Positions 1 to 46,620 of a DNA stretch of 46,620 bases are shown here, piece after piece. The notes below the pieces were generated by a model. That model made no database searches and was not told where the DNA came from. It saw only the letters and a program-made list of their open reading frames with translations. Each line of letters starts with the position of its first letter. The first letter of the stretch is position 1. Made by a program: the position numbers and the translations under genes. Source of the stretch: Eubacteriales bacterium (lineage in GTDB: Bacteria; Bacillota; Clostridia; Oscillospirales; CAG-272); the NCBI GenBank assembly GCA_045542155.1, contig JAZQKM010000091.1, forward strand, positions 1-46,620. The letters run 5' to 3'.

Positions 1-67
1 TAGAAAGCTCATAAGCGGAAAAGATACCGCCGGGGCCCGCGCCGATAATGATAACGTCGTAATTCAT
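1..67 (-). CDS. FAD/NAD(P)-binding oxidoreductase, N-terminal fragment (gene runs off the left edge)
   Basis: Reverse complement reads ATG AAT TAC GAC GTT ATC ATT ATC GGC GCG GGC CCC GGC GGT = MNYDVIIIGAGPGGIFSAYELS, a GxGxxG dinucleotide-binding motif. GGAGGT Shine-Dalgarno lies 7 nt upstream of the ATG at 67-65. Confidence 0.6.
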   Translation of the reverse strand, partial: MNYDVIIIGAGPGGIFSAYELS

Positions 68-128
68 ATATTACCTCCAAAAAGGTTGATGACAGTAAAA
101 TACGGGCTTGCGCCCGTTCCCTGCTTTT

Positions 129-157
129 ATTATATCATATCTTTGTGAAATTGTCAA
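129..157 (-). promoter_or_regulatory. SigA-type promoter for the oxidoreductase gene
   Basis: Minus strand reads TTGACA (157-152), 17-nt spacer, TGaTATAAT (extended -10, TATAAT at 134-129). A GCAA-loop hairpin (102-117) follows in the leader. Confidence 0.55.
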
Positions 158-180
158 GAGGGGCGGCAGAGTTACCGAAA

Positions 181-241
181 AAGAACAAAAAATCAGGAAC
201 ATCCTGCCCATTATAATAATTTTGGTGGCATGGATGTTCCT
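181..241 (-). terminator. Intrinsic terminator after the XRE regulator gene
   Basis: 10-bp stem AGGAACATCC (195-204) / GGATGTTCCT (232-241). On the minus strand it is followed by GATTTTTTGTTCTTTTT. The loop is large. Confidence 0.45.
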
Positions 242-282
242 TTTGACTACTGTGATATTATTTTTGTAAACCTTTTTATTTT

Positions 283-1356
283 TCAATTCAACAAGATTTT
301 GAAATCTTCGCGGTCGCGAAGAGCAGCGTATTTTTTATTTTCTTTTAATTGTTCCAACAAATCCTTTTCAACTGACCCACATGGTCTGCAATCCGAATAA
401 TCGTAATCATAGTGATCGAGAAGCAAACAAGTATAATACTGTTTGCCGGATGTTTGTGCTTCATCACTTGCAACTGCATATTTTCGTGCATTTCCCAGTT
501 CTTTTACAGCAGTATCATAATCTTTGGATGCAAGTGCAATATCAGCAAGTTTTTCATGGATGCCACTAAGATATACGTTGAAACGCAATGCATTACCATC
601 AGAAATAATGGATTCGATAATTGTTTTCTCTGCTTCTACGCCGGCGCGAACTCGTGGATCTGTCGCATCTCCGAATACCCACATCTTGCCAAGTATGCCG
701 CAAAGTTTTGAAAGTGCATCTGATAGCATTCCCTGCTGATGCACCAGCAACTCCTCTCCATCAAGACAAATTTCCATAGCATCATCACGACTTGTAGGAT
801 CACTTTCGGGATATAAATTCGCATATTTTTTTGCCTCTTCAATACGGTTACTGTATTTGTATGCACAGATGATATTCCAGAGAGCAGTATTTTTCCACTT
901 TTCATCTGCGCCATTTTCGTAAGCTATAAGATTATGTTGTATAGAATTATCCATCATTTCAAGAAACTCTTCATGGTTCTGACGGTCAAATGAAATATAG
1001 TATTCAACCGTATCAAGCCAATGCCAATATTTGTATTCTCCCGGATATTCTTTCACAGCTTGTTTTGCAAGTAAATAGTCCGCTTCGTGATCATCTTTCT
1101 TCCAGAACTCCACAAATTCCGAGTCGAAATAAGCTTTTCGCTCATCTTGTTCCACCGATTTTATCCCAAGCAGTTCGTCCGCAGAGACCTGAAGCAGGCG
1201 CGCTAACGGAGCAATCATGGCAATATCAGGCATCGTGGTACCGCACTCCCATTTTGAGACAGATTGATACGTAACGCCGAGTAAATCGGCCAATTTTTCT
1301 TGTGTAAAATCATTCTTTTTGCGTAGTTGTTTGATTCTTTGACCAATGTTGTTCAC
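283..1356 (-). CDS. XRE-family helix-turn-helix transcriptional regulator with a long helical (TPR-like) C-terminal domain
   Basis: N-terminus IGQRIKQLRKKNDFTQEKLADLLGVTYQSVSKWECGTTMPDIAMIAPLARLLQVSADELLG is a canonical HTH_3/XRE motif. GTG start at 1356 is preceded by GAGGTG. 357 aa. Confidence 0.85.
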   Translation of the reverse strand: MNNIGQRIKQLRKKNDFTQEKLADLLGVTYQSVSKWECGTTMPDIAMIAPLARLLQVSADELLGIKSVEQDERKAYFDSEFVEFWKKDDHEADYLLAKQAVKEYPGEYKYWHWLDTVEYYISFDRQNHEEFLEMMDNSIQHNLIAYENGADEKWKNTALWNIICAYKYSNRIEEAKKYANLYPESDPTSRDDAMEICLDGEELLVHQQGMLSDALSKLCGILGKMWVFGDATDPRVRAGVEAEKTIIESIISDGNALRFNVYLSGIHEKLADIALASKDYDTAVKELGNARKYAVASDEAQTSGKQYYTCLLLDHYDYDYSDCRPCGSVEKDLLEQLKENKKYAALRDREDFKILLN

Positions 1357-1404
1357 ATTAACACCTCACTTTCGAGTAATAAGCCGAGCTCTGCTTTCAC
1401 ATAT

Positions 1405-1433
1405 AGTATACCATATACTCCGATAGTGCGCAA
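1405..1433 (-). promoter_or_regulatory. Candidate promoter for the XRE regulator
   Basis: Minus strand reads TTGCGC, 17 nt, TGgTATACT. The -35 is weaker than in the other promoters called here. Confidence 0.35.
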
Positions 1434-1533
1434 TAACTTTGTTTTTTAGCCAAACTCGCCTGTCGCGCGAGTTTGAACGACGGTACGCCCTCTCGCAAAT
1501 CGCCCCCTGTATATCGCGTGGTTTTCATCTTAC

Positions 1534-1569
1534 AAAAAGGGTTGCACAAAAAACGTGCAACCCTTTTTC
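1534..1569 (-). terminator. Bidirectional intrinsic terminator directly after the stop of the 99-aa membrane protein gene
   Basis: GGGTTGCAC (1539-1547) / GTGCAACCC (1555-1563), flanked by an A-run and a T-run. Confidence 0.7.
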
Positions 1570-1869
1570 TTAATCATTACCCGTAATCTTTTTGATGATC
1601 CAAACCACAAAAAAGATGATCCAAGCCAAAATGCACGTTGCCAACGGAAAACACGAGACAATGGCAACAAGTAAGTATCCGATAGCATCCCATCCCGAAG
1701 AAAGAAATACCATGGCAAAGCTAATGCCTGCACAAAGAATGGCAAGAATGGTGGGAATGAGACGCACGAACACGCGACGTGACAAAAAACACAACAACAG
1801 CTGCACAACAAAAAGAAAGATGCAAGCCGCAATTACAATCAAGTTGGTGGGGTCAAATTCTATACCCAT
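1570..1869 (-). CDS. Small integral membrane protein (about 3 TM segments), no family recognised
   Basis: ORF trimmed to MGIEFD, whose ATG (1869) has GGAAAGGAGA upstream. The sequence is hydrophobic throughout (IVIAACIFLFVVQLLLCFL, IPTILAILCAGISFAMVFL, LLVAIVSCFPLATCILAWIIFFVVWII). Confidence 0.6.
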   Translation of the reverse strand: MGIEFDPTNLIVIAACIFLFVVQLLLCFLSRRVFVRLIPTILAILCAGISFAMVFLSSGWDAIGYLLVAIVSCFPLATCILAWIIFFVVWIIKKITGND

Positions 1870-1935
1870 AGTAATCTCCTTTCCGCCGCTGCGCGGCACA
1901 CAAAACGATGATAAAATTCCCGTATCACTTGCAAC

Positions 1936-1977
1936 AAAAAAAAGGGCAGAAAAAGCAACTGTCTTGCTTTTTCTGCC
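1936..1977 (-). terminator. Intrinsic terminator after the 2026..2436 gene
   Basis: 14-bp stem GGCAGAAAAAGCAA (1945-1958) / TTGCTTTTTCTGCC (1964-1977). The preceding A8 run reads as a U-tract on the minus strand. Confidence 0.7.
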
Positions 1978-2025
1978 TCAATTATATCATAAAATCCTCA
2001 AAAAGTCAAGAGTACGCGTAAGAAG

Positions 2026-2436
2026 TCAGGAATCTGACTCCTCCTCGGAGAGCTCGCTCTCTTTGGAACAGGCGTTTTCTTTCTCCTTTTTCTTCTTTCT
2101 CTTCTTCCGTTGCTTCTTGAGCGCGTCCTTTGCTGCTTGGTACATTTTCTGCAGAACGGCAAGCGTTTTTTCATCCTTTGGAAAAAGCCACTTTAAAAGA
2201 GCGATAGCAATGAAAACAGTGACAATCTTCTCGGGTGTGAACGGAAACCACAGGAATGTCAAATAAGCAGTTCCCACGGCGAACATCCAACCGATCTTAT
2301 AAACCGTACCCACACCAACAAAGACGTAGCTCCAGCCGTTTGTAATCATCCACGCCAAGCCAAAGCACAGAAGAAAGCGCGGGTTGAGGAGAAATTGAAT
2401 TGCTTTTTTGATGATTTGTTTTATTTTTTCTTTCAT
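2026..2436 (-). CDS. Membrane protein with a Lys-rich then acidic C-terminal tail, no family recognised
   Basis: Start set at MKEKIKQ (ATG 2436) behind GGGGGTGGTGAG. Two to three TM segments, then the tail KKQRKKRKKKKEKENACSKESELSEEESDS. Confidence 0.6.
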   Translation of the reverse strand: MKEKIKQIIKKAIQFLLNPRFLLCFGLAWMITNGWSYVFVGVGTVYKIGWMFAVGTAYLTFLWFPFTPEKIVTVFIAIALLKWLFPKDEKTLAVLQKMYQAAKDALKKQRKKRKKKKEKENACSKESELSEEESDS

Positions 2437-2475
2437 TATCTCACCACCCCCATCTGCCGAACATTGATTGATTTC

Positions 2476-2504
2476 ATTATACCACACGGTATTCCAAAAG
2501 TAAA
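2476..2504 (-). promoter_or_regulatory. SigA-type promoter (P1) with the shared CCTATTTACTTTT -35 block
   Basis: Minus strand reads CCCCTATTTACTTTT...GTGTGGTATAAT: TTTACT (2504-2499), 17 nt, TGgTATAAT (2481-2476). Confidence 0.55.
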
Positions 2505-2582
2505 TAGGGGGATACGTTTTTTTTCGAAAACAAAAAACGGCAAATCAACCAAAAAGTCGAAATGTCGCTTTTATATTATCAT

Positions 2583-2927
2583 TCAGGGATTGCCATTGGC
2601 ATCGGTTTTGACAACCGAATAAACATTGAGCACCTGCCCGGGAAGAGACAGCGCAACCTTGCCGTCGAAGGAAATACGCAAATGGTCGCCAACCTTATAT
2701 TTTGGACAGCCCTCGATATTGGTGTTCACAATAATTCTTTCGCCAACGTAAAAATTGCCGTTGCCGGTGTTGGTAACCTCCATAAGGCACCCACGCTCTT
2801 CAATTTCCAAAACCTTGCCCGTAAAATAGGGATTTTCGGTATCCAGCGGCCCCTCGGGCTTCTTTTGACACGCACAAATAGCAACGATGCAAGCGGAAAT
2901 CAAAAGAATAGATATCAGTTTTTTCAT
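2583..2927 (-). CDS. Small secreted lipoprotein (possibly DUF3221/YobA-like, uncertain)
   Basis: Signal peptide MKKLISILLISACIVAICAC with a lipobox-like cysteine. AAGGAG RBS. 114 aa. Confidence 0.75.
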   Translation of the reverse strand: MKKLISILLISACIVAICACQKKPEGPLDTENPYFTGKVLEIEERGCLMEVTNTGNGNFYVGERIIVNTNIEGCPKYKVGDHLRISFDGKVALSLPGQVLNVYSVVKTDANGNP

Positions 2928-2961
2928 AGAAAAACTCCTTTTTATCAGTCGAACTATTTAG

Positions 2962-2990
2962 ATTATACCACAAAATTGTCGAAAAGTAAA
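2962..2990 (-). promoter_or_regulatory. SigA-type promoter (P2) with the shared CCTATTTACTTTT -35 block
   Basis: Minus strand reads CCCTATTTACTTTTCGACAATTTTGTGGTATAAT: TTTACT (2990-2985), 17 nt, TGgTATAAT (2967-2962). Confidence 0.6.
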
Positions 2991-3023
2991 TAGGGCGATG
3001 CAATTTTCAAGAAATTGCATCGC
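2982..3023 (-). terminator. Intrinsic terminator after tag, whose U-rich tail is the -35 block of P2
   Basis: Perfect 12-bp stem GCGATGCAATTT (2995-3006) / AAATTGCATCGC (3012-3023). The minus-strand tail is CCCUAUUUACUUUUC. Confidence 0.65.
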
Positions 3024-3041
3024 TCTATTTCAATCATATTG

Positions 3042-3602
3042 TCAATTTTTATGGAGATAACATTCTGCTTCGTGCGAATAGATTATACCGATTGCCTGCA
3101 AATAGGAATAGATGATGGTAGAACCGACAAAACGCATCCCCCGCGTTTGCAAATCGTTGGAGATGGCATCGGAAAGCGCATTTGTCGTCTTGCCTGTTTC
3201 ATAAAGAATCCCCTCGCCCGCAAAGGTTTTGAGATAGTTGTAAAACGAGCCGTATTCCTCGACAATCGATGCAAAAATTTTGCTGTTGTTGATGCTCGCC
3301 TTAATTTTGAGTCGGTTGCGGATAATATCCTTGTTTTGCAGGAGCGTCTCTATCTTTTCATCATCATAAACGCAAACCTTTTCCAATTCAAAACCTTCAT
3401 ACGCTGCGCGAAAGTGCTCGCGCTTGTTGAGCACACACTCCCACGAAAGTCCTGCTTGAAAAGATTCCAAAATCAACATTTCGTAGAGATATCGGTCGTC
3501 GAAGTTAGGAAGCCCCCACTCGTTGTCGTGGTAGTCGATGTAGGTTTGATTTTTGAGATTGCACCAAGAGCAACGTGTTTTTTTATTCATAGGATGCTTC
3601 AT
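3042..3602 (-). CDS. tag: DNA-3-methyladenine glycosylase I
   Basis: RCSWC...YIDYHDNEWGLP...LILESFQAGLSW...IIRNRLKI...MRFVGSTIIYSYLQAIG matches the Tag family signature, including the N-terminal Cys/His zinc-site residues. Confidence 0.9.
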   Translation of the reverse strand: MKHPMNKKTRCSWCNLKNQTYIDYHDNEWGLPNFDDRYLYEMLILESFQAGLSWECVLNKREHFRAAYEGFELEKVCVYDDEKIETLLQNKDIIRNRLKIKASINNSKIFASIVEEYGSFYNYLKTFAGEGILYETGKTTNALSDAISNDLQTRGMRFVGSTIIYSYLQAIGIIYSHEAECYLHKN

Positions 3603-3961
3603 ACTTCGCCCAAAATCTCTTGCTGCTTTTTCTTGCTAAAGGTTTTGAGAATAAGGTTGTAGGATTTATCCGCCATTTCTTTCATCAACTCGTCAGACAC
3701 TTTGCCATCGGGTTTGATGGAGTTCCAATGAATTTTGTTCATATAAAAGCCGGGAATGATGTCCTCATATTGCTCGCGCAAAAACTCGCCTTCAAGCGGG
3801 TCGAGCTTGAGGGTGATGTAATAGGGCTTGTCGTTATTATCAAGACACACCGCCAAAAACATTTTGTCGCCGATCATATAGCGAACCCAGTTCCAATTTT
3901 CGGTGTTTTTTGTAACACCCGGTTTTTGCATCAGGTATTCATCAAGCCACGTGTATCGCAT
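3599..3961 (-). CDS. MmcQ/YjbR-family protein
   Basis: 120 aa. The pattern YLMQKPGVTK...WNWVRYMIGDKMFLAV...ITLKLDP...GFYMNKIHWNSI is typical of YjbR-like proteins. The stop overlaps the tag start by 4 nt. Confidence 0.8.
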   Translation of the reverse strand: MRYTWLDEYLMQKPGVTKNTENWNWVRYMIGDKMFLAVCLDNNDKPYYITLKLDPLEGEFLREQYEDIIPGFYMNKIHWNSIKPDGKVSDELMKEMADKSYNLILKTFSKKKQQEILGEV

Positions 3962-3976
3962 ATATGCCCCACCCCA

Positions 3977-4219
3977 TTAAAGTTTTCTCAAGTTGTCGAT
4001 TCGCTCGGAGTTTTCGGATGCCGCCCACTCTTTGAGCGTGTCGCAAGGAAATTGCGGACACTTTCCGCAGTGCTCCTGCCCCTTTTCGGCGTTGCACTTG
4101 TAGAGGTCACATTCGCCCCAAAAGACCTTGCCCTCGATTGTCTTGCAACCACCGCAGTTTTGCTCGGTTTTGAACTTGCAGGAATCGCAGTCGATTCCAC
4201 AGATAGAATAGTTTGCCAT
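3977..4219 (-). CDS. DUF3795-like cysteine-rich protein
   Basis: MANYSICGIDCDSCKFK..CGGCK...CDLYKC....CGKCPQFPCD, a Cys-rich pattern. ATG 4219 lies behind GGAGGAAATTAGC. Confidence 0.75.
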   Translation of the reverse strand: MANYSICGIDCDSCKFKTEQNCGGCKTIEGKVFWGECDLYKCNAEKGQEHCGKCPQFPCDTLKEWAASENSERIDNLRKL

Positions 4220-4284
4220 GCTAATTTCCTCCAAAAGATTTAAGCTGTTAGTAAAGCTTTTGAGAAAGCCGAGTTTGAAGGATA

Positions 4285-5181
4285 TTATACTTCGTTATAT
4301 ATCCTCTTCATGTTTGCGAAGGAAAGGCGGGTACCGTAATTGCACTCTTCCATGCCCTCATATTCGAGATAAATATCTCCATCGAAATCAGAATTCTTGA
4401 TGGTGCGCATAACATCCCAAATATCAATGTCGCCTTGCGCGAGAATAGAGCCACGAAGGAAAGTACCGTTTACAGATTTGAACCAAGAATCCTCACAGCT
4501 AAATTCTTCCCATCCGCCGGGATCTCTGTGGGCGGGACGAATATAGAAGTCCTTCATGTGAATCGTCTTTGCAAATGGGATCATCTTCTTGATTGCAATT
4601 TCGGGAATATCGTCAACGCAAGTGTAGTTGCCAACGTCAAGCTGATGCCCCCAGTTATCCCGCTTTACGCTCGTCAGAATTTGACGTACGCGCTCGGAGC
4701 CATTGGCATGAAATCCGTGGTTCTCCAAAAGTACAGTAATTCCCAGAGGCTTTGCATAATCACAAAGCTGCTCGTATGTATCTACAATAAGTGGCAGTTC
4801 TTTTTGAAACTTCTCCATTGTGTTCTCGCTCATGGGGCGAGAGAACGCCGCGGAGTCAACTCGAATGGTAGGGATCTCCATATCCGATACCATATCAATG
4901 TGTTGCTTTACTCTTGCAATTTCTGCGGCATATGCCTCATCGGAAAGCATTAGGAAATTGGCATTAAGAGAATAATTTCCAATCGGAACACCAAGTCTTG
5001 CACTGGCAGACTTGAACTCGGGACGCAATTCGGGGGTTTGTACAAGATTGAAGCCAAACGGTACAAGCTCGACTACCTCTGCCCCCATTTCACAAATTTG
5101 TTCAAAGGCCTGCACGGGCGTAAGCTCGCCCGTGCGGATCTTTCTTGATACTCCGTAAATTGAAATACCAAATCTTCTCAT
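4285..5181 (-). CDS. Sugar phosphate isomerase/epimerase (xylose isomerase-like TIM barrel)
   Basis: ELVPFGF, ITVLLENHGFH, GHQLDVGN and IHMKD blocks are typical of the AP_endonuc_2/TIM-barrel family. Start trimmed to MRRFGISIYG (ATG 5181, GGAGA RBS), which removes the overlap with the upstream gene. Confidence 0.85.
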   Translation of the reverse strand: MRRFGISIYGVSRKIRTGELTPVQAFEQICEMGAEVVELVPFGFNLVQTPELRPEFKSASARLGVPIGNYSLNANFLMLSDEAYAAEIARVKQHIDMVSDMEIPTIRVDSAAFSRPMSENTMEKFQKELPLIVDTYEQLCDYAKPLGITVLLENHGFHANGSERVRQILTSVKRDNWGHQLDVGNYTCVDDIPEIAIKKMIPFAKTIHMKDFYIRPAHRDPGGWEEFSCEDSWFKSVNGTFLRGSILAQGDIDIWDVMRTIKNSDFDGDIYLEYEGMEECNYGTRLSFANMKRIYNEV

Positions 5182-5197
5182 ATTTATCTCCGTTTCT

Positions 5198-8100
5198 TTA
5201 TGCGTTTGCATCATTGTCGGTTTCAACGCTCTCAACAAACTCTACATAGAAATTGTAAATATTGCCAAAATCATTGAACTCTTCTTTTTCTGCATCGGTA
5301 TCAACAGCCGCAAGAGCTTCTTCAAATGCTGCATAATTTGCTTGCAGATCGCTCAGTGCCTCTGCCAGATCCTCTTCGGTAGCCTCTTCGGATTTATACA
5401 ATTCGGCATAGTATTTGTAAATGATCGCGCTCATTTCCACATCAAGAAGCTTGCTGCACGCTTCCTTTACATCCTCAGAGTAAGCATCCAGGAAGGCGAA
5501 CAAGGATTCGTAGTACATACCGGACTCGCCCTCAATGTAGAGAATGAAGATAATTTGTGCTTCCAGATCCATCTTATAGAAATCTTCCATAAGACCGATA
5601 ACCTTCTGCTTATCGAAGACATCTGTATCGCCCTCTTCGGACCACATAAGCGCCCAGATCAGGTCATAGGCGTCATTCATAAACTCGCCCAGATTATGCG
5701 CCTTGTATTGGTCGTAAAAGCCCTCGCTCAGGGAAACCTGCAGGTTGACGTAGATAGCGCGATATACGCTGAGAACATAGTCGTAGCTCCAGAAGATCTC
5801 GGTTTCGGGATCGATCTCTACCTCGGGATCAACCAGTCTTTCAAAGTCACTCAAGGAGTACAGTGCCTCGTGGATGAAAATGTACTCAACGTCGATGCTC
5901 TCGTCATTTGCAGCGAGAATTTCATCGGCAATTTTCTGCGCTCTTTCAAACGCGGTAAAGAAGATATCGTACATAGGATATCCGCCCTCGAGAAGCTGAT
6001 AAGCAAGCTCTACACCGAGAATGGCATCCTTAAGCTCTGCAAATTTATCTGCCCAATTACCCAGATCAACGTCCTCACTCGGCTTTGTCGAATCCTCCTT
6101 CTCGGAATATTCTTCATAAAGGAGAGCGTATTCGTTATAAAGTGCCTCAAACTCATTGTTGAAGGTTGCTTTATCCTTGTCGGACATCTCGCTGCCGGCA
6201 AGAGCATCGGCAACAATCTTCATATTGGCTCTAAAGGTCTCGATCCAAGTCTCATTGGTAAAGCGTTGTGCATAAGCCTCGGTAGCAATTACAAAGGCAA
6301 GGTAAGCATCCTTTGCTGCCTGTGTGTCAAAAAGGTCGAAATAAAGTTCGTTTACCATATCAACAAAGAGGCAGACAAGCGATTCGTATTCCCCTGTGTT
6401 GTCAAACGCAAACGGAGGAATACTCATTGCATAAAACGCGTTCAGGGTTCCCATAAAGGAGAACTGCTGGGAAGGAGTCAATGCCATATAGAGTGCCAGC
6501 ATCTCCTTAACGTCTGCAATATACGCATCGGTTTGCGCATATCCCTCTTCTTCAAACGTTTTGGTAATGATATCAAGATACTTTTCCATCAACGCATCAA
6601 ACTCCGGCAAATCCAAAAGCGAACCGCAAAGAGGATAGTAACCGCCTTGGGTGGTGGAAAGATAACTAATCATATCGCTAAAGGTATACAGCTCCTCGGC
6701 GGTGATACCAAGCATACTGTTAAGGGGTAGACCGTAGTAGAGAACCTTATTCATCTCGTTCTCGGGAGATTCATTTGCAAGCAGCTCTTTGGAAAGCTTG
6801 CATGCCATGTGGTAGTGGTAGAAGAACTGAGTGGTGTCTGCTGTAAAATAGTTGGCAAGAGCATCGAGCTGATTCATAGCCTCGTACATGTGTGCAAAGA
6901 TAGGCTCAAGCGCAGAGGGCAAGCGAATATTCGCTATGTTGATAATAGAAGAAACGTCAGCCTTTACCTCATAATAGTAGTGATAGAGGAAATCAAACGC
7001 GTCTTTATTGGTTCTCCACGTAGAAACATAGAAGAAAAACTGCGAATAATCATAGCTATAGAATTCGCTGTTAACAATGCTGTCAAATACCGCTTCGATC
7101 TGTTCTGCATACTTATCAATATTCTCGCGCCAATCATCACCGACTGCATCCATAAGATCGTCAAGCTCAAGCATATAACCGAAAACATCAATCAAGAGCG
7201 TAAAGAACTCGGGGTCAACAGTAGGATACTCAGAGAAATACATGGGAACGTCCTCAAAATCCTCACCTGTAAAGGTAAACAATACTTCCTCTTTGAAGGT
7301 GGTCACCATGCTATTGATAACGTCATAAAGAGTGTAAATCGGTCTATCGATAACCTTCAGCTTTTCAATAGCCGCCTCTACAGACTCTCTATCGTTGCAC
7401 TGCATTTCAAACTGACCTTCGGTAAGCGTGAATGCACCTTCAAATTCGTAAATATCCTCGCCCCAGGTGTTGAAGCCATAGATCATAGCCAAACGAGCCA
7501 TGTTGAGTGTTTCTTCTCTGGTGAGCAGGCTCTGCTCTGCGGGAGACATATCGAAATAAAGTTCCATCAAATCAATGGCAAGTTCACCATTCTCAGTCGA
7601 GATCTCGGGAATATCCTCACCCGTCCAAACAAAGTCGGAGGCAATACCCGCGTTATCCTTGAACTTAGATACGGAGGTGTACTTGATAACGATATCATAG
7701 GGATAATTTTGACCATCGTACACAATGTTGACAGTTTGCTTAAGAGGCGTGTTAGAGTCATTAACGGCAGACAGATCAAAACTTTCTTCGCTGATCATAT
7801 CCTCGGTAACAACTACATCTCTCTTTACCACTCCGTTCAAAGCCGAAAGCGTCAAAATGCCGCCGGTTACGTCAATACCCTCATCGTGACTGTTGTAGGT
7901 GATCTTGGTAGGAGGGGTCAGGGTGACTTTCTCAACACTATGTACGTGAACACTAAAGCTTGCAGTGTAGGTATCGCTGCCGGAGACATAGCTTACGCTA
8001 AGCTGCTGCGTGCCCGTGCTTTTGGGATTGAAGCCGCTGACGCTTACCTTGTCGCTCTTAAGAGCAACAGTATAATTGCTGCCGTCGTTTCTTGTGATCT

Positions 8101-8566
8101 TCAAACGACCTGCAGAAAGATCGAGCGTATCACCAACAAGATAATCAGTGGTATAGTCAACGACCTGCATACGTTCAACAACGGTAATAGTCAATTCAAC
8201 GCTCTTATCCTTGTAATGAACGGTAATTTTCTGCTCTCCAAGCTTGTTCTTGTCAAAGCCCGATACGCTGACGCCCTCAGCGTTCATTGCGATCTCTGTC
8301 TTTTTACCGTCTTCGTCAACAATCAAAATACCGCTGGAAAGGTCAAGCTCCTCACCCAGAATAAAAACGGACTGAGGCATAGCGTCTTCCTTAATGGCAA
8401 TATCATTGATCTTATTACCACACCCAGACAAGGCAATCAGCAGCACCGCAACAAGAACGGTCACTACCAATGCTCCCATCTTTACGGGTAATTTACAAAT
8501 CGGCTTTTTGTGGGTAGTTGCAGCCGATTCCGTATTTTTAACATTTAGCTTGTTTTGATTTTGCAT
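5198..8566 (-). CDS. Lipoprotein with three bacterial Ig-like (Big_3-type) domains plus an ~800-aa acidic, aromatic-rich helical region of unknown family
   Basis: Lipobox LIALSGC. Three repeats of the VSVSGFD/N..K.G.Q.ITV.Y...S..F.V type. Start set at MQNQNK (ATG 8566) behind GGAGAAAACAAAA. The ORF-track start 8602 lies inside the upstream gene. Confidence 0.8.
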   Translation of the reverse strand: MQNQNKLNVKNTESAATTHKKPICKLPVKMGALVVTVLVAVLLIALSGCGNKINDIAIKEDAMPQSVFILGEELDLSSGILIVDEDGKKTEIAMNAEGVSVSGFDKNKLGEQKITVHYKDKSVELTITVVERMQVVDYTTDYLVGDTLDLSAGRLKITRNDGSNYTVALKSDKVSVSGFNPKSTGTQQLSVSYVSGSDTYTASFSVHVHSVEKVTLTPPTKITYNSHDEGIDVTGGILTLSALNGVVKRDVVVTEDMISEESFDLSAVNDSNTPLKQTVNIVYDGQNYPYDIVIKYTSVSKFKDNAGIASDFVWTGEDIPEISTENGELAIDLMELYFDMSPAEQSLLTREETLNMARLAMIYGFNTWGEDIYEFEGAFTLTEGQFEMQCNDRESVEAAIEKLKVIDRPIYTLYDVINSMVTTFKEEVLFTFTGEDFEDVPMYFSEYPTVDPEFFTLLIDVFGYMLELDDLMDAVGDDWRENIDKYAEQIEAVFDSIVNSEFYSYDYSQFFFYVSTWRTNKDAFDFLYHYYYEVKADVSSIINIANIRLPSALEPIFAHMYEAMNQLDALANYFTADTTQFFYHYHMACKLSKELLANESPENEMNKVLYYGLPLNSMLGITAEELYTFSDMISYLSTTQGGYYPLCGSLLDLPEFDALMEKYLDIITKTFEEEGYAQTDAYIADVKEMLALYMALTPSQQFSFMGTLNAFYAMSIPPFAFDNTGEYESLVCLFVDMVNELYFDLFDTQAAKDAYLAFVIATEAYAQRFTNETWIETFRANMKIVADALAGSEMSDKDKATFNNEFEALYNEYALLYEEYSEKEDSTKPSEDVDLGNWADKFAELKDAILGVELAYQLLEGGYPMYDIFFTAFERAQKIADEILAANDESIDVEYIFIHEALYSLSDFERLVDPEVEIDPETEIFWSYDYVLSVYRAIYVNLQVSLSEGFYDQYKAHNLGEFMNDAYDLIWALMWSEEGDTDVFDKQKVIGLMEDFYKMDLEAQIIFILYIEGESGMYYESLFAFLDAYSEDVKEACSKLLDVEMSAIIYKYYAELYKSEEATEEDLAEALSDLQANYAAFEEALAAVDTDAEKEEFNDFGNIYNFYVEFVESVETDNDANA

Positions 8567-8586
8567 TTTTGTTTTCTCCATTACTT

Positions 8587-11358
8587 TTATTCTTCGGCCC
8601 AAATGGCATAAAGCTTTCTGCCACTGTCTGCCTCAGAAAGATTTGCTGATGTAAATGCAGGCACGTTGGTGGTAGAACTGTTACCCCAGCCTACAAATGT
8701 GTACCCCTCTCTGATTGGATCGGAGAGAGAATTGCTCAAATTCAAGTTTGCAATCGTTCCTTTTTCAACGTAAAGCACGTAGGTAGCATCCTCGGAAAGC
8801 ACGCAGCCGTAAACAACAGGTCTGTACGAGGAGTTCCAATACTTGTGCCAGTTTGCCGGCAGCTCGGTGAAGTCGACATAAACGGTGAGAGAGGGGCAGC
8901 CGTAGAACGCATGCTGTTCAACGGTTTCGATATTGCCGGACAAAATAACGGCTGTGAGCCCCTTGCAGTTTCGAAACGCCTGCTTGCCTATATAACTTAC
9001 ACTTTGGGGAAGCAAAATATTTGTAATAGCACTATCCCCATAGAATGCGAAGCTACCGATTTTTTGAACATTACCAAGGCTAACGGCCTTGAGTGCCTCA
9101 CATCTGTAAAAAGCATAATTGCCGATTTCGGAAACAGTTGCGGGAAGCTCGATCTTTTGCAGTGCCTCACATTTGTAAAATGCCTTTTCCCCAATCGCGA
9201 TCAAGGAATCACCGAAAGCGACCTTCTCCAACGATTCGCACTTGTAGAATGCCTTTTCGCCAATATACTTGGTTCCGCCAAGATCGACTTCCTTTAGGGA
9301 TACAAAGCCGTAGAAAGCGTTGGCGCCGATATACTCTACCGATTGACCTAAAGCAATGGCATCAATACCGTACGTGTTGAAATATTGCTCCTCTTCGAGA
9401 GCCGCACGCTCAGAATAACCGCAACAATAAAAAGCATAGTCGCCGATATACGTAACGCCTCCGGGTAGCTGAAGAATATCAAACGTAGTATCACTCATTG
9501 CCAAGGATGCCGATGAGCCACATTTATAAAATGCAGAACGGCCAATATAGGTCAGCATTGGAGGAAGTGAGGTGATAATCAAGTTTTTGCATCTGTAGAA
9601 GGTATAATCCTGAATAACCTCAAGCGTGGGAGGCAGTTCAATAAAAGCGAGCGACGAGCAATCATAAAATGCTGCTCTGCCAACTGTTTTAACCGAATTG
9701 GGCATTTGAACTGCGGTGATCGTGTTGCAGTTGTAAAACGCATAGTTGGCAACACCAACGGTATTATCCTTAAAGGTAATCTCCGCGCCAATGCTTTCGT
9801 TGTAGTCAACCACCCAATTCCCCGCATAAACCACACCGTTTGCGCTGTTATACATATCCGTGTCTCGGAATGCATAGCTTCCTACCGTCTTTAATGACGA
9901 GGGCATTTCGATTTTTTCAAGCTTTGAGCACCCTCGGAACGCAGAGTCGCCGATCGTTTCCAGCACGCTCACGCCGAGCATAGTGGTATCGTCACCAACA
10001 TTGGTATTCATTTTACCGAGGATAACATCGGCAAGCTCCTCACAGGCAACAAACGCCTGCACACCGATCTCACGAACGCCGCCGCCAATGATCACACTCA
10101 TAATTTTAGATTGACCGAATGCGCCCTCTCCGATGATCTTAACACTATCGGGGATTTCGACGTGCATAATGCCCGTATTGCCAAAAAATGCAAAGGATGC
10201 GATGCCAACGGTATCTTCTTTGATGGAAAGTGTAGATACAGTATTGCTTTTGCAGCCAACGAGCCATTTTCCTACATAGATCTCATTGCCTTCGGAAGTG
10301 GCATTCCAAAGCTTTGTCTCGCGAAAAGCACCGTCGTCTATGACCGAAATTCCATTGCCCAAGGTTACGTTTTCAAGCTCGGAGCAAAGATAAAAGGCAC
10401 CCGCTCCGATTCTGTTAACAGAGTCGGGAATAACAACGGCGGTAAGCATAGCAAGCTCGGAGAAAGCATAATCGTCAATTTCGGTCAAGCCCTCGTTGAG
10501 CACCAGCGAGCTGATGCCCTTACACTTGGCAAATGCAAGCGCCCCTACAAACTCAAGCTTTTGCGGCATTGTTACACTTGTAAGCCTTGCGCAATCGGTA
10601 AAAGCACTTGCCTCAATTCGTGTCACATTGCTGCCAAAGGTGATCTGCTCTAAGCTTCCACAATAAGCAAAGGTGTTTTTAAGAATCGCTCCTACGCCGT
10701 CGGGAATCGTTAATTCACCCGCAAGCAGTCGGCAACTTGCAAAAGCGCTCTCCCCAATGTAGGTGAGCCCCTTTGGAAGATTGACAGAGGTGATGTAAGA
10801 GCAATTTGCAAAGGCATATTCGCCAATACTTTTTACGTTTTCACCAATCGTTACACCGGTAATATCGCTCTTGTTAAAGAATGCCTTTTTACCAATGCTC
10901 GTTACGGGCAATCCACGGTAAAGATCGGGGATAACAACATCCCCTGTTGCCGTTCCTTTACCGGTCACCTCATATGCTGTTTTACCGTTGATCAGGGTAA
11001 AGACCATACCGTTTTCCTTCTCTCTTTTAAAGGAAACGGAAGCAGACCACCCCGAATCACGGCTGATTCCTTCTTTGCCGTTAGCCTTTACCTTGATGGT
11101 ATAGTTGCCTTCGGTCAGCGAGGTGAGTGAATAATAATTTTTGCTGGCGATCACTTCGCGAGGTTCTTCCCCCTCCTTGGTGATGCTGATTGTGTAGAGC
11201 CTTGCCTCAGGAACCTTTTTCCAGTTCAGCTGCAGCGTAGCATTCTCCACAAAGAGCTCGGTGGGAGTATCCAGCACCTCTGTTTTGTCACAAGAAGCAA
11301 ATGCAACCAGACTTAAAACAATAAAACTAAATATCAATAACAAACGAAGCTTTTTCAT
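8587..11358 (-). CDS. BspA-type leucine-rich-repeat (LRR_5) lipoprotein with an Fn3-like N-domain and a C-terminal Listeria-Bacteroides repeat
   Basis: Signal plus lipobox LVAFASC. Dozens of IP.SV..IG..AF..C..L..V units. C-terminus REGYTFVGWGNSS...KLYAIW. AAAAGGAG RBS. Confidence 0.9.
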   Translation of the reverse strand: MKKLRLLLIFSFIVLSLVAFASCDKTEVLDTPTELFVENATLQLNWKKVPEARLYTISITKEGEEPREVIASKNYYSLTSLTEGNYTIKVKANGKEGISRDSGWSASVSFKREKENGMVFTLINGKTAYEVTGKGTATGDVVIPDLYRGLPVTSIGKKAFFNKSDITGVTIGENVKSIGEYAFANCSYITSVNLPKGLTYIGESAFASCRLLAGELTIPDGVGAILKNTFAYCGSLEQITFGSNVTRIEASAFTDCARLTSVTMPQKLEFVGALAFAKCKGISSLVLNEGLTEIDDYAFSELAMLTAVVIPDSVNRIGAGAFYLCSELENVTLGNGISVIDDGAFRETKLWNATSEGNEIYVGKWLVGCKSNTVSTLSIKEDTVGIASFAFFGNTGIMHVEIPDSVKIIGEGAFGQSKIMSVIIGGGVREIGVQAFVACEELADVILGKMNTNVGDDTTMLGVSVLETIGDSAFRGCSKLEKIEMPSSLKTVGSYAFRDTDMYNSANGVVYAGNWVVDYNESIGAEITFKDNTVGVANYAFYNCNTITAVQMPNSVKTVGRAAFYDCSSLAFIELPPTLEVIQDYTFYRCKNLIITSLPPMLTYIGRSAFYKCGSSASLAMSDTTFDILQLPGGVTYIGDYAFYCCGYSERAALEEEQYFNTYGIDAIALGQSVEYIGANAFYGFVSLKEVDLGGTKYIGEKAFYKCESLEKVAFGDSLIAIGEKAFYKCEALQKIELPATVSEIGNYAFYRCEALKAVSLGNVQKIGSFAFYGDSAITNILLPQSVSYIGKQAFRNCKGLTAVILSGNIETVEQHAFYGCPSLTVYVDFTELPANWHKYWNSSYRPVVYGCVLSEDATYVLYVEKGTIANLNLSNSLSDPIREGYTFVGWGNSSTTNVPAFTSANLSEADSGRKLYAIWAEE

Positions 11359-11397
11359 TCGTAGCTCCTTTTTACGTTCTTCAAATAATACTGGATT

Positions 11398-14124
11398 TTA
11401 CACGGTCTTCTTATTCCGTGCTTCCTCCTCTGCCTTTTTAAGCTTTCTCTCCCGAATGAACTCATGCGGCCACTTGAACTTGAACTTTCTGGCTGCAATA
11501 TCAAGGAGAACAAAGATGATAGACAAAATGAGGAAAACGATTCTGGGATCAATCGTCTTTTTGATCGCAGGCGAAAAGCTTGCAAAAATTTCTGCGGGAT
11601 CGCCTATAACACTTCCCTTTCCATACTCTGCGAGAAGTGTCATTAGCTCCTCACCTATAGGGAATCTTTCTGTAAAGGTATTGTACTCTTCAGAATAGGA
11701 GAAGGTTTCATACAAAACGACATTGGAAAGCTCGGTGCCCGCCTCATCAAATTTTTTGATCACGATCTCGTAAAGACCTGCATCCTTAATGATGAAATTG
11801 AAGCGCTTTCCGCTTTCCATTTTTTGCACGGAGACGCCTTCCTCAAGCATCGATACAAGATGATCGGAAATCGGCGTTACCGAAACCTCGACACGCTCTG
11901 TATCACCAATACCGTAAACGCCAAGCTGATAATGGTAATTGTCCGATTTGAGAATGTATCCGATACTGTCTGCGCGCACGTCCTCCATTGGGAAAATAGA
12001 GTTGACGATGTTTGTAATGATGGTTTTACCTACAACGTCTTCCATAAAGGTCTGCGACCATATTCCGGAAAGATCGCACATAAAGCTGCCAACATTACCG
12101 TTACCGTACTTCCATTCGGCGTAGATAGGAACGTATTCGCCCATAAGGGGAACGCTTGCACCGTTTTTGGCTACCGTGCCGTAATAGCCGGTAAGCTCGG
12201 GAATAAACGAATCGGCAACACCGGCAACAGCAGGTGTTCTATCCTTGATGGTAGGCTTGAAGGGATCACCGTAGTTGATCTCGGCAACAGCCTCCAAAGC
12301 CAAGTCGGTTCTCATCGTTTCGGGAATCTTTTGCAGCTCGGTAGGCTTAACGTTGTAGTATTTACCTCCGCCCAAGGCTACAGCCTCGGTCATATTATGG
12401 GTAATCGAGGGGTCCTCGTTGCCGATAGTAACAATGGACATTGTAATGCCGTCATCAAAGTTATCCTTGATGTACGCGCTGTAAACCTCGAATTCGTCAC
12501 CCGGGTCGCCGTCGGTAACCAGGATAATATGCTTTCTTTCTACGTTATCAATAACGGAAAGTGCTCTTCCCGCTCTCATAATGGCATCCGAAAAGATAGT
12601 ACCGCCGTGGGCACCCACTCCTGTTCCTACCTGCTTGATAACGTCACGGAGCAGATCCTTTTGCGTAACGGGCAGGATTTCAACCTCCTCGCTCGCTCTG
12701 GTTTGGAAGGACATTACGCCGCAAAAGTCACGGTCATTCAGCGCATCAAGACAGCCCTCTGCGCCTTCCTTTGCAGCATTCAACTTATCCATACCCATAG
12801 AGGCAGATGCGTCTACAACTATCATAACCGCGATAGGCGGTGTAAAATCGATTGCATTGATGGGAAGCATTTGCTTGAAATAGGTGGAAGAAGCAATATC
12901 ATTACGGTTATATGCGTGCGGAACCTTTTGCCCGTTGACTTCGTCAAGCGAACCGCCCACGGTGAAAAGACCGCCGCCAAGCTCGTATACGTACTCGTTA
13001 AGCAGTTCCTCAAAGCCGCCGAGCATATCGGAATATGCCACGTTGACAAGAATGATTTGCTCATACGCTGCCATTTGCTCGAGGTTTCTCGGGATATCAG
13101 CAAAGTCTTCTTCAAAGCTCATATCCGTAACAGAAAAATGCTCGTTCAAAAGCGCGGCAAGCTTTGCTCCTTCTCCCTCTTTCCCTTCCAAAACAAGAAT
13201 GTTATCGAATGCTTCAAGATTGATAAACGCACGGTAAGCGTTGTTTTCCTGAACGACGTCACCATCACAGGTAATTTCAAAACGCAGCTCGTGCATACCT
13301 CTTTCTGCAAGAGAGAGCGCGACCTCAAAGGTCTGCTCCGCCTTCTCGAGCAGAATCGGCGTGGATCCAATATACTCCTCGTTATCGTAGGCACTAATGG
13401 TAGCCGATTTTTCACCTTCAAAATTACTTCTGACAGTGATTTCGGTAATAAAGTTGTCACCAAGAATAATTCTTGTGTCAGGCGTTTTCACCGAGTATAT
13501 CTGTACCTCGTCATGCTCCTTGTTGGGATAAAGAACCGTATCTACTTTGATGCCCTCTGCAGCAATAGCCTTGATGACAGACAAAGCAGCATTATCGGTT
13601 TCGATACCATCGGAAATAACTACGATTTTAGATGTTTCGGGATTTTTGAATAACGTGCTTGCATATTGAATGGCAGATGCAAGATCGGTTGCGGTACCGT
13701 CGGGGGCCTCAGAGGTTAGATAATCCTCGAGCGATTGCTCCATATCATAGCCTATCTCTCCCGAAAGCACTTGACCGTGACCGAATTTTACAATACCGAG
13801 GCGGTACTTGCCGTCGGAGATAGAAACAACGGATTGTACAAACTCGTTTTTGGCATCTACCGCTGTCGCGTTACTGTCGGTCGTATCAACGAGAATGATC
13901 AATTCATTCTCTAAATTGGGTTTTTCATAGCTGAACGAAATGCCTGCAAGCAGGAGGATCGCCAGCACCATAGCAAGCCCGTGGAACAGCATAGAAAGAA
14001 TTCTGTTACGAGTCTTTCTATACTTTTTATTGGCTTTGAAATACGGAAAAAGCGTGAGCGCAATTGCCGGGATCAGAAGCAACAAAAGCCAGGGATGCGA
14101 AAAATGAATTCTGAAATTTTGCAT
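11398..14124 (-). CDS. BatA_N double-TM protein with two VWA domains (BatB-like) and a C-terminal TM segment
   Basis: N-terminus HPWLLLLLIPAIALTLFPYF...RILSMLFHGLAMVLAILLLAG (aerotolerance-regulator N-terminal type). VWA1 has DTTDS (aa 80-84). VWA2 has DASAS (aa 438-442), GGT and TDGD. C-terminal TM is IVFLILSIIFVLLDIAA. Confidence 0.85.
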   Translation of the reverse strand: MQNFRIHFSHPWLLLLLIPAIALTLFPYFKANKKYRKTRNRILSMLFHGLAMVLAILLLAGISFSYEKPNLENELIILVDTTDSNATAVDAKNEFVQSVVSISDGKYRLGIVKFGHGQVLSGEIGYDMEQSLEDYLTSEAPDGTATDLASAIQYASTLFKNPETSKIVVISDGIETDNAALSVIKAIAAEGIKVDTVLYPNKEHDEVQIYSVKTPDTRIILGDNFITEITVRSNFEGEKSATISAYDNEEYIGSTPILLEKAEQTFEVALSLAERGMHELRFEITCDGDVVQENNAYRAFINLEAFDNILVLEGKEGEGAKLAALLNEHFSVTDMSFEEDFADIPRNLEQMAAYEQIILVNVAYSDMLGGFEELLNEYVYELGGGLFTVGGSLDEVNGQKVPHAYNRNDIASSTYFKQMLPINAIDFTPPIAVMIVVDASASMGMDKLNAAKEGAEGCLDALNDRDFCGVMSFQTRASEEVEILPVTQKDLLRDVIKQVGTGVGAHGGTIFSDAIMRAGRALSVIDNVERKHIILVTDGDPGDEFEVYSAYIKDNFDDGITMSIVTIGNEDPSITHNMTEAVALGGGKYYNVKPTELQKIPETMRTDLALEAVAEINYGDPFKPTIKDRTPAVAGVADSFIPELTGYYGTVAKNGASVPLMGEYVPIYAEWKYGNGNVGSFMCDLSGIWSQTFMEDVVGKTIITNIVNSIFPMEDVRADSIGYILKSDNYHYQLGVYGIGDTERVEVSVTPISDHLVSMLEEGVSVQKMESGKRFNFIIKDAGLYEIVIKKFDEAGTELSNVVLYETFSYSEEYNTFTERFPIGEELMTLLAEYGKGSVIGDPAEIFASFSPAIKKTIDPRIVFLILSIIFVLLDIAARKFKFKWPHEFIRERKLKKAEEEARNKKTV

Positions 14125-14139
14125 TTGCTTGCGCTCTCC

Positions 14140-16041
14140 TTAAAAATTCTTTTTGATCTGTAATGCCCACTCGGCAAACATAAGAAAGACGAGTGCAATA
14201 GCGAAATAGAACAACAGATCTTCAAATTCTATTCTCGTTTCAACCTCTACGTCAGCGGAAGGTAATGCATCTACCTGACGGGTAAGATCACTCTGCTCTT
14301 GAGGAATTCTTACGTAAAAATTCTCAATCAAAAGATCTTCTCCGGACATAGGGGTTTGTGTTACGGTATACGTTCCCGGGCGCGTTACGGTGACCGAACC
14401 CGTTTTTCCTTCCAACGTATAGTCTATTCCGTTACCCTCTACCTTAAGGTCGTTTCCTCTTGCGTTAAGCTCAATGGTATCGCCTATTTCAAACGCATTT
14501 GAGGAGAGCGTGGTAGGAATATAGTAGTTAAACATATTGTACATAAGGAACGAAAAATCGGGCATTGCACAGAGGTTTGAGTAGTTGAGGTCAAACGCCC
14601 ATACAACAATTTTTGCATCGGGTTGATCCTTTGCAAGAATAACGGGGTGTCCGTTATAATACGCCAACTCATCGTAACCATCGGCAGAAAGGAGCTCGAC
14701 ATATCTTGCTATTGTAATTCTCGACGAATCAACGTATTTGGTCAGCTCGTGAGAAACGCCGGAAGCAAGGGTGGTTTCCGGGTTGGGCGTGCTTTGGATA
14801 TTACCAAAGATAAGTCCTGCCCCCTCGGGAGATGAATGAGGGTCTACGAGAAGTACAAGTCCATCGGTAGGTATAACCGAAGGCATTCTGTGTTCAAAAA
14901 TGTAAATGTCAAACCCCTCGGTTGCTGCCTTTTCATCAGCCTTAAGCTCTTTGAATTCTATATTCCATTTATCCTTCATTGTTTGACGCATAGTGCGTAC
15001 TACGCCACCAAAATAGTTATTTGGCAACGAGCTGGCATACTGAATTCTGATCGTTGGCTTGGTTCCGCCGTAGAGGAAGAAGGAGTTATCGTCAAGGAAA
15101 GAATCCTCAACCGCTACGTAAACCTCAATGTAATCAAAGGAATAGAGAATTTCACCGGCAAAGTCATCCTCTGTAAAGATGATGGTCTTTTCTTCCTCGG
15201 TGGGATCAAAAAATTCCGAGCGTGTGGGGAGCGACAACTTTTTGGTTGAACCGTTTGCGCCGTAAATTTCGCAATAGATATCAATATTACCATCATACTT
15301 GTAGCATCCTACGTCAATGGTTATCTCATAGTGATTCTCTTCGTTCAGCTCCGCACGGCAATCCAAAATAGCGGCGTTCCATTCCTCAGGCTTGGATATA
15401 TCAATCACGTTGATGCCGTTCTTTTCAAGATACGTCGTTCCGGTGTAGAGAAATATCTGTGCCTCGGGATTGTAGCGAAGGACATCTTCGGTCAGTCCTA
15501 CTGCCGTGTTCATATCAGCAGCACTGTAGGTACACTGATTTTTGTCCTCCATAAGTGCATCAAGGGCTGCGTACACATCATCTGCTTGGGCGCTGTTATT
15601 GCGCTGAGCAAGGAATGTGGGCGCATCGTTAGCAAGGATAACGGAGACAACGCCACCTTGCTCAAATGTCTCCTCTGCCAATATTTTCGCTTCCTGTACG
15701 GCGCGTTCAAATCTGGTGTATGCACCGTCATTTACTCGCATAGATGCCGAGGAATCGATAATAATGATTTTTTCGTTTTCGTCGCCTGTCTTCTCATGCT
15801 GTATAACCGGCTGTGCAAGAAGCAAGGCGCAGATCGTAAGAATCAAAAATTGACACAGAAATGTTAAAATATTATTCAGACGGCTAATCGGCAATCTTTT
15901 CTTTCTGTACTTCAAGCTAAGATGCCACACATACGTGCTCGATACCATCTTTTTTTCATAATTGGGCTTTATGATGTAAATTACGATTAAAAGTACAATA
16001 CCTATCAGGCCCAAAAATCCTATGGGTGCTAACCAAGTCAT
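14140..16041 (-). CDS. BatA-like VWA domain membrane protein
   Basis: BatA_N-type N-terminus (WLAPIGFLGLIGIVLLIVIYIIKP ... LCQFLILTICALLLAQP). MIDAS DSSAS at aa 96-100. C-terminal TM. The start overlaps the DUF58 stop by 4 nt. Confidence 0.85.
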   Translation of the reverse strand: MTWLAPIGFLGLIGIVLLIVIYIIKPNYEKKMVSSTYVWHLSLKYRKKRLPISRLNNILTFLCQFLILTICALLLAQPVIQHEKTGDENEKIIIIDSSASMRVNDGAYTRFERAVQEAKILAEETFEQGGVVSVILANDAPTFLAQRNNSAQADDVYAALDALMEDKNQCTYSAADMNTAVGLTEDVLRYNPEAQIFLYTGTTYLEKNGINVIDISKPEEWNAAILDCRAELNEENHYEITIDVGCYKYDGNIDIYCEIYGANGSTKKLSLPTRSEFFDPTEEEKTIIFTEDDFAGEILYSFDYIEVYVAVEDSFLDDNSFFLYGGTKPTIRIQYASSLPNNYFGGVVRTMRQTMKDKWNIEFKELKADEKAATEGFDIYIFEHRMPSVIPTDGLVLLVDPHSSPEGAGLIFGNIQSTPNPETTLASGVSHELTKYVDSSRITIARYVELLSADGYDELAYYNGHPVILAKDQPDAKIVVWAFDLNYSNLCAMPDFSFLMYNMFNYYIPTTLSSNAFEIGDTIELNARGNDLKVEGNGIDYTLEGKTGSVTVTRPGTYTVTQTPMSGEDLLIENFYVRIPQEQSDLTRQVDALPSADVEVETRIEFEDLLFYFAIALVFLMFAEWALQIKKNF

Positions 16042-16937
16042 GCCATTATACCTACCTTTAGCAATTCCTTAAACAGCACTTTTTCAATAGGTTGATTTGT
16101 GCATACCGACACAAATGCCACACCACGTGAGTTTGCAAACGTGGCAAGCGAATTTCGAATCTCTTCAAGTGCTTTTTCATACGCAAGCTGTGATGCGCGG
16201 TCAATTTTCATTTTCATGTTTTTAACGTCCTGAACATCAACCGATTCCGAGTCGATCAGATTCATTCTGCCCATATAAACAGGGTCTGTTTCTTCGGGCG
16301 TCATCACCTGAATGAGCATAACCTGTCTCTTTTTATAGCAAAGATAATCTACCGCACTCTTCCAATCGCTGTCGGTAAAAAAGTCGGAAATGATAACGGT
16401 CAAGCCGTCGTTATTGCCCGGATTTGGTGCATTGATGATCGATGAGCGAAGATCGCTCTCCCCCTCAAACTCTATGCTTTTGAGTGCGCCGATCGCATTG
16501 AAGAATGCACGCTTACCGACAATCGTTCCAAAGGGATCCTCTGCTTTTTCACCGTTGATCAGCTTAAACGATACCTTGTCCATATTATGTACGGAAAGAT
16601 ATCCCAAGGATGCAGCAACCGCCAGCGCGTATTCTGCCTTTTGGGGATTGACCTTTCCCATAGATGCAGAGCAATCGAGAAAAATTTGCGTGTGCATCTG
16701 TCTTTCGTCTGTAAATAACTTCAAAAAGAATTTTTCAAAACGACTGTAAAGATTCCAGTCGATGCGGCGGATATCGTCGCCGAGCATATACTCTCGGTAA
16801 TCTGCAAACTCCACCGTCTGTCCATAGGTTTTTACAAGATGCTTACCGCCAAAAAAGCCGGCAAGATCTGCTCGCAGCTCCAACGACAAGGTTTCTAAAC
16901 GGCTGAAAAATTCATCGTTTAAGTAGGAACCTTTCAT
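16038..16937 (-). CDS. DUF58 domain protein (MoxR-operon partner)
   Basis: The signature FADYREYMLGDDIRRIDWNLYSR is characteristic of DUF58. The 1-nt stop/start overlap with moxR indicates translational coupling. Confidence 0.9.
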   Translation of the reverse strand: MKGSYLNDEFFSRLETLSLELRADLAGFFGGKHLVKTYGQTVEFADYREYMLGDDIRRIDWNLYSRFEKFFLKLFTDERQMHTQIFLDCSASMGKVNPQKAEYALAVAASLGYLSVHNMDKVSFKLINGEKAEDPFGTIVGKRAFFNAIGALKSIEFEGESDLRSSIINAPNPGNNDGLTVIISDFFTDSDWKSAVDYLCYKKRQVMLIQVMTPEETDPVYMGRMNLIDSESVDVQDVKNMKMKIDRASQLAYEKALEEIRNSLATFANSRGVAFVSVCTNQPIEKVLFKELLKVGIMA

Positions 16938-18013
16938 TATTTTCTCCCAAATTTATGCTTTTTTGCAACCTGTTCTTTCTCTGTAGCAGCTGCTTCGGTG
17001 CCAACAGCAGGTGCCTCATTCTTCAGCTTCTTCTTTCCGCTCAACTCGTCAATGATCATCGCTACGATCTCATCTGCAGAAACTCTCTCTGCAATCGCTT
17101 CAAATGTCAACTTCATTCTGTGGCGCAGAACGGGATATGCCAGAGCGTTGATATCATCATAGGATACGTTGAATCTGCCACTCATAAGTGCCTTAACCTT
17201 GGCCGCGGAAATAAGTGCCTGACCTGCACGGGGAGATGCACCCAGACGAACGTACTTCTTTGCCGCTTCAGAAGCGCAATCACTGTCGGGATGCGTTGCG
17301 GAGCAAAGCGTCATTGCATACTTCATAACCTCTTCAGCTACGGGAATTTGGTTAGCGGTCGCTCTCATCTCCAACAGATCGGCTCCGTTACAAGCTGCAT
17401 CTGCAACCTCTGCCATCGTCTTTTGCGTCATATTTACAATGTCCATAAGCTCATCGAGAGAAGGATTCTTAACGATGATCTTGAACATAAAACGGTCCAT
17501 TTGTGCCTCGGGAAGAGGATATGTACCGTCCTGCTCTACAGGGTTTTGCGTTGCCAACACAAAGAAGGGCTCTTCGAGCTTTCTGGAAACGCCCATTACG
17601 GTAACGGTGTGCTCCTGCATTGCCTCAAGAAGCGCCGATTGCGTCTTGGGGGTTGCACGGTTGATTTCGTCCGCGAGAATAATATTGGAGAAAATAGGAC
17701 CGGGCTGGAACTCGAACTTAGAGTTTCCGTCCTCTCCCTTTACGATAATATTGGTACCTGTTACATCTGCGGGCATAAGGTCAGGAGTAAACTGAATTCT
17801 TGAAAAAGGAAGATCAAATACTCTACCCAAAGAACGCACAAGACGCGTCTTGCCTACTCCGGGAACGCCTTCAAGAAGCACGTTGCCGCCTGCGATCATT
17901 GCAATGACTGCCCCTTCGATAACATCTTTTTGTCCAATCACGTCTCTGCTGATCTGCTCGAAAATGTTTTTGCATTGAACACTGAATTTTTGAATGTTTT
18001 GTTCTGTAACCAT
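16937..18013 (-). CDS. MoxR-family AAA+ ATPase
   Basis: VIGQKDVIEGAVIAMIAGGNVLLEGVPGVGKT (Walker A), IILADEINRA (Walker B) and QNPVEQDGTYPLPEAQMDRF are canonical MoxR blocks. Confidence 0.93.
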   Translation of the reverse strand: MVTEQNIQKFSVQCKNIFEQISRDVIGQKDVIEGAVIAMIAGGNVLLEGVPGVGKTRLVRSLGRVFDLPFSRIQFTPDLMPADVTGTNIIVKGEDGNSKFEFQPGPIFSNIILADEINRATPKTQSALLEAMQEHTVTVMGVSRKLEEPFFVLATQNPVEQDGTYPLPEAQMDRFMFKIIVKNPSLDELMDIVNMTQKTMAEVADAACNGADLLEMRATANQIPVAEEVMKYAMTLCSATHPDSDCASEAAKKYVRLGASPRAGQALISAAKVKALMSGRFNVSYDDINALAYPVLRHRMKLTFEAIAERVSADEIVAMIIDELSGKKKLKNEAPAVGTEAAATEKEQVAKKHKFGRK

Positions 18014-18061
18014 TTTTGTTTACCTTTACCTTATCTTCTTTATTTTTTGTTGTATAAGTTT

Positions 18062-19201
18062 TTAGATACTATTGAAATATGCTTCAAAAAATTCGCGAAA
18101 CTCGGGAGGGATTTCCCCATTTTCTTCAAATATGCTCATTGCATATTCGTAGTAGTATTCGAGGTAATCTCTATAATAGGTGCTTCCGTCGATAAACTGG
18201 TTAGAGTCTTCCCATTTACCGCCTGCACCCTGTCCTTTACCGTCGCCCTTGCCTTCGCCTTCCTCTTCATTGCCGGCACCTTGTCCGCCCTCGGCATCTC
18301 CTTTGGAACCGGAAGCATCGCCATCGCTGCCTTCGGCTCCATTTTGGTCACCCTCGGCATTTGCGCTGCTACCTTGAGGAAGATCATCTGCCTTGTCCCC
18401 TTCGGAGGATTGAGAACCGTTGTTGCCGCCTTCGGTATCTTCTCCTGCTTCACCGTCGCCTTCCTCTATTTGTACAAAAATAGCAACAAGATAGAGCTCG
18501 GTAGTAACGTTGGTTTCTTGTCTTTCGAGATCCGCATATCCATCATCCCAACCTTCAAAAACCCAACCGTCCTCCGCTACTGCGACAACAGGAGTTGTTG
18601 AGCCGCCGGGCTCTACAAGCTGATCGGATTCTCCCTCGATCCATCCGCCCTCCTCTACCATATAGGTAACGGGAATATAATTTGCATAAGGGTCTTCTTC
18701 AACGATCTCGTCAAAATCCGGAATAACGTTGCTATCGGCAAGACCGGTAACGGTTGTCATAGACACACCGAGAATAAACGAGATTGCCGCAAGACAAATG
18801 ATAATTTTGGGGACGCGTAGCTTTATTTTTCTGTCCGCAACAAGCGCAATGCTTGCTTTCGCGTTTTCGCGCTGAGCCGTGGCTATGTAGGAATCATCTC
18901 CCTCAAGCTCGAGCATCGTTATCATACGCTCCTCAAGACCGAGTCTATCGACTCGCTTTGCGGTCTCGGCAACGGAAGGCTTGTATTTCAGGAAGAAGAA
19001 CAGCACACCGCCAATAAGCCATGCACCCCCTCCTATTCCTATAGCAAACCATATTCCGCCAAAATCGAATATCCACGCCGCAAGTGCTGCTAAAAAGTTT
19101 GCCGCACAGCCGATTGCCAATCCTACAAGAGCAGATTTAATGACAGCTTCGAGGAGCAATCGTGAATAATGCTTTTTGAACATTTGTTTTGCATTGTTCA
19201 T
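18062..19201 (-). CDS. Polytopic membrane protein with a degenerate Listeria-Bacteroides repeat and a Gly/Glu/Asp-rich low-complexity segment; first gene of the MoxR operon
   Basis: Several TM segments (LVGLAIGCAANFLAALAAWIF, IWFAIGIGGGAWLIGGVLFFF, IIICLAAISFILGVSM), then GWVFEGWDDGY...LYLVAIF, then EGDGEAGEDTEGGNNGSQSSEGD.... ATG 19201 is chosen over the TTG at 19231. Confidence 0.7.
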   Translation of the reverse strand: MNNAKQMFKKHYSRLLLEAVIKSALVGLAIGCAANFLAALAAWIFDFGGIWFAIGIGGGAWLIGGVLFFFLKYKPSVAETAKRVDRLGLEERMITMLELEGDDSYIATAQRENAKASIALVADRKIKLRVPKIIICLAAISFILGVSMTTVTGLADSNVIPDFDEIVEEDPYANYIPVTYMVEEGGWIEGESDQLVEPGGSTTPVVAVAEDGWVFEGWDDGYADLERQETNVTTELYLVAIFVQIEEGDGEAGEDTEGGNNGSQSSEGDKADDLPQGSSANAEGDQNGAEGSDGDASGSKGDAEGGQGAGNEEEGEGKGDGKGQGAGGKWEDSNQFIDGSTYYRDYLEYYYEYAMSIFEENGEIPPEFREFFEAYFNSI

Positions 19202-19287
19202 AAATATATTTCCTTTCTTTCTATATTCCAATTAGATTGAACGGAAAACACCTGCTTTCCACCCAATGTAATTAGAATATCCCTTAC

Positions 19288-19312
19288 GCCGAGGGGCATA
19301 TAGCCCCTCGGC
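19288..19312 (-). terminator. Strong hairpin after the giant LRR gene (terminator or RNA-stabilising/processing stem; no clear U-tract)
   Basis: Perfect 10-bp stem GCCGAGGGGC / GCCCCTCGGC with loop ATATA, about 80 nt downstream of the stop at 19391. Confidence 0.4.
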
Positions 19313-19390
19313 AGACTCGTTCTGTCAACGATGTCTTTTTAAGAGTATTCTACAGATTTACATCTGTTTACTTTTTGAGGTTTATTCCAA

Positions 19391-22300
19391 TCAATCCTTG
19401 GTTACGGTAATGGTAAGCTCGGTATTATCGTTATAAGAATAGAAAACGATATAATAGGTAACTCCTGCTTCAAGGGAGACACCGGTTTTGATGTTATCAA
19501 CATAATCCTCGCCATTCCATTCACTGTAATTATACCAATTGTAATATCCTTCGGGATCATCGTAACCACACATATACGTATCTCCACCAATCAAACTGAA
19601 GGTGTAGTTTCCGCTTTCGGTTACTGTGATCTTATAGTATGCTTCTTCCCATCTTTCAGCAAGGAAGTAAGTCTTGGTTTCGCCAAGTTGAAGCTCGATA
19701 GCATACTCAAAGCTTGTTCCTGCAAATTGTGCATTGAACTCCTCTTGAGTCATCCACTTAGCATAGATGGTGGTTACGGTTCCGTTGTAGTAAGGACCGG
19801 TAAGAGCTTCGCCCTCACACGCCTCGTTGTCATACCAACCGTTGAAGATATAGTTTTCACGGGTGGGTGCTGCGGGAAGAGTGATGGGTTCGGCACTTGT
19901 GATGCTTTCAACCGCGCTACCGCCCATCGTGTTAAAGGTATAGGTGATCTCCTCACCGGTGAAGCCCCAAAGAACCATATGGTTGTCATAATAATCGTAC
20001 TCATTCCAATCAGCTGCCCATCCTTCAGGTGCGGAAGCAACAGGAACGAGGAAGGTGATCATGCCCTCGACGTAGTAGAACGCGCCGGAGCCGATGGTCT
20101 CAAGAGACTCGGGAAGAGCGATGCTACCCTGAAGAGCAGAGCCGTAGAATGCGCTTTCTCCAATCTTCTTAACGGTAGTGGGAAGAGTAAGAGATTCCAG
20201 ATCACTGTAGTAGAATGCATCTTCATCAATCACCTCAAGACCCTCGTTCAGGGTGACGGTCTTAACGGTGGAGCCGTAGAATGCCTGACTCATAACAACC
20301 TTAACGGTAGATGCAAAGGTAACGTGCTCTACGCCCTCGCCAAACGCGCCTGCGTAAATGTGCGTGATGCCCTCGGGAATGGTAACGTTGGTCTCGGAAC
20401 CGGTGTAGGACAGGAGGTATATATCTCCGTTTTCAAGTGTGATAGTGGTAAAGCCGTTGTTGGATGCAACACTGCTTTCACCCTCGGAGTAAACGCGGAT
20501 AGCGTATGCTGCCAAATAACCGCACTTGGTGCTGCCCGGCTCAAGCTCGATTTGAGACTTATTGCATACCTCGATCAAGGAGGAGCAGTAATAGAATGCA
20601 CCACTGTACTGTTCGCCATAGTACAGCTCGGTAACGAATACACTCTCGGTCATATCTGAAGGAATGGTAACCGTGGTAAGAGCAGAGCAACCGTAGAATG
20701 CCTCTACACCAATAGAGGTGATCATTTCGGTGAACTCAATGCTTCTAAGGTTGGTGCACTCTGCAAATGCTTCTGTACCAATGGTAAGAGGCATCGTGCG
20801 TCCGCCCTCAAATACGAGAGTTTCAAGGCTGCTGAGCTTATAGAAGAGTCTTTCACCAATGGAAGTAACCGTGTTGGGAACTACGAAATTGGTAATTACC
20901 ATTTGTGCGGGGATCATAACGATACCCGTGCCGTCAGCGGTATAGAGGATACCGTCGACTGCCTTGTAAGTGGTGTTTCTGGGGTCTACATTGAAGGCTG
21001 CGAGACCCGCTTTTTCAAATGCGTTAACTGCAATAACGGAAACGCTTGCAGGAATGGTGATTTCCGTAAGGCTTTCACAACCGTAGAAGAGGTAATCATT
21101 CAGCTCGGTCGTCTTACTTCTGAGATCCACCTCTGTAAGTGCACGGCATTGCCAGAACGCACCCGTGCCAATGTTGGTAACCGTTTCGGGAATTACGATG
21201 CTCTCAAGAGAATTACAATATCTGAATGCATACATACCGATCGTGCTGACGGATGTGGGCAACTCGATGCTCTTAAGGCTGCTGCTCTCAAAGGTGTAAG
21301 CACCAATTTCGGCACATTGGCTTCCATTTTCAAAGTATACGCTCTCAAGAGTAGTAACCTCATAGAATGCGGAAGGCATCTTATAGCTCGGATTGGTTTC
21401 TGTTCCCTCAATTACAGTAACGGATGCGGGAACGGTAAAGGTCTTCAGTGCAGTATATGCAAACGTACCTGCGGGAATTGACTCGAGCTGGGAGTTTGGA
21501 GCAAAGGTTACAGACTCCAAGGAAGAGCAGGTGTATTCATCGTAAGCGTAGTAGTAGAATACGCTTGCCCCAAGCGTCTTAAGGCTTGCGGGGAAGCTTA
21601 CGGAAAGAAGCTCGTCACTTCCTGCAAACGCATAGTCGCCAATGCTGATAAGGCCTTCTTGGAAGGTGATGCTGAGCAACGCTTTGCAGTCAAAGAATGC
21701 AAAGTTGCCGATTTTAACAACACCTGCGGGAATTGCAAGCTCGATAACAGGAGTTTGGGAGAACGCATAATCACCGATCTCAACAAGCGCACTGTTTTCC
21801 GCAAAGGTAATGGATTCCAACCCTGTCAAATAGAAGGTGTTGTTGCCAATGCTGTAAAGTCTTGCGGGAAGAGCAATCGACTTGAGCGAGGAAGTATTGG
21901 CGAATGCGTTATCACCGATGATCAAAAGGTCATCGCTACCCTGTGTGAAGGTAACGGTATCAAGAGCACTGCAGTAATAGAACGCTCTCGTGTCAATCTT
22001 TTGAACGGTAGAAGGAATGTTGACTTCTTTCAGTCCGTAGCAGAACTCAAAGGCGTTGCTTTGAATTTCTACAAGGCCTTCGGGAAGAACGACCTTTGTA
22101 ATGTAGGTGTTGTTGGCAAACGCAGTGGTGTAAATAACCTTTACATTTGCATCAACAATAAGCTCTTCATTGGTCTTTGCCAAAGGATAAACGATGAGCG
22201 CAGACTTATCTGCATTATAAAGAACACCGTCTATAGAAGAGAAATAAACGCCTTGGCCGTTAGCACCTACGTTGATTGCTGCAAGCTTCGAGCAATTCGA

Positions 22301-25300
22301 AATGATGGTTGCGTGGAAGCTTTGGAGCTTTTCGGAAAGCGTAAGGCTTTCAAGTTCGGTACAACGGGCAAATGCCTGGCCGCCCAGAGATACGACATTG
22401 TTAGAAAGAACGACGTTAGTGAGGCCTGTGCAACGTGCAAATGCATACTCACCAATATACATATCATCGCTGCCGCCCTCGAAGACGAGATTGGTAAGAT
22501 CGCTTGCTTCGTAGAATGCGTAGCTGTGGATCTTGGTTACAGTCGAGGGAACGGTAAATTCACCTGCGCGAGCCATTGGGTAGAATACCAGCTCCTTCTT
22601 ATCGGCTGTCATCAGAACGCCATCAACGGAGGTGTAGTAAGCTCCGTTCGCATCCTCAACAGTAACAGAAGCAAGAAGATCGCAGGACTCGAATACGCGA
22701 GCTCCGTTTGCAAGAGGAGTGATCACATCACCGGTATAAGAGGTGTAGGTGGCCAATCTCGCGGGAAGAACAACGGATTCAAGCAATGCCGCATTGTAGA
22801 ATGCATTTGCACCGATGGTGAGAGGAAGATCTCCGCCCATCTCAAAGGTGATAGAGGTAAGCGTGTCATACAAGCCGTAGAACGCATTTGCACCGATACC
22901 GAGTCTGTCATAGGTCTCGCCGCTGATGGGGTCGGTGTATGCAGGCAGGTTGTGTACGCTCTTGGGAATTACGAAGGATGCCAGGTTGGAGTTGTAGAAG
23001 CACTCCTCACCAATGGTGGTAAGGCGAGGATTGTCGCCGGAAATAGTAATGCTCAGCTCGTCTGCGTAATAACCCGCATATTTGAAGGTTGCATTACCAA
23101 GAACGGTAAGACGGGAAGGAAGTTCTACGGTTTTGAGCTCTTCGCAGTAGTAGAATGTGTTACCGCGATAAATGTCGGTTTCATACATTCCCATGCTTTC
23201 ATTGTAGTAAGTGTCTGCAAAGGTGGTGCCTATAACGAGATCCGCGGTGCCATCCTCGATAACAACACTTTCAAGCTTGGTGTAAGCAAATGCATAAGCA
23301 CCAATGGTTTGAACGGTTGCAGGAATGGTAATTTCGGTAAAGTCGTAGGAAGCATCCCAGCTGGAGCCGTAAGCAAATGCAAAAGCACCAATGGTTTCAA
23401 GAACAGAATCGGCTTCAAACGTAACCTTACCCAGACTCAGGCAATCCATAAACGCATAATTACCAATGGTCTTTACGGATGCGGGAATAATGAGATCTTC
23501 AACAAAAATGTTTTCTCTGAACGCGCTATCCCCAATGGTCTCCAATTGAGAATTCTCAACTGTGAGCGTTACGTTCGGGTAAGCTTCGATACCTTCCCAC
23601 CAATCCTCGTAACCGCCGAAGCAGTAAGCGCCAATGGTCTTTACAGATGCGGGAACAGTAAGATCAAGATCTGCGCCCCAGAATGCATACTCGCCAAGAG
23701 AAACGATTCCCTCGTTGAGTGTGATGGAGTCTGCTACAGTTTCATAAAATGCGTAATCGCCAATGGATACGGTGTGTGCGGGAAGTGCGAGTGTACCGAT
23801 GTCTGCACCTCTGAACGCGTTTGCGCCGATGGTGAGCGTGCCGGTAGCATCGCCCTCAAATGTGAAAGTATCAATCTTTGCAGAGTTAAACGCATCGTCA
23901 CCGATAAAGGTAACTGTATTGCTGATGGTAAGCGTGCCAAGATTTACATTTTGGAATACACCGTTGGTAATGGAGGTGATAGTTGCGGGAAGCTCAAAAT
24001 CACCGCTCTTGCCCTGCGGGAAGAATACGATCTCGGTCATAGCCTTATCGTATACTACGCCTTCAACAGAGGTGAGGTATTGAGAATTCTCATCAACATT
24101 CACTGCCTCAAGAGAGGAGCATCCGGTGAATACGCCGGGAATCTTGGAAACGTTTGCGGGGAGATTTACGGTCTTAAGACCCGTGCAATTCATAAAGGCA
24201 TTCTCACCAAAGGAAAGCGTTCTTTGGCTTGCTACAAAGTTTACTGTTTGCAGTGCGGTGCAGTTTGCAAATGCAGAAGCACCAACAGAGGACATCGTTG
24301 CGGCAAATGTGAATTCCTTCAGGCTTTCACATCCCTGGAATGCGCTCTCGCCGAGCTTGCCCAAACGGCTGCCTTCATTAAAGGTTACGGTTTCAAGCAC
24401 CTTACAATTCATAAAGGCGTATTTATCTACCTCAAGATCGTTGAGTGCAACACCGTTAAAGGTAATGGCTTCAAGATTTTCCAGTCCGTAGAATGCACAT
24501 TCACTGATCAGAACAAGAGAACCGGGAAGCGTTACCTCGGTAACGAAATGGCAACCAATAAATGCACCCGCTCCAATGTTCTTCGTGCCCTCGGGAACAA
24601 CGAACGTACCCTGAACAGACGCAGGAACGAAGAGAAGGTTTTGGCCATTCTTAGAGTAAAGGATACTATCGATAGCCATATAATTTTGGCTGTTGGAAGC
24701 TACGGCAATCGATGCAAGTGCGGTACAACCGGTAAATGCACTGTCACCCTCAGTGGTGTTGATGCCGTTCTTATCAAAGGAGTATCTTTGAAGCTTGATA
24801 TCGGTAAGTCTTGCGGGAAGAGTGATCTTTTCAAGACTCGTGCAGTTCATAAACGCTCTAATACCGATGGTGAGCGGAACAGAGGTGCCGTCACTGTTTA
24901 CCTCAAATACAACAGAGGTGAGGCTTGCACTGTCCTTAAATGCTTCTCTGCCAATGGTCGTTACCTCGGGAGTAATGATGACCTTGGAGATAGAGGAGCT
25001 TGCAAATGCTGCCTCGGGAATTTCGGTAACGCCCTCGGGAATGCGGAACGTTCCGGTCTTTGCCATAGGTACAAGGGCTATCTTGGTGGTGCTGGGGGTG
25101 CCAATGTCAAGAAGTACGCCCTCTACAGATGTAAATGCAGGGCTTGCAACGCCTTCAACATCATATACATTGATTGCGACAAGAGAAGAGCATCCCTCGA
25201 AAGGAGAGATCATAGAAATCTGCTCAATGGTTTCGGGAAGATTGATAACCTCGAGGTTAGAGCAGTTTGTAAAGGCGTTACCTGCAATAAATGCAACAGG

Positions 25301-28000
25301 CAGGCCACGATAGGTTGCGGGAATGGTCAATTCGGTCACAAGAGCGATTCTCGCGCCCTTGGATACGGCATAAACGTCCTTGCCGTTTACTCTGGTAGGA
25401 GTGAAAGAAAGTGTTTCATCAACCCAGAATGCATAGAGCTCCTTGCCCTCGGTGAGGCTCCAGGGAGCAAGGCTGTTACCGCTGCCATCGGTGTACTGAA
25501 CACCCATACCGTAAGGAGCGGAGAACCAACCGCCAAATGCACCTGCAACACTGCTTGCTGTGGGAACAGTAAGGGTGTAGTTGCCGTCGAAGCTTACCCA
25601 ATCGGAGGTAAGGGAGCCGGTTCCGCCAACACCGTAGTTGTAGATGATTTCGTATTTCTTTGCACTATAATAACCGTAAAGCACGATATCGCCGCTTTCG
25701 GCAAAAATAGCATCATTATAAGCCGCACCGTTGCTGGTTGCGCCGCCGGGAACGTTGTACCAAGCTACAAAATTATAACCTGCCTTCTCGGTGGTGGGGA
25801 GAGTGATGGGATCACCTACAGCCTTGAATTGGTTATCAACAGGCTCGCCGCCAAGTGTATCAAAGATAACACGGTGCGCGGTTACGGTGGTGGTAGCCCA
25901 ATCGGAAACGTTCTTGCCATCAACAAAACGAACCTTTACGAGGTTTTCACCCTTCTTATTCAGGGTTACGAGTGCGGAATATGCACCGCCCTCTACTCGA
26001 ACGATCTCGCCGTCGTTTACCTGGATCTCATAGTACTGTGCTCCGATAACGGGAGTCCAGCTGAGCTTGCCGTTGGCATAAGAAACCTTTTCATTCAATT
26101 CATAGTAGCACGCTACGAGCGCATCGGATACCAAAGAATCGGTAGTGCCCTTTGCCTGAACAGTGAGCGTGTATTCCAAGCCTTCGATAACATCTAATAC
26201 AGAGGTAAGATCGAAGGCGGTGGTTGTGCTTTCATATGCGGTACCATTTACGGTTACCTCATACTTCTCTGCTCCGGCAACTGCATCCCAACTAAGGACG
26301 TTACCGTTAAGAAGAAGGTTTGCGGGAGTACCGAGAACAGCCTTGTTGAATACATACTCGGATGCTGCGGGAGAATTATAACCTTCGGATTTAGCATAAA
26401 CCTTAACAACGATGCCACCTTCAAGAGCATCACATTCCTTAAGGCTTACATATGTCTGAGTACCAAAGTTAACAAAGTCATGGTTGTGTGCAGAGTTGCC
26501 GCATTTAACCGAAACCATGTAACTCTCTGCAGAAGCAACCTCGTTCCAAACAAGGGTCTGAGTTGCTTCGTCAAAGCGGAAACCGCTAACGCTATCAAGA
26601 TTCTTGGTAACTGTAAATACGTCAGAAGTAGAGGAAGCGTAGCCATCTGCTACTGCGGTAACGGTAAATTGAATACCGCTTGCAGTCATGGTGCAGTTGG
26701 CAAAGTTGAAGGTTCTGGAAGAACCGTTATCAAATGCAGTGTGGTTATGTTCGGGATTACCGCACACTACAGTAATAAGATACTTCTCTGCATTTTCAAC
26801 AGTGTTGAATACGAGAACAGAGCCGTCTACAAAGAACTCAGAAACTTTAGTGAGAGCCTTGTTTACATAATATCTTGTAGCAACGGAGTCGTTCTGCTCT
26901 CCGGAATTTGCCTTGGCAGTAACAACGATCTCGTATTTGCCTGCACTCCAATCGCCAAAGGAAACATTCATAACGGTTGCGGCAGTGGAAGCATCTACCA
27001 TAACCTCTCCGTCCTCTGCAATGATCTTAACATCGTAAGCTCTTGCGTTTTCAACAGAATTCCAGCTGATGTTGTTTGCCGTAACATTAACGATCGGCAC
27101 TGCAAGCTTGGAATCGGTAGGCTTTGCTGTCCAGAGCGCAAAGAGCGTGATGTTTGCGTTGATGGACATATTGTCCTCATACTTGTAGGAAAGTTTGTTA
27201 CCGTCGGATTCGGTGCTAAACCACCAACCGCCAAAGGTATAGCCTTCTCTATCAAGGACAGGCAGATCAAAGAGCTTGCCGCCTGTAGTGATTTCATCTG
27301 CCAGCACAGCAGCATCTTCGTAGTTTGCATCCAGCTTTACGGTATATTCCTTGCCGGTAACGCTTTCAGCGATCCATCTTGCATAAACGGTCGTGTCAGC
27401 GGTTACGGGAGCAGAGCCAAATGCGTAAGCATTCTTAAACTCAGCGTCTGCATACCAACCGACAAATACAAAGCCGGGACGGGTAGGATCCGCAGGCTTG
27501 GATGCGCCCTTACCGTTGAGAACGGTTTGAGCAGCTACCTCACTACCGCCGTCAACATTGAAGCTAACGGTGTAGTTGAGCTTTTTCAACAAACGCATAC
27601 TTGCGTTGTTGTAGGTAAGGGAAATTACGTCACCCTCGTATGTAGCGGTTACGTCGCTAACACCTTCCGCGTTAAAGTCGAGCACAAGCTGACTGTCGGT
27701 AAGCGTATACTTACCCGCGCTGAGCTCGCCCTTTACATAAAGGGAAAACGTATCGCCAACATTAAGCGTTAACGTATTTTGGAAGTTTACATCATCAAAG
27801 TAGTAAACTCCGGCTTCAGGCCATTCGGTCTTGAATGTCTCGGTGTTGTTTGTACCGGGATCGTCGTCACCGGGACCATCGTCTGGCTTTCCGCCAAGAC
27901 AAATCCAAAGTACCACGCCAACGATAATTGCTACAGCAAGAACAGAAGCAGCAATTATGAGACACAGCTTTCGGTTTTTGAGTAAATTTTTGAATGTCAT
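19391..28000 (-). CDS. Giant (2869 aa) N-terminally anchored surface protein: Listeria-Bacteroides repeats, Fn3-like modules, ~1770-aa BspA-type LRR_5 array, PPC-like C-terminal domain
   Basis: TM LCLIIAASVLAVAIIVGVVLWICLG. Flg_new-type units (GFVFVGWYAD...VYARW; GYTFGGWW...LFALW; GYNFVAWY; NYIFNGWYDN...IYAKW). W..V..A..Y.V Fn3-like modules. LRR consensus IP..V..IG..AF..C..L from about aa 890 to 2658. GGAGAAAAAGCT RBS. Confidence 0.9.
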   Translation of the reverse strand: MTFKNLLKNRKLCLIIAASVLAVAIIVGVVLWICLGGKPDDGPGDDDPGTNNTETFKTEWPEAGVYYFDDVNFQNTLTLNVGDTFSLYVKGELSAGKYTLTDSQLVLDFNAEGVSDVTATYEGDVISLTYNNASMRLLKKLNYTVSFNVDGGSEVAAQTVLNGKGASKPADPTRPGFVFVGWYADAEFKNAYAFGSAPVTADTTVYARWIAESVTGKEYTVKLDANYEDAAVLADEITTGGKLFDLPVLDREGYTFGGWWFSTESDGNKLSYKYEDNMSINANITLFALWTAKPTDSKLAVPIVNVTANNISWNSVENARAYDVKIIAEDGEVMVDASTAATVMNVSFGDWSAGKYEIVVTAKANSGEQNDSVATRYYVNKALTKVSEFFVDGSVLVFNTVENAEKYLITVVCGNPEHNHTAFDNGSSRTFNFANCTMTASGIQFTVTAVADGYASSTSDVFTVTKNLDSVSGFRFDEATQTLVWNEVASAESYMVSVKCGNSAHNHDFVNFGTQTYVSLKECDALEGGIVVKVYAKSEGYNSPAASEYVFNKAVLGTPANLLLNGNVLSWDAVAGAEKYEVTVNGTAYESTTTAFDLTSVLDVIEGLEYTLTVQAKGTTDSLVSDALVACYYELNEKVSYANGKLSWTPVIGAQYYEIQVNDGEIVRVEGGAYSALVTLNKKGENLVKVRFVDGKNVSDWATTTVTAHRVIFDTLGGEPVDNQFKAVGDPITLPTTEKAGYNFVAWYNVPGGATSNGAAYNDAIFAESGDIVLYGYYSAKKYEIIYNYGVGGTGSLTSDWVSFDGNYTLTVPTASSVAGAFGGWFSAPYGMGVQYTDGSGNSLAPWSLTEGKELYAFWVDETLSFTPTRVNGKDVYAVSKGARIALVTELTIPATYRGLPVAFIAGNAFTNCSNLEVINLPETIEQISMISPFEGCSSLVAINVYDVEGVASPAFTSVEGVLLDIGTPSTTKIALVPMAKTGTFRIPEGVTEIPEAAFASSSISKVIITPEVTTIGREAFKDSASLTSVVFEVNSDGTSVPLTIGIRAFMNCTSLEKITLPARLTDIKLQRYSFDKNGINTTEGDSAFTGCTALASIAVASNSQNYMAIDSILYSKNGQNLLFVPASVQGTFVVPEGTKNIGAGAFIGCHFVTEVTLPGSLVLISECAFYGLENLEAITFNGVALNDLEVDKYAFMNCKVLETVTFNEGSRLGKLGESAFQGCESLKEFTFAATMSSVGASAFANCTALQTVNFVASQRTLSFGENAFMNCTGLKTVNLPANVSKIPGVFTGCSSLEAVNVDENSQYLTSVEGVVYDKAMTEIVFFPQGKSGDFELPATITSITNGVFQNVNLGTLTISNTVTFIGDDAFNSAKIDTFTFEGDATGTLTIGANAFRGADIGTLALPAHTVSIGDYAFYETVADSITLNEGIVSLGEYAFWGADLDLTVPASVKTIGAYCFGGYEDWWEGIEAYPNVTLTVENSQLETIGDSAFRENIFVEDLIIPASVKTIGNYAFMDCLSLGKVTFEADSVLETIGAFAFAYGSSWDASYDFTEITIPATVQTIGAYAFAYTKLESVVIEDGTADLVIGTTFADTYYNESMGMYETDIYRGNTFYYCEELKTVELPSRLTVLGNATFKYAGYYADELSITISGDNPRLTTIGEECFYNSNLASFVIPKSVHNLPAYTDPISGETYDRLGIGANAFYGLYDTLTSITFEMGGDLPLTIGANAFYNAALLESVVLPARLATYTSYTGDVITPLANGARVFESCDLLASVTVEDANGAYYTSVDGVLMTADKKELVFYPMARAGEFTVPSTVTKIHSYAFYEASDLTNLVFEGGSDDMYIGEYAFARCTGLTNVVLSNNVVSLGGQAFARCTELESLTLSEKLQSFHATIISNCSKLAAINVGANGQGVYFSSIDGVLYNADKSALIVYPLAKTNEELIVDANVKVIYTTAFANNTYITKVVLPEGLVEIQSNAFEFCYGLKEVNIPSTVQKIDTRAFYYCSALDTVTFTQGSDDLLIIGDNAFANTSSLKSIALPARLYSIGNNTFYLTGLESITFAENSALVEIGDYAFSQTPVIELAIPAGVVKIGNFAFFDCKALLSITFQEGLISIGDYAFAGSDELLSVSFPASLKTLGASVFYYYAYDEYTCSSLESVTFAPNSQLESIPAGTFAYTALKTFTVPASVTVIEGTETNPSYKMPSAFYEVTTLESVYFENGSQCAEIGAYTFESSSLKSIELPTSVSTIGMYAFRYCNSLESIVIPETVTNIGTGAFWQCRALTEVDLRSKTTELNDYLFYGCESLTEITIPASVSVIAVNAFEKAGLAAFNVDPRNTTYKAVDGILYTADGTGIVMIPAQMVITNFVVPNTVTSIGERLFYKLSSLETLVFEGGRTMPLTIGTEAFAECTNLRSIEFTEMITSIGVEAFYGCSALTTVTIPSDMTESVFVTELYYGEQYSGAFYYCSSLIEVCNKSQIELEPGSTKCGYLAAYAIRVYSEGESSVASNNGFTTITLENGDIYLLSYTGSETNVTIPEGITHIYAGAFGEGVEHVTFASTVKVVMSQAFYGSTVKTVTLNEGLEVIDEDAFYYSDLESLTLPTTVKKIGESAFYGSALQGSIALPESLETIGSGAFYYVEGMITFLVPVASAPEGWAADWNEYDYYDNHMVLWGFTGEEITYTFNTMGGSAVESITSAEPITLPAAPTRENYIFNGWYDNEACEGEALTGPYYNGTVTTIYAKWMTQEEFNAQFAGTSFEYAIELQLGETKTYFLAERWEEAYYKITVTESGNYTFSLIGGDTYMCGYDDPEGYYNWYNYSEWNGEDYVDNIKTGVSLEAGVTYYIVFYSYNDNTELTITVTKD

Positions 28001-28075
28001 AGCTTTTTCTCCTTGTGTTATTTATTTGCCTTAAGCGGCATTAAAAACTTTGAATGGAAGCGCTGCTTGGATATA

Positions 28076-28333
28076 TTATCTCAAAAACAGATAAAGAAGA
28101 AGTGCAGCAACGAAAAATGAAGCGACACACAGCAACAGAATTGGTCCGTAAACGGAAAAAGCAGCCGTTAGCATAGCCCATCTTTCTTTTCCTGTGGCGG
28201 ATATGCGATTTTTGCGTTTTTTGTCATATTCCTCCTGCTCCTCGGGGGTTCTTCCCTCAAGAGCAGCCATAGAATATACTGTATCTCCCTTATCCTCGAA
28301 ATAAACGATTTTTGCTTTTTTATTTTTCTTCAT
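28076..28333 (-). CDS. Possible 85-aa tail-anchored small membrane protein
   Basis: [17 protein letters not shown]...EEQEEYDKKRKNR... followed by a single C-terminal TM (WAMLTAAFSVYGPILLLCVASFFVAALLLYLFL). The ATG overlaps the last 14 nt of the ATPase gene. No obvious SD, so the call is tentative. Confidence 0.4.
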   Translation of the reverse strand: MKKNKKAKIVYFEDKGDTVYSMAALEGRTPEEQEEYDKKRKNRISATGKERWAMLTAAFSVYGPILLLCVASFFVAALLLYLFLR

Positions 28334-29369
28334 TTGTGTTAGAATGTTCGTTGTAAAGGTGACAAGTAACGTAATGTCCGTTACCGACATCGGTCATAGT
28401 AGGAGCAACCTCTCGACACTTTTCGGTGCAGAACTTACATCTTGTGTGAAATTTGCATCCCTTGGGGGGATTTGCAGGGCTGGGGATCTCGCCCTCAAGT
28501 GCTACAGGCTCAGATTTTTTATGAGGATTTGCTACGGGAACTGCAGAGAAAAGCGCCTGCGTGTAGGGGTGCTTTGCATTTGTGCAGATCTCCTTTGCGC
28601 TACCCATTTCAACAATGTTTCCAAGGTACATAACCGCAATATCATCGGAAATGTACTTAACAACCGAGAGGTCGTGCGAAATGAACATATACGACATTCC
28701 CTCTTCGCGTTGCAGCTTTTTGAGCAAGTTGATAATCTGTGCTTGAATAGAAACGTCAAGTGCCGATACAGGCTCGTCACAAATGACAAGCTTAGGCTTT
28801 ACCGCCAAAGCTCTTGCAATGCAGATTCTTTGACGTTGTCCACCCGAAAACTCGTGAGGATATCTATCATAGTGATGGGGTTGGAGTCCACATCTTGCCA
28901 TAACGCCTCTTACATAACTGCTGATTTCGGCTTCCGGAACAATTTTGTGAACTCTTACCGCCTCGCCGATGATAGCACCTACCGTCATTCTGGGGGGCAA
29001 AGAGGAATACGGATCCTGGAATACGAGCTGTAGCTCGGTGCGTAACTTGTAAAATTCCTTTTTGGAAATCTTCGCAAGGTCACGGGTGACCTTTTCGCCG
29101 TTTTCCTTTTCGGAAGAATAAAGCACGCTTCCCTCACTAACATCGTAAAGGCGAAGAATGGTTCTACCGAGTGTGGTTTTTCCGCATCCCGACTCACCAA
29201 CTATGCCAAGCGTTTTTCCGCGCTCAAGCTTGAAGGAAACACCGTCGACTGCACGAAGGAAAGCAGTCGGCTTGCCAAAGAAGTTGGTTGCTACGGGGAA
29301 ATACTGCTTCAGTCCATCAACCTCAAGAATATAATCCTTTTGGTTTGAAAGGTTGTTTTTCTCTTCCAT
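28320..29369 (-). CDS. Oligopeptide/dipeptide ABC transporter ATP-binding protein (OppF/DppF-like)
   Basis: Walker [10 protein letters not shown], signature [15 protein letters not shown], Walker [13 protein letters not shown], and a C-terminal oligo_HPY region with [14 protein letters not shown]...C. Confidence 0.93.
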
Positions 29370-30556
29370 CAGTTCTCTCCCCCTTTCTCATCGTATAGAT
29401 GGCAGAACACACTGTGCGTGGGGCTGAGCTTGATCTCCTTGGGGTAGCCCTTACCCTCACACTGAGCGCATCTTCTATCACATCTACCCTTGAACAAGCA
29501 CTCATCGGGAATGTTGATTGGATTGGGAACGTTACCGGGAATGCTGTACAGCTCCTCACCAACATCAGATGTCAGAGAAGGCTTCGCCCTTTGAACGCCC
29601 TTGGTATAGGGGTGCATAGGATTATCGAAGATCTCGTACACGGTACCCTTCTCTACGATCTTTCCTGCATACATAACCACCACGTAGTCTGCCATTTCTG
29701 CTACTACGCCAAGGTCGTGGGTGATCAGCATTACGGAAGCACCGCAATCCTTCTGTACCTTTTTGAGCAGATGCAAGATTTGGCTTTGAATGGTAACGTC
29801 AAGTGCCGTGGTAGGCTCATCTGCAATAATCAGCTTAGCATTGCCGGTCAATGCGATTGCGATCATAACTCTCTGACGCATTCCGCCCGAAAGTTGGTGA
29901 GGATAATAGTTTACCATTGTTTCCGGCATGGGAATACCAACGGTGGCGAGCATCTCGATCGCTTTTGCTCTCGCCTCCTCTTTGGTTGCCTCGGGATTAT
30001 TCAAATAGAATACCTCTTCGATTTGATATCCTACGGTAAATACGGGATTGAGGCTTGTCATAGGCTCTTGGAATATCATGGAAATATCCTTGCCTCTGAT
30101 GCGGCACATATCCAAAGTGGGCATTTTTGTGATGTCGTAACACTTATCATGCCCCTCTTCATCCTGACCGAGCTCCCCGGGGTTGAATTTGATCTTGCCG
30201 CCAACAACCTGCCCTTGCGGTGCTTGTACAAGTTGCATAATGGAAAGGCTGGTTACGCTCTTTCCGCAGCCAGACTCACCTACAAGACCAACGATGGCGT
30301 TTTTGGGAATGTCAAAGGATATGTTGTTTACTGAACGAACCACACCGTTATCGGTATAGAAGAAGGTTTCAAGGTTTTCCACCTCAAGAACGTTATCATT
30401 CGATCTCATGGTAGTGGTAAACTGTTCAGGGGTACGCTTTTCGCGCTTCATCTTTTCAAAGCGCTTCATCTCGCGAAGATTGCTCTTTATGATCGCGCGG
30501 CTCTCTTTGATGGTGAGAAGATTGGGGTTTTTAATATTCTTACTCATATCAATCAC
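29369..30556 (-). CDS. Oligopeptide/dipeptide ABC transporter ATP-binding protein (OppD/DppD-like) with an N-terminal extension and an internal insertion
   Basis: GESGCGKSV, LSGGMRQRVMIAIAL, LIIADEPTTALD, C-terminal HPYT..L and CLFKGRCDRRCAQC. About 50 extra N-terminal residues. Confidence 0.93.
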   Translation of the reverse strand: MIDMSKNIKNPNLLTIKESRAIIKSNLREMKRFEKMKREKRTPEQFTTTMRSNDNVLEVENLETFFYTDNGVVRSVNNISFDIPKNAIVGLVGESGCGKSVTSLSIMQLVQAPQGQVVGGKIKFNPGELGQDEEGHDKCYDITKMPTLDMCRIRGKDISMIFQEPMTSLNPVFTVGYQIEEVFYLNNPEATKEEARAKAIEMLATVGIPMPETMVNYYPHQLSGGMRQRVMIAIALTGNAKLIIADEPTTALDVTIQSQILHLLKKVQKDCGASVMLITHDLGVVAEMADYVVVMYAGKIVEKGTVYEIFDNPMHPYTKGVQRAKPSLTSDVGEELYSIPGNVPNPINIPDECLFKGRCDRRCAQCEGKGYPKEIKLSPTHSVFCHLYDEKGGEN

Positions 30557-31632
30557 CTCTTAGACTTGGGATCCATAGCATCACGCAAACCGTCGCCTAC
30601 AAAGTTGAAGGCAAGGACTGCAATAACAATCAAAAGGCCTGCAGGGATCCAAAGATTGGGATAATACTGCATTGTAATAGGATCGGTGGAGGATGAGATC
30701 ATCGTTCCCCATGCAGCATACGGAAGCGGAATACCCAGCCCGAGGTAACTCAATGTAGACTCATAAAGAATAATTCCGCCAAGACCGAGTGTCATGGATA
30801 CAATCAACTGCGGCATGATGTTGGGGACAAGATGCTTGAAAATTCTTCTCCAAGTGGGAATACCCATAACCTCACAGGCAACGATGTATTCCTGCTCACG
30901 CAAATAAAGGATCTGTCCTCTTACCATACGCGCTGTTCCGCTCCAACCAAATACGGTCATAATCAGCATCAAATAGTAAATTCTCATAGAGCTTTCAACG
31001 TCCCAAGAGTCTATAACTACAGATGCAATCAAAAGGATAGGAAGGGTGGGAATACAGTTGAGAATGTCAACAATTCTCATAATGAGCTGGTCGATCTTTC
31101 CGCCAAAGTATCCGGAGATACCACCCATAATAACGCCGATAATTGTTTCAAGAATAACGACTACAAAACCAAGGGTAAGGGAAATTCTACCACCGTACAT
31201 CAAACGGATAAAGATATCCATTCCCTTTTCGTCGGTACCGAGAATGTGAGACGAGGAAAGAGGTGCGTAGGAGTTGATACCTACCTCTTCCTCAACGAAT
31301 TGGATGATGGGATATTCATTTCCCTGTGCATCCTTTGTTGTAAAACCGAGCTCCATAATAGCTCGTTTAACCGTTGGCGTATGGTCGGTTTCGGTTTCAC
31401 TCCACTGATAGCCGAGCATATGCATAACGGGAGGTCCCGCAAATGCAAACACGAAGAGCACGACAAGCATAATAACGCCGACAAGAGAGAGGCGAGAACG
31501 GAAAAATCTTCGCATGACAACTCTGCCCGGAGACAATTCCTTGTAATATACCTCTTCTTGGACAAGTTCTTCGTTTTGAACCTCAAGATTTATGTTTTTA
31601 TTTTCTTCCATTGTTTTCTCCCTGTCGCTCAT
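30553..31632 (-). CDS. ABC transporter permease (OppC/DppC-like)
   Basis: BPD_transp_1 pattern (ILGTD..G.D...R..YG.R.SL, EAA-loop-like region REQEYIVACEVMGIPTWRRIFKHLVPN). The stop overlaps the next start by 4 nt. Confidence 0.9.
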   Translation of the reverse strand: MSDREKTMEENKNINLEVQNEELVQEEVYYKELSPGRVVMRRFFRSRLSLVGVIMLVVLFVFAFAGPPVMHMLGYQWSETETDHTPTVKRAIMELGFTTKDAQGNEYPIIQFVEEEVGINSYAPLSSSHILGTDEKGMDIFIRLMYGGRISLTLGFVVVILETIIGVIMGGISGYFGGKIDQLIMRIVDILNCIPTLPILLIASVVIDSWDVESSMRIYYLMLIMTVFGWSGTARMVRGQILYLREQEYIVACEVMGIPTWRRIFKHLVPNIMPQLIVSMTLGLGGIILYESTLSYLGLGIPLPYAAWGTMISSSTDPITMQYYPNLWIPAGLLIVIAVLAFNFVGDGLRDAMDPKSKR

Positions 31633-32948
31633 TACTTGGAAAGCTTAACTCTTGGGTCAACAACCGCATACATCAGGTCAGATAACAAAGTACCTATTAC
31701 CGTCAGCACCGCGAGGAACATATTGTATCCCATAATAAAGGGAACGTCACCCTGTTGCAATGCCTTGTATGCAAGTCGACCGATACCCTCGATAGCGAAT
31801 ACTTCCTCGGTAATCATGGCACCGCCGAACAGCGAGGGCAAAATACCTGCGAGAAGCGTCATAAGAGGGATCATTGTGTTGCGGAATGCGTGAACGTAAA
31901 TAACCTTCTTTTCAGAAAGGCCCTTGGAACGCGCGGTACGAATATAATCAGAGTTAAGAACCTCGAGCATATTGGTTCTCGTATAACGCATCAAACCGCC
32001 GATGGACAGTACAACGAGAACGAGCATAGGCAAAACGAGGTGGTGAGCCATATCAAGAAAATGTGCTATACCCTCACCGGCGCCACCCGCGCTTACAAGT
32101 CCGGAAACGGGGAACCAACCAAGCCAGCTTGCAAATACCTTGATAAGCAGTGCCGCAAAGAAGAACGAGGGCAACGAAATGCCTATCATAGTAATGATGG
32201 TAACCGTGTAATCAATTACGGAATATTGGTGAGTTGCGCTGACAATGCCAAGAGGAATGGCAATGGCAAATTGGAGAATCAAAGCAACAAGGGATATGGC
32301 AAAGGATATCCACATATGCTCGGCAATGACTTGGTTAACGGGGAGCTGATACAGGAAGGATTCGCCCCAGTCGCCCTTGAGCATATTGCCAAGCCACGAG
32401 AGGTAACCCTCAAATATTGCCAAAAACTTGTTCCAAACACTTGCCTCACTGTAATGCACATCGTACTCAGCGTCTCCTCTGAGAGAGGTGAGCGTTATCT
32501 TGCCGTCTTGTGCTACGTAAGTCCCCGAAGAAACTCGAGTGGACGTATCGCCAGAAAGCTCATACAACGCCCAACTCGAGTCATCCTTCAGCTCCAGCTT
32601 AAGCTCATCCTTCAAGGTATAAGTACCTGTGTAGAATTTCTTATAATCCGAGTATCCGTTTTGGAGGTCGCTATATGCCTTTACTTTTACGTCTCTTCTA
32701 AGCACTGCACCGTCGTGTGTTCCGCCGTGTACCGTTACGTCGAGATAGGCCTCGGGCATATAAAGACCGTATTTTTTCTTAAACTCGTCTATCTTTTCCA
32801 TTGTAATCGTTCCCTGCTGAATCTGGGCCGAAAACTTGTTTTCAAGATAATCGGTAGGCATCAATCTTACCAAACAATAAATGATGAGTGAGACGCCAAA
32901 AAGAACGATCACCGAAAGACCGAGTCTTTTCAGTATGTACTTTAACAT
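31632..32948 (-). CDS. ABC transporter permease (OppB/DppB-like) with a ~120-aa insertion in the first extracytoplasmic loop
   Basis: MLKYILKRLGLSVIVLFGVSLIIY start, and C-terminal SDYIRTARSKGLSEKKVIYVHAFRN typical of OppB. 438 aa against roughly 310 usual. Confidence 0.9.
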   Translation of the reverse strand: MLKYILKRLGLSVIVLFGVSLIIYCLVRLMPTDYLENKFSAQIQQGTITMEKIDEFKKKYGLYMPEAYLDVTVHGGTHDGAVLRRDVKVKAYSDLQNGYSDYKKFYTGTYTLKDELKLELKDDSSWALYELSGDTSTRVSSGTYVAQDGKITLTSLRGDAEYDVHYSEASVWNKFLAIFEGYLSWLGNMLKGDWGESFLYQLPVNQVIAEHMWISFAISLVALILQFAIAIPLGIVSATHQYSVIDYTVTIITMIGISLPSFFFAALLIKVFASWLGWFPVSGLVSAGGAGEGIAHFLDMAHHLVLPMLVLVVLSIGGLMRYTRTNMLEVLNSDYIRTARSKGLSEKKVIYVHAFRNTMIPLMTLLAGILPSLFGGAMITEEVFAIEGIGRLAYKALQQGDVPFIMGYNMFLAVLTVIGTLLSDLMYAVVDPRVKLSK

Positions 32949-32977
32949 TTTATTTTTCCTCTGCTACGAACTACGTT

Positions 32978-35680
32978 TTAGTTAGTCTCGTTGAGGCTTA
33001 CCTCCCAAATTCTGCTCATAGGGCCGTTATAAGGAGTCAGCTCCGATGCGGGGGTGAGAGAATTTACATCGATGATGTTGGTATTGTAAGCAAAGAGGTC
33101 ACTACGTTGGTAGGTGGGAAGCTCAACCGCGAGCTCCATAACGATGTCGAGTGCAGTCTTATAGAAGCCTGCTCTTTCCTCTTCTACAATGGTCTCTCTT
33201 GCCAAATCAATGATTTCGGAAAGTTGGTTAACAAGTGCAAGCTCTTCGCTGTACTTGTTGCCTGCGTTTGCAAGAATAGCACGGTAACCCCAGTTAGCGG
33301 TGGAGCCTGCAGTGGAATCCTTGTGGTATACCTGATACATATCAGGGTCAACACCTGCACCCCAAGCTGCTGCCCAAACGGTAAGGTCACCGTTGTTCAG
33401 CTTCTTAAGAGCGTTGATATCGGTTCTGACCTCAATATCAAAGCCATGATCATTGAGGATTTCTGCTGCTCTCTTGAGAGATGCGTATGCAGGGTGGTCG
33501 GTAGTGTCACCTGCAATGGTGAAGACATACTTGAGAGTATGACCGTCCTTGGTGTAAATGCCGTCAGCATTCTTGACATAGCCCGCATCGATAACGCGTT
33601 GTTCACTTGTAGCACCGGTTTCATCAAACTTGTAGTACTGTCCTTCTGCGTCAACACCCTCGGGATATGCCCAGGAAGCCTTGGTCATAGGACGGGTGAT
33701 GGGCTTGGAGTAACCAAAGTAATAGTCAACAGCGTATTGGGTGTTGATTGCGTTCATAATAGCGCGGCGTACTTCGATATCCGGAACCTTTTCAGCATTG
33801 ATACCGATATAACCGTAACCGTTGGTCATAACAGGGGTGCTTGCAAAGCCCTTGGAAGCATTTGCAGCGATGGAGTCAATATTCTCTTGGATACAAGAAG
33901 GTTCTACAAAGTGAATTTCATTGTTGTAGAGGGACTCAAGCATAAGATTGGTGGAAACAACCTTGTAGTCAACGTACTTAATCTTTACGTCAAACATGAA
34001 GTGCTCATTGCGCTCAAAATAAACTACGTTGTTTGCATTGAAGGTGCCTGCAGTAACTTTAGAGCTATCACCGTTGGCGGTAGTAGCCTTGTAAGGACCT
34101 GCACCCACGGGAACACCGATCTTTTCGGGAGCCTTGATAACGGTATCTTGGAATTCTACGCTACCAAACTGAACGCCAAAGTTTGCTTCATAGTCAAATG
34201 CAGCGATCTGCTCTGCGTTGGAGTAATAGTACATAGGAGCAACGGTAAAGCCGAAGTTCCAGATAGCCTTGGGGTCAACCTTTTCGATGGTGATGGAAAG
34301 AACCTCGTTACCCTCGATTACAGCACCGTTTTCATCCAAGGTAGGAACACCGTATTCTACACCGTTAACAGTAACAGCCTCGGTTTTGTTAGCATACTTA
34401 ATACCGGAAATATTTTTAATTCTGTCTTCTTCATCAATGCTTTCAAAGTAAGCTTGCTTTTCAAGGAAAGCGAAGTAATCCAAAAGCTTTTGTGCAGTAG
34501 CCCAATAGCTGACAACCGTGATCATGTCGTTGGGAACATAACTGGTATAGATTGCATTGATAGCCTCTTCCTCGGTCATGTTCTTGCTGTTCTCACCAAG
34601 AGAGTATACAAACACCTTTTCCTTCTTGTCCCAGGTGATGAAACCCTCGTTGAAAAGGAATGCCTCGGTATCGGTAGTAAGGGTTACCTTATTGCCGTTC
34701 TTATCGGTATAGGAAATATCCTGAGCAGTACCCTTTGCATTGTTGTAGTCGGTTTTTAATTCCTCTTGGAAGTACTTCACTGCAAGATTGTAATCGGAAA
34801 CAACGGTTTTGTAAGCAGCATCGCCGGAGTTGAGTTCCATTTGCTCGGTAAGAGCCGTGATCATTTCATCCTCGCTCAAGCTGACGTTCTTATGCTCGTC
34901 ATAAACTGCCTCGAGACATTCGATCAAGCGGTAAACTCTATCGGATGCCAGCGCATTAAACTGCTTGTTGAAGTCTTTTTGCTCGTTCTCGTTCTTGGTC
35001 TGCGTTCTGTACTCCTGAAGGCCGATGATCTCGGTGGAGTAGATAGTAGCGCTTCCATAGTAAGCGGGATCAAGGTACACATAAAGGTTGAAAAGTACAT
35101 CCTTCATGGTAAGGGGGGATCCGTTGGAGAACTTAAGATTGTTCTTCAAAACAAAGTAGTAGGTGGTTTCCAAAACGGTTTCGCCATCCATTTTTTGCGT
35201 TGTTGCATAGTCGAGGACTACGCACGCCTCATCTTCTCCGTAAGCAACCTTTCCTTCCTTATCGGAGGAAAGCATGCCGATCTGCGTCATGCCGACAACA
35301 GAGCCGTCAGGGCCGGAGGAAGAGTAGAAGGGATTGAATACGCCGTCAAGTTCTTGGCTTGCAAGAACCAGGTGGTCGATTTCATTGCTAAGACCCTTTT
35401 TGTTATTGTTGTTACCAAGCAATGCGATGAGAGCACCTACAGTTGCTCCCAAAACCAAAACAACGGCAAGAACCAATGCAACAAATTTCTTGGTAGACTT
35501 TTTAGCAAATTTCTTAATTTTGCCAATGAGGGATGTTTTGGATTCGCTATTCTTTACCGGTGTGGAATTCTTCTTTTCTTCCGGTGCAGGAACGTTATTC
35601 TCTTCCGGTGTGGGAATGTTATTCTCTTCCGGTGTGGGAACGTTATTTTCTTCCGGAGTAGGGATGTTTTTTTCTTCCAT
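32978..35680 (-). CDS. Family-5 (Opp/Dpp-type) substrate-binding protein, 900 aa, N-terminal TM anchor preceded by a PTPEENN repeat tail
   Basis: SBP_bac_5-like blocks (YYFVLKNNLKFSNGSPLTMKDVLFNLYVYLDP; GAGPYK; VYFERNEHF). TM FVALVLAVVLVLGATVGALIALL. No lipobox cysteine. Confidence 0.88.
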   Translation of the reverse strand: MEEKNIPTPEENNVPTPEENNIPTPEENNVPAPEEKKNSTPVKNSESKTSLIGKIKKFAKKSTKKFVALVLAVVLVLGATVGALIALLGNNNNKKGLSNEIDHLVLASQELDGVFNPFYSSSGPDGSVVGMTQIGMLSSDKEGKVAYGEDEACVVLDYATTQKMDGETVLETTYYFVLKNNLKFSNGSPLTMKDVLFNLYVYLDPAYYGSATIYSTEIIGLQEYRTQTKNENEQKDFNKQFNALASDRVYRLIECLEAVYDEHKNVSLSEDEMITALTEQMELNSGDAAYKTVVSDYNLAVKYFQEELKTDYNNAKGTAQDISYTDKNGNKVTLTTDTEAFLFNEGFITWDKKEKVFVYSLGENSKNMTEEEAINAIYTSYVPNDMITVVSYWATAQKLLDYFAFLEKQAYFESIDEEDRIKNISGIKYANKTEAVTVNGVEYGVPTLDENGAVIEGNEVLSITIEKVDPKAIWNFGFTVAPMYYYSNAEQIAAFDYEANFGVQFGSVEFQDTVIKAPEKIGVPVGAGPYKATTANGDSSKVTAGTFNANNVVYFERNEHFMFDVKIKYVDYKVVSTNLMLESLYNNEIHFVEPSCIQENIDSIAANASKGFASTPVMTNGYGYIGINAEKVPDIEVRRAIMNAINTQYAVDYYFGYSKPITRPMTKASWAYPEGVDAEGQYYKFDETGATSEQRVIDAGYVKNADGIYTKDGHTLKYVFTIAGDTTDHPAYASLKRAAEILNDHGFDIEVRTDINALKKLNNGDLTVWAAAWGAGVDPDMYQVYHKDSTAGSTANWGYRAILANAGNKYSEELALVNQLSEIIDLARETIVEEERAGFYKTALDIVMELAVELPTYQRSDLFAYNTNIIDVNSLTPASELTPYNGPMSRIWEVSLNETN
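35571..35680 (-). repeat. 24-bp in-frame tandem repeat, about 4.5 units, encoding (I/V)PTPEENN at the start of the SBP gene
   Basis: CTTCCGG recurs at 35578, 35602, 35626 and 35650 (and CTTCCA at 35674), exactly 24 nt apart. Confidence 0.85.
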
Positions 35681-35709
35681 TTTCTCTTTTACCTCGTTTC
35701 TATATTCCT

Positions 35710-36819
35710 TTAATTATTGACTGTAACATTGATATTACAATTATCGCCGACTATGATCTCAGCATTATTGGATTTGTCATATACAAACTCGTTTGCTTTG
35801 GTAATTTCACCGGTGTAATCGGTAACGATATTACCTTGGATTGTAACATCAGAGATATTCACCTCAATGCTTCCCTTGCCTTGGCAAGAAACAGCAAGTG
35901 CCGCAACCTTAAGTTCAGTAGCGCCTTGGGTTCCGCTCAGGTCGTATGTGACATCAGTAAAGGAAACATCGGAGATCTTTGCTCCATTGGAAAGGTTATT
36001 GAATATCGAACAGAAATACGTAGAACCGCGTTTGCTCTTTTCAATAGTGAAGTTTGAAATGGTATGTCCGTTTCCTGCAAACTCACCGCCATAATCACCC
36101 AACGGCCAAATAGCACCGTTGCAGTTAATGTCTGCGGTAAGCTGAATATTAGCATTATTGGAAATGGCTTTTTCAAGGGTTTCAAAGCTATCTACAAAGG
36201 ACCAAATACCTTTCAAATAGCTAACGTACACAGGAATGTCAAGGTCTGCATCCCCACCGGGGTGGGTAAAGCCTTGATCCCATGCAACCGTGCATTCCGA
36301 ATCACTGAAAAATCCGAGAGGAGTATACCCAATTCTACTCTTGGCAAAACGGCGCCAATCGTCGAATTTATCTCCGGGGTCTACCTCGTATTCACCAAGC
36401 TTGACTTGGGCGTTGTCTTCATTAAAATAATAAACTGTGTAGGTGTGCTTGATAGCTACCTTCCATCCCGCATAGAGTGTGAGCTGCTCCTCGTTTATGT
36501 AGGAATCGAAGTCCCATTTTGAGGACTCGGTGCAACTCTCATCGGTATACCATCCGGTAAAAACGTAACCGGTTCTAAAAAGCTTGTAGCCGTTAAGCTC
36601 ACAAGGGTTCAAAACTACTGTGTTGGGATGGTAAGCAAAATTGATTTTTGTACTCACACTCGACGTGGGAGTCTCAAACGTACCGCCTTTCAAATCAAAG
36701 GTGGCAATGTAGAGCCCTTCAAGGCTCTGCTCTTCCTTACCGCACCCCGGCAGAATAACTGCCAGGGCTATGGTAAGAACGATTGCTAAAATTAAACTTC
36801 TCTTCTTCATACGTAGCAT
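35710..36819 (-). CDS. Lipoprotein with Listeria-Bacteroides repeat domains and a C-terminal beta-helix-like region
   Basis: Lipobox AVILPGC. GYVFTGWYTDESC...LTLYAGW and GYTPLGFFSDSEC. Then GGEFAGNGHTISNFTI, a motif common in Firmicute surface proteins. GGAAGG RBS. Confidence 0.8.
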   Translation of the reverse strand: MLRMKKRSLILAIVLTIALAVILPGCGKEEQSLEGLYIATFDLKGGTFETPTSSVSTKINFAYHPNTVVLNPCELNGYKLFRTGYVFTGWYTDESCTESSKWDFDSYINEEQLTLYAGWKVAIKHTYTVYYFNEDNAQVKLGEYEVDPGDKFDDWRRFAKSRIGYTPLGFFSDSECTVAWDQGFTHPGGDADLDIPVYVSYLKGIWSFVDSFETLEKAISNNANIQLTADINCNGAIWPLGDYGGEFAGNGHTISNFTIEKSKRGSTYFCSIFNNLSNGAKISDVSFTDVTYDLSGTQGATELKVAALAVSCQGKGSIEVNISDVTIQGNIVTDYTGEITKANEFVYDKSNNAEIIVGDNCNINVTVNN

Positions 36820-36849
36820 AAAAACCTTCCGTTACTTGTTGTTTTCCGT

Positions 36850-39800
36850 TTACTCGACGGTGTTGCCATTATCATCGGATGACTCTTCCTTTTCGCTGAC
36901 AGGCAACTCTTCCTTAACGCTTACGTTCTGCTTCTTCTTTTTCATAAGCACTACAGTAACCGTCGCAGCACCGCCGATAACAAGTACAGAGCCAACTACG
37001 ATCAGCACAATGACCCATACTTGAAGTCCTTGCGGAGGTTCTGCGTTATCGTCTACAATAGGAGTATCTTCTTCTACTCCAACATTTTCGGCGTAGGAAA
37101 GACCGAAATCAACGGTTTTGCCATAAAGTTCATTGAGCGCCGCGATTTTTGCATCCAGTACAGATGCATTGGTAACGAGTTCCTTTTCCTCAGCGGTAAG
37201 AGCATCATAAGCTTTCTTTGCATCTTTAACCTTGTTAAAGCAATATTCAAGCTTATCCATGTCAAACAGATGGGCAATCTTGCCTTCTACTACGTCAGCG
37301 TTGTACGCCTTGCGTACATTTTTAAATGTAGTCAGTACCGATTCGTCAACGAAAGCCATATCCTCGCTATGTCTTTCAAGAGCGTTGTATGCGGTAATAG
37401 CTGCATTTACCAGGAGAGTATCAAATCTGTCTACGTCAGTGGGGAGTTTGTTTACTGCCTCGATGAACGCGTGAGCATACTTTCCTGCGGTTACGCCGGA
37501 CGTTTCCTCAGCAAAGGTGAAGTATGCGTTGTAAATGAGAGTATCATAACCTTCACAGTTATCGGGAAGGATTGCCACAAGATCTGCTGCAGATTTGTGT
37601 CCTACAACACCAATAAAGGTGCTGTAATAATAAGGAGCAGCAACCTCGCTTTGAGTGAGATAGTAGAAGCTGTACTTATACAGAGAGTCAAAGCCGGTAT
37701 AATCAGAAACGTTTTCAAAGTTGATCTTAATTTCTTCACCGGTCATAGTTCCCTCAAGCACGGGAGCATAATAGGACTTAAATACAACAGTATTTAGCTT
37801 TTCGCAACCTTGGAACGCGTAGTTTCCGATGTATTTAAGAGTGGAAGGAAGAATTACCTTTTCAAGGTACTTATTACCGAGGGCTGCACCGAATTCAATT
37901 CTTACAGTGCCTTCGATAACGGCATACTCGGGATCTTCCTTAGCGGCGGGATAGGTGGTAAGGATGTAGCCCTTATCGCTCTTAACATAAAGAACACCCT
38001 TATCAAGAACAACATTTTCCAAAACCACGGTATCGAGGCCCTCACTGTTAACCAAACCCTTGAAGGACTCACTTCCCTCAAAAATGTTAAAGTCTACGTC
38101 CTTGAGAGAATCGCCGATTACGAACTGCTCCATAGCGGTGTAAGCAAATGCACCGTAACCAATGCTTTCAAGAGCGGGAGCCGTTACAGATGTAAGTTTT
38201 TTGCAACCTGCAAACGCTTGATCGCCAACAAAGGTAAGCTTGGGAGCATAAACGCTAACCAAATTGTTCGTTCCAAACTCTACCCCGTTATTGTTAAGCG
38301 TCTCAACAAACGCATAACCGTCTATGTACTCTACGTTGTCGAGAGAGAGAGCTTCAGGCAGAGGAACTGCACAGAATGCACCTTCACCGATCTTAACCAG
38401 ATGAGAAAAGTCAATATCGGTAAGAGATGTGCAGCCATAGAAGGTATATCCGGAAACCTCTTTAAGTGTTTCGGTAAGAGCAACAGACTCAAGTGCCTCG
38501 CAAAGAGCAAATGCACCCTCACCGATAAAGGTTACCTTGGGAAGGTCAATAGACTGGAGACTCAACGAACCGTAGAAAGCGTAGTCGCCTACGTATGTGA
38601 GTGCGGGGAGATTTACGGATACAAGCTTGTTAACATAGGTTGCCTTTTCATCGTTAGGAGCAAAGGCATTATTGTTGATCTTTTCAAGACGCTCTGCGCT
38701 GAATTCACTAAGACTTGCACAATCGCTAAATGCACCTTCGCCAAGTTCGGTAACATAAGGCGCTACAACAGATGCAAGAGAGAGACACTTGTAGAATGCG
38801 AAATTGCCGATCTTGCCCGTTACTTCGCTAAAGTCAAAGGAAGTAAGATATGCACAAGAATAGAATGCGCTATCACCAATGGTAGCATCGCCCAAGAGAT
38901 CAACTGTTTTAACAGCAGACTCTGCAAATGCTAACTTTCCTATGTTTACGTTAGCGGCGAGCTTAACAGTCTCGAGAGACTGATTACCGTAAAATGCACC
39001 GTCGCCAATCGTTTGAACGTTGGAAAGGTCAACATTCTTAAGATACGACATGGCAAATGCATACATACCAATATCGGTAACCATAGAAAGGTCGATCGTT
39101 TTAAGCTCGGAGGTTGCATAGAATGCATATTCCTTAATAGAAATCGCTTTTTCGGGAAGCACAACAGTAGTCAGTGCGCTGCAGCCCGCAAATGCATTCT
39201 CTTCAATGGTAGTAAGTTGTGAACCGGGGGCAAATTCTACCTTTTTGAGTTTGCTCAGAGAGGAGAATGCGCCACTGCCAATTTTTACAACATTTGCAGG
39301 AACAACAAACTCGGTTTTGGTGCTATCGGGAATAACAAGAACGAGTGTGGTCTTATCCTTGTTGTAGATAACACCATTTTCCTCAACATAGAGTGCAGAG
39401 TCGGCAACGTCAATGCTGACGTTTGTTTTGTAAGCCAAGAAGGGAGTTATGCCGATGTAGGCAAGCTCGGTGTTTTGGGAAAGCTTAATGGTAAGCAGCT
39501 TGCAGGAATCGAATGCACTATCCCCAATATTAATCTTTCCATCGGGGAGCTTAACACCGGTAAGCTTTTCACAACCGCTGAATGCGTAATCACCAATCGC
39601 CTCAACAGACTTCTTAAACTCAATGCTCTCAAGTCGCTCACAATCCTTAAAGGCTCTTGCGCCCAAATAGGTAATGTCATTGGCAATCACTACACTCTTG
39701 AGGTTTTTGGAACCTGCAAAAGCATCATCAGCAATGCTATCAGCATAGACAGTGACCGAAGTCAAACCACTGTTCTCGAACATCTTAGAGGAAACTCTGG

Positions 39801-42800
39801 TGCTGGAACCCAACTCAACGGAGGTCAGCTTGCTGCAATTTGCAAATGCACTCTCTCCGATTCTTGCAAGGTGGGTAAGTGTCAAATTGGAGAATCTGGT
39901 GCTTGCAAAGCCAAATTTACCTACCGTGTAGATTTCAGAAGTTTTTGCTCCGCCGATCTCTTCGCAAGAGAGACTCTTGCAATTGTTGAATGCATAGTCG
40001 GAAACGATCTTAACATGATCGAAATTTACGTTTTCAAGAATGATACAATCCTCAAATGCATGCTCGCCAATCTGCTTACATGTGGAAGGAAGCGTTACGT
40101 TTCTAAGTGCAGTACAGTTGTAGAAAGCGTATTGGTTAATGAATTCAACGCCCTCAGGAATGACAACAGAGGTTACGGTATCGTTACCGATAGCCGACTT
40201 CTTTTCGTCCAAATCATAGTAACCGTTTTCGTCCTTCTCTACCTCTTTCTCGTTATCCAGATCATAGTGAGAGAATGCGAAATCGCCGATATAAATAATT
40301 CCTTCATCATCGGGGATCACAACCTCACCACCCTTACCCTTGTAGGCAATAAGTGTTCTGTTTTCAATGATAAATTCACTCTTTACTTCAACAGAAAGTC
40401 TTGCTGCAAGAGTAGAAGTTTTTCCGTCAATGGTGATCTTAAGGGTAATTCTGGAGTTACCTTCAGCCTCCGCAGTTACTACACCGTTTTCATCAACAGT
40501 AGCAACCTTGGGGTTACTCGACGTCCAGGAGAGCGTGTATCTATCCTCGGAGATATTCCAAGGCTTAAGCAGAGGGGTAAGCTGTATCTTTTCGGAGGGG
40601 TAACAAGATACGCTATAGTTGCCATCGAAATAGTGAACCGAATCAGTTCTGCCGATTTCGGAATAATCGATGTCACTGTTAAATGCAAATAGTGTTTTGT
40701 AAGAGACGAACTCTAACGATTCAAGCAATACATTATCGCCTGAATTGGGATTATCGGTTATAACAGTCTCGGAGACATTTACCGTCAAGTACTTAAATGT
40801 AGGAATGTTTACGGTAATTCCGTTCGACGTTGTCTTTGTGATCCAGCTGTCACTGGTGACTCGTACAAGCGCCGTACCGGATTTCAACGCCTCAATTTGG
40901 CCGTTTTCAATAGCTAATACATCGTCAACGGGTTCCCATACGTCGTTTACCCAATGACCAACCTCCCACTTAAGCGTGTGGAGATAATCGCTGTTAACAG
41001 TCTTGGTGGTATCTTCGTATACAAGGAACTTGGTGAGATCGAAGGTCTCGTTAATGTCGAGCTCGATTTCATCTTCCATAAATTCCAGATCCTTGCCGTC
41101 ATCTGCAGTAGAGGGGAAAGGAACGTAGGTGATGGAAGCGTTCATTGCATAGTCGTCAAGATAGAGTGTCACGCCGTTAGGCATGGTGGAATCCGCAATG
41201 ATATCCAGATAGTCGGTAAGCTCGATAGTGACCACGGTATTTTCGCCGCGATTGGTCTGATATACTGGAATAGGATACTCGGTAAGGGAAGCGTAGGTCT
41301 TTTCAATATCTCCCTTTTCGGGATCCCAAATCTCGTACACCGCAATGGGGCGAACCGACATAACATAATGGTTATCGAATACGGTAAGATCAAGATAGTA
41401 TCTGTTCTCTTCTCTTCCCTTATCGTACTCGGTTCTGAAATTGGAACTGATTACAGCAGGAGCTTCGTAGTCGATATAGAACGAGAAGGAGTAGGAGTCG
41501 GAGATGTTTTCGCCGCCCTCCCAGTCGAGCTTGGCGCTCATGGTAACCTCAAGCTTGGTATTGTTGTTACCCAGTACTTTTCCCGTTTCAAAATCTACAG
41601 ACGGAAGATTGAATTTAGCAAGATAGGGGTACGGAGAACCGTTGAAGTGTGCCTTGTAACAGTTGTATTGCGTGTCTTCCCATACAACCTCACCGGTGGA
41701 AGTATCAACAATTTGAATATTGAGCTCTTTAGCGCCTCTGAGAAGTCCGGCAAATACACCGTAAATACCGCTGATACAGTCTGCATAGTAAGAAACAGCT
41801 GCTTTTTCCTGCGTTGCGGGAATTGCGTTATACTTGGTTTCATCCATCTCGTAAACGTAACTGCCCAAAGGAAGGATGTAGTCATAGTAGTAAGTACCCA
41901 GGGGGGTCGTTGCGTAATAATCTGCTTTGATCTTGTCTTCGTCGTCAATAGCATCGTTGTGTGCCTCGGTTTCAACCTCATAGAAGTCAAGGTCAAAGAT
42001 CGGAGCCTCGCTCCAATCGCCATAGAAGGCAAGGAAAGGAGCATTGAGGTCGATGCCGTTCTCTTCGGTGCTGGTGAAGGTCAAATAACCCTCAACGTAC
42101 ATACCGTTTTCAAACGTAGCGTTAAGATAGCTCTTATCCTTAGCCGACAATGTGAGGGTTACGTTTATCTTTGCGGTTTGTCCTGCCGCAACCGAAACCA
42201 CACCGTCTACAAGGGTGCCCCCTTCAACGCTATACTCGGAACTGTTGGAAAGCAGATACGCCATTTCTGCTACGTACTCAGGTTCGGAAGCGGATATGCT
42301 TTCGGTCATGGTAATGTTACCGAGCTTGTAGGAGAGTGTGCGATCGGAAAGGTTGGTCAGATTGATGCTCATCTTGTAGACGCCCGTACGGTTGGGGTCA
42401 TCCTTGAGCTCAAGCTTGGTCTTGTTGATACCGTCAACATGAAGGTATGCGGGAGTCGTGGTGGATTTTGCGATATCGGCAATACCTGCACCCTGTTTTC
42501 TTGGGGAGTAAGGGTTGCCCTTTTGGTCGAGTGCGATGGTCGCAGTCGACATAGTAAGCTGGTTAACGAGGTCTCTTACCTCGGTTGCGGAAAGCTTGGG
42601 GAAGGTTTCCTTTACGTACTGACGGATCAGGACGGTAATACCGCACATATTGGGAGCAGCCATACTCGTGCCGCTCTGCTCGTCGTATTCACCGCCTACA
42701 ACGGCAGAAAGAATATTGCCGCCGTGCGCCGTGATTTCGGGTTTAAGAGTCAGGTCAGGATTAGGACCCCAAGAGGAGAAATCACTCATAAAGGGACCTG

Positions 42801-44571
42801 CTACGTTATCGAGATTGAACTCGAGTGTTCCCGATTCGTGTGCCGCAAGTCTGTCACCTTCGTCTTTACCGATAGAGACTGCAGGAATCCTTGCGTCGTT
42901 ACCAATGGTCATGGTGATGTCACCAAAAACGTTGTTGTAAATGATAACGGCAATCGCACCTGCCTCTGCGGCAAACTGTACTTTTTCTTCAAAGGTGATA
43001 TCGCCTCTCTTAACGAGTGCGATCTTACCGTACATATCAAGGCCGGTATAGTTGACCTTCATACCTACGCCGGGGATGGTAACGTACTCGTATGTTACGT
43101 TATCCCCCTTTGTAATGCCAAGCATTGCAAAGAAGTCGTATTCCTTTCCTGCGGTGTTAACCGAAGGAGTAAAGAAGATTTCATCCTTGCCATTGGCAAA
43201 CATATAATTGTCCTTTTTACCGCTAATGGATGCAACAGACATTGCAGATGTGTAGGTGGAGGGAGAACCTACGGTAGCGGAGTCGGGATTATCGGTCTTG
43301 TTGGTGTTACCTTGCTCAGAACCAAAACCACTGCTGTAATCGTTGGAAGCCGCAACTACCAAAGAAATACCTGCTTGCTCGATTCTGCTGTAAACCTCGT
43401 TCTTATACACCTTATCGGGAGCACTCTCATAAGTGAAGCCGCAGGTGGAACCAAGACTCATATTGATAGCGTCAACGCCAAGAATAACGGAGTCCTCAAG
43501 AGCCGCAATGATATCGCCTTCTTCTGCGCCTTCGTCGTAGTCACTAAAGACCTTCATAATAGCGAGCTGCGCATCGATAGCAACACCGGTGATCTTGTCA
43601 TCCTTACCCGCAATAATGCCGGCTACGTGAGTACCGTGGCTATTTTCGAAAGGCATAATGTCCGGGTCCTTGTCGGCGTAGTCATAGCCAAACGCGATCT
43701 TATTGCCGGTAATGTTACCGTAGTAAACTTCTCTTGCTTCGAGGTCGGGTGTAAACTCCTCCGCCTTGAAATCCTCTTTTTCGAGAAGGTCTGCGATCTT
43801 ATCACGGTTATAATAAGGCTTTTGGACCTCATAACTGTTGAAAGCGGTGTGAGAATAATCACAGCCGGTATCAAGAATGGCAACAATGGTTCCCTTACCG
43901 GTGTAGTCAACACTGCCGCTGTTGAAGATACCGGTTTCGTAAACGTCAACGGGATTTTCAACCGCTGCCGCCGGCAGGTAGGTGTTGGAGATCATAATTC
44001 TCTCAACGCCTTCTACCGCACTGATCTTTTCAATCATGTCGTAGGTGGTCTTAACAAAAGCACCGTCGGCAATATGTACGTAGTTGTAGCTGACGTTGTT
44101 AATCAATCCCTCTGCCATAAGCTGATCGAGCACCTTGTTTTGGTTGGCGGTAAGCTCGTTGGCATAGCTCTTGGCTGCCGCGGTATCCTTAAACTGCTCG
44201 TAAGTCATTTGACTTGCGTATTCCGATCTTGTGTAAGCAGCTACGAGGGAGTCATCGGAAAAGGTAATGATCAAGCCAACAGTACCGCGGAGTTCACTGT
44301 CCGTGATCTTCTTAACCAGATTTTGGTTAAGCGACTTGATAAGATCCTTTTTTAGTTTTGCTGTCACCTCATCTACATCGAACTTAGCGATGCCTGAGGG
44401 AGAAATTGAGGGTGAAGAGCTCTCTTTATCTACGTGTAAAGAGATATTCTCTGCCATAGCACAAATGCCTACAGCCGCTGATTGCAACAGCAAGATGATG
44501 GCAATAAAGGCAGCAAAGCACTTGGACAGCAGTACTCTTCTAGGGGTTTGATGTGTGGATTCTTTACGCAT
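36850..44571 (-). CDS. Cell-envelope S8 (subtilisin-family) serine protease with PA insert, Fn3-like and Big_2 domains, a ~870-aa BspA-type LRR_5 array and a C-terminal TM anchor
   Basis: Catalytic triad motifs VAILDTGCD (D at 43870-43872), HGTHVAG (about 43636) and SGTSMAAP (about 42664). PA domain GKIALVKRGDITFEEKVQFAAEAGAIAVIIYNN. Big_2 WTSSNPKVATVDENGVVTAEAEGNSRITL. LRR units at about 37750-40368. TM VWVIVLIVVGSVLVIGGAATVTVVL. Start set at MRKEST (ATG 44571) behind GAGGAATTCAAA. Confidence 0.9.
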   Translation of the reverse strand: MRKESTHQTPRRVLLSKCFAAFIAIILLLQSAAVGICAMAENISLHVDKESSSPSISPSGIAKFDVDEVTAKLKKDLIKSLNQNLVKKITDSELRGTVGLIITFSDDSLVAAYTRSEYASQMTYEQFKDTAAAKSYANELTANQNKVLDQLMAEGLINNVSYNYVHIADGAFVKTTYDMIEKISAVEGVERIMISNTYLPAAAVENPVDVYETGIFNSGSVDYTGKGTIVAILDTGCDYSHTAFNSYEVQKPYYNRDKIADLLEKEDFKAEEFTPDLEAREVYYGNITGNKIAFGYDYADKDPDIMPFENSHGTHVAGIIAGKDDKITGVAIDAQLAIMKVFSDYDEGAEEGDIIAALEDSVILGVDAINMSLGSTCGFTYESAPDKVYKNEVYSRIEQAGISLVVAASNDYSSGFGSEQGNTNKTDNPDSATVGSPSTYTSAMSVASISGKKDNYMFANGKDEIFFTPSVNTAGKEYDFFAMLGITKGDNVTYEYVTIPGVGMKVNYTGLDMYGKIALVKRGDITFEEKVQFAAEAGAIAVIIYNNVFGDITMTIGNDARIPAVSIGKDEGDRLAAHESGTLEFNLDNVAGPFMSDFSSWGPNPDLTLKPEITAHGGNILSAVVGGEYDEQSGTSMAAPNMCGITVLIRQYVKETFPKLSATEVRDLVNQLTMSTATIALDQKGNPYSPRKQGAGIADIAKSTTTPAYLHVDGINKTKLELKDDPNRTGVYKMSINLTNLSDRTLSYKLGNITMTESISASEPEYVAEMAYLLSNSSEYSVEGGTLVDGVVSVAAGQTAKINVTLTLSAKDKSYLNATFENGMYVEGYLTFTSTEENGIDLNAPFLAFYGDWSEAPIFDLDFYEVETEAHNDAIDDEDKIKADYYATTPLGTYYYDYILPLGSYVYEMDETKYNAIPATQEKAAVSYYADCISGIYGVFAGLLRGAKELNIQIVDTSTGEVVWEDTQYNCYKAHFNGSPYPYLAKFNLPSVDFETGKVLGNNNTKLEVTMSAKLDWEGGENISDSYSFSFYIDYEAPAVISSNFRTEYDKGREENRYYLDLTVFDNHYVMSVRPIAVYEIWDPEKGDIEKTYASLTEYPIPVYQTNRGENTVVTIELTDYLDIIADSTMPNGVTLYLDDYAMNASITYVPFPSTADDGKDLEFMEDEIELDINETFDLTKFLVYEDTTKTVNSDYLHTLKWEVGHWVNDVWEPVDDVLAIENGQIEALKSGTALVRVTSDSWITKTTSNGITVNIPTFKYLTVNVSETVITDNPNSGDNVLLESLEFVSYKTLFAFNSDIDYSEIGRTDSVHYFDGNYSVSCYPSEKIQLTPLLKPWNISEDRYTLSWTSSNPKVATVDENGVVTAEAEGNSRITLKITIDGKTSTLAARLSVEVKSEFIIENRTLIAYKGKGGEVVIPDDEGIIYIGDFAFSHYDLDNEKEVEKDENGYYDLDEKKSAIGNDTVTSVVIPEGVEFINQYAFYNCTALRNVTLPSTCKQIGEHAFEDCIILENVNFDHVKIVSDYAFNNCKSLSCEEIGGAKTSEIYTVGKFGFASTRFSNLTLTHLARIGESAFANCSKLTSVELGSSTRVSSKMFENSGLTSVTVYADSIADDAFAGSKNLKSVVIANDITYLGARAFKDCERLESIEFKKSVEAIGDYAFSGCEKLTGVKLPDGKINIGDSAFDSCKLLTIKLSQNTELAYIGITPFLAYKTNVSIDVADSALYVEENGVIYNKDKTTLVLVIPDSTKTEFVVPANVVKIGSGAFSSLSKLKKVEFAPGSQLTTIEENAFAGCSALTTVVLPEKAISIKEYAFYATSELKTIDLSMVTDIGMYAFAMSYLKNVDLSNVQTIGDGAFYGNQSLETVKLAANVNIGKLAFAESAVKTVDLLGDATIGDSAFYSCAYLTSFDFSEVTGKIGNFAFYKCLSLASVVAPYVTELGEGAFSDCASLSEFSAERLEKINNNAFAPNDEKATYVNKLVSVNLPALTYVGDYAFYGSLSLQSIDLPKVTFIGEGAFALCEALESVALTETLKEVSGYTFYGCTSLTDIDFSHLVKIGEGAFCAVPLPEALSLDNVEYIDGYAFVETLNNNGVEFGTNNLVSVYAPKLTFVGDQAFAGCKKLTSVTAPALESIGYGAFAYTAMEQFVIGDSLKDVDFNIFEGSESFKGLVNSEGLDTVVLENVVLDKGVLYVKSDKGYILTTYPAAKEDPEYAVIEGTVRIEFGAALGNKYLEKVILPSTLKYIGNYAFQGCEKLNTVVFKSYYAPVLEGTMTGEEIKINFENVSDYTGFDSLYKYSFYYLTQSEVAAPYYYSTFIGVVGHKSAADLVAILPDNCEGYDTLIYNAYFTFAEETSGVTAGKYAHAFIEAVNKLPTDVDRFDTLLVNAAITAYNALERHSEDMAFVDESVLTTFKNVRKAYNADVVEGKIAHLFDMDKLEYCFNKVKDAKKAYDALTAEEKELVTNASVLDAKIAALNELYGKTVDFGLSYAENVGVEEDTPIVDDNAEPPQGLQVWVIVLIVVGSVLVIGGAATVTVVLMKKKKQNVSVKEELPVSEKEESSDDNGNTVE

Positions 44572-44666
44572 TTTGAATTCCTCGGTTCTTTGGCTTTTCA
44601 TGCCGTTCAAAAGCTGACCGACATGAGCGAAATTAATAAATGAGTGTTTAGACACTCGTGTCTTTC

Positions 44667-44695
44667 ATTTTACCACAAATTACGCAAAATGTCAA
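44667..44695 (-). promoter_or_regulatory. Strong SigA-type promoter for the S8 protease gene
   Basis: Minus strand reads TTGACA (44695-44690), 17 nt, TGgTAAAAT (extended -10, 44672-44667). The palindrome GACACTCGTGTC (44651-44662) sits at the predicted transcription start. Confidence 0.65.
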
Positions 44696-44797
44696 TGCTA
44701 TATTGTATATATATATACATACTATACATTTCGTCGTTTCGCCAAAAACAGGATGTACTTTAAGTGACATTTTTGTTTAATTTGCGCCCATTTATCC

Positions 44798-44837
44798 GAC
44801 GGCCACCTCAAGCAGCGAGTGGTCGTTTTACTTTTTT
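44798..44837 (+). terminator. Orphan terminator-like hairpin on the plus strand, with no plus-strand ORF upstream
   Basis: GACGGCCAC (44798-44806) / GTGGTCGTT (44819-44827; two G-T positions that would be G-U pairs in RNA), followed by TTACTTTTTT. Confidence 0.3.
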
Positions 44838-45085
44838 AAAAATAAAATTTACGCTTTTTTAACATTTAGAAATACGCTTTAATTCAAATTTGCAATTTTT
44901 CAGTTGAAACTTTCAAAAACCCCTGCCCTTGTACCAAATCAGAGATTCTTATTCTTTGTATTTTAACAAGCAAAAAGGGGGGGCTGAGTCTTCAGATGCA
45001 GAAGGCGTGGTTTGGAGTATCGTAGGCGTACAAAGGTACAGCTAAGAGACAAAACGCGACTAAAAAGCCACATAAAACGAGGAAA

Positions 45086-45108
45086 CCCGCCGAAAAAAAT
45101 TCGGCGGA
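45086..45108 (-). terminator. Intrinsic terminator-like hairpin downstream of repeat module 1
   Basis: CCGCCGAA / TTCGGCGG stem. The minus-strand tail is GTTTCCTCGTTTT. Confidence 0.5.
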
Positions 45109-45188
45109 TTTCGGCATAAAACTATATTTTTAGTTGATCTTTATCTTTGTTTATAGGGGTGGCTTTTGTGCTGTACTAAATGAATCAG

Positions 45189-45415
45189 CCTCTTTTGTAA
45201 GTTTCGACCAAAGGTCGAAATTATCTCTTGGAGTTTTAAGAACGCCGTTTGATATCGTGAATATCGTAAAATATCGTGCGATAGCGTGTATTTATCGTGT
45301 GTTTTCGTGCGATATCGTGAACATCGTGAGTATCGTCGCATAAAGTGTTGCACCAAATTTGCACCAAAATCACACCAACATTCAATGCTGTTCTGCTCGA
45401 CAAATTGGAATTTGT
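45189..45415. repeat. Non-coding repeat module, copy 1 (227 bp): hairpin, nine 10-bp ATCGTG iterons, three TTGCACCAA-type repeats
   Basis: Aligns end to end with 46319-46556 (about 24 mismatches plus one 11-nt indel by hand alignment). ORFs predicted inside the two copies are in different frames. Confidence 0.85.
45251..45340. repeat. Iteron array, copy 1: nine contiguous 10-bp units of consensus (A/G)ATATCGTG(A/N)
   Basis: gatatcgtga atatcgtaaa atatcgtgcg atagcgtgta tttatcgtgt gttttcgtgc gatatcgtga acatcgtgag tatcgtcgca, with exact 10-bp phasing. Confidence 0.8.
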
Positions 45416-45424
45416 GTAATAGAT

Positions 45425-45997
45425 TTATCTAAGCATTTCAGCTTTCTCCCATGATTTCGGAAAACGTTTTTTCATAAATTCTTTTTTAGACTCGTTATCC
45501 ACATAAAACTTTTCACGGATAATTCCCTTAGCGATAAAGTCCACTAATTCATTTTGTCTTTCTGCTGATTGCTCGTTATACCGAAGGACTACCAATTTCC
45601 CGTCTGCTTCATATTTCAATAGTTCCTCATACACATCGGGAATGTATATCACTTCTGTCACTTTAGCATTCATTGAACAGTAAAACATATTTGTTCTATT
45701 CTCTACAACTTTAATATCCGTACTATCGGGAATGCAATACAAATACCCCGAAACTCCGTGATAAAAGGTTTTTAGCTGGTCTGGAAACTGCTCTTCATAA
45801 TATGCAGTATCATTTTTAGCCCATCCTGTCACATGCTTAGCACTGCAGCCATTATGTTCTGCATCCCACAGATAAAAGAGTGCATAAGGAATATTGTCAG
45901 TTAAGTAGACGACCTTCTCTGCTGTATTATGGAGCTTGGAACGTGCTTCCAGCTCCATAATGCCAGGGGTACAGGAACCATGATAATAACACTTCAA
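45425..45997 (-). CDS. Hypothetical protein (190 aa) with possible H-Y-E ADP-ribosyltransferase-fold motifs; AT-rich cargo gene between the repeat modules
   Basis: There is no ATG at the ORF start. TTG at 45997 follows GGGGGGTGAG by 6 nt and gives MKCYYHGS.... Promoter P3 lies about 35 nt upstream. Motifs: YYHGS, VVYLTDNIPYALFY, VTEVIYIPD. Confidence 0.65.
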   Translation of the reverse strand: MKCYYHGSCTPGIMELEARSKLHNTAEKVVYLTDNIPYALFYLWDAEHNGCSAKHVTGWAKNDTAYYEEQFPDQLKTFYHGVSGYLYCIPDSTDIKVVENRTNMFYCSMNAKVTEVIYIPDVYEELLKYEADGKLVVLRYNEQSAERQNELVDFIAKGIIREKFYVDNESKKEFMKKRFPKSWEKAEMLR

Positions 45998-46038
45998 AAT
46001 ATACTCACCCCCCAAATTCAAGTTTATCGATTAGTTAG

Positions 46039-46067
46039 ATTATACCATAAAAACGGTGAAAAGTAAA
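46039..46067 (-). promoter_or_regulatory. SigA-type promoter (P3) with the shared CCTATTTACTTTT -35 block
   Basis: Minus strand reads GTCCTATTTACTTTTCACCGTTTTTATGGTATAAT: TTTACT (46067-46062), 17 nt, TGgTATAAT (46044-46039). Confidence 0.6.
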
Positions 46068-46084
46068 TAGGACGGCCAAAGAAA

Positions 46085-46267
46085 ATGAAATCACCTACGG
46101 TGATGAAATCCGCTTTAGCGGATGAAATCTTCACTACGTTCAGATGAAATCCGAGGCAAGCCTCGGGTGATATGAAATCTGCCACCATAACCCGACGAAG
46201 TCGGATTTCATCGCGATAGCGATTTCATCCACGTAAGCGGATTTATTCTGCCACAGGCAGATTTCAT
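46085..46267. repeat. Inverted array of octamers: five ATGAAATC followed by four GATTTCAT/GATTTAT, interleaved with short hairpins
   Basis: ATGAAATC at 46085, 46103, 46122, 46144 and 46172. GATTTCAT at 46204, 46221 and 46260, and GATTTAT at 46240. ATGAAATCTGCC (46172) is the exact complement of GGCAGATTTCAT (46256-46267). Confidence 0.75.
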
Positions 46268-46294
46268 TGCACCTCAGTTCATCCAAGAGATAAC

Positions 46295-46326
46295 AAAAAA
46301 GGCTCTGCATATGCAGAACCTTTTTT
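46295..46326. terminator. Bidirectional intrinsic terminator at the edge of repeat module 2
   Basis: A6, GGCTCTGCAT/ATGCAGAACC (one mismatch), T6. Confidence 0.65.
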
Positions 46327-46556
46327 GCAAGTTTCGACCTTTGGTCGAAATTATCTCTTCGAGTTTTAAGAACTCCGTTTAATATCGTGAATAACGTGAA
46401 ATATCGTGTAATATCGTGCATTTATCGTGTGTTTTCGTCGCGTTTACGCAGGATATCGTGAATATCGTGAGTATCGTTTGATAAAGTGTTGCACCAAATT
46501 TGCACCAAGATCACACCAACATTTAACGCTGTTCTGCTCGACAAATTGGAATTTGT
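46319..46556. repeat. Non-coding repeat module, copy 2 (238 bp)
   Basis: Direct repeat of 45189-45415. Same order of hairpin (46332-46350), iterons (46381-46480) and TTGCACCAA repeats. Confidence 0.85.
46381..46480. repeat. Iteron array, copy 2: about ten 10-bp ATCGTG-type units
   Basis: aatatcgtga ataacgtgaa atatcgtgta atatcgtgca tttatcgtgt gttttcgtcg cgtttacgca ggatatcgtg aatatcgtga gtatcgtttg. Confidence 0.8.
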
Positions 46557-46620
46557 CACCCTGTATAGTTTTTGTGGAAATGGCATTTTTCCTGTCTGCA
46601 TTGATTGTTCAAGTGTGAAC

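Follow-up and report, generated by a model that had tools for sequence, protein, structure and literature searches.

Repeated 230-bp modules beside a cargo gene as probable arms of rpsI-specific integrative elements in gut and rumen Clostridia

Near the right edge of a 46,620-nt stretch of DNA from an Eubacteriales bacterium (Oscillospirales, CAG-272; assembly GCA_045542155.1, contig JAZQKM010000091.1; the entire stretch is hereafter the window), two modules of about 230 bp lie 1.13 kb apart in direct orientation with a single gene between them. This arrangement raises the question of what the modules are and how one came to stand behind each gene. In this work, we propose, at a probability of roughly 0.78, that each module is the attR-side arm of elements inserted by a tyrosine integrase into the last codons of rpsI, and that the window carries remnant units of such elements. 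The features concerned are the following.

45082-45112, minus strand: hairpin, terminator closing the array
45189-45415, minus strand: module copy 1, candidate attR-type arm, with TTGGTGYRA repeats at 45348-45380, CACGATA repeats at 45251-45336 and the core at 45221-45233
45202-45220, minus strand: small hairpin 3' of the copy 1 core
45425-45997, minus strand: cargo gene of 190 aa with a TTG start, from a family of hypothetical proteins of ~190 aa
46012-46076, minus strand: promoter and 5'-UTR module P, with -35 TTTACT at 46067-46062 and -10 TG-TATAAT ending at 46039, then ...GATAAACTTGAATTTG
46083-46270, no strand assigned: array of palindromic words and hairpins, ~5 copies of ATGAAATC with a small hairpin after each, then ~4-5 copies of GATTTCAT
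46270-46293, minus strand: inverted copy of the rpsI 3' end; the plus strand reads CACCTCAGTTCATCCAAGAGATAA
46293-46328, minus strand: intrinsic terminator of the upstream unit, a bidirectional hairpin with T-runs
46319-46556, minus strand: module copy 2, candidate attR-type arm; in minus-strand order the AAATTCCAATTTGTCGAG junction, three 11-bp TTGGTGYRA repeats (46489-46521), ~9 CACGATA repeats and AAAACTCGAAGAGATAA
46332-46350, minus strand: small hairpin TTTCGACCnnnGGTCGAAA immediately 3' of the copy 2 core, placed likewise after rpsI in many genomes
46351-46363, minus strand: copy 2 core, CTCGAAGAGATAA, which repeats the final 13 nt of rpsI; putative att identity segment
46559-46620, minus strand: 3' end (final 20 codons) of the upstream cargo gene (translation ...KNYTG, then stop), open to the window edge

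The two copies align from end to end with a single 11-nt indel, and the identity of about 89% estimated by hand in the first-pass annotation agrees with the values obtained here (89% mean column identity including flanks; 86.6% by blastn). Copy 1 begins 9 nt after the stop of the 190-aa gene, and the TGA of the upstream cargo gene (46556-46558) falls exactly at the boundary of copy 2. A different cargo gene thus precedes each module and a terminator hairpin follows it (46328 to 46293 and 45112 to 45082, minus strand), as the first-pass annotation had described together with the cassette-like layout. The AT-richness that it had noted was also recovered, with GC of 0.36-0.40 at 44.5-46.5 kb compared with 0.41-0.50 in the 14.5 kb profiled to the left of the array (30.0-44.5 kb), where most values were about 0.44-0.46. 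Beyond the terminator at 45082-45112, a promoter region and the start of a gene for a 2601-aa surface protease mark ordinary chromosome. The unit at 45189-46363, between the two cores, contains a single cargo gene, whose TTG start is backed by homologues of ~190 aa. Its product has no significant Pfam match, and exact look-ups of the 190-aa and 177-aa forms returned no record. Upstream of this gene is promoter P (TTTACT, 17 nt, TG-TATAAT), which had previously been missed. Pfam searches of 20 large window ORFs, a set without the 2869-aa ORF at 19391-28000, found no integrase, Rep or Par domain, as had been stated before.

The modules belong to a large family. An exact 23-mer from the module was found in at least 119 loci, counting one genome per species; these are mostly metagenome-assembled genomes (MAGs) of Oscillospiraceae and other Clostridia, and many of the loci are close to contig ends. 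Using nhmmer, we found 162 R parts, 122 L parts, and 157 P parts; within a locus, all of them point the same way, and the order is P, gene, R, L. Overall, at least 119 species of gut and rumen Clostridia carry the module, in at least 160 copies. Upstream of each copy is a variable gene with a conserved promoter, and the last 13 nt of each copy repeat the 3' end of rpsI, after which come a hairpin and a terminator. Two direct copies so near to each other could also be explained by a tandem duplication in this genome without wider meaning, an outcome that the first-pass annotation had named as fatal to its own interpretation. However, the size of the family argues against this. Moreover, copy 1 is 92-94% and copy 2 89-91% identical to copies from other species, compared with 86.6% between the two; because each is closer to copies from other species than to its neighbor, they are not a local duplication, and we regard that explanation as refuted. 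Judging from these identities, the two copies appear to have been acquired independently. As for viral and plasmid sequences, the 1.47-kb region had no blastn match among phage and plasmid records, and neither the module 23-mer nor the promoter pattern had a hit in viral contigs. Five viral hits of GATATCGTGAATATCGTG were dismissed as chance matches, since all of them lie in the 3' coding end of a single phage gene family. Among the viral hits of GGCGGTTCAATTTGTAAA, only one (L126) was informative, a prophage junction at the rpsI end.

The link to rpsI (ribosomal protein S9 gene) comes from the module ends. The last 13 nt of both window modules, CTCNAAGAGATAA, are the rpsI 3' end, an identity that had escaped the first-pass annotation; the core was assigned with rpsI ends from 48 sites. 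CTCNAAGAGATAA terminates every module, and the types of hairpin and terminator downstream are the same as those found after rpsI. In about 40 loci, 48 rpsI-type ends were found, and wherever the edge is visible, the array begins directly after rpsI. The window itself ends 64 nt past copy 2, and its own linkage to rpsI is predicted from the other loci. The inverted rpsI-end copy (46270-46293) and the copy 2 core flank the hairpin and terminator, and the same copy forms the type-A flank in L001, L008, L016, L038, L095, L096, and L103. The stretch from core to inverted copy is predicted to form a three-way junction. In Firmicutes, tyrosine-integrase elements that target the 3' end of rpsI have been described before (PMC5704250, PMC5341023, PMC12904643), as have the tandems and remnants that can result (PMC12084326).

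A model in which only the att core mattered was rejected. Under that model, gene and upstream spacer should move together, which a comparison of L008 and L071 contradicted; the junction words, and later the integrase fossil, were found as a consequence. In about 20 loci, the spacers just upstream of P contain fossils of a single tyrosine integrase, C-terminal fragments of up to 62 aa. Database fragments of this integrase reach at most 142 aa, with genuine sequence up to about 100 aa, and queries with the fragments (word-index and exhaustive HMMER searches) returned at close similarity fragments only and no intact integrase. The intact gene was found by a DNA pattern scan of metagenomes. In L135, L136, and L138, integrases of 386-387 aa with the identical C-terminus are preceded by ArdA and an Xis-like protein and followed by an inverted repeat, P, and cargo. 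Relatives with 67-76% identity are found 5-6 kb downstream of rplM-rpsI in L140, L143, and L145. In all of these loci, Int is intact, contains PF00589, and is immediately upstream of P, cargo, and module; other loci form a deletion series of int, and no integrase except fossils adjoins the array in the window or the 119 loci. The inverted repeat GGGCGGTTCAATT-TGTAAAG-AATTGAGCCGTCC was considered as a simple recombinase core and rejected, given that its right arm is often not complementary and that it abuts the int stop codon. It is more likely a terminator of int or an operator of P.

The intact elements also define both arms. In L140, attL reads ..CAGTTCTCCAAG followed by AGATAA and attR reads ..AAAACTCCAAG followed by CGCTGA, which places the crossover within CTCCAAG; CGCTGA is the displaced original rpsI end and still codes for SKR-stop. 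Identity of the core with the rpsI end is found in both window modules as well as at the L140 junctions, and a tyrosine recombinase gene near one element end is found in the family, not in the window. In both arms, the distance between arm words and core is fixed: TTGGTGYWA occurs at +92/+103 in the left arms of L138, L140, and L145 (at +92 alone in L143) and at -123/-134 in the right arms of L140, L142, L143, and window copy 1, with an additional repeat at -145 in L140 and window copy 1. The only genes common to all these elements are those for the Xis-like protein and Int. Rep_OBD was found only in the elements of L138 and L139, with an SF3-helicase-like protein also in L138, and no Pfam-recognized relaxase was found among the tested L138 genes. 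The elements that bear the module are small, integrative, and probably mobilizable.

The att sites of lambda, Tn916, and L5 have a short core identical to the target and 9-11-bp words that are phased with the helix in both arms, and these systems use an integrase with an extra N-terminal domain together with a small excisionase. By analogy, the core, phased arm words, Int, and small Xis-like protein found here would be their counterparts, although the ~8 tandem CACGATA units (2 to about 10 per copy) form a longer series than in textbook cases. We infer that the repeats may be bound by the N-terminal domain of the integrase and by the Xis-like protein. No Pfam arm-binding family was assigned to the first 80 residues of the integrase, and the putative arm-binding role of this domain is suggested by resemblance only.

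The same repeats bear on two other explanations. In one, the module would act as RNA, namely, a conserved 3' UTR that is transcribed with the cargo and is either bound by protein through its CACGAUA words or stabilizes the message. The module should indeed be transcribed, since a terminator is present after it and none between the stop codon and the module. A stable three-way junction is predicted at its 3' end (z-scores of -3.4 and -6.2), and in the small hairpin that follows the core, the stem is preserved despite differing sequences. However, several lines of evidence make a role as RNA very improbable. The modules have no Rfam match even at E <= 5, and the gene-proximal hairpin shows no covariation, with the left arm in variable sequence. 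The repeats are phased at 10-11 nt, which is the helical repeat of DNA, and in intact elements, the left arm also has TTGGTGCAA words beyond a terminator, where they are not part of any 3' UTR. Furthermore, the non-functional integrase fossils adjoining the modules are about equally conserved, so conservation alone is no argument for such a role. For these reasons, the structured 3' RNA module of the first-pass annotation was not borne out. Its claim that the modules are non-coding was upheld: the ORFs found in six frames differ between the two copies, and among about 100 family members, arm length varies in steps of ~10 nt that a coding sequence would not tolerate. The arm of copy 1 has the canonical 107 nt and that of copy 2 has 118 nt, i.e., one unit more, with about nine CACGATA repeats of ~10 bp each at 46381-46477.

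In the other explanation, the repeats would be iterons or a centromere-like site that serves replication or partition of an excised circle through a Rep_OBD or ParR-like protein. The Rep_OBD and SF3-helicase-like proteins of L138 and the phasing with the DNA helix are compatible with this. The three 11-bp direct repeats may also resemble the binding locus of pMV158-type RepB origins. On the other hand, precomputed Pfam listings show no Rep_OBD hit for L140, L142, L143, and L145, which have the same repeats, the fixed distances from the core in both arms are what an intasome would predict, and no par gene was seen in any locus. We rejected a plasmid centromere (ParR/parC) or iteron origin (RepB bind locus), as a cognate par or rep gene does not always accompany the repeats in these loci and listings, and consider a replication or partition role highly improbable. 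The suggestion of a plasmid- or phage-derived maintenance region was right about a mobile-element origin and wrong about plasmid-type maintenance, and the interpretation given in the first-pass annotation is, as a whole, partly supported.

Under the preferred explanation of rpsI-specific elements, integration would occur at the last rpsI codons by tyrosine-integrase recombination. The order in an intact element is rpsI, the core, a left arm (hairpin, terminator, and two to three TTGGTGCAA repeats) and four to six genes, followed in its middle part by ArdA in some cases, an Xis-like protein of 61-66 aa, Int, the inverted repeat, and promoter P, and at its right by one or a few cargo genes, the right arm (three TTGGTGYRA and about eight CACGATA repeats), and a core in which the end of rpsI is repeated. 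Arrays would grow as a new element enters at the core proximal to rpsI and older elements lose everything between the left arm and P. This would leave a co-oriented row of units, each with promoter, cargo, arm, core, hairpin, and terminator. We infer that the units were produced by such accretion followed by deletion. The window contains the last two of these decayed units in tandem, both without integrase. Their att-type bounds, the absence of integrase and transfer genes, and their derivation by deletion are those of remnants known as CIMEs (cis-mobilizable elements). Most units have no left-arm repeats and may have lost mobility; in the window, these repeats are absent downstream of both cores, which counts against mobility of its units.

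Comparable elements are known. IMESag-rpsI of Streptococcus agalactiae, McRImecD of Macrococcus, and ICE_RhoA2-183_rpsI of Roseburia share the target, the last rpsI codons (PMC5704250, PMC5341023, PMC12904643). As in the elements described here, they have a tyrosine integrase at one end, supply a replacement rpsI end, leave a direct repeat of the rpsI end at the far junction, and carry cargo. The likeness described here is one of target and layout. The hosts here are Oscillospiraceae and related gut and rumen Clostridia, the gene set includes ArdA in some elements and Rep_OBD plus an SF3-helicase-like protein in L138, the cargo slot has its own conserved promoter and is located between int and the right arm, and the window has remnants only. 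Accretion of ICEs and IMEs side by side at one att site has been described in Firmicutes, as have the resulting CIMEs, deletion derivatives of full elements with att-type repeats at their bounds and no recombination or transfer genes (PMC12084326, PMC5704250). Compared with those CIMEs, the present remnants have shrunk to an extreme degree (about 1.1 kb) and share a uniform makeup of promoter, one gene, and arm; arrays occur in more than 100 species, and most of the units are devoid of left-arm repeats.

The accretion model leaves one pattern unexplained, namely, the swapping of cargo. L018 and L044 share their chromosomal context at 84-89% identity, and their P and R have diverged about as much as the flanking core genes, whereas the cargo differs precisely between ...CTTGAATTTG and AAATTCCAATTTG. 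In L056 and L007, the slot is empty and P is joined directly to R. An exact cargo difference within a kept frame, together with empty slots, points to a second process that swaps cargo. The conservation of P stops sharply at ...GATAAACTTGAATTTG (157 copies). Where slots hold several genes, these are separated by a minimal junction, ACAAATTCCAATTTGACGG, or by a conserved 40-nt spacer with AAATTCCAAT at its start and GAATTTG at its end. The two ends of the spacer are inverted repeats (CAAATTC...GAATTTG). The cargo types include GNAT, NUDIX, HTH, and nucleotidyltransferase proteins and small lipoproteins.

These patterns invite comparison with integrons, in which co-oriented arrays of mostly single, unrelated accessory genes also have a conserved non-coding site after each gene, and in which the cargo types are similar. 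In one form of this comparison, the locus would be a capture platform where the module plus P acts as a long inter-cassette recombination site, the fossil is the former integrase of the platform, and cargo ORFs enter and leave site-specifically after ...GAATTTG and before AAATTCCAATTTG. The sharp end of conservation at both junctions, the empty P-R slots, the exact swapping between related genomes, the reuse of ACAAATTCCAATTTGACGG or the 40-nt spacer in multi-gene slots, the inverted-repeat spacer ends, and the integron-like cargo all favor it. Nevertheless, we consider a capture platform of this kind unlikely. The integrase is of phage type and is located at the end of ordinary rpsI-inserted elements, not beside an attI; each unit has its own promoter and terminator; and the module repeats are direct, in contrast to the inverted R''/L''/L'/R' layout of attC. 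In addition, boundaries just as sharp could result if related units recombined homologously in their conserved P and R flanks, and no enzyme is known for the junction words. Identity with an integron attC was rejected on the direct repeats and the absence of the R''(RYYYAAC)...R'(GTTRRRY) consensus at the module ends, and a true integron cassette array was rejected because no IntI or attI is present beside the array (in the window or the 119 loci, with fossils only) and because the cassettes are not promoterless. The anchor at rpsI is a further difference.

A related form is doubtful, but deserves mention as a tentative idea. The P-slot-R frame behind rpsI, vertically inherited, might serve many gut Clostridia as an integron-like expression platform in which single ORFs or runs of ORFs with 14-40-nt CAAATTC...GAATTTG spacers are gained, lost, and exchanged precisely between ...CTTGAATTTG and AAATTCCAATTTG by a putative site-specific mechanism. 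The integrative elements would then be vehicles that carry frame and cargo from one species to another, and Gut-1 would be a variant of a palindromic array that acts at the DNA level at the same locus.

The palindromic, Gut-1-like array at 46083-46270 had been overlooked in the first-pass annotation. With Rfam 15, the window has no hit at the gathering score, and the only sub-threshold match is to the Gut-1 RNA motif (RF01706; Weinberg et al., 2010, PMC2864571) in this spacer, with 35.3 and 32.7 bits on the two strands against a gathering score of 50. The likeness lies in UGAAAU-type words that alternate with short hairpins. L096 and L038 have above-threshold Gut-1 matches at the same position, which is flanked by the terminator of rpsI on one side and by P on the other. 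The window differs in that its matches are below the gathering score and occur on both strands as an inverted pair, and other loci have the same layout with other words (ATGAATTG, GTTATGA, ATGAAG, and TCGATAT).

Remnants of this type are known, and those described here are unusually widespread. The locus behind rpsI is a very common and previously unannotated accessory-gene site in gut and rumen Clostridia, present in at least 119 species. MAG contigs often break at this locus because it contains repeats of about 90% identity, namely the 230-bp arm and the 70-bp promoter. The combination of arm, promoter, and core provides a simple search key for the arrays and for the small integrative elements that build them, and the orphan Gut-1 motif gains a genomic location. 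If the cargo slot were a capture site, these arrays would represent a Gram-positive counterpart of integrons, in which each unit has its own promoter.

The two window modules (copy 1, 45189-45415; copy 2, 46319-46556) align as end-to-end direct repeats with 89% mean column identity and a single 11-nt indel (MAFFT), or 86.6% identity over 238 nt (blastn). On the minus strand, a stop codon lies at most 9 nt before each copy. The stop of the 190-aa gene (45425-45997; its TTG start is backed by homologues of ~190 aa) precedes copy 1, and a stop at 46556-46558, belonging to a frame open to the window edge, precedes copy 2. Terminator-like hairpins follow both modules (46328 to 46293 and 45112 to 45082, minus strand). 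GC content is 0.36-0.40 in the repeat corner vs 0.41-0.50 (mostly ~0.44-0.46) in the profiled 14.5 kb to its left, and Pfam found no recombinase, Rep, or Par domain in 20 large window ORFs, a set outside of which the 2869-aa ORF at 19391-28000 falls. The alignment, stops, terminators, GC profile, and Pfam results therefore confirm the factual part of the first-pass annotation, including the GC drop that it had noted by eye. A conserved block upstream of the 190-aa gene, comprising a promoter and 5'-UTR (P), had not been singled out there. In transcribed order, the features are as follows.

Layout of the window units and anatomy of the module (minus strand)
Unit 1: cargo gene cut off at the window edge; arm 46319-46556
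Unit 2: P 46012-46076, then the 190-aa gene, arm 45189-45415
Array end: terminator 45082-45112
P, 46076 to 46012, minus, upstream of the 190-aa gene: near-consensus TTTACT, 17 nt, TG-TATAAT, then CTAACTAATCGATAAACTTGAATTTG
Module part 1, after the stop codon: AAATTCCAATTTGTCGAGCAG
Module part 2: three 11-bp direct repeats TTGGTGYRA
Module part 3: eight to nine CACGATA-type units of ~10 bp each
Module part 4: ..AAACGG..TTCTTAAAACTC(C/G)AAGAGATAA
Module part 5: small hairpin TTTCGACCnnnGGTCGAAA
Module part 6: terminator

An exact scan with a 23-mer common to both copies, using one genome per species, matched at least 119 loci, almost all in gut or rumen Clostridia MAGs (Oscillospiraceae, Acutalibacteraceae, and 'Eubacteriales') and many near contig ends; the module thus extends far beyond this single pair. 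Copy 1 is 92-94% and copy 2 is 89-91% identical to copies in other species, which exceeds the identity between the two. Each is closer to copies elsewhere than to its neighbor, and a local duplication of the pair is therefore ruled out. Nucleotide HMMs built from window parts identified 162 right (R), 122 left (L), and 157 P parts among the listed loci (numbered with the prefix L); within each locus, all parts point the same way and follow a repeating order of P, gene, R, L. In 80 extracted P-to-R intervals, the ORF starts ~10 nt past P and stops 0-20 nt ahead of R. As had been suspected, the modules trail differing genes: the 80 products form 62 clusters that are unrelated to one another. Their Pfam families include HTH_3 (8), GNAT (~6), nucleotidyltransferase (5), NUDIX (3), TetR (3), and BspA-type LRR (2), and many are lipoproteins or membrane proteins that match no family.

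These arrays are anchored at rpsI. Clustering of all locus ORFs placed ribosomal proteins L13 and S9 next to the arrays in 17 loci, and searching directly for QFSKR-stop revealed 48 rpsI-type ends in ~40 loci. Wherever that edge falls inside a locus, the array begins immediately after rpsI and is co-oriented with it. The rpsI 3' end reads ..CAGTTCTCCAAGAGATAA, and the small hairpins and terminators after it are the same as those after the modules. Moreover, the final 13 nt of every module, CTCNAAGAGATAA (the core), are a copy of the rpsI end, and the similarity stops sharply there. Repeated copies of the 3' end of a target gene mark site-specific integration. In Firmicutes, tyrosine-integrase elements are documented to target the rpsI end (PMC5704250; PMC5341023; PMC12904643).

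Two other kinds of DNA were observed at this site. The end of a 43.7-kb IMG/VR contig (L126:1-1113; IMGVR_UViG_3300032167_000257) runs from phage-type DNA into ..GAGTTCTCCAAGAGATAA and on into the first array unit; it represents a prophage inserted at the same rpsI site. In L028:1279-1509, L049:6816-7078, L069, L102, and L109, rpsI is directly followed by an insert of 160-250 nt that terminates in another copy of the rpsI end (17-66 nt); the inserts have CCACCGTCGCATAGTCG...GGGCGGTTTC...AAAACAATnATCAAnTGTTTT in common. They may be what is left of a different element that targets rpsI, or a small RNA gene.

Probe and profile searches of ~770 kb of array loci found no intact recombinase except in one unrelated alphaproteobacterial locus. 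Fossils are present: L033 carries an 85-aa C-terminal tyrosine recombinase remnant (..HGLRHSNASLLINNGYDVKAISEHLGHCNTEITSNIYVHIFKEYKAKMAESIEHDLL-stop) directly upstream of the inverted repeat GGGCGGTTCAATTTGTAAAGAATTGAGCCGTCC and P, and tblastn found shorter remnants of the same integrase end (18-48 aa) in ~20 further places, always just upstream of P. Fragment queries, run on 5.8 billion proteins and in an exhaustive search of 1.84 billion cluster representatives, gave close matches to fragments only, none longer than 142 aa. Scanning metagenomes for the DNA of the integrase gene end and inverted repeat identified two contigs with an intact integrase (Int) of 386-387 aa, whose C-terminus is identical to the fossils. 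The order is ArdA antirestriction protein, small Xis-like HTH protein, Int, inverted repeat, P, and cargo gene, and the cargo of contig L136 is the same 109-aa membrane protein as in the L049 cassette. A protein search with the full sequence found 278 relatives. Contig L138 runs from the rpsI end through a 315-aa SAM-like protein, Rep_OBD, an SF3-helicase-like protein, ArdA, a 64-aa protein, and Int, and breaks in P. In L140, L145, and L143, element genes occupy the 5-6 kb after rplM-rpsI, the last being a 61-66-aa protein and Int, immediately preceded by ArdA in L140 and L145. After Int, L140 and L143 run on with cargo, R arm, and core; the L145 contig stops within the cargo.

The junctions of L140 read rpsI..CAGTTCTCCAAG|AGATAA on the left and ..AAAACTCCAAG|CGCTGA on the right, where TCC AAG CGC TGA still encodes SKR-stop. 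The element therefore supplied its own AGATAA end and displaced the original rpsI end to the far junction, with the crossover within CTCCAAG. Both arms carry TTGGTGYWA repeats, which lie on one strand and keep fixed distances from the core. Left-arm repeats are at +92/+103 in L138, L140, and L145 and at +92 alone in L143, with differing intervening terminators; right-arm repeats are at -123/-134 in L140, L142, L143, and window copy 1, with a third at -145 in L140 and copy 1. The right arm is filled with CACGATA-type units, a single copy of which is also found in the L140 left arm. The arm length from the TTGGTG repeats to the core is quantised: 107 nt in 61 of 100 copies, 47 nt in 16, and others in ~10-nt steps (107 nt in window copy 1, 118 nt in copy 2). 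The att-site architectures of lambda-type, Tn916-type, and L5-type systems are the basis for reading such repeats as binding sites. Only the genes for the Xis-like protein and Int are shared by every compared element; the TTGGTGYWA and CACGATA repeats are therefore best tied to both, as their putative binding sites.

Based on these patterns, the module is probably (probability of about 0.78) the attR-side arm in the attachment site of integrative elements specific to rpsI, of which two decayed units persist here, and we read the window as holding the last two units of an rpsI-type array. In this scheme, a second integration at the rpsI-proximal site would leave an L-core-hairpin-terminator junction between two units; the older element would then be deleted between its left arm and P, such that promoter, cargo, arm, and core remain. 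Such tandems and remnants are well established for Firmicutes (PMC12084326; PMC5704250), and a limited literature search found no description of this rpsI-element family. The cassette-like layout and mobile-element origin proposed earlier are retained; the structured RNA module and the plasmid- or phage-derived maintenance region are rejected in favor of the attachment-site arm.

Past the array end lie chromosomal genes, namely, a 2601-aa S8 protease with BspA repeats, an Opp transporter, and MoxR/BatA genes. Two giant minus-strand ORFs were observed in the window, at 19391-28000 (2869 aa) and 36850-44655 (2601 aa). The latter starts ~430 nt past the array end and contains S8 protease, PA, BspA-type LRR, and Ig-like domains; long opposite-strand ORFs within both look spurious. 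At the opposite window end, weak P matches (1980-2016, 2463-2509, e.g., CCTATTTACTTTT..TGGTATAAT, and 2955-2997) precede small unannotated ORFs and may simply reflect the strong-promoter consensus of the host.

The cargo slot has exact boundaries. P conservation ends at ..CTTGAATTTG and R conservation begins at AAATTCCAATTTG, such that cargo genes are bounded by ...GAATTTG| and |AAATTCCAATTTG. L018 and L044 share their chromosomal context (84-89% identity), with P and R equally diverged, and differ only in the cargo between the junction points. In L056 (2090-2150) and L007 the slot is empty, with P joined directly to R. In multi-gene slots, either a fused 14-nt junction, ACAAATTCCAATTTGACGG, or a conserved 40-nt spacer, AAATTCCAATAGGTCGAACAGTTAGGAAAATAAGAATTTG, whose ends are inverted repeats, stands between the genes (L115, transcription coordinates 1361-4004; L099:3053-3560; L140:11780-11845; L122:7500-16200). 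L122 has a compact 15-gene run with such junctions and without promoter or arm modules, and the GNAT gene of an L028 unit recurs in a compact run of this kind in L115, with homology limited to -10 to +28. Such sharp cargo replacement is not explained by accretion and deletion of elements. Homologous exchange through the conserved flanks could yield this precision; a site-specific process acting at the junction words could do so too, but is the unlikely reading. The junction-bounded runs may represent a separate cassette-like exchange system.

Between the window units, a palindromic spacer (46083-46270), which falls within the region described in the first-pass annotation, contains the word ATGAAATC about five times, with a short hairpin after each, and further on the word GATTTCAT about four to five times; ATGAAATC runs forward in the first half and appears as its reverse complement in the second. 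The same layout occurs elsewhere with other words (ATGAATTG, GTTATGA, ATGAAG, and TCGATAT). Rfam Gut-1 (RF01706) matches both window strands below threshold (35.3 and 32.7 bits vs the gathering score of 50) and is above threshold at the same position in L096:2505-2690 and L038:5197-5266, always between an rpsI-type terminator and P. This orphan motif gains a genomic address, and its setting in the array suggests a feature of the DNA itself or of both strands. An inverted copy of the last ~22 nt of rpsI (46270-46293), just past the terminator, accompanies the spacer. Together with the rpsI-type core at 46351-46363, it brackets the small hairpin and terminator, and a three-way junction is predicted from the rpsI-type end, its inverted complement, and the enclosed hairpin with terminator. 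The same inverted-copy layout follows rpsI in L001, L008, L016, L038, L095, L096, and L103, and in L033 and L137 the palindromic array runs straight into the integrase fossil.

Many spacers between units, from terminator to P (e.g., L022, L023, L076, L093, and L100), are filled with GC-rich paired hairpins that belong to a single family (GTAGGGGAGACCTGTGGTCTCCCGCGGGCGAACGCAGTTCGCCCCTAC), stand out from the AT-rich DNA around them, and resemble REP-like elements. Separately, the exact 23-mer GTGTTGCACCAAATTTGCACCAA is found in the alphaproteobacterium Thermohalobaculum xanthum (L055:6866-6896). There it has a tRNA gene on one side and the start of a tyrosine integrase gene on the other, a position expected for arm-type sites. 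Chance alone would give ~0.02 such matches across the collection, and this one could reflect convergence, a distant relative, or chance.

The weight of the finding lies in three points: this locus is spread over more than 100 species, its cargo is exchanged with unexplained precision, and the Gut-1 motif is given a place in the genome.

Follow-up and report, generated by a model that had tools for sequence, protein, structure and literature searches.

The two repeat modules close to the right end of the window, by which the whole analysed stretch of 46,620 nucleotides from a member of the Eubacteriales is meant, are probably each one arm of an attachment site, the arm next to the integrase, together with the core to which it is joined, coming from integrative elements which target the 3' end of rpsI. 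They are attachment-site arms stacked by tandem accretion, and neither centromeres nor replication iterons. As a complex attachment site of a tyrosine integrase the feature is of a known kind, in an unusual and apparently undescribed variant: the arm holds up to ten units at one per helical turn, it is repeated along a gene array at rpsI, and the module is kept across many gut species. No use of the arm motif in the sense of an integrase arm was found in the literature searched.

Repeat arrays and anatomy of the modules

Both arrays lie where an earlier note on this DNA had placed them, at 45251-45380 and 46381-46521, and the repeats are genuine and much more frequent than chance would give. 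Tandem Repeats Finder gave a period-10 array of 8.8 copies at 45251-45336, arrays of period 9-10 at 46381-46477, and period-11 repeats at 45348-45378. The exact 8-mer ATATCGTG occurs nine times in the window against 1.13 expected, with eight of the nine copies within the two arrays, and a count of nine was reached in none of 100 shuffles; it is exact in just three units of module 1 and five units of module 2. Together with their surroundings the arrays form two direct-repeat modules, at about 45187-45415 and about 46315-46556, with 86-88% identity and a single 11-bp indel between them.

The number of units and their spacing had been given as nine or ten at 10 bp, followed by three at 11 bp, and this description needed correction in part. 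Module 1 does contain nine 6-mer cores of the ATCGTG type (at most one mismatch) between 45254 and 45337, in the phased array at 45251..45340 on the plus strand; the steps between them are 9, 10, 10, 11, 10, 10, 9, and 9 bp with a mean of 9.75 bp, so that the spacing is near one helical turn and not strictly 10 bp. In module 2 the phased array (46381..46480, plus strand) comprises eight good cores, and a gap of 31 bp is taken up by two degenerate units, TTCGTC and TTACGC. The 11-bp triplets proved exact: three GCACCAA/ACACCAA units per module, with a step of exactly 11 bp in both. Forms of the unit core distinguished among the integrase loci are ATCGTG, ATCGTT/ATTGTG, and GCCCTCCTGT.

A module is about 195 bp long and reads on the plus strand as a 13-nt core, a spacer of 50-140 bp with three to ten phased ATCGTG units, and three 11-bp arm-type sites. 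Module 1 is adjoined on its outside by the palindrome TTTCGACC-AAA-GGTCGAAA (45202..45220), whose counterpart at module 2 has its centre flipped to TTT; as it is not conserved at other loci it is probably a flank or terminator and not a component of the site. The first core copy (45221..45243, minus strand) begins with TTATCTCTTGGAG at 45221-45233, the reverse complement of the 13-nt end of rpsI (CTCCAAGAGATAA), and continues with the conserved arm start GTTTTAAGAAC; this whole stretch is 97-100% conserved among 50 modules. The phased array then spans the distance to the three arm-type sites at 45348..45380 on the plus strand (TTGCACCAAAT, TTGCACCAAAA, and TCACACCAACA). Beyond these lies a near-palindromic boundary site, CORE (CTCGACAAATTGGAATTTG, 45396..45414), on the 3' side of a cargo gene.

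The cargo gene (45425..45997, minus strand) encodes 190 amino acids and has its probable start, a TTG at 45997, preceded by the ribosome-binding site GGGGGGTGAG. On its 5' side the partner boundary site COREp, AAATTCAAGTTTATCGATTA, is found at 46014..46033, and outside both boundary sites a promoter-like site for the gene at 46039..46067 (minus strand; TTTACT, 17 nt, and TATAAT with a TG extension), the sequence of which is near-identical in two related loci, L027 and L109. Two inverted, UGAAAU-spaced hairpin arrays follow at 46083..46249, one on the plus strand (46083-46155) and one on the minus strand (46182-46249). With the Rfam model of the Gut-1 RNA motif (RF01706) they score 35.3 and 32.7 bits, under the gathering threshold of 50, and the motif reaches 51-64 bits in the related loci L073, L124, L082, and L086; if the attachment-site reading is true, this orphan RNA motif gains a concrete genetic context. 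An inverted pseudo-copy of the rpsI end of about 24 nt (24/25 nt; GCACCTCAGTTCaTCCAAGAGATAA, 46268..46293, plus strand) comes next, an arrangement also present in L031. A bidirectional terminator hairpin (46293..46328) sits between the two inverted core copies, and the second attachment-site core copy, TTATCTCTTCGAG, identical to the rpsI end and followed by the conserved arm start, lies at 46351..46373 on the minus strand. Behind array 2 the three arm-type sites are found at 46489..46521 on the plus strand (TTGCACCAAAT, TTGCACCAAGA, and TCACACCAACA), and then a second CORE site at 46537..46555. Another cargo gene follows on the minus strand; its end seems to be at about 46558, and it continues past the window edge.

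The core and the end of rpsI

The core TTATCTCTTSGAG and CTCSAAGAGATAA, the 13 nt that close rpsI (whose coding end reads PQFSKR-stop), are reverse complements of each other. Among the related rpsI genes listed, 35 of 39 have this ending, and the remaining four differ at one or two positions. The window holds three copies of TTATCTCTTSGAG against 0.13 expected, the module copies starting at 45221 and 46351. Where a real rpsI junction is available (L037, L048, L053, L110, and L128) the module identity ends exactly at the 13-nt core. Because the identity with the rpsI end stops exactly at this junction, the left boundary of the module is predicted to be the attachment-site core, which is shared as direct repeats by the target gene and the boundaries of the element. 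Two other candidates had been considered for the crossover. A position in the rpsI terminator (GGCAAAAAG with its hairpin) was dropped given the 13-nt identity, and the CTCGACAAATTGGAATTTG palindrome was demoted from attachment core to a secondary site bounding the cargo gene.

Insertion at the 3' end of rpsI with restoration of the gene end is seen in related loci, 39 of which contain rpsI with the array downstream and co-oriented, and the junctions agree. A metagenome scan with the integrase alignment yielded 80 loci, and in many of them an integrase relative sits directly on the rpsI end ...CAGTTCTCSAAGAGATAA. As the window stops before rpsI, the placement of its own array at this gene is drawn by analogy with these loci, from which the anchor rplM-rpsI should lie past the right edge of the window.

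The 11-bp sites and the integrase

The integrase of related loci matches Phage_integrase, Phage_int_SAM_3, and Phage_int_M in Pfam, and among the solved structures nearest to it in sequence are the integrases of Tn1549 and lambda. In L031, L068, and L183 the module follows the stop codon of the cognate integrase at a distance of 76-81 bp. When 50 related integrase loci were inspected, the best tandem repeat in 39 of them had a period of 11 bp with two to three copies and was located 3-97 bp past the integrase stop. The sequence of this repeat varies with the integrase clade (TTGCACCAA, GGACATCAA, TTTGGTCAA, TGGTCTTTA, TGGACAAC, AAACACCAA, CTCACGACAAA, and others; TTGTTCAAC was found as a repeat with a 12-bp period). 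The L031/L183 clade is paired with TTGCACCAA, and L024, with an integrase 43% identical and the same rpsI core, has its own GGACATCAA in three copies beside its own integrase stop. Since the repeat tracks the integrase clade and stands beside the integrase stop, the 11-bp units are taken as integrase arm sites, and the pattern is as would be expected for binding sites of the N-terminal domain of the integrase. As a general principle, arm-type sites are bound by the integrase N-domain (PMC11963761). The related integrases have about 70 residues before the SAM-like domain; the alignment of this N-terminal part across clades is weak, and no Pfam arm-binding family was detected in it at E <= 0.01.

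The association of the motif with integrases extends beyond this group. In other phyla, outside the Clostridia, pairs of TTGCACCAAAT have a tRNA gene within 130 bp in nine of 14 genome loci, and in L004, L049, L081, L094, and L111 such pairs are found 12-70 bp from integrase starts; the motif flanks tRNA-linked integrases in these other phyla, including a viral contig of 37.7 kb. Of the binding systems offered in the earlier note, the evidence favours recombinase arm sites alone, for the 11-bp TTGCACCAAAT units and for the module as a whole; its further options, ParR- or TubR-type centromeres and Rep iterons, are not supported.

An element with both ends is available in L027. It is about 6 kb long and encodes a recombinase-like protein, Rep, ArdA, an excisionase-like open reading frame, and the integrase. 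Its Rep combines an origin-binding domain and a helicase domain in one protein, the 315-amino-acid recombinase-like protein has an N-terminal SAM-like domain as its sole match, and no canonical relaxase was identified among the proteins of the element. The end opposite to the integrase carries four to five arm units, then a terminator, and then the core joined to rpsI.

Occurrence and genomic context

With a 20-nt probe made from the 11-bp arm units at least 119 genome loci were retrieved, each from a different species, mostly metagenome-assembled gut Oscillospiraceae, Eubacteriales, Clostridia, Acutalibacteraceae, and Faecousia. Over 80 loci, belonging to different gut species of Oscillospiraceae and Eubacteriales, retain the whole module in nucleotide sequence, and the array, for which a unique expansion conserved nowhere else had been considered, recurs in dozens of species. 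Among the 119 loci listed the neighbours met most often are rpsI, in 39 loci, and rplM, in 37; lower in this list stands a tyrosine integrase family, with 14 loci by clustering and 15 by profile search. Many of the matches are at contig ends, and the module would explain why assemblies break there. A tag consisting of the core and two to three copies of TTGCACCAAAT could serve to detect such arrays, with the cargo they carry, in metagenomes.

A backbone of about 550 bp, comprising promoter, hairpin repeats, terminator, core, and arm, is conserved between units and between species, and in L073 and L116 the backbone at 46004-46555 is kept as one block. The window itself looks chromosomal, with genes for an oligopeptide ABC transporter, MoxR, DUF58 proteins, and two giant surface proteins. 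It encodes no integrase, excisionase, or rpsI, and the earlier note is correct in that its partner proteins are missing there; no tRNA genes and no Rfam families at gathering score were found in it. A viral scan with the core pattern returned 48 matches, judged to be mostly chance from the length of the probe, with the module present only in L157. A second scan, with GATATCGTGAATATCGTG, matched phage contigs (L130-L134) in an apparently unrelated context.

The phased spacer and its possible binding partner

In well-studied systems the stretch from core to arm is the place where accessory and directionality proteins act. By the proposed mechanism strand exchange would take place at the 13-nt core identical to the rpsI end, and the three 11-bp arm-type sites would be bound by the N-terminal domain of a tyrosine integrase of the lambda/Tn916 style, which would be encoded elsewhere in such arrays, outside this window. 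Integrase monomers on the 11-bp sites would bridge to the core, for which the spacer would have to bend or wrap. A small excisionase-type protein or an architectural protein of the host may polymerise head-to-tail on the one-per-turn ATCGTG units, and such a filament would fix the geometry of the arm and hence the direction of recombination. That two modules occur in the window would be due to two single-gene units without an integrase which follow one another at the distal end of an accretion array. Each of these units has one arm, and because no arm sites were found on the rpsI-proximal side they may be immobile relics.

For the binder of the 10-bp units our best guess is a filament of an excisionase-type or architectural protein which would bend the arm. 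In L031, L027, and L183 the integrase is immediately preceded by an open reading frame of 64-66 amino acids. Compared with the excisionase DNA-binding family TIGR01764 this reading frame gives E values of 0.003-0.004 and 17.4-17.7 bits, below the cut-off of 28.8, and neither Pfam nor a sequence comparison with the PDB gave a match for it. An attempt to tie this reading frame to the phased units by co-occurrence failed: excisionase-like reading frames are also present in integrase clades whose arms are devoid of phased units, so that the protein and ATCGTG do not co-vary. A likeness of the reversed units (CACGATAT) to the arm sites (CACCAAAT), matching at six of eight positions, was not beyond chance. 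Winged-helix directionality factors form head-to-tail oligomers on DNA (PMC11963761).

A different account would leave the ATCGTG units without a partner of their own: they would represent growth of the spacer by slippage, which is tolerated provided that the arm can still loop, and only the core and the 11-bp sites would be functional. Such an expansion is unlikely, with evidence on either side. Related integrase clades at rpsI do with a spacer of about 50 bp without phased units. Long forms of the module with about nine units, short forms with three units, and a second family with diverged cores coexist across the loci; the distance from core to arm peaks at 127 bp (50 copies, the nine-unit length) and at 67 bp (12 copies, the three-unit length), with intermediates that differ by whole units and other values that differ by roughly multiples of 10, and such length steps of about 10 bp are also given by slippage of a 10-bp repeat without selection. 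In 37 distinct copies of the long form the core positions are 95% conserved and the spacer positions between them 90.5%, only slightly apart. On the other hand, the order of the unit variants is identical through these 37 copies from different species, unlike what ongoing slippage would leave behind. The second family keeps a strict 10-bp register in spite of its diverged TnGT cores, and a distant integrase clade with AAACACCAA arms has TCGT-phased spacers as well. The conservation of the module also exceeds that of rpsI, the median pairwise identity, taken over the same 14 genomes, being 87% for the 160-bp module and 77.6% for rpsI, although such high nucleotide conservation could stem from recent horizontal spread instead of constraint. 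If the units are indeed part of a working attachment-site arm, the series of three to ten one-per-turn units between core and arm sites is a clean substrate for studying how arm length and phasing bear on the directionality of an integrase.

Replication and partition systems

The earlier note had also thought of plasmid-type functions. One form of this idea, that the repeats are origin iterons or a double-strand-origin binding locus for the Rep protein of the small integrative elements, is very improbable. It draws on the Rep with origin-binding and helicase domains in the L027 element and on the plasmid pMV158, where RepB binds three tandem 11-bp repeats. However, the rep gene of L027 is 2-3 kb away from either array, Rep occurs in only one of the 119 related loci listed, and modules recur, for the most part, beside single small cargo genes with no Rep. 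Arm units stand on both sides of the core at element ends, and the 11-bp repeats follow the integrase clade and its stop codon; that the same motif accompanies tRNA-linked integrases in other phyla, including the viral contig, likewise speaks against an origin.

Partition centromeres of the parC/tubC type, to which an episome's small adaptor protein with a ribbon-helix-helix or helix-turn-helix fold would bind, deserve hardly any weight: they share the geometry of many units at about one per helical turn in two blocks, but the modules are chromosomal beside rplM-rpsI, anchored at the rpsI 3' end, repeat between unrelated cargo genes, and start with a copy of the rpsI end, ParM, ParA, and TubZ-type genes are absent from the 25 most recurrent clusters of open reading frames of the 119 loci listed, no partition gene was met among the proteins scanned against family libraries, and blastn of 44660-46620 against phage and plasmid records gave no match.

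Comparison with known integrative elements

The modules as attachment-site arms resemble the complex attachment sites of the lambda type and the attP of ICEMlSymR7A in several respects. A short core is common to target and element, tandem arm repeats with a length of about 10-11 bp stand apart from the core and beside the integrase gene, core and arms are separated by a stretch which in those systems is bound and bent by accessory proteins, and a small excisionase-like reading frame is found upstream of the integrase. In lambda this stretch contains three Xis sites. The attP of ICEMlSymR7A has five arm motifs and an oligomeric RdfS (PMC11963761). The sites of RdfS are without a consensus motif (PMC11963761), whereas in the stretch described here up to ten units at one per turn form an evident array. 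A further difference from both systems is that the present putative arm occurs many times per locus and away from any integrase gene.

With respect to target and arrangement the closest description is that of streptococcal elements. IMESag-rpsI employs a tyrosine integrase for the 3' end of rpsI, and streptococcal elements undergo tandem accretion with decayed cis-mobilizable elements (PMC5704250). By description IMESag-rpsI thus agrees with the elements discussed here in the type of integrase, a tyrosine recombinase, and in the target. Likenesses to streptococcal integrative mobilizable elements are the small size and gene content, as in L027 with its Rep, ArdA, excisionase-like reading frame, and integrase on about 6 kb, and the tandem integrase-less units between repeated core copies. 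In contrast to these, the hosts are gut Oscillospiraceae and Eubacteriales, the units often consist of one promoter-driven gene, and the 550-bp backbone is conserved between units and species.

Integrons come to mind because small unrelated and co-oriented genes are collected at one chromosomal site, with a recombination-type site after each gene and with occasional empty sites (L018 and L115). The integrase, however, is an arm-type integrase of the phage/ICE kind and not IntI, each gene has its own promoter, and the sites are direct-repeat arms of about 195 bp with an rpsI core and not attC hairpins. The NCBIfam integron-integrase models score 55.7 (cut-off 265) and 31.4 (cut-off 435) on the integrase; with scores so far under the cut-off and with direct-repeat arm sites, the arrays do not qualify as integrons.

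Cargo genes and boundary sites

If the attachment-site reading is true, a large group of uncultured gut Firmicutes has a common chromosomal hotspot, the end of rpsI, where small cargo genes pile up behind a highly conserved recombination arm. In many loci the same order recurs, running from core, phased units, and arm sites over a boundary site, a gene on the opposite strand, the partner site, and the promoter to the next core. The 190-amino-acid cargo protein of the window belongs to no Pfam family and has 341 homologues at E <= 0.001, of which the 120 listed are mostly about 190 amino acids long. Homologues of the gene in L001-L003 and L009 are found without the module. In L010 a 94%-identical homologue shares with the window only the segment 45395-46032; the CORE site is common to both, the arm differs, and other 10-bp repeats precede the homologue. 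The cargo gene and the arm are therefore separable.

Each cargo gene stands between inverted half-site pairs, TCGAYAAAT ... ATTTRTCGA, with the promoter outside this bracket. Speculatively, and with low probability, the rpsI-linked arrays might be viewed as an integron-like gene-capture platform of gut Clostridia which runs on an arm-dependent integrase: the backbone of about 550 bp would serve for docking, promoterless genes would be swapped at TCGAYAAAT-N4-ATTTRTCGA, and the filament on the 10-bp units would set directionality. The boundary site in L018 and L115 is a hybrid one, empty and without a gene.

Boundary sites and intermodule region

Every cargo gene in the array is flanked by the inverted half-site pairs CTCGACAAATTGGAATTTG and AAATTCAAGTTTATCGATTA, which for the 190-residue gene of the window lie at 45396-45414 on its 3' side and at 46014-46033 on its 5' side. 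The cargo-gene promoter is located outside this bracket of half-sites. A hybrid site, GCTCGACAAATTCTTATTTATC, is found at two related loci, L018 (around position 760) and L115 (around 505, arm orientation), where it abuts the promoter directly and no gene is present. The bracketing half-sites together with these gene-less hybrid sites suggest that a second exchange process operates at the level of the cassette.

Between the modules, the hairpin-rich GATGAAATC stretch consists of the orphan RNA motif Gut-1 in two inverted copies, one at 46083-46155 on the plus strand (35.3 bits) and one at 46182-46249 on the minus strand (32.7 bits), both below the gathering score of 50. Matches at full score occur in related arrays, i.e., at L073 (267-339), L124 (1425-1497), L082 (5197-5266), and L086 (3611-3680). 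As the motif in the last two of these loci is located on the same strand as rpsI, some 80 bp downstream of its stop codon, Gut-1 may be a component of the rpsI-downstream or attachment region and not a free-standing small RNA.

Opposite the core copy of the second module lies an inverted pseudo-copy of the rpsI end (24/25 nt), and a bidirectional terminator and a palindrome are found between the two, the whole arrangement spanning 46268-46363. The centre of this palindrome reads TTT, as compared to AAA in the one at 45202-45220. L031, a small integrative element with a tyrosine integrase, shows the same arrangement of inverted cores. The small integrative elements encode a protein of 315-332 amino acids (L027, 887-1834; L031, 765-1763), which matched an N-terminal integrase SAM-like domain and, weakly, a topoisomerase I catalytic core, and nothing else. 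This protein may be a second recombinase or else a relaxase of an atypical kind.

Related motifs in other genomes and viral contigs

The exact arm motif TTGCACCAAATTTGCACCAA adjoins tRNA genes and the starts of integrase genes in Bacteroidota, Proteobacteria, one Terriglobia genome, and one Olsenella genome (loci L004/L007, L034, L049, L057, L060, L076, L077, L081, L088, L094, L111, and L127). In the viral contig L004/L007 a tRNA-like segment is flanked by three TTGCACCAAATTTGCACCAA units on each side. A single arm motif appears to be common to several phyla.

Two further viral contigs, L006, which carries terminase and portal genes, and L008, which contains a Mu-like prophage whose neighbourhood is Cas1-like and HigB-like, have a module in common (L006, 9200-9310; L008, 1590-1680), in which a LexA-box-like CTGT-N8-ACAG is followed by ATGATC units at approximately 10-bp spacing and then by two to three copies of TTGCACCAAAT. 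Its architecture matches that of the window module, but the 10-bp core is different. GATATCGTGAATATCGTG occurs in five viral contigs (L130-L134), apparently at the end of a coding region; its distance from the 3' end of a tyrosine recombinase gene is about 110 bp in L133.

Other features of the window

Two giant reading frames are present on the minus strand, one of about 2869 amino acids (19391-28000) and one of about 2573 (36850-44571). The latter is the immediate chromosomal neighbour of the array at its distal end. It has a strong promoter-like site (44695-44667), and its translation suggests a protease of the subtilisin type that contains leucine-rich repeats. A tandem repeat with a period of 24 or 48 bp (35548-35678; 5.1 or 2.7 copies, 81% matches) is located at the 5' end of the gene for a 900-residue solute-binding protein (32978-35680, minus strand).
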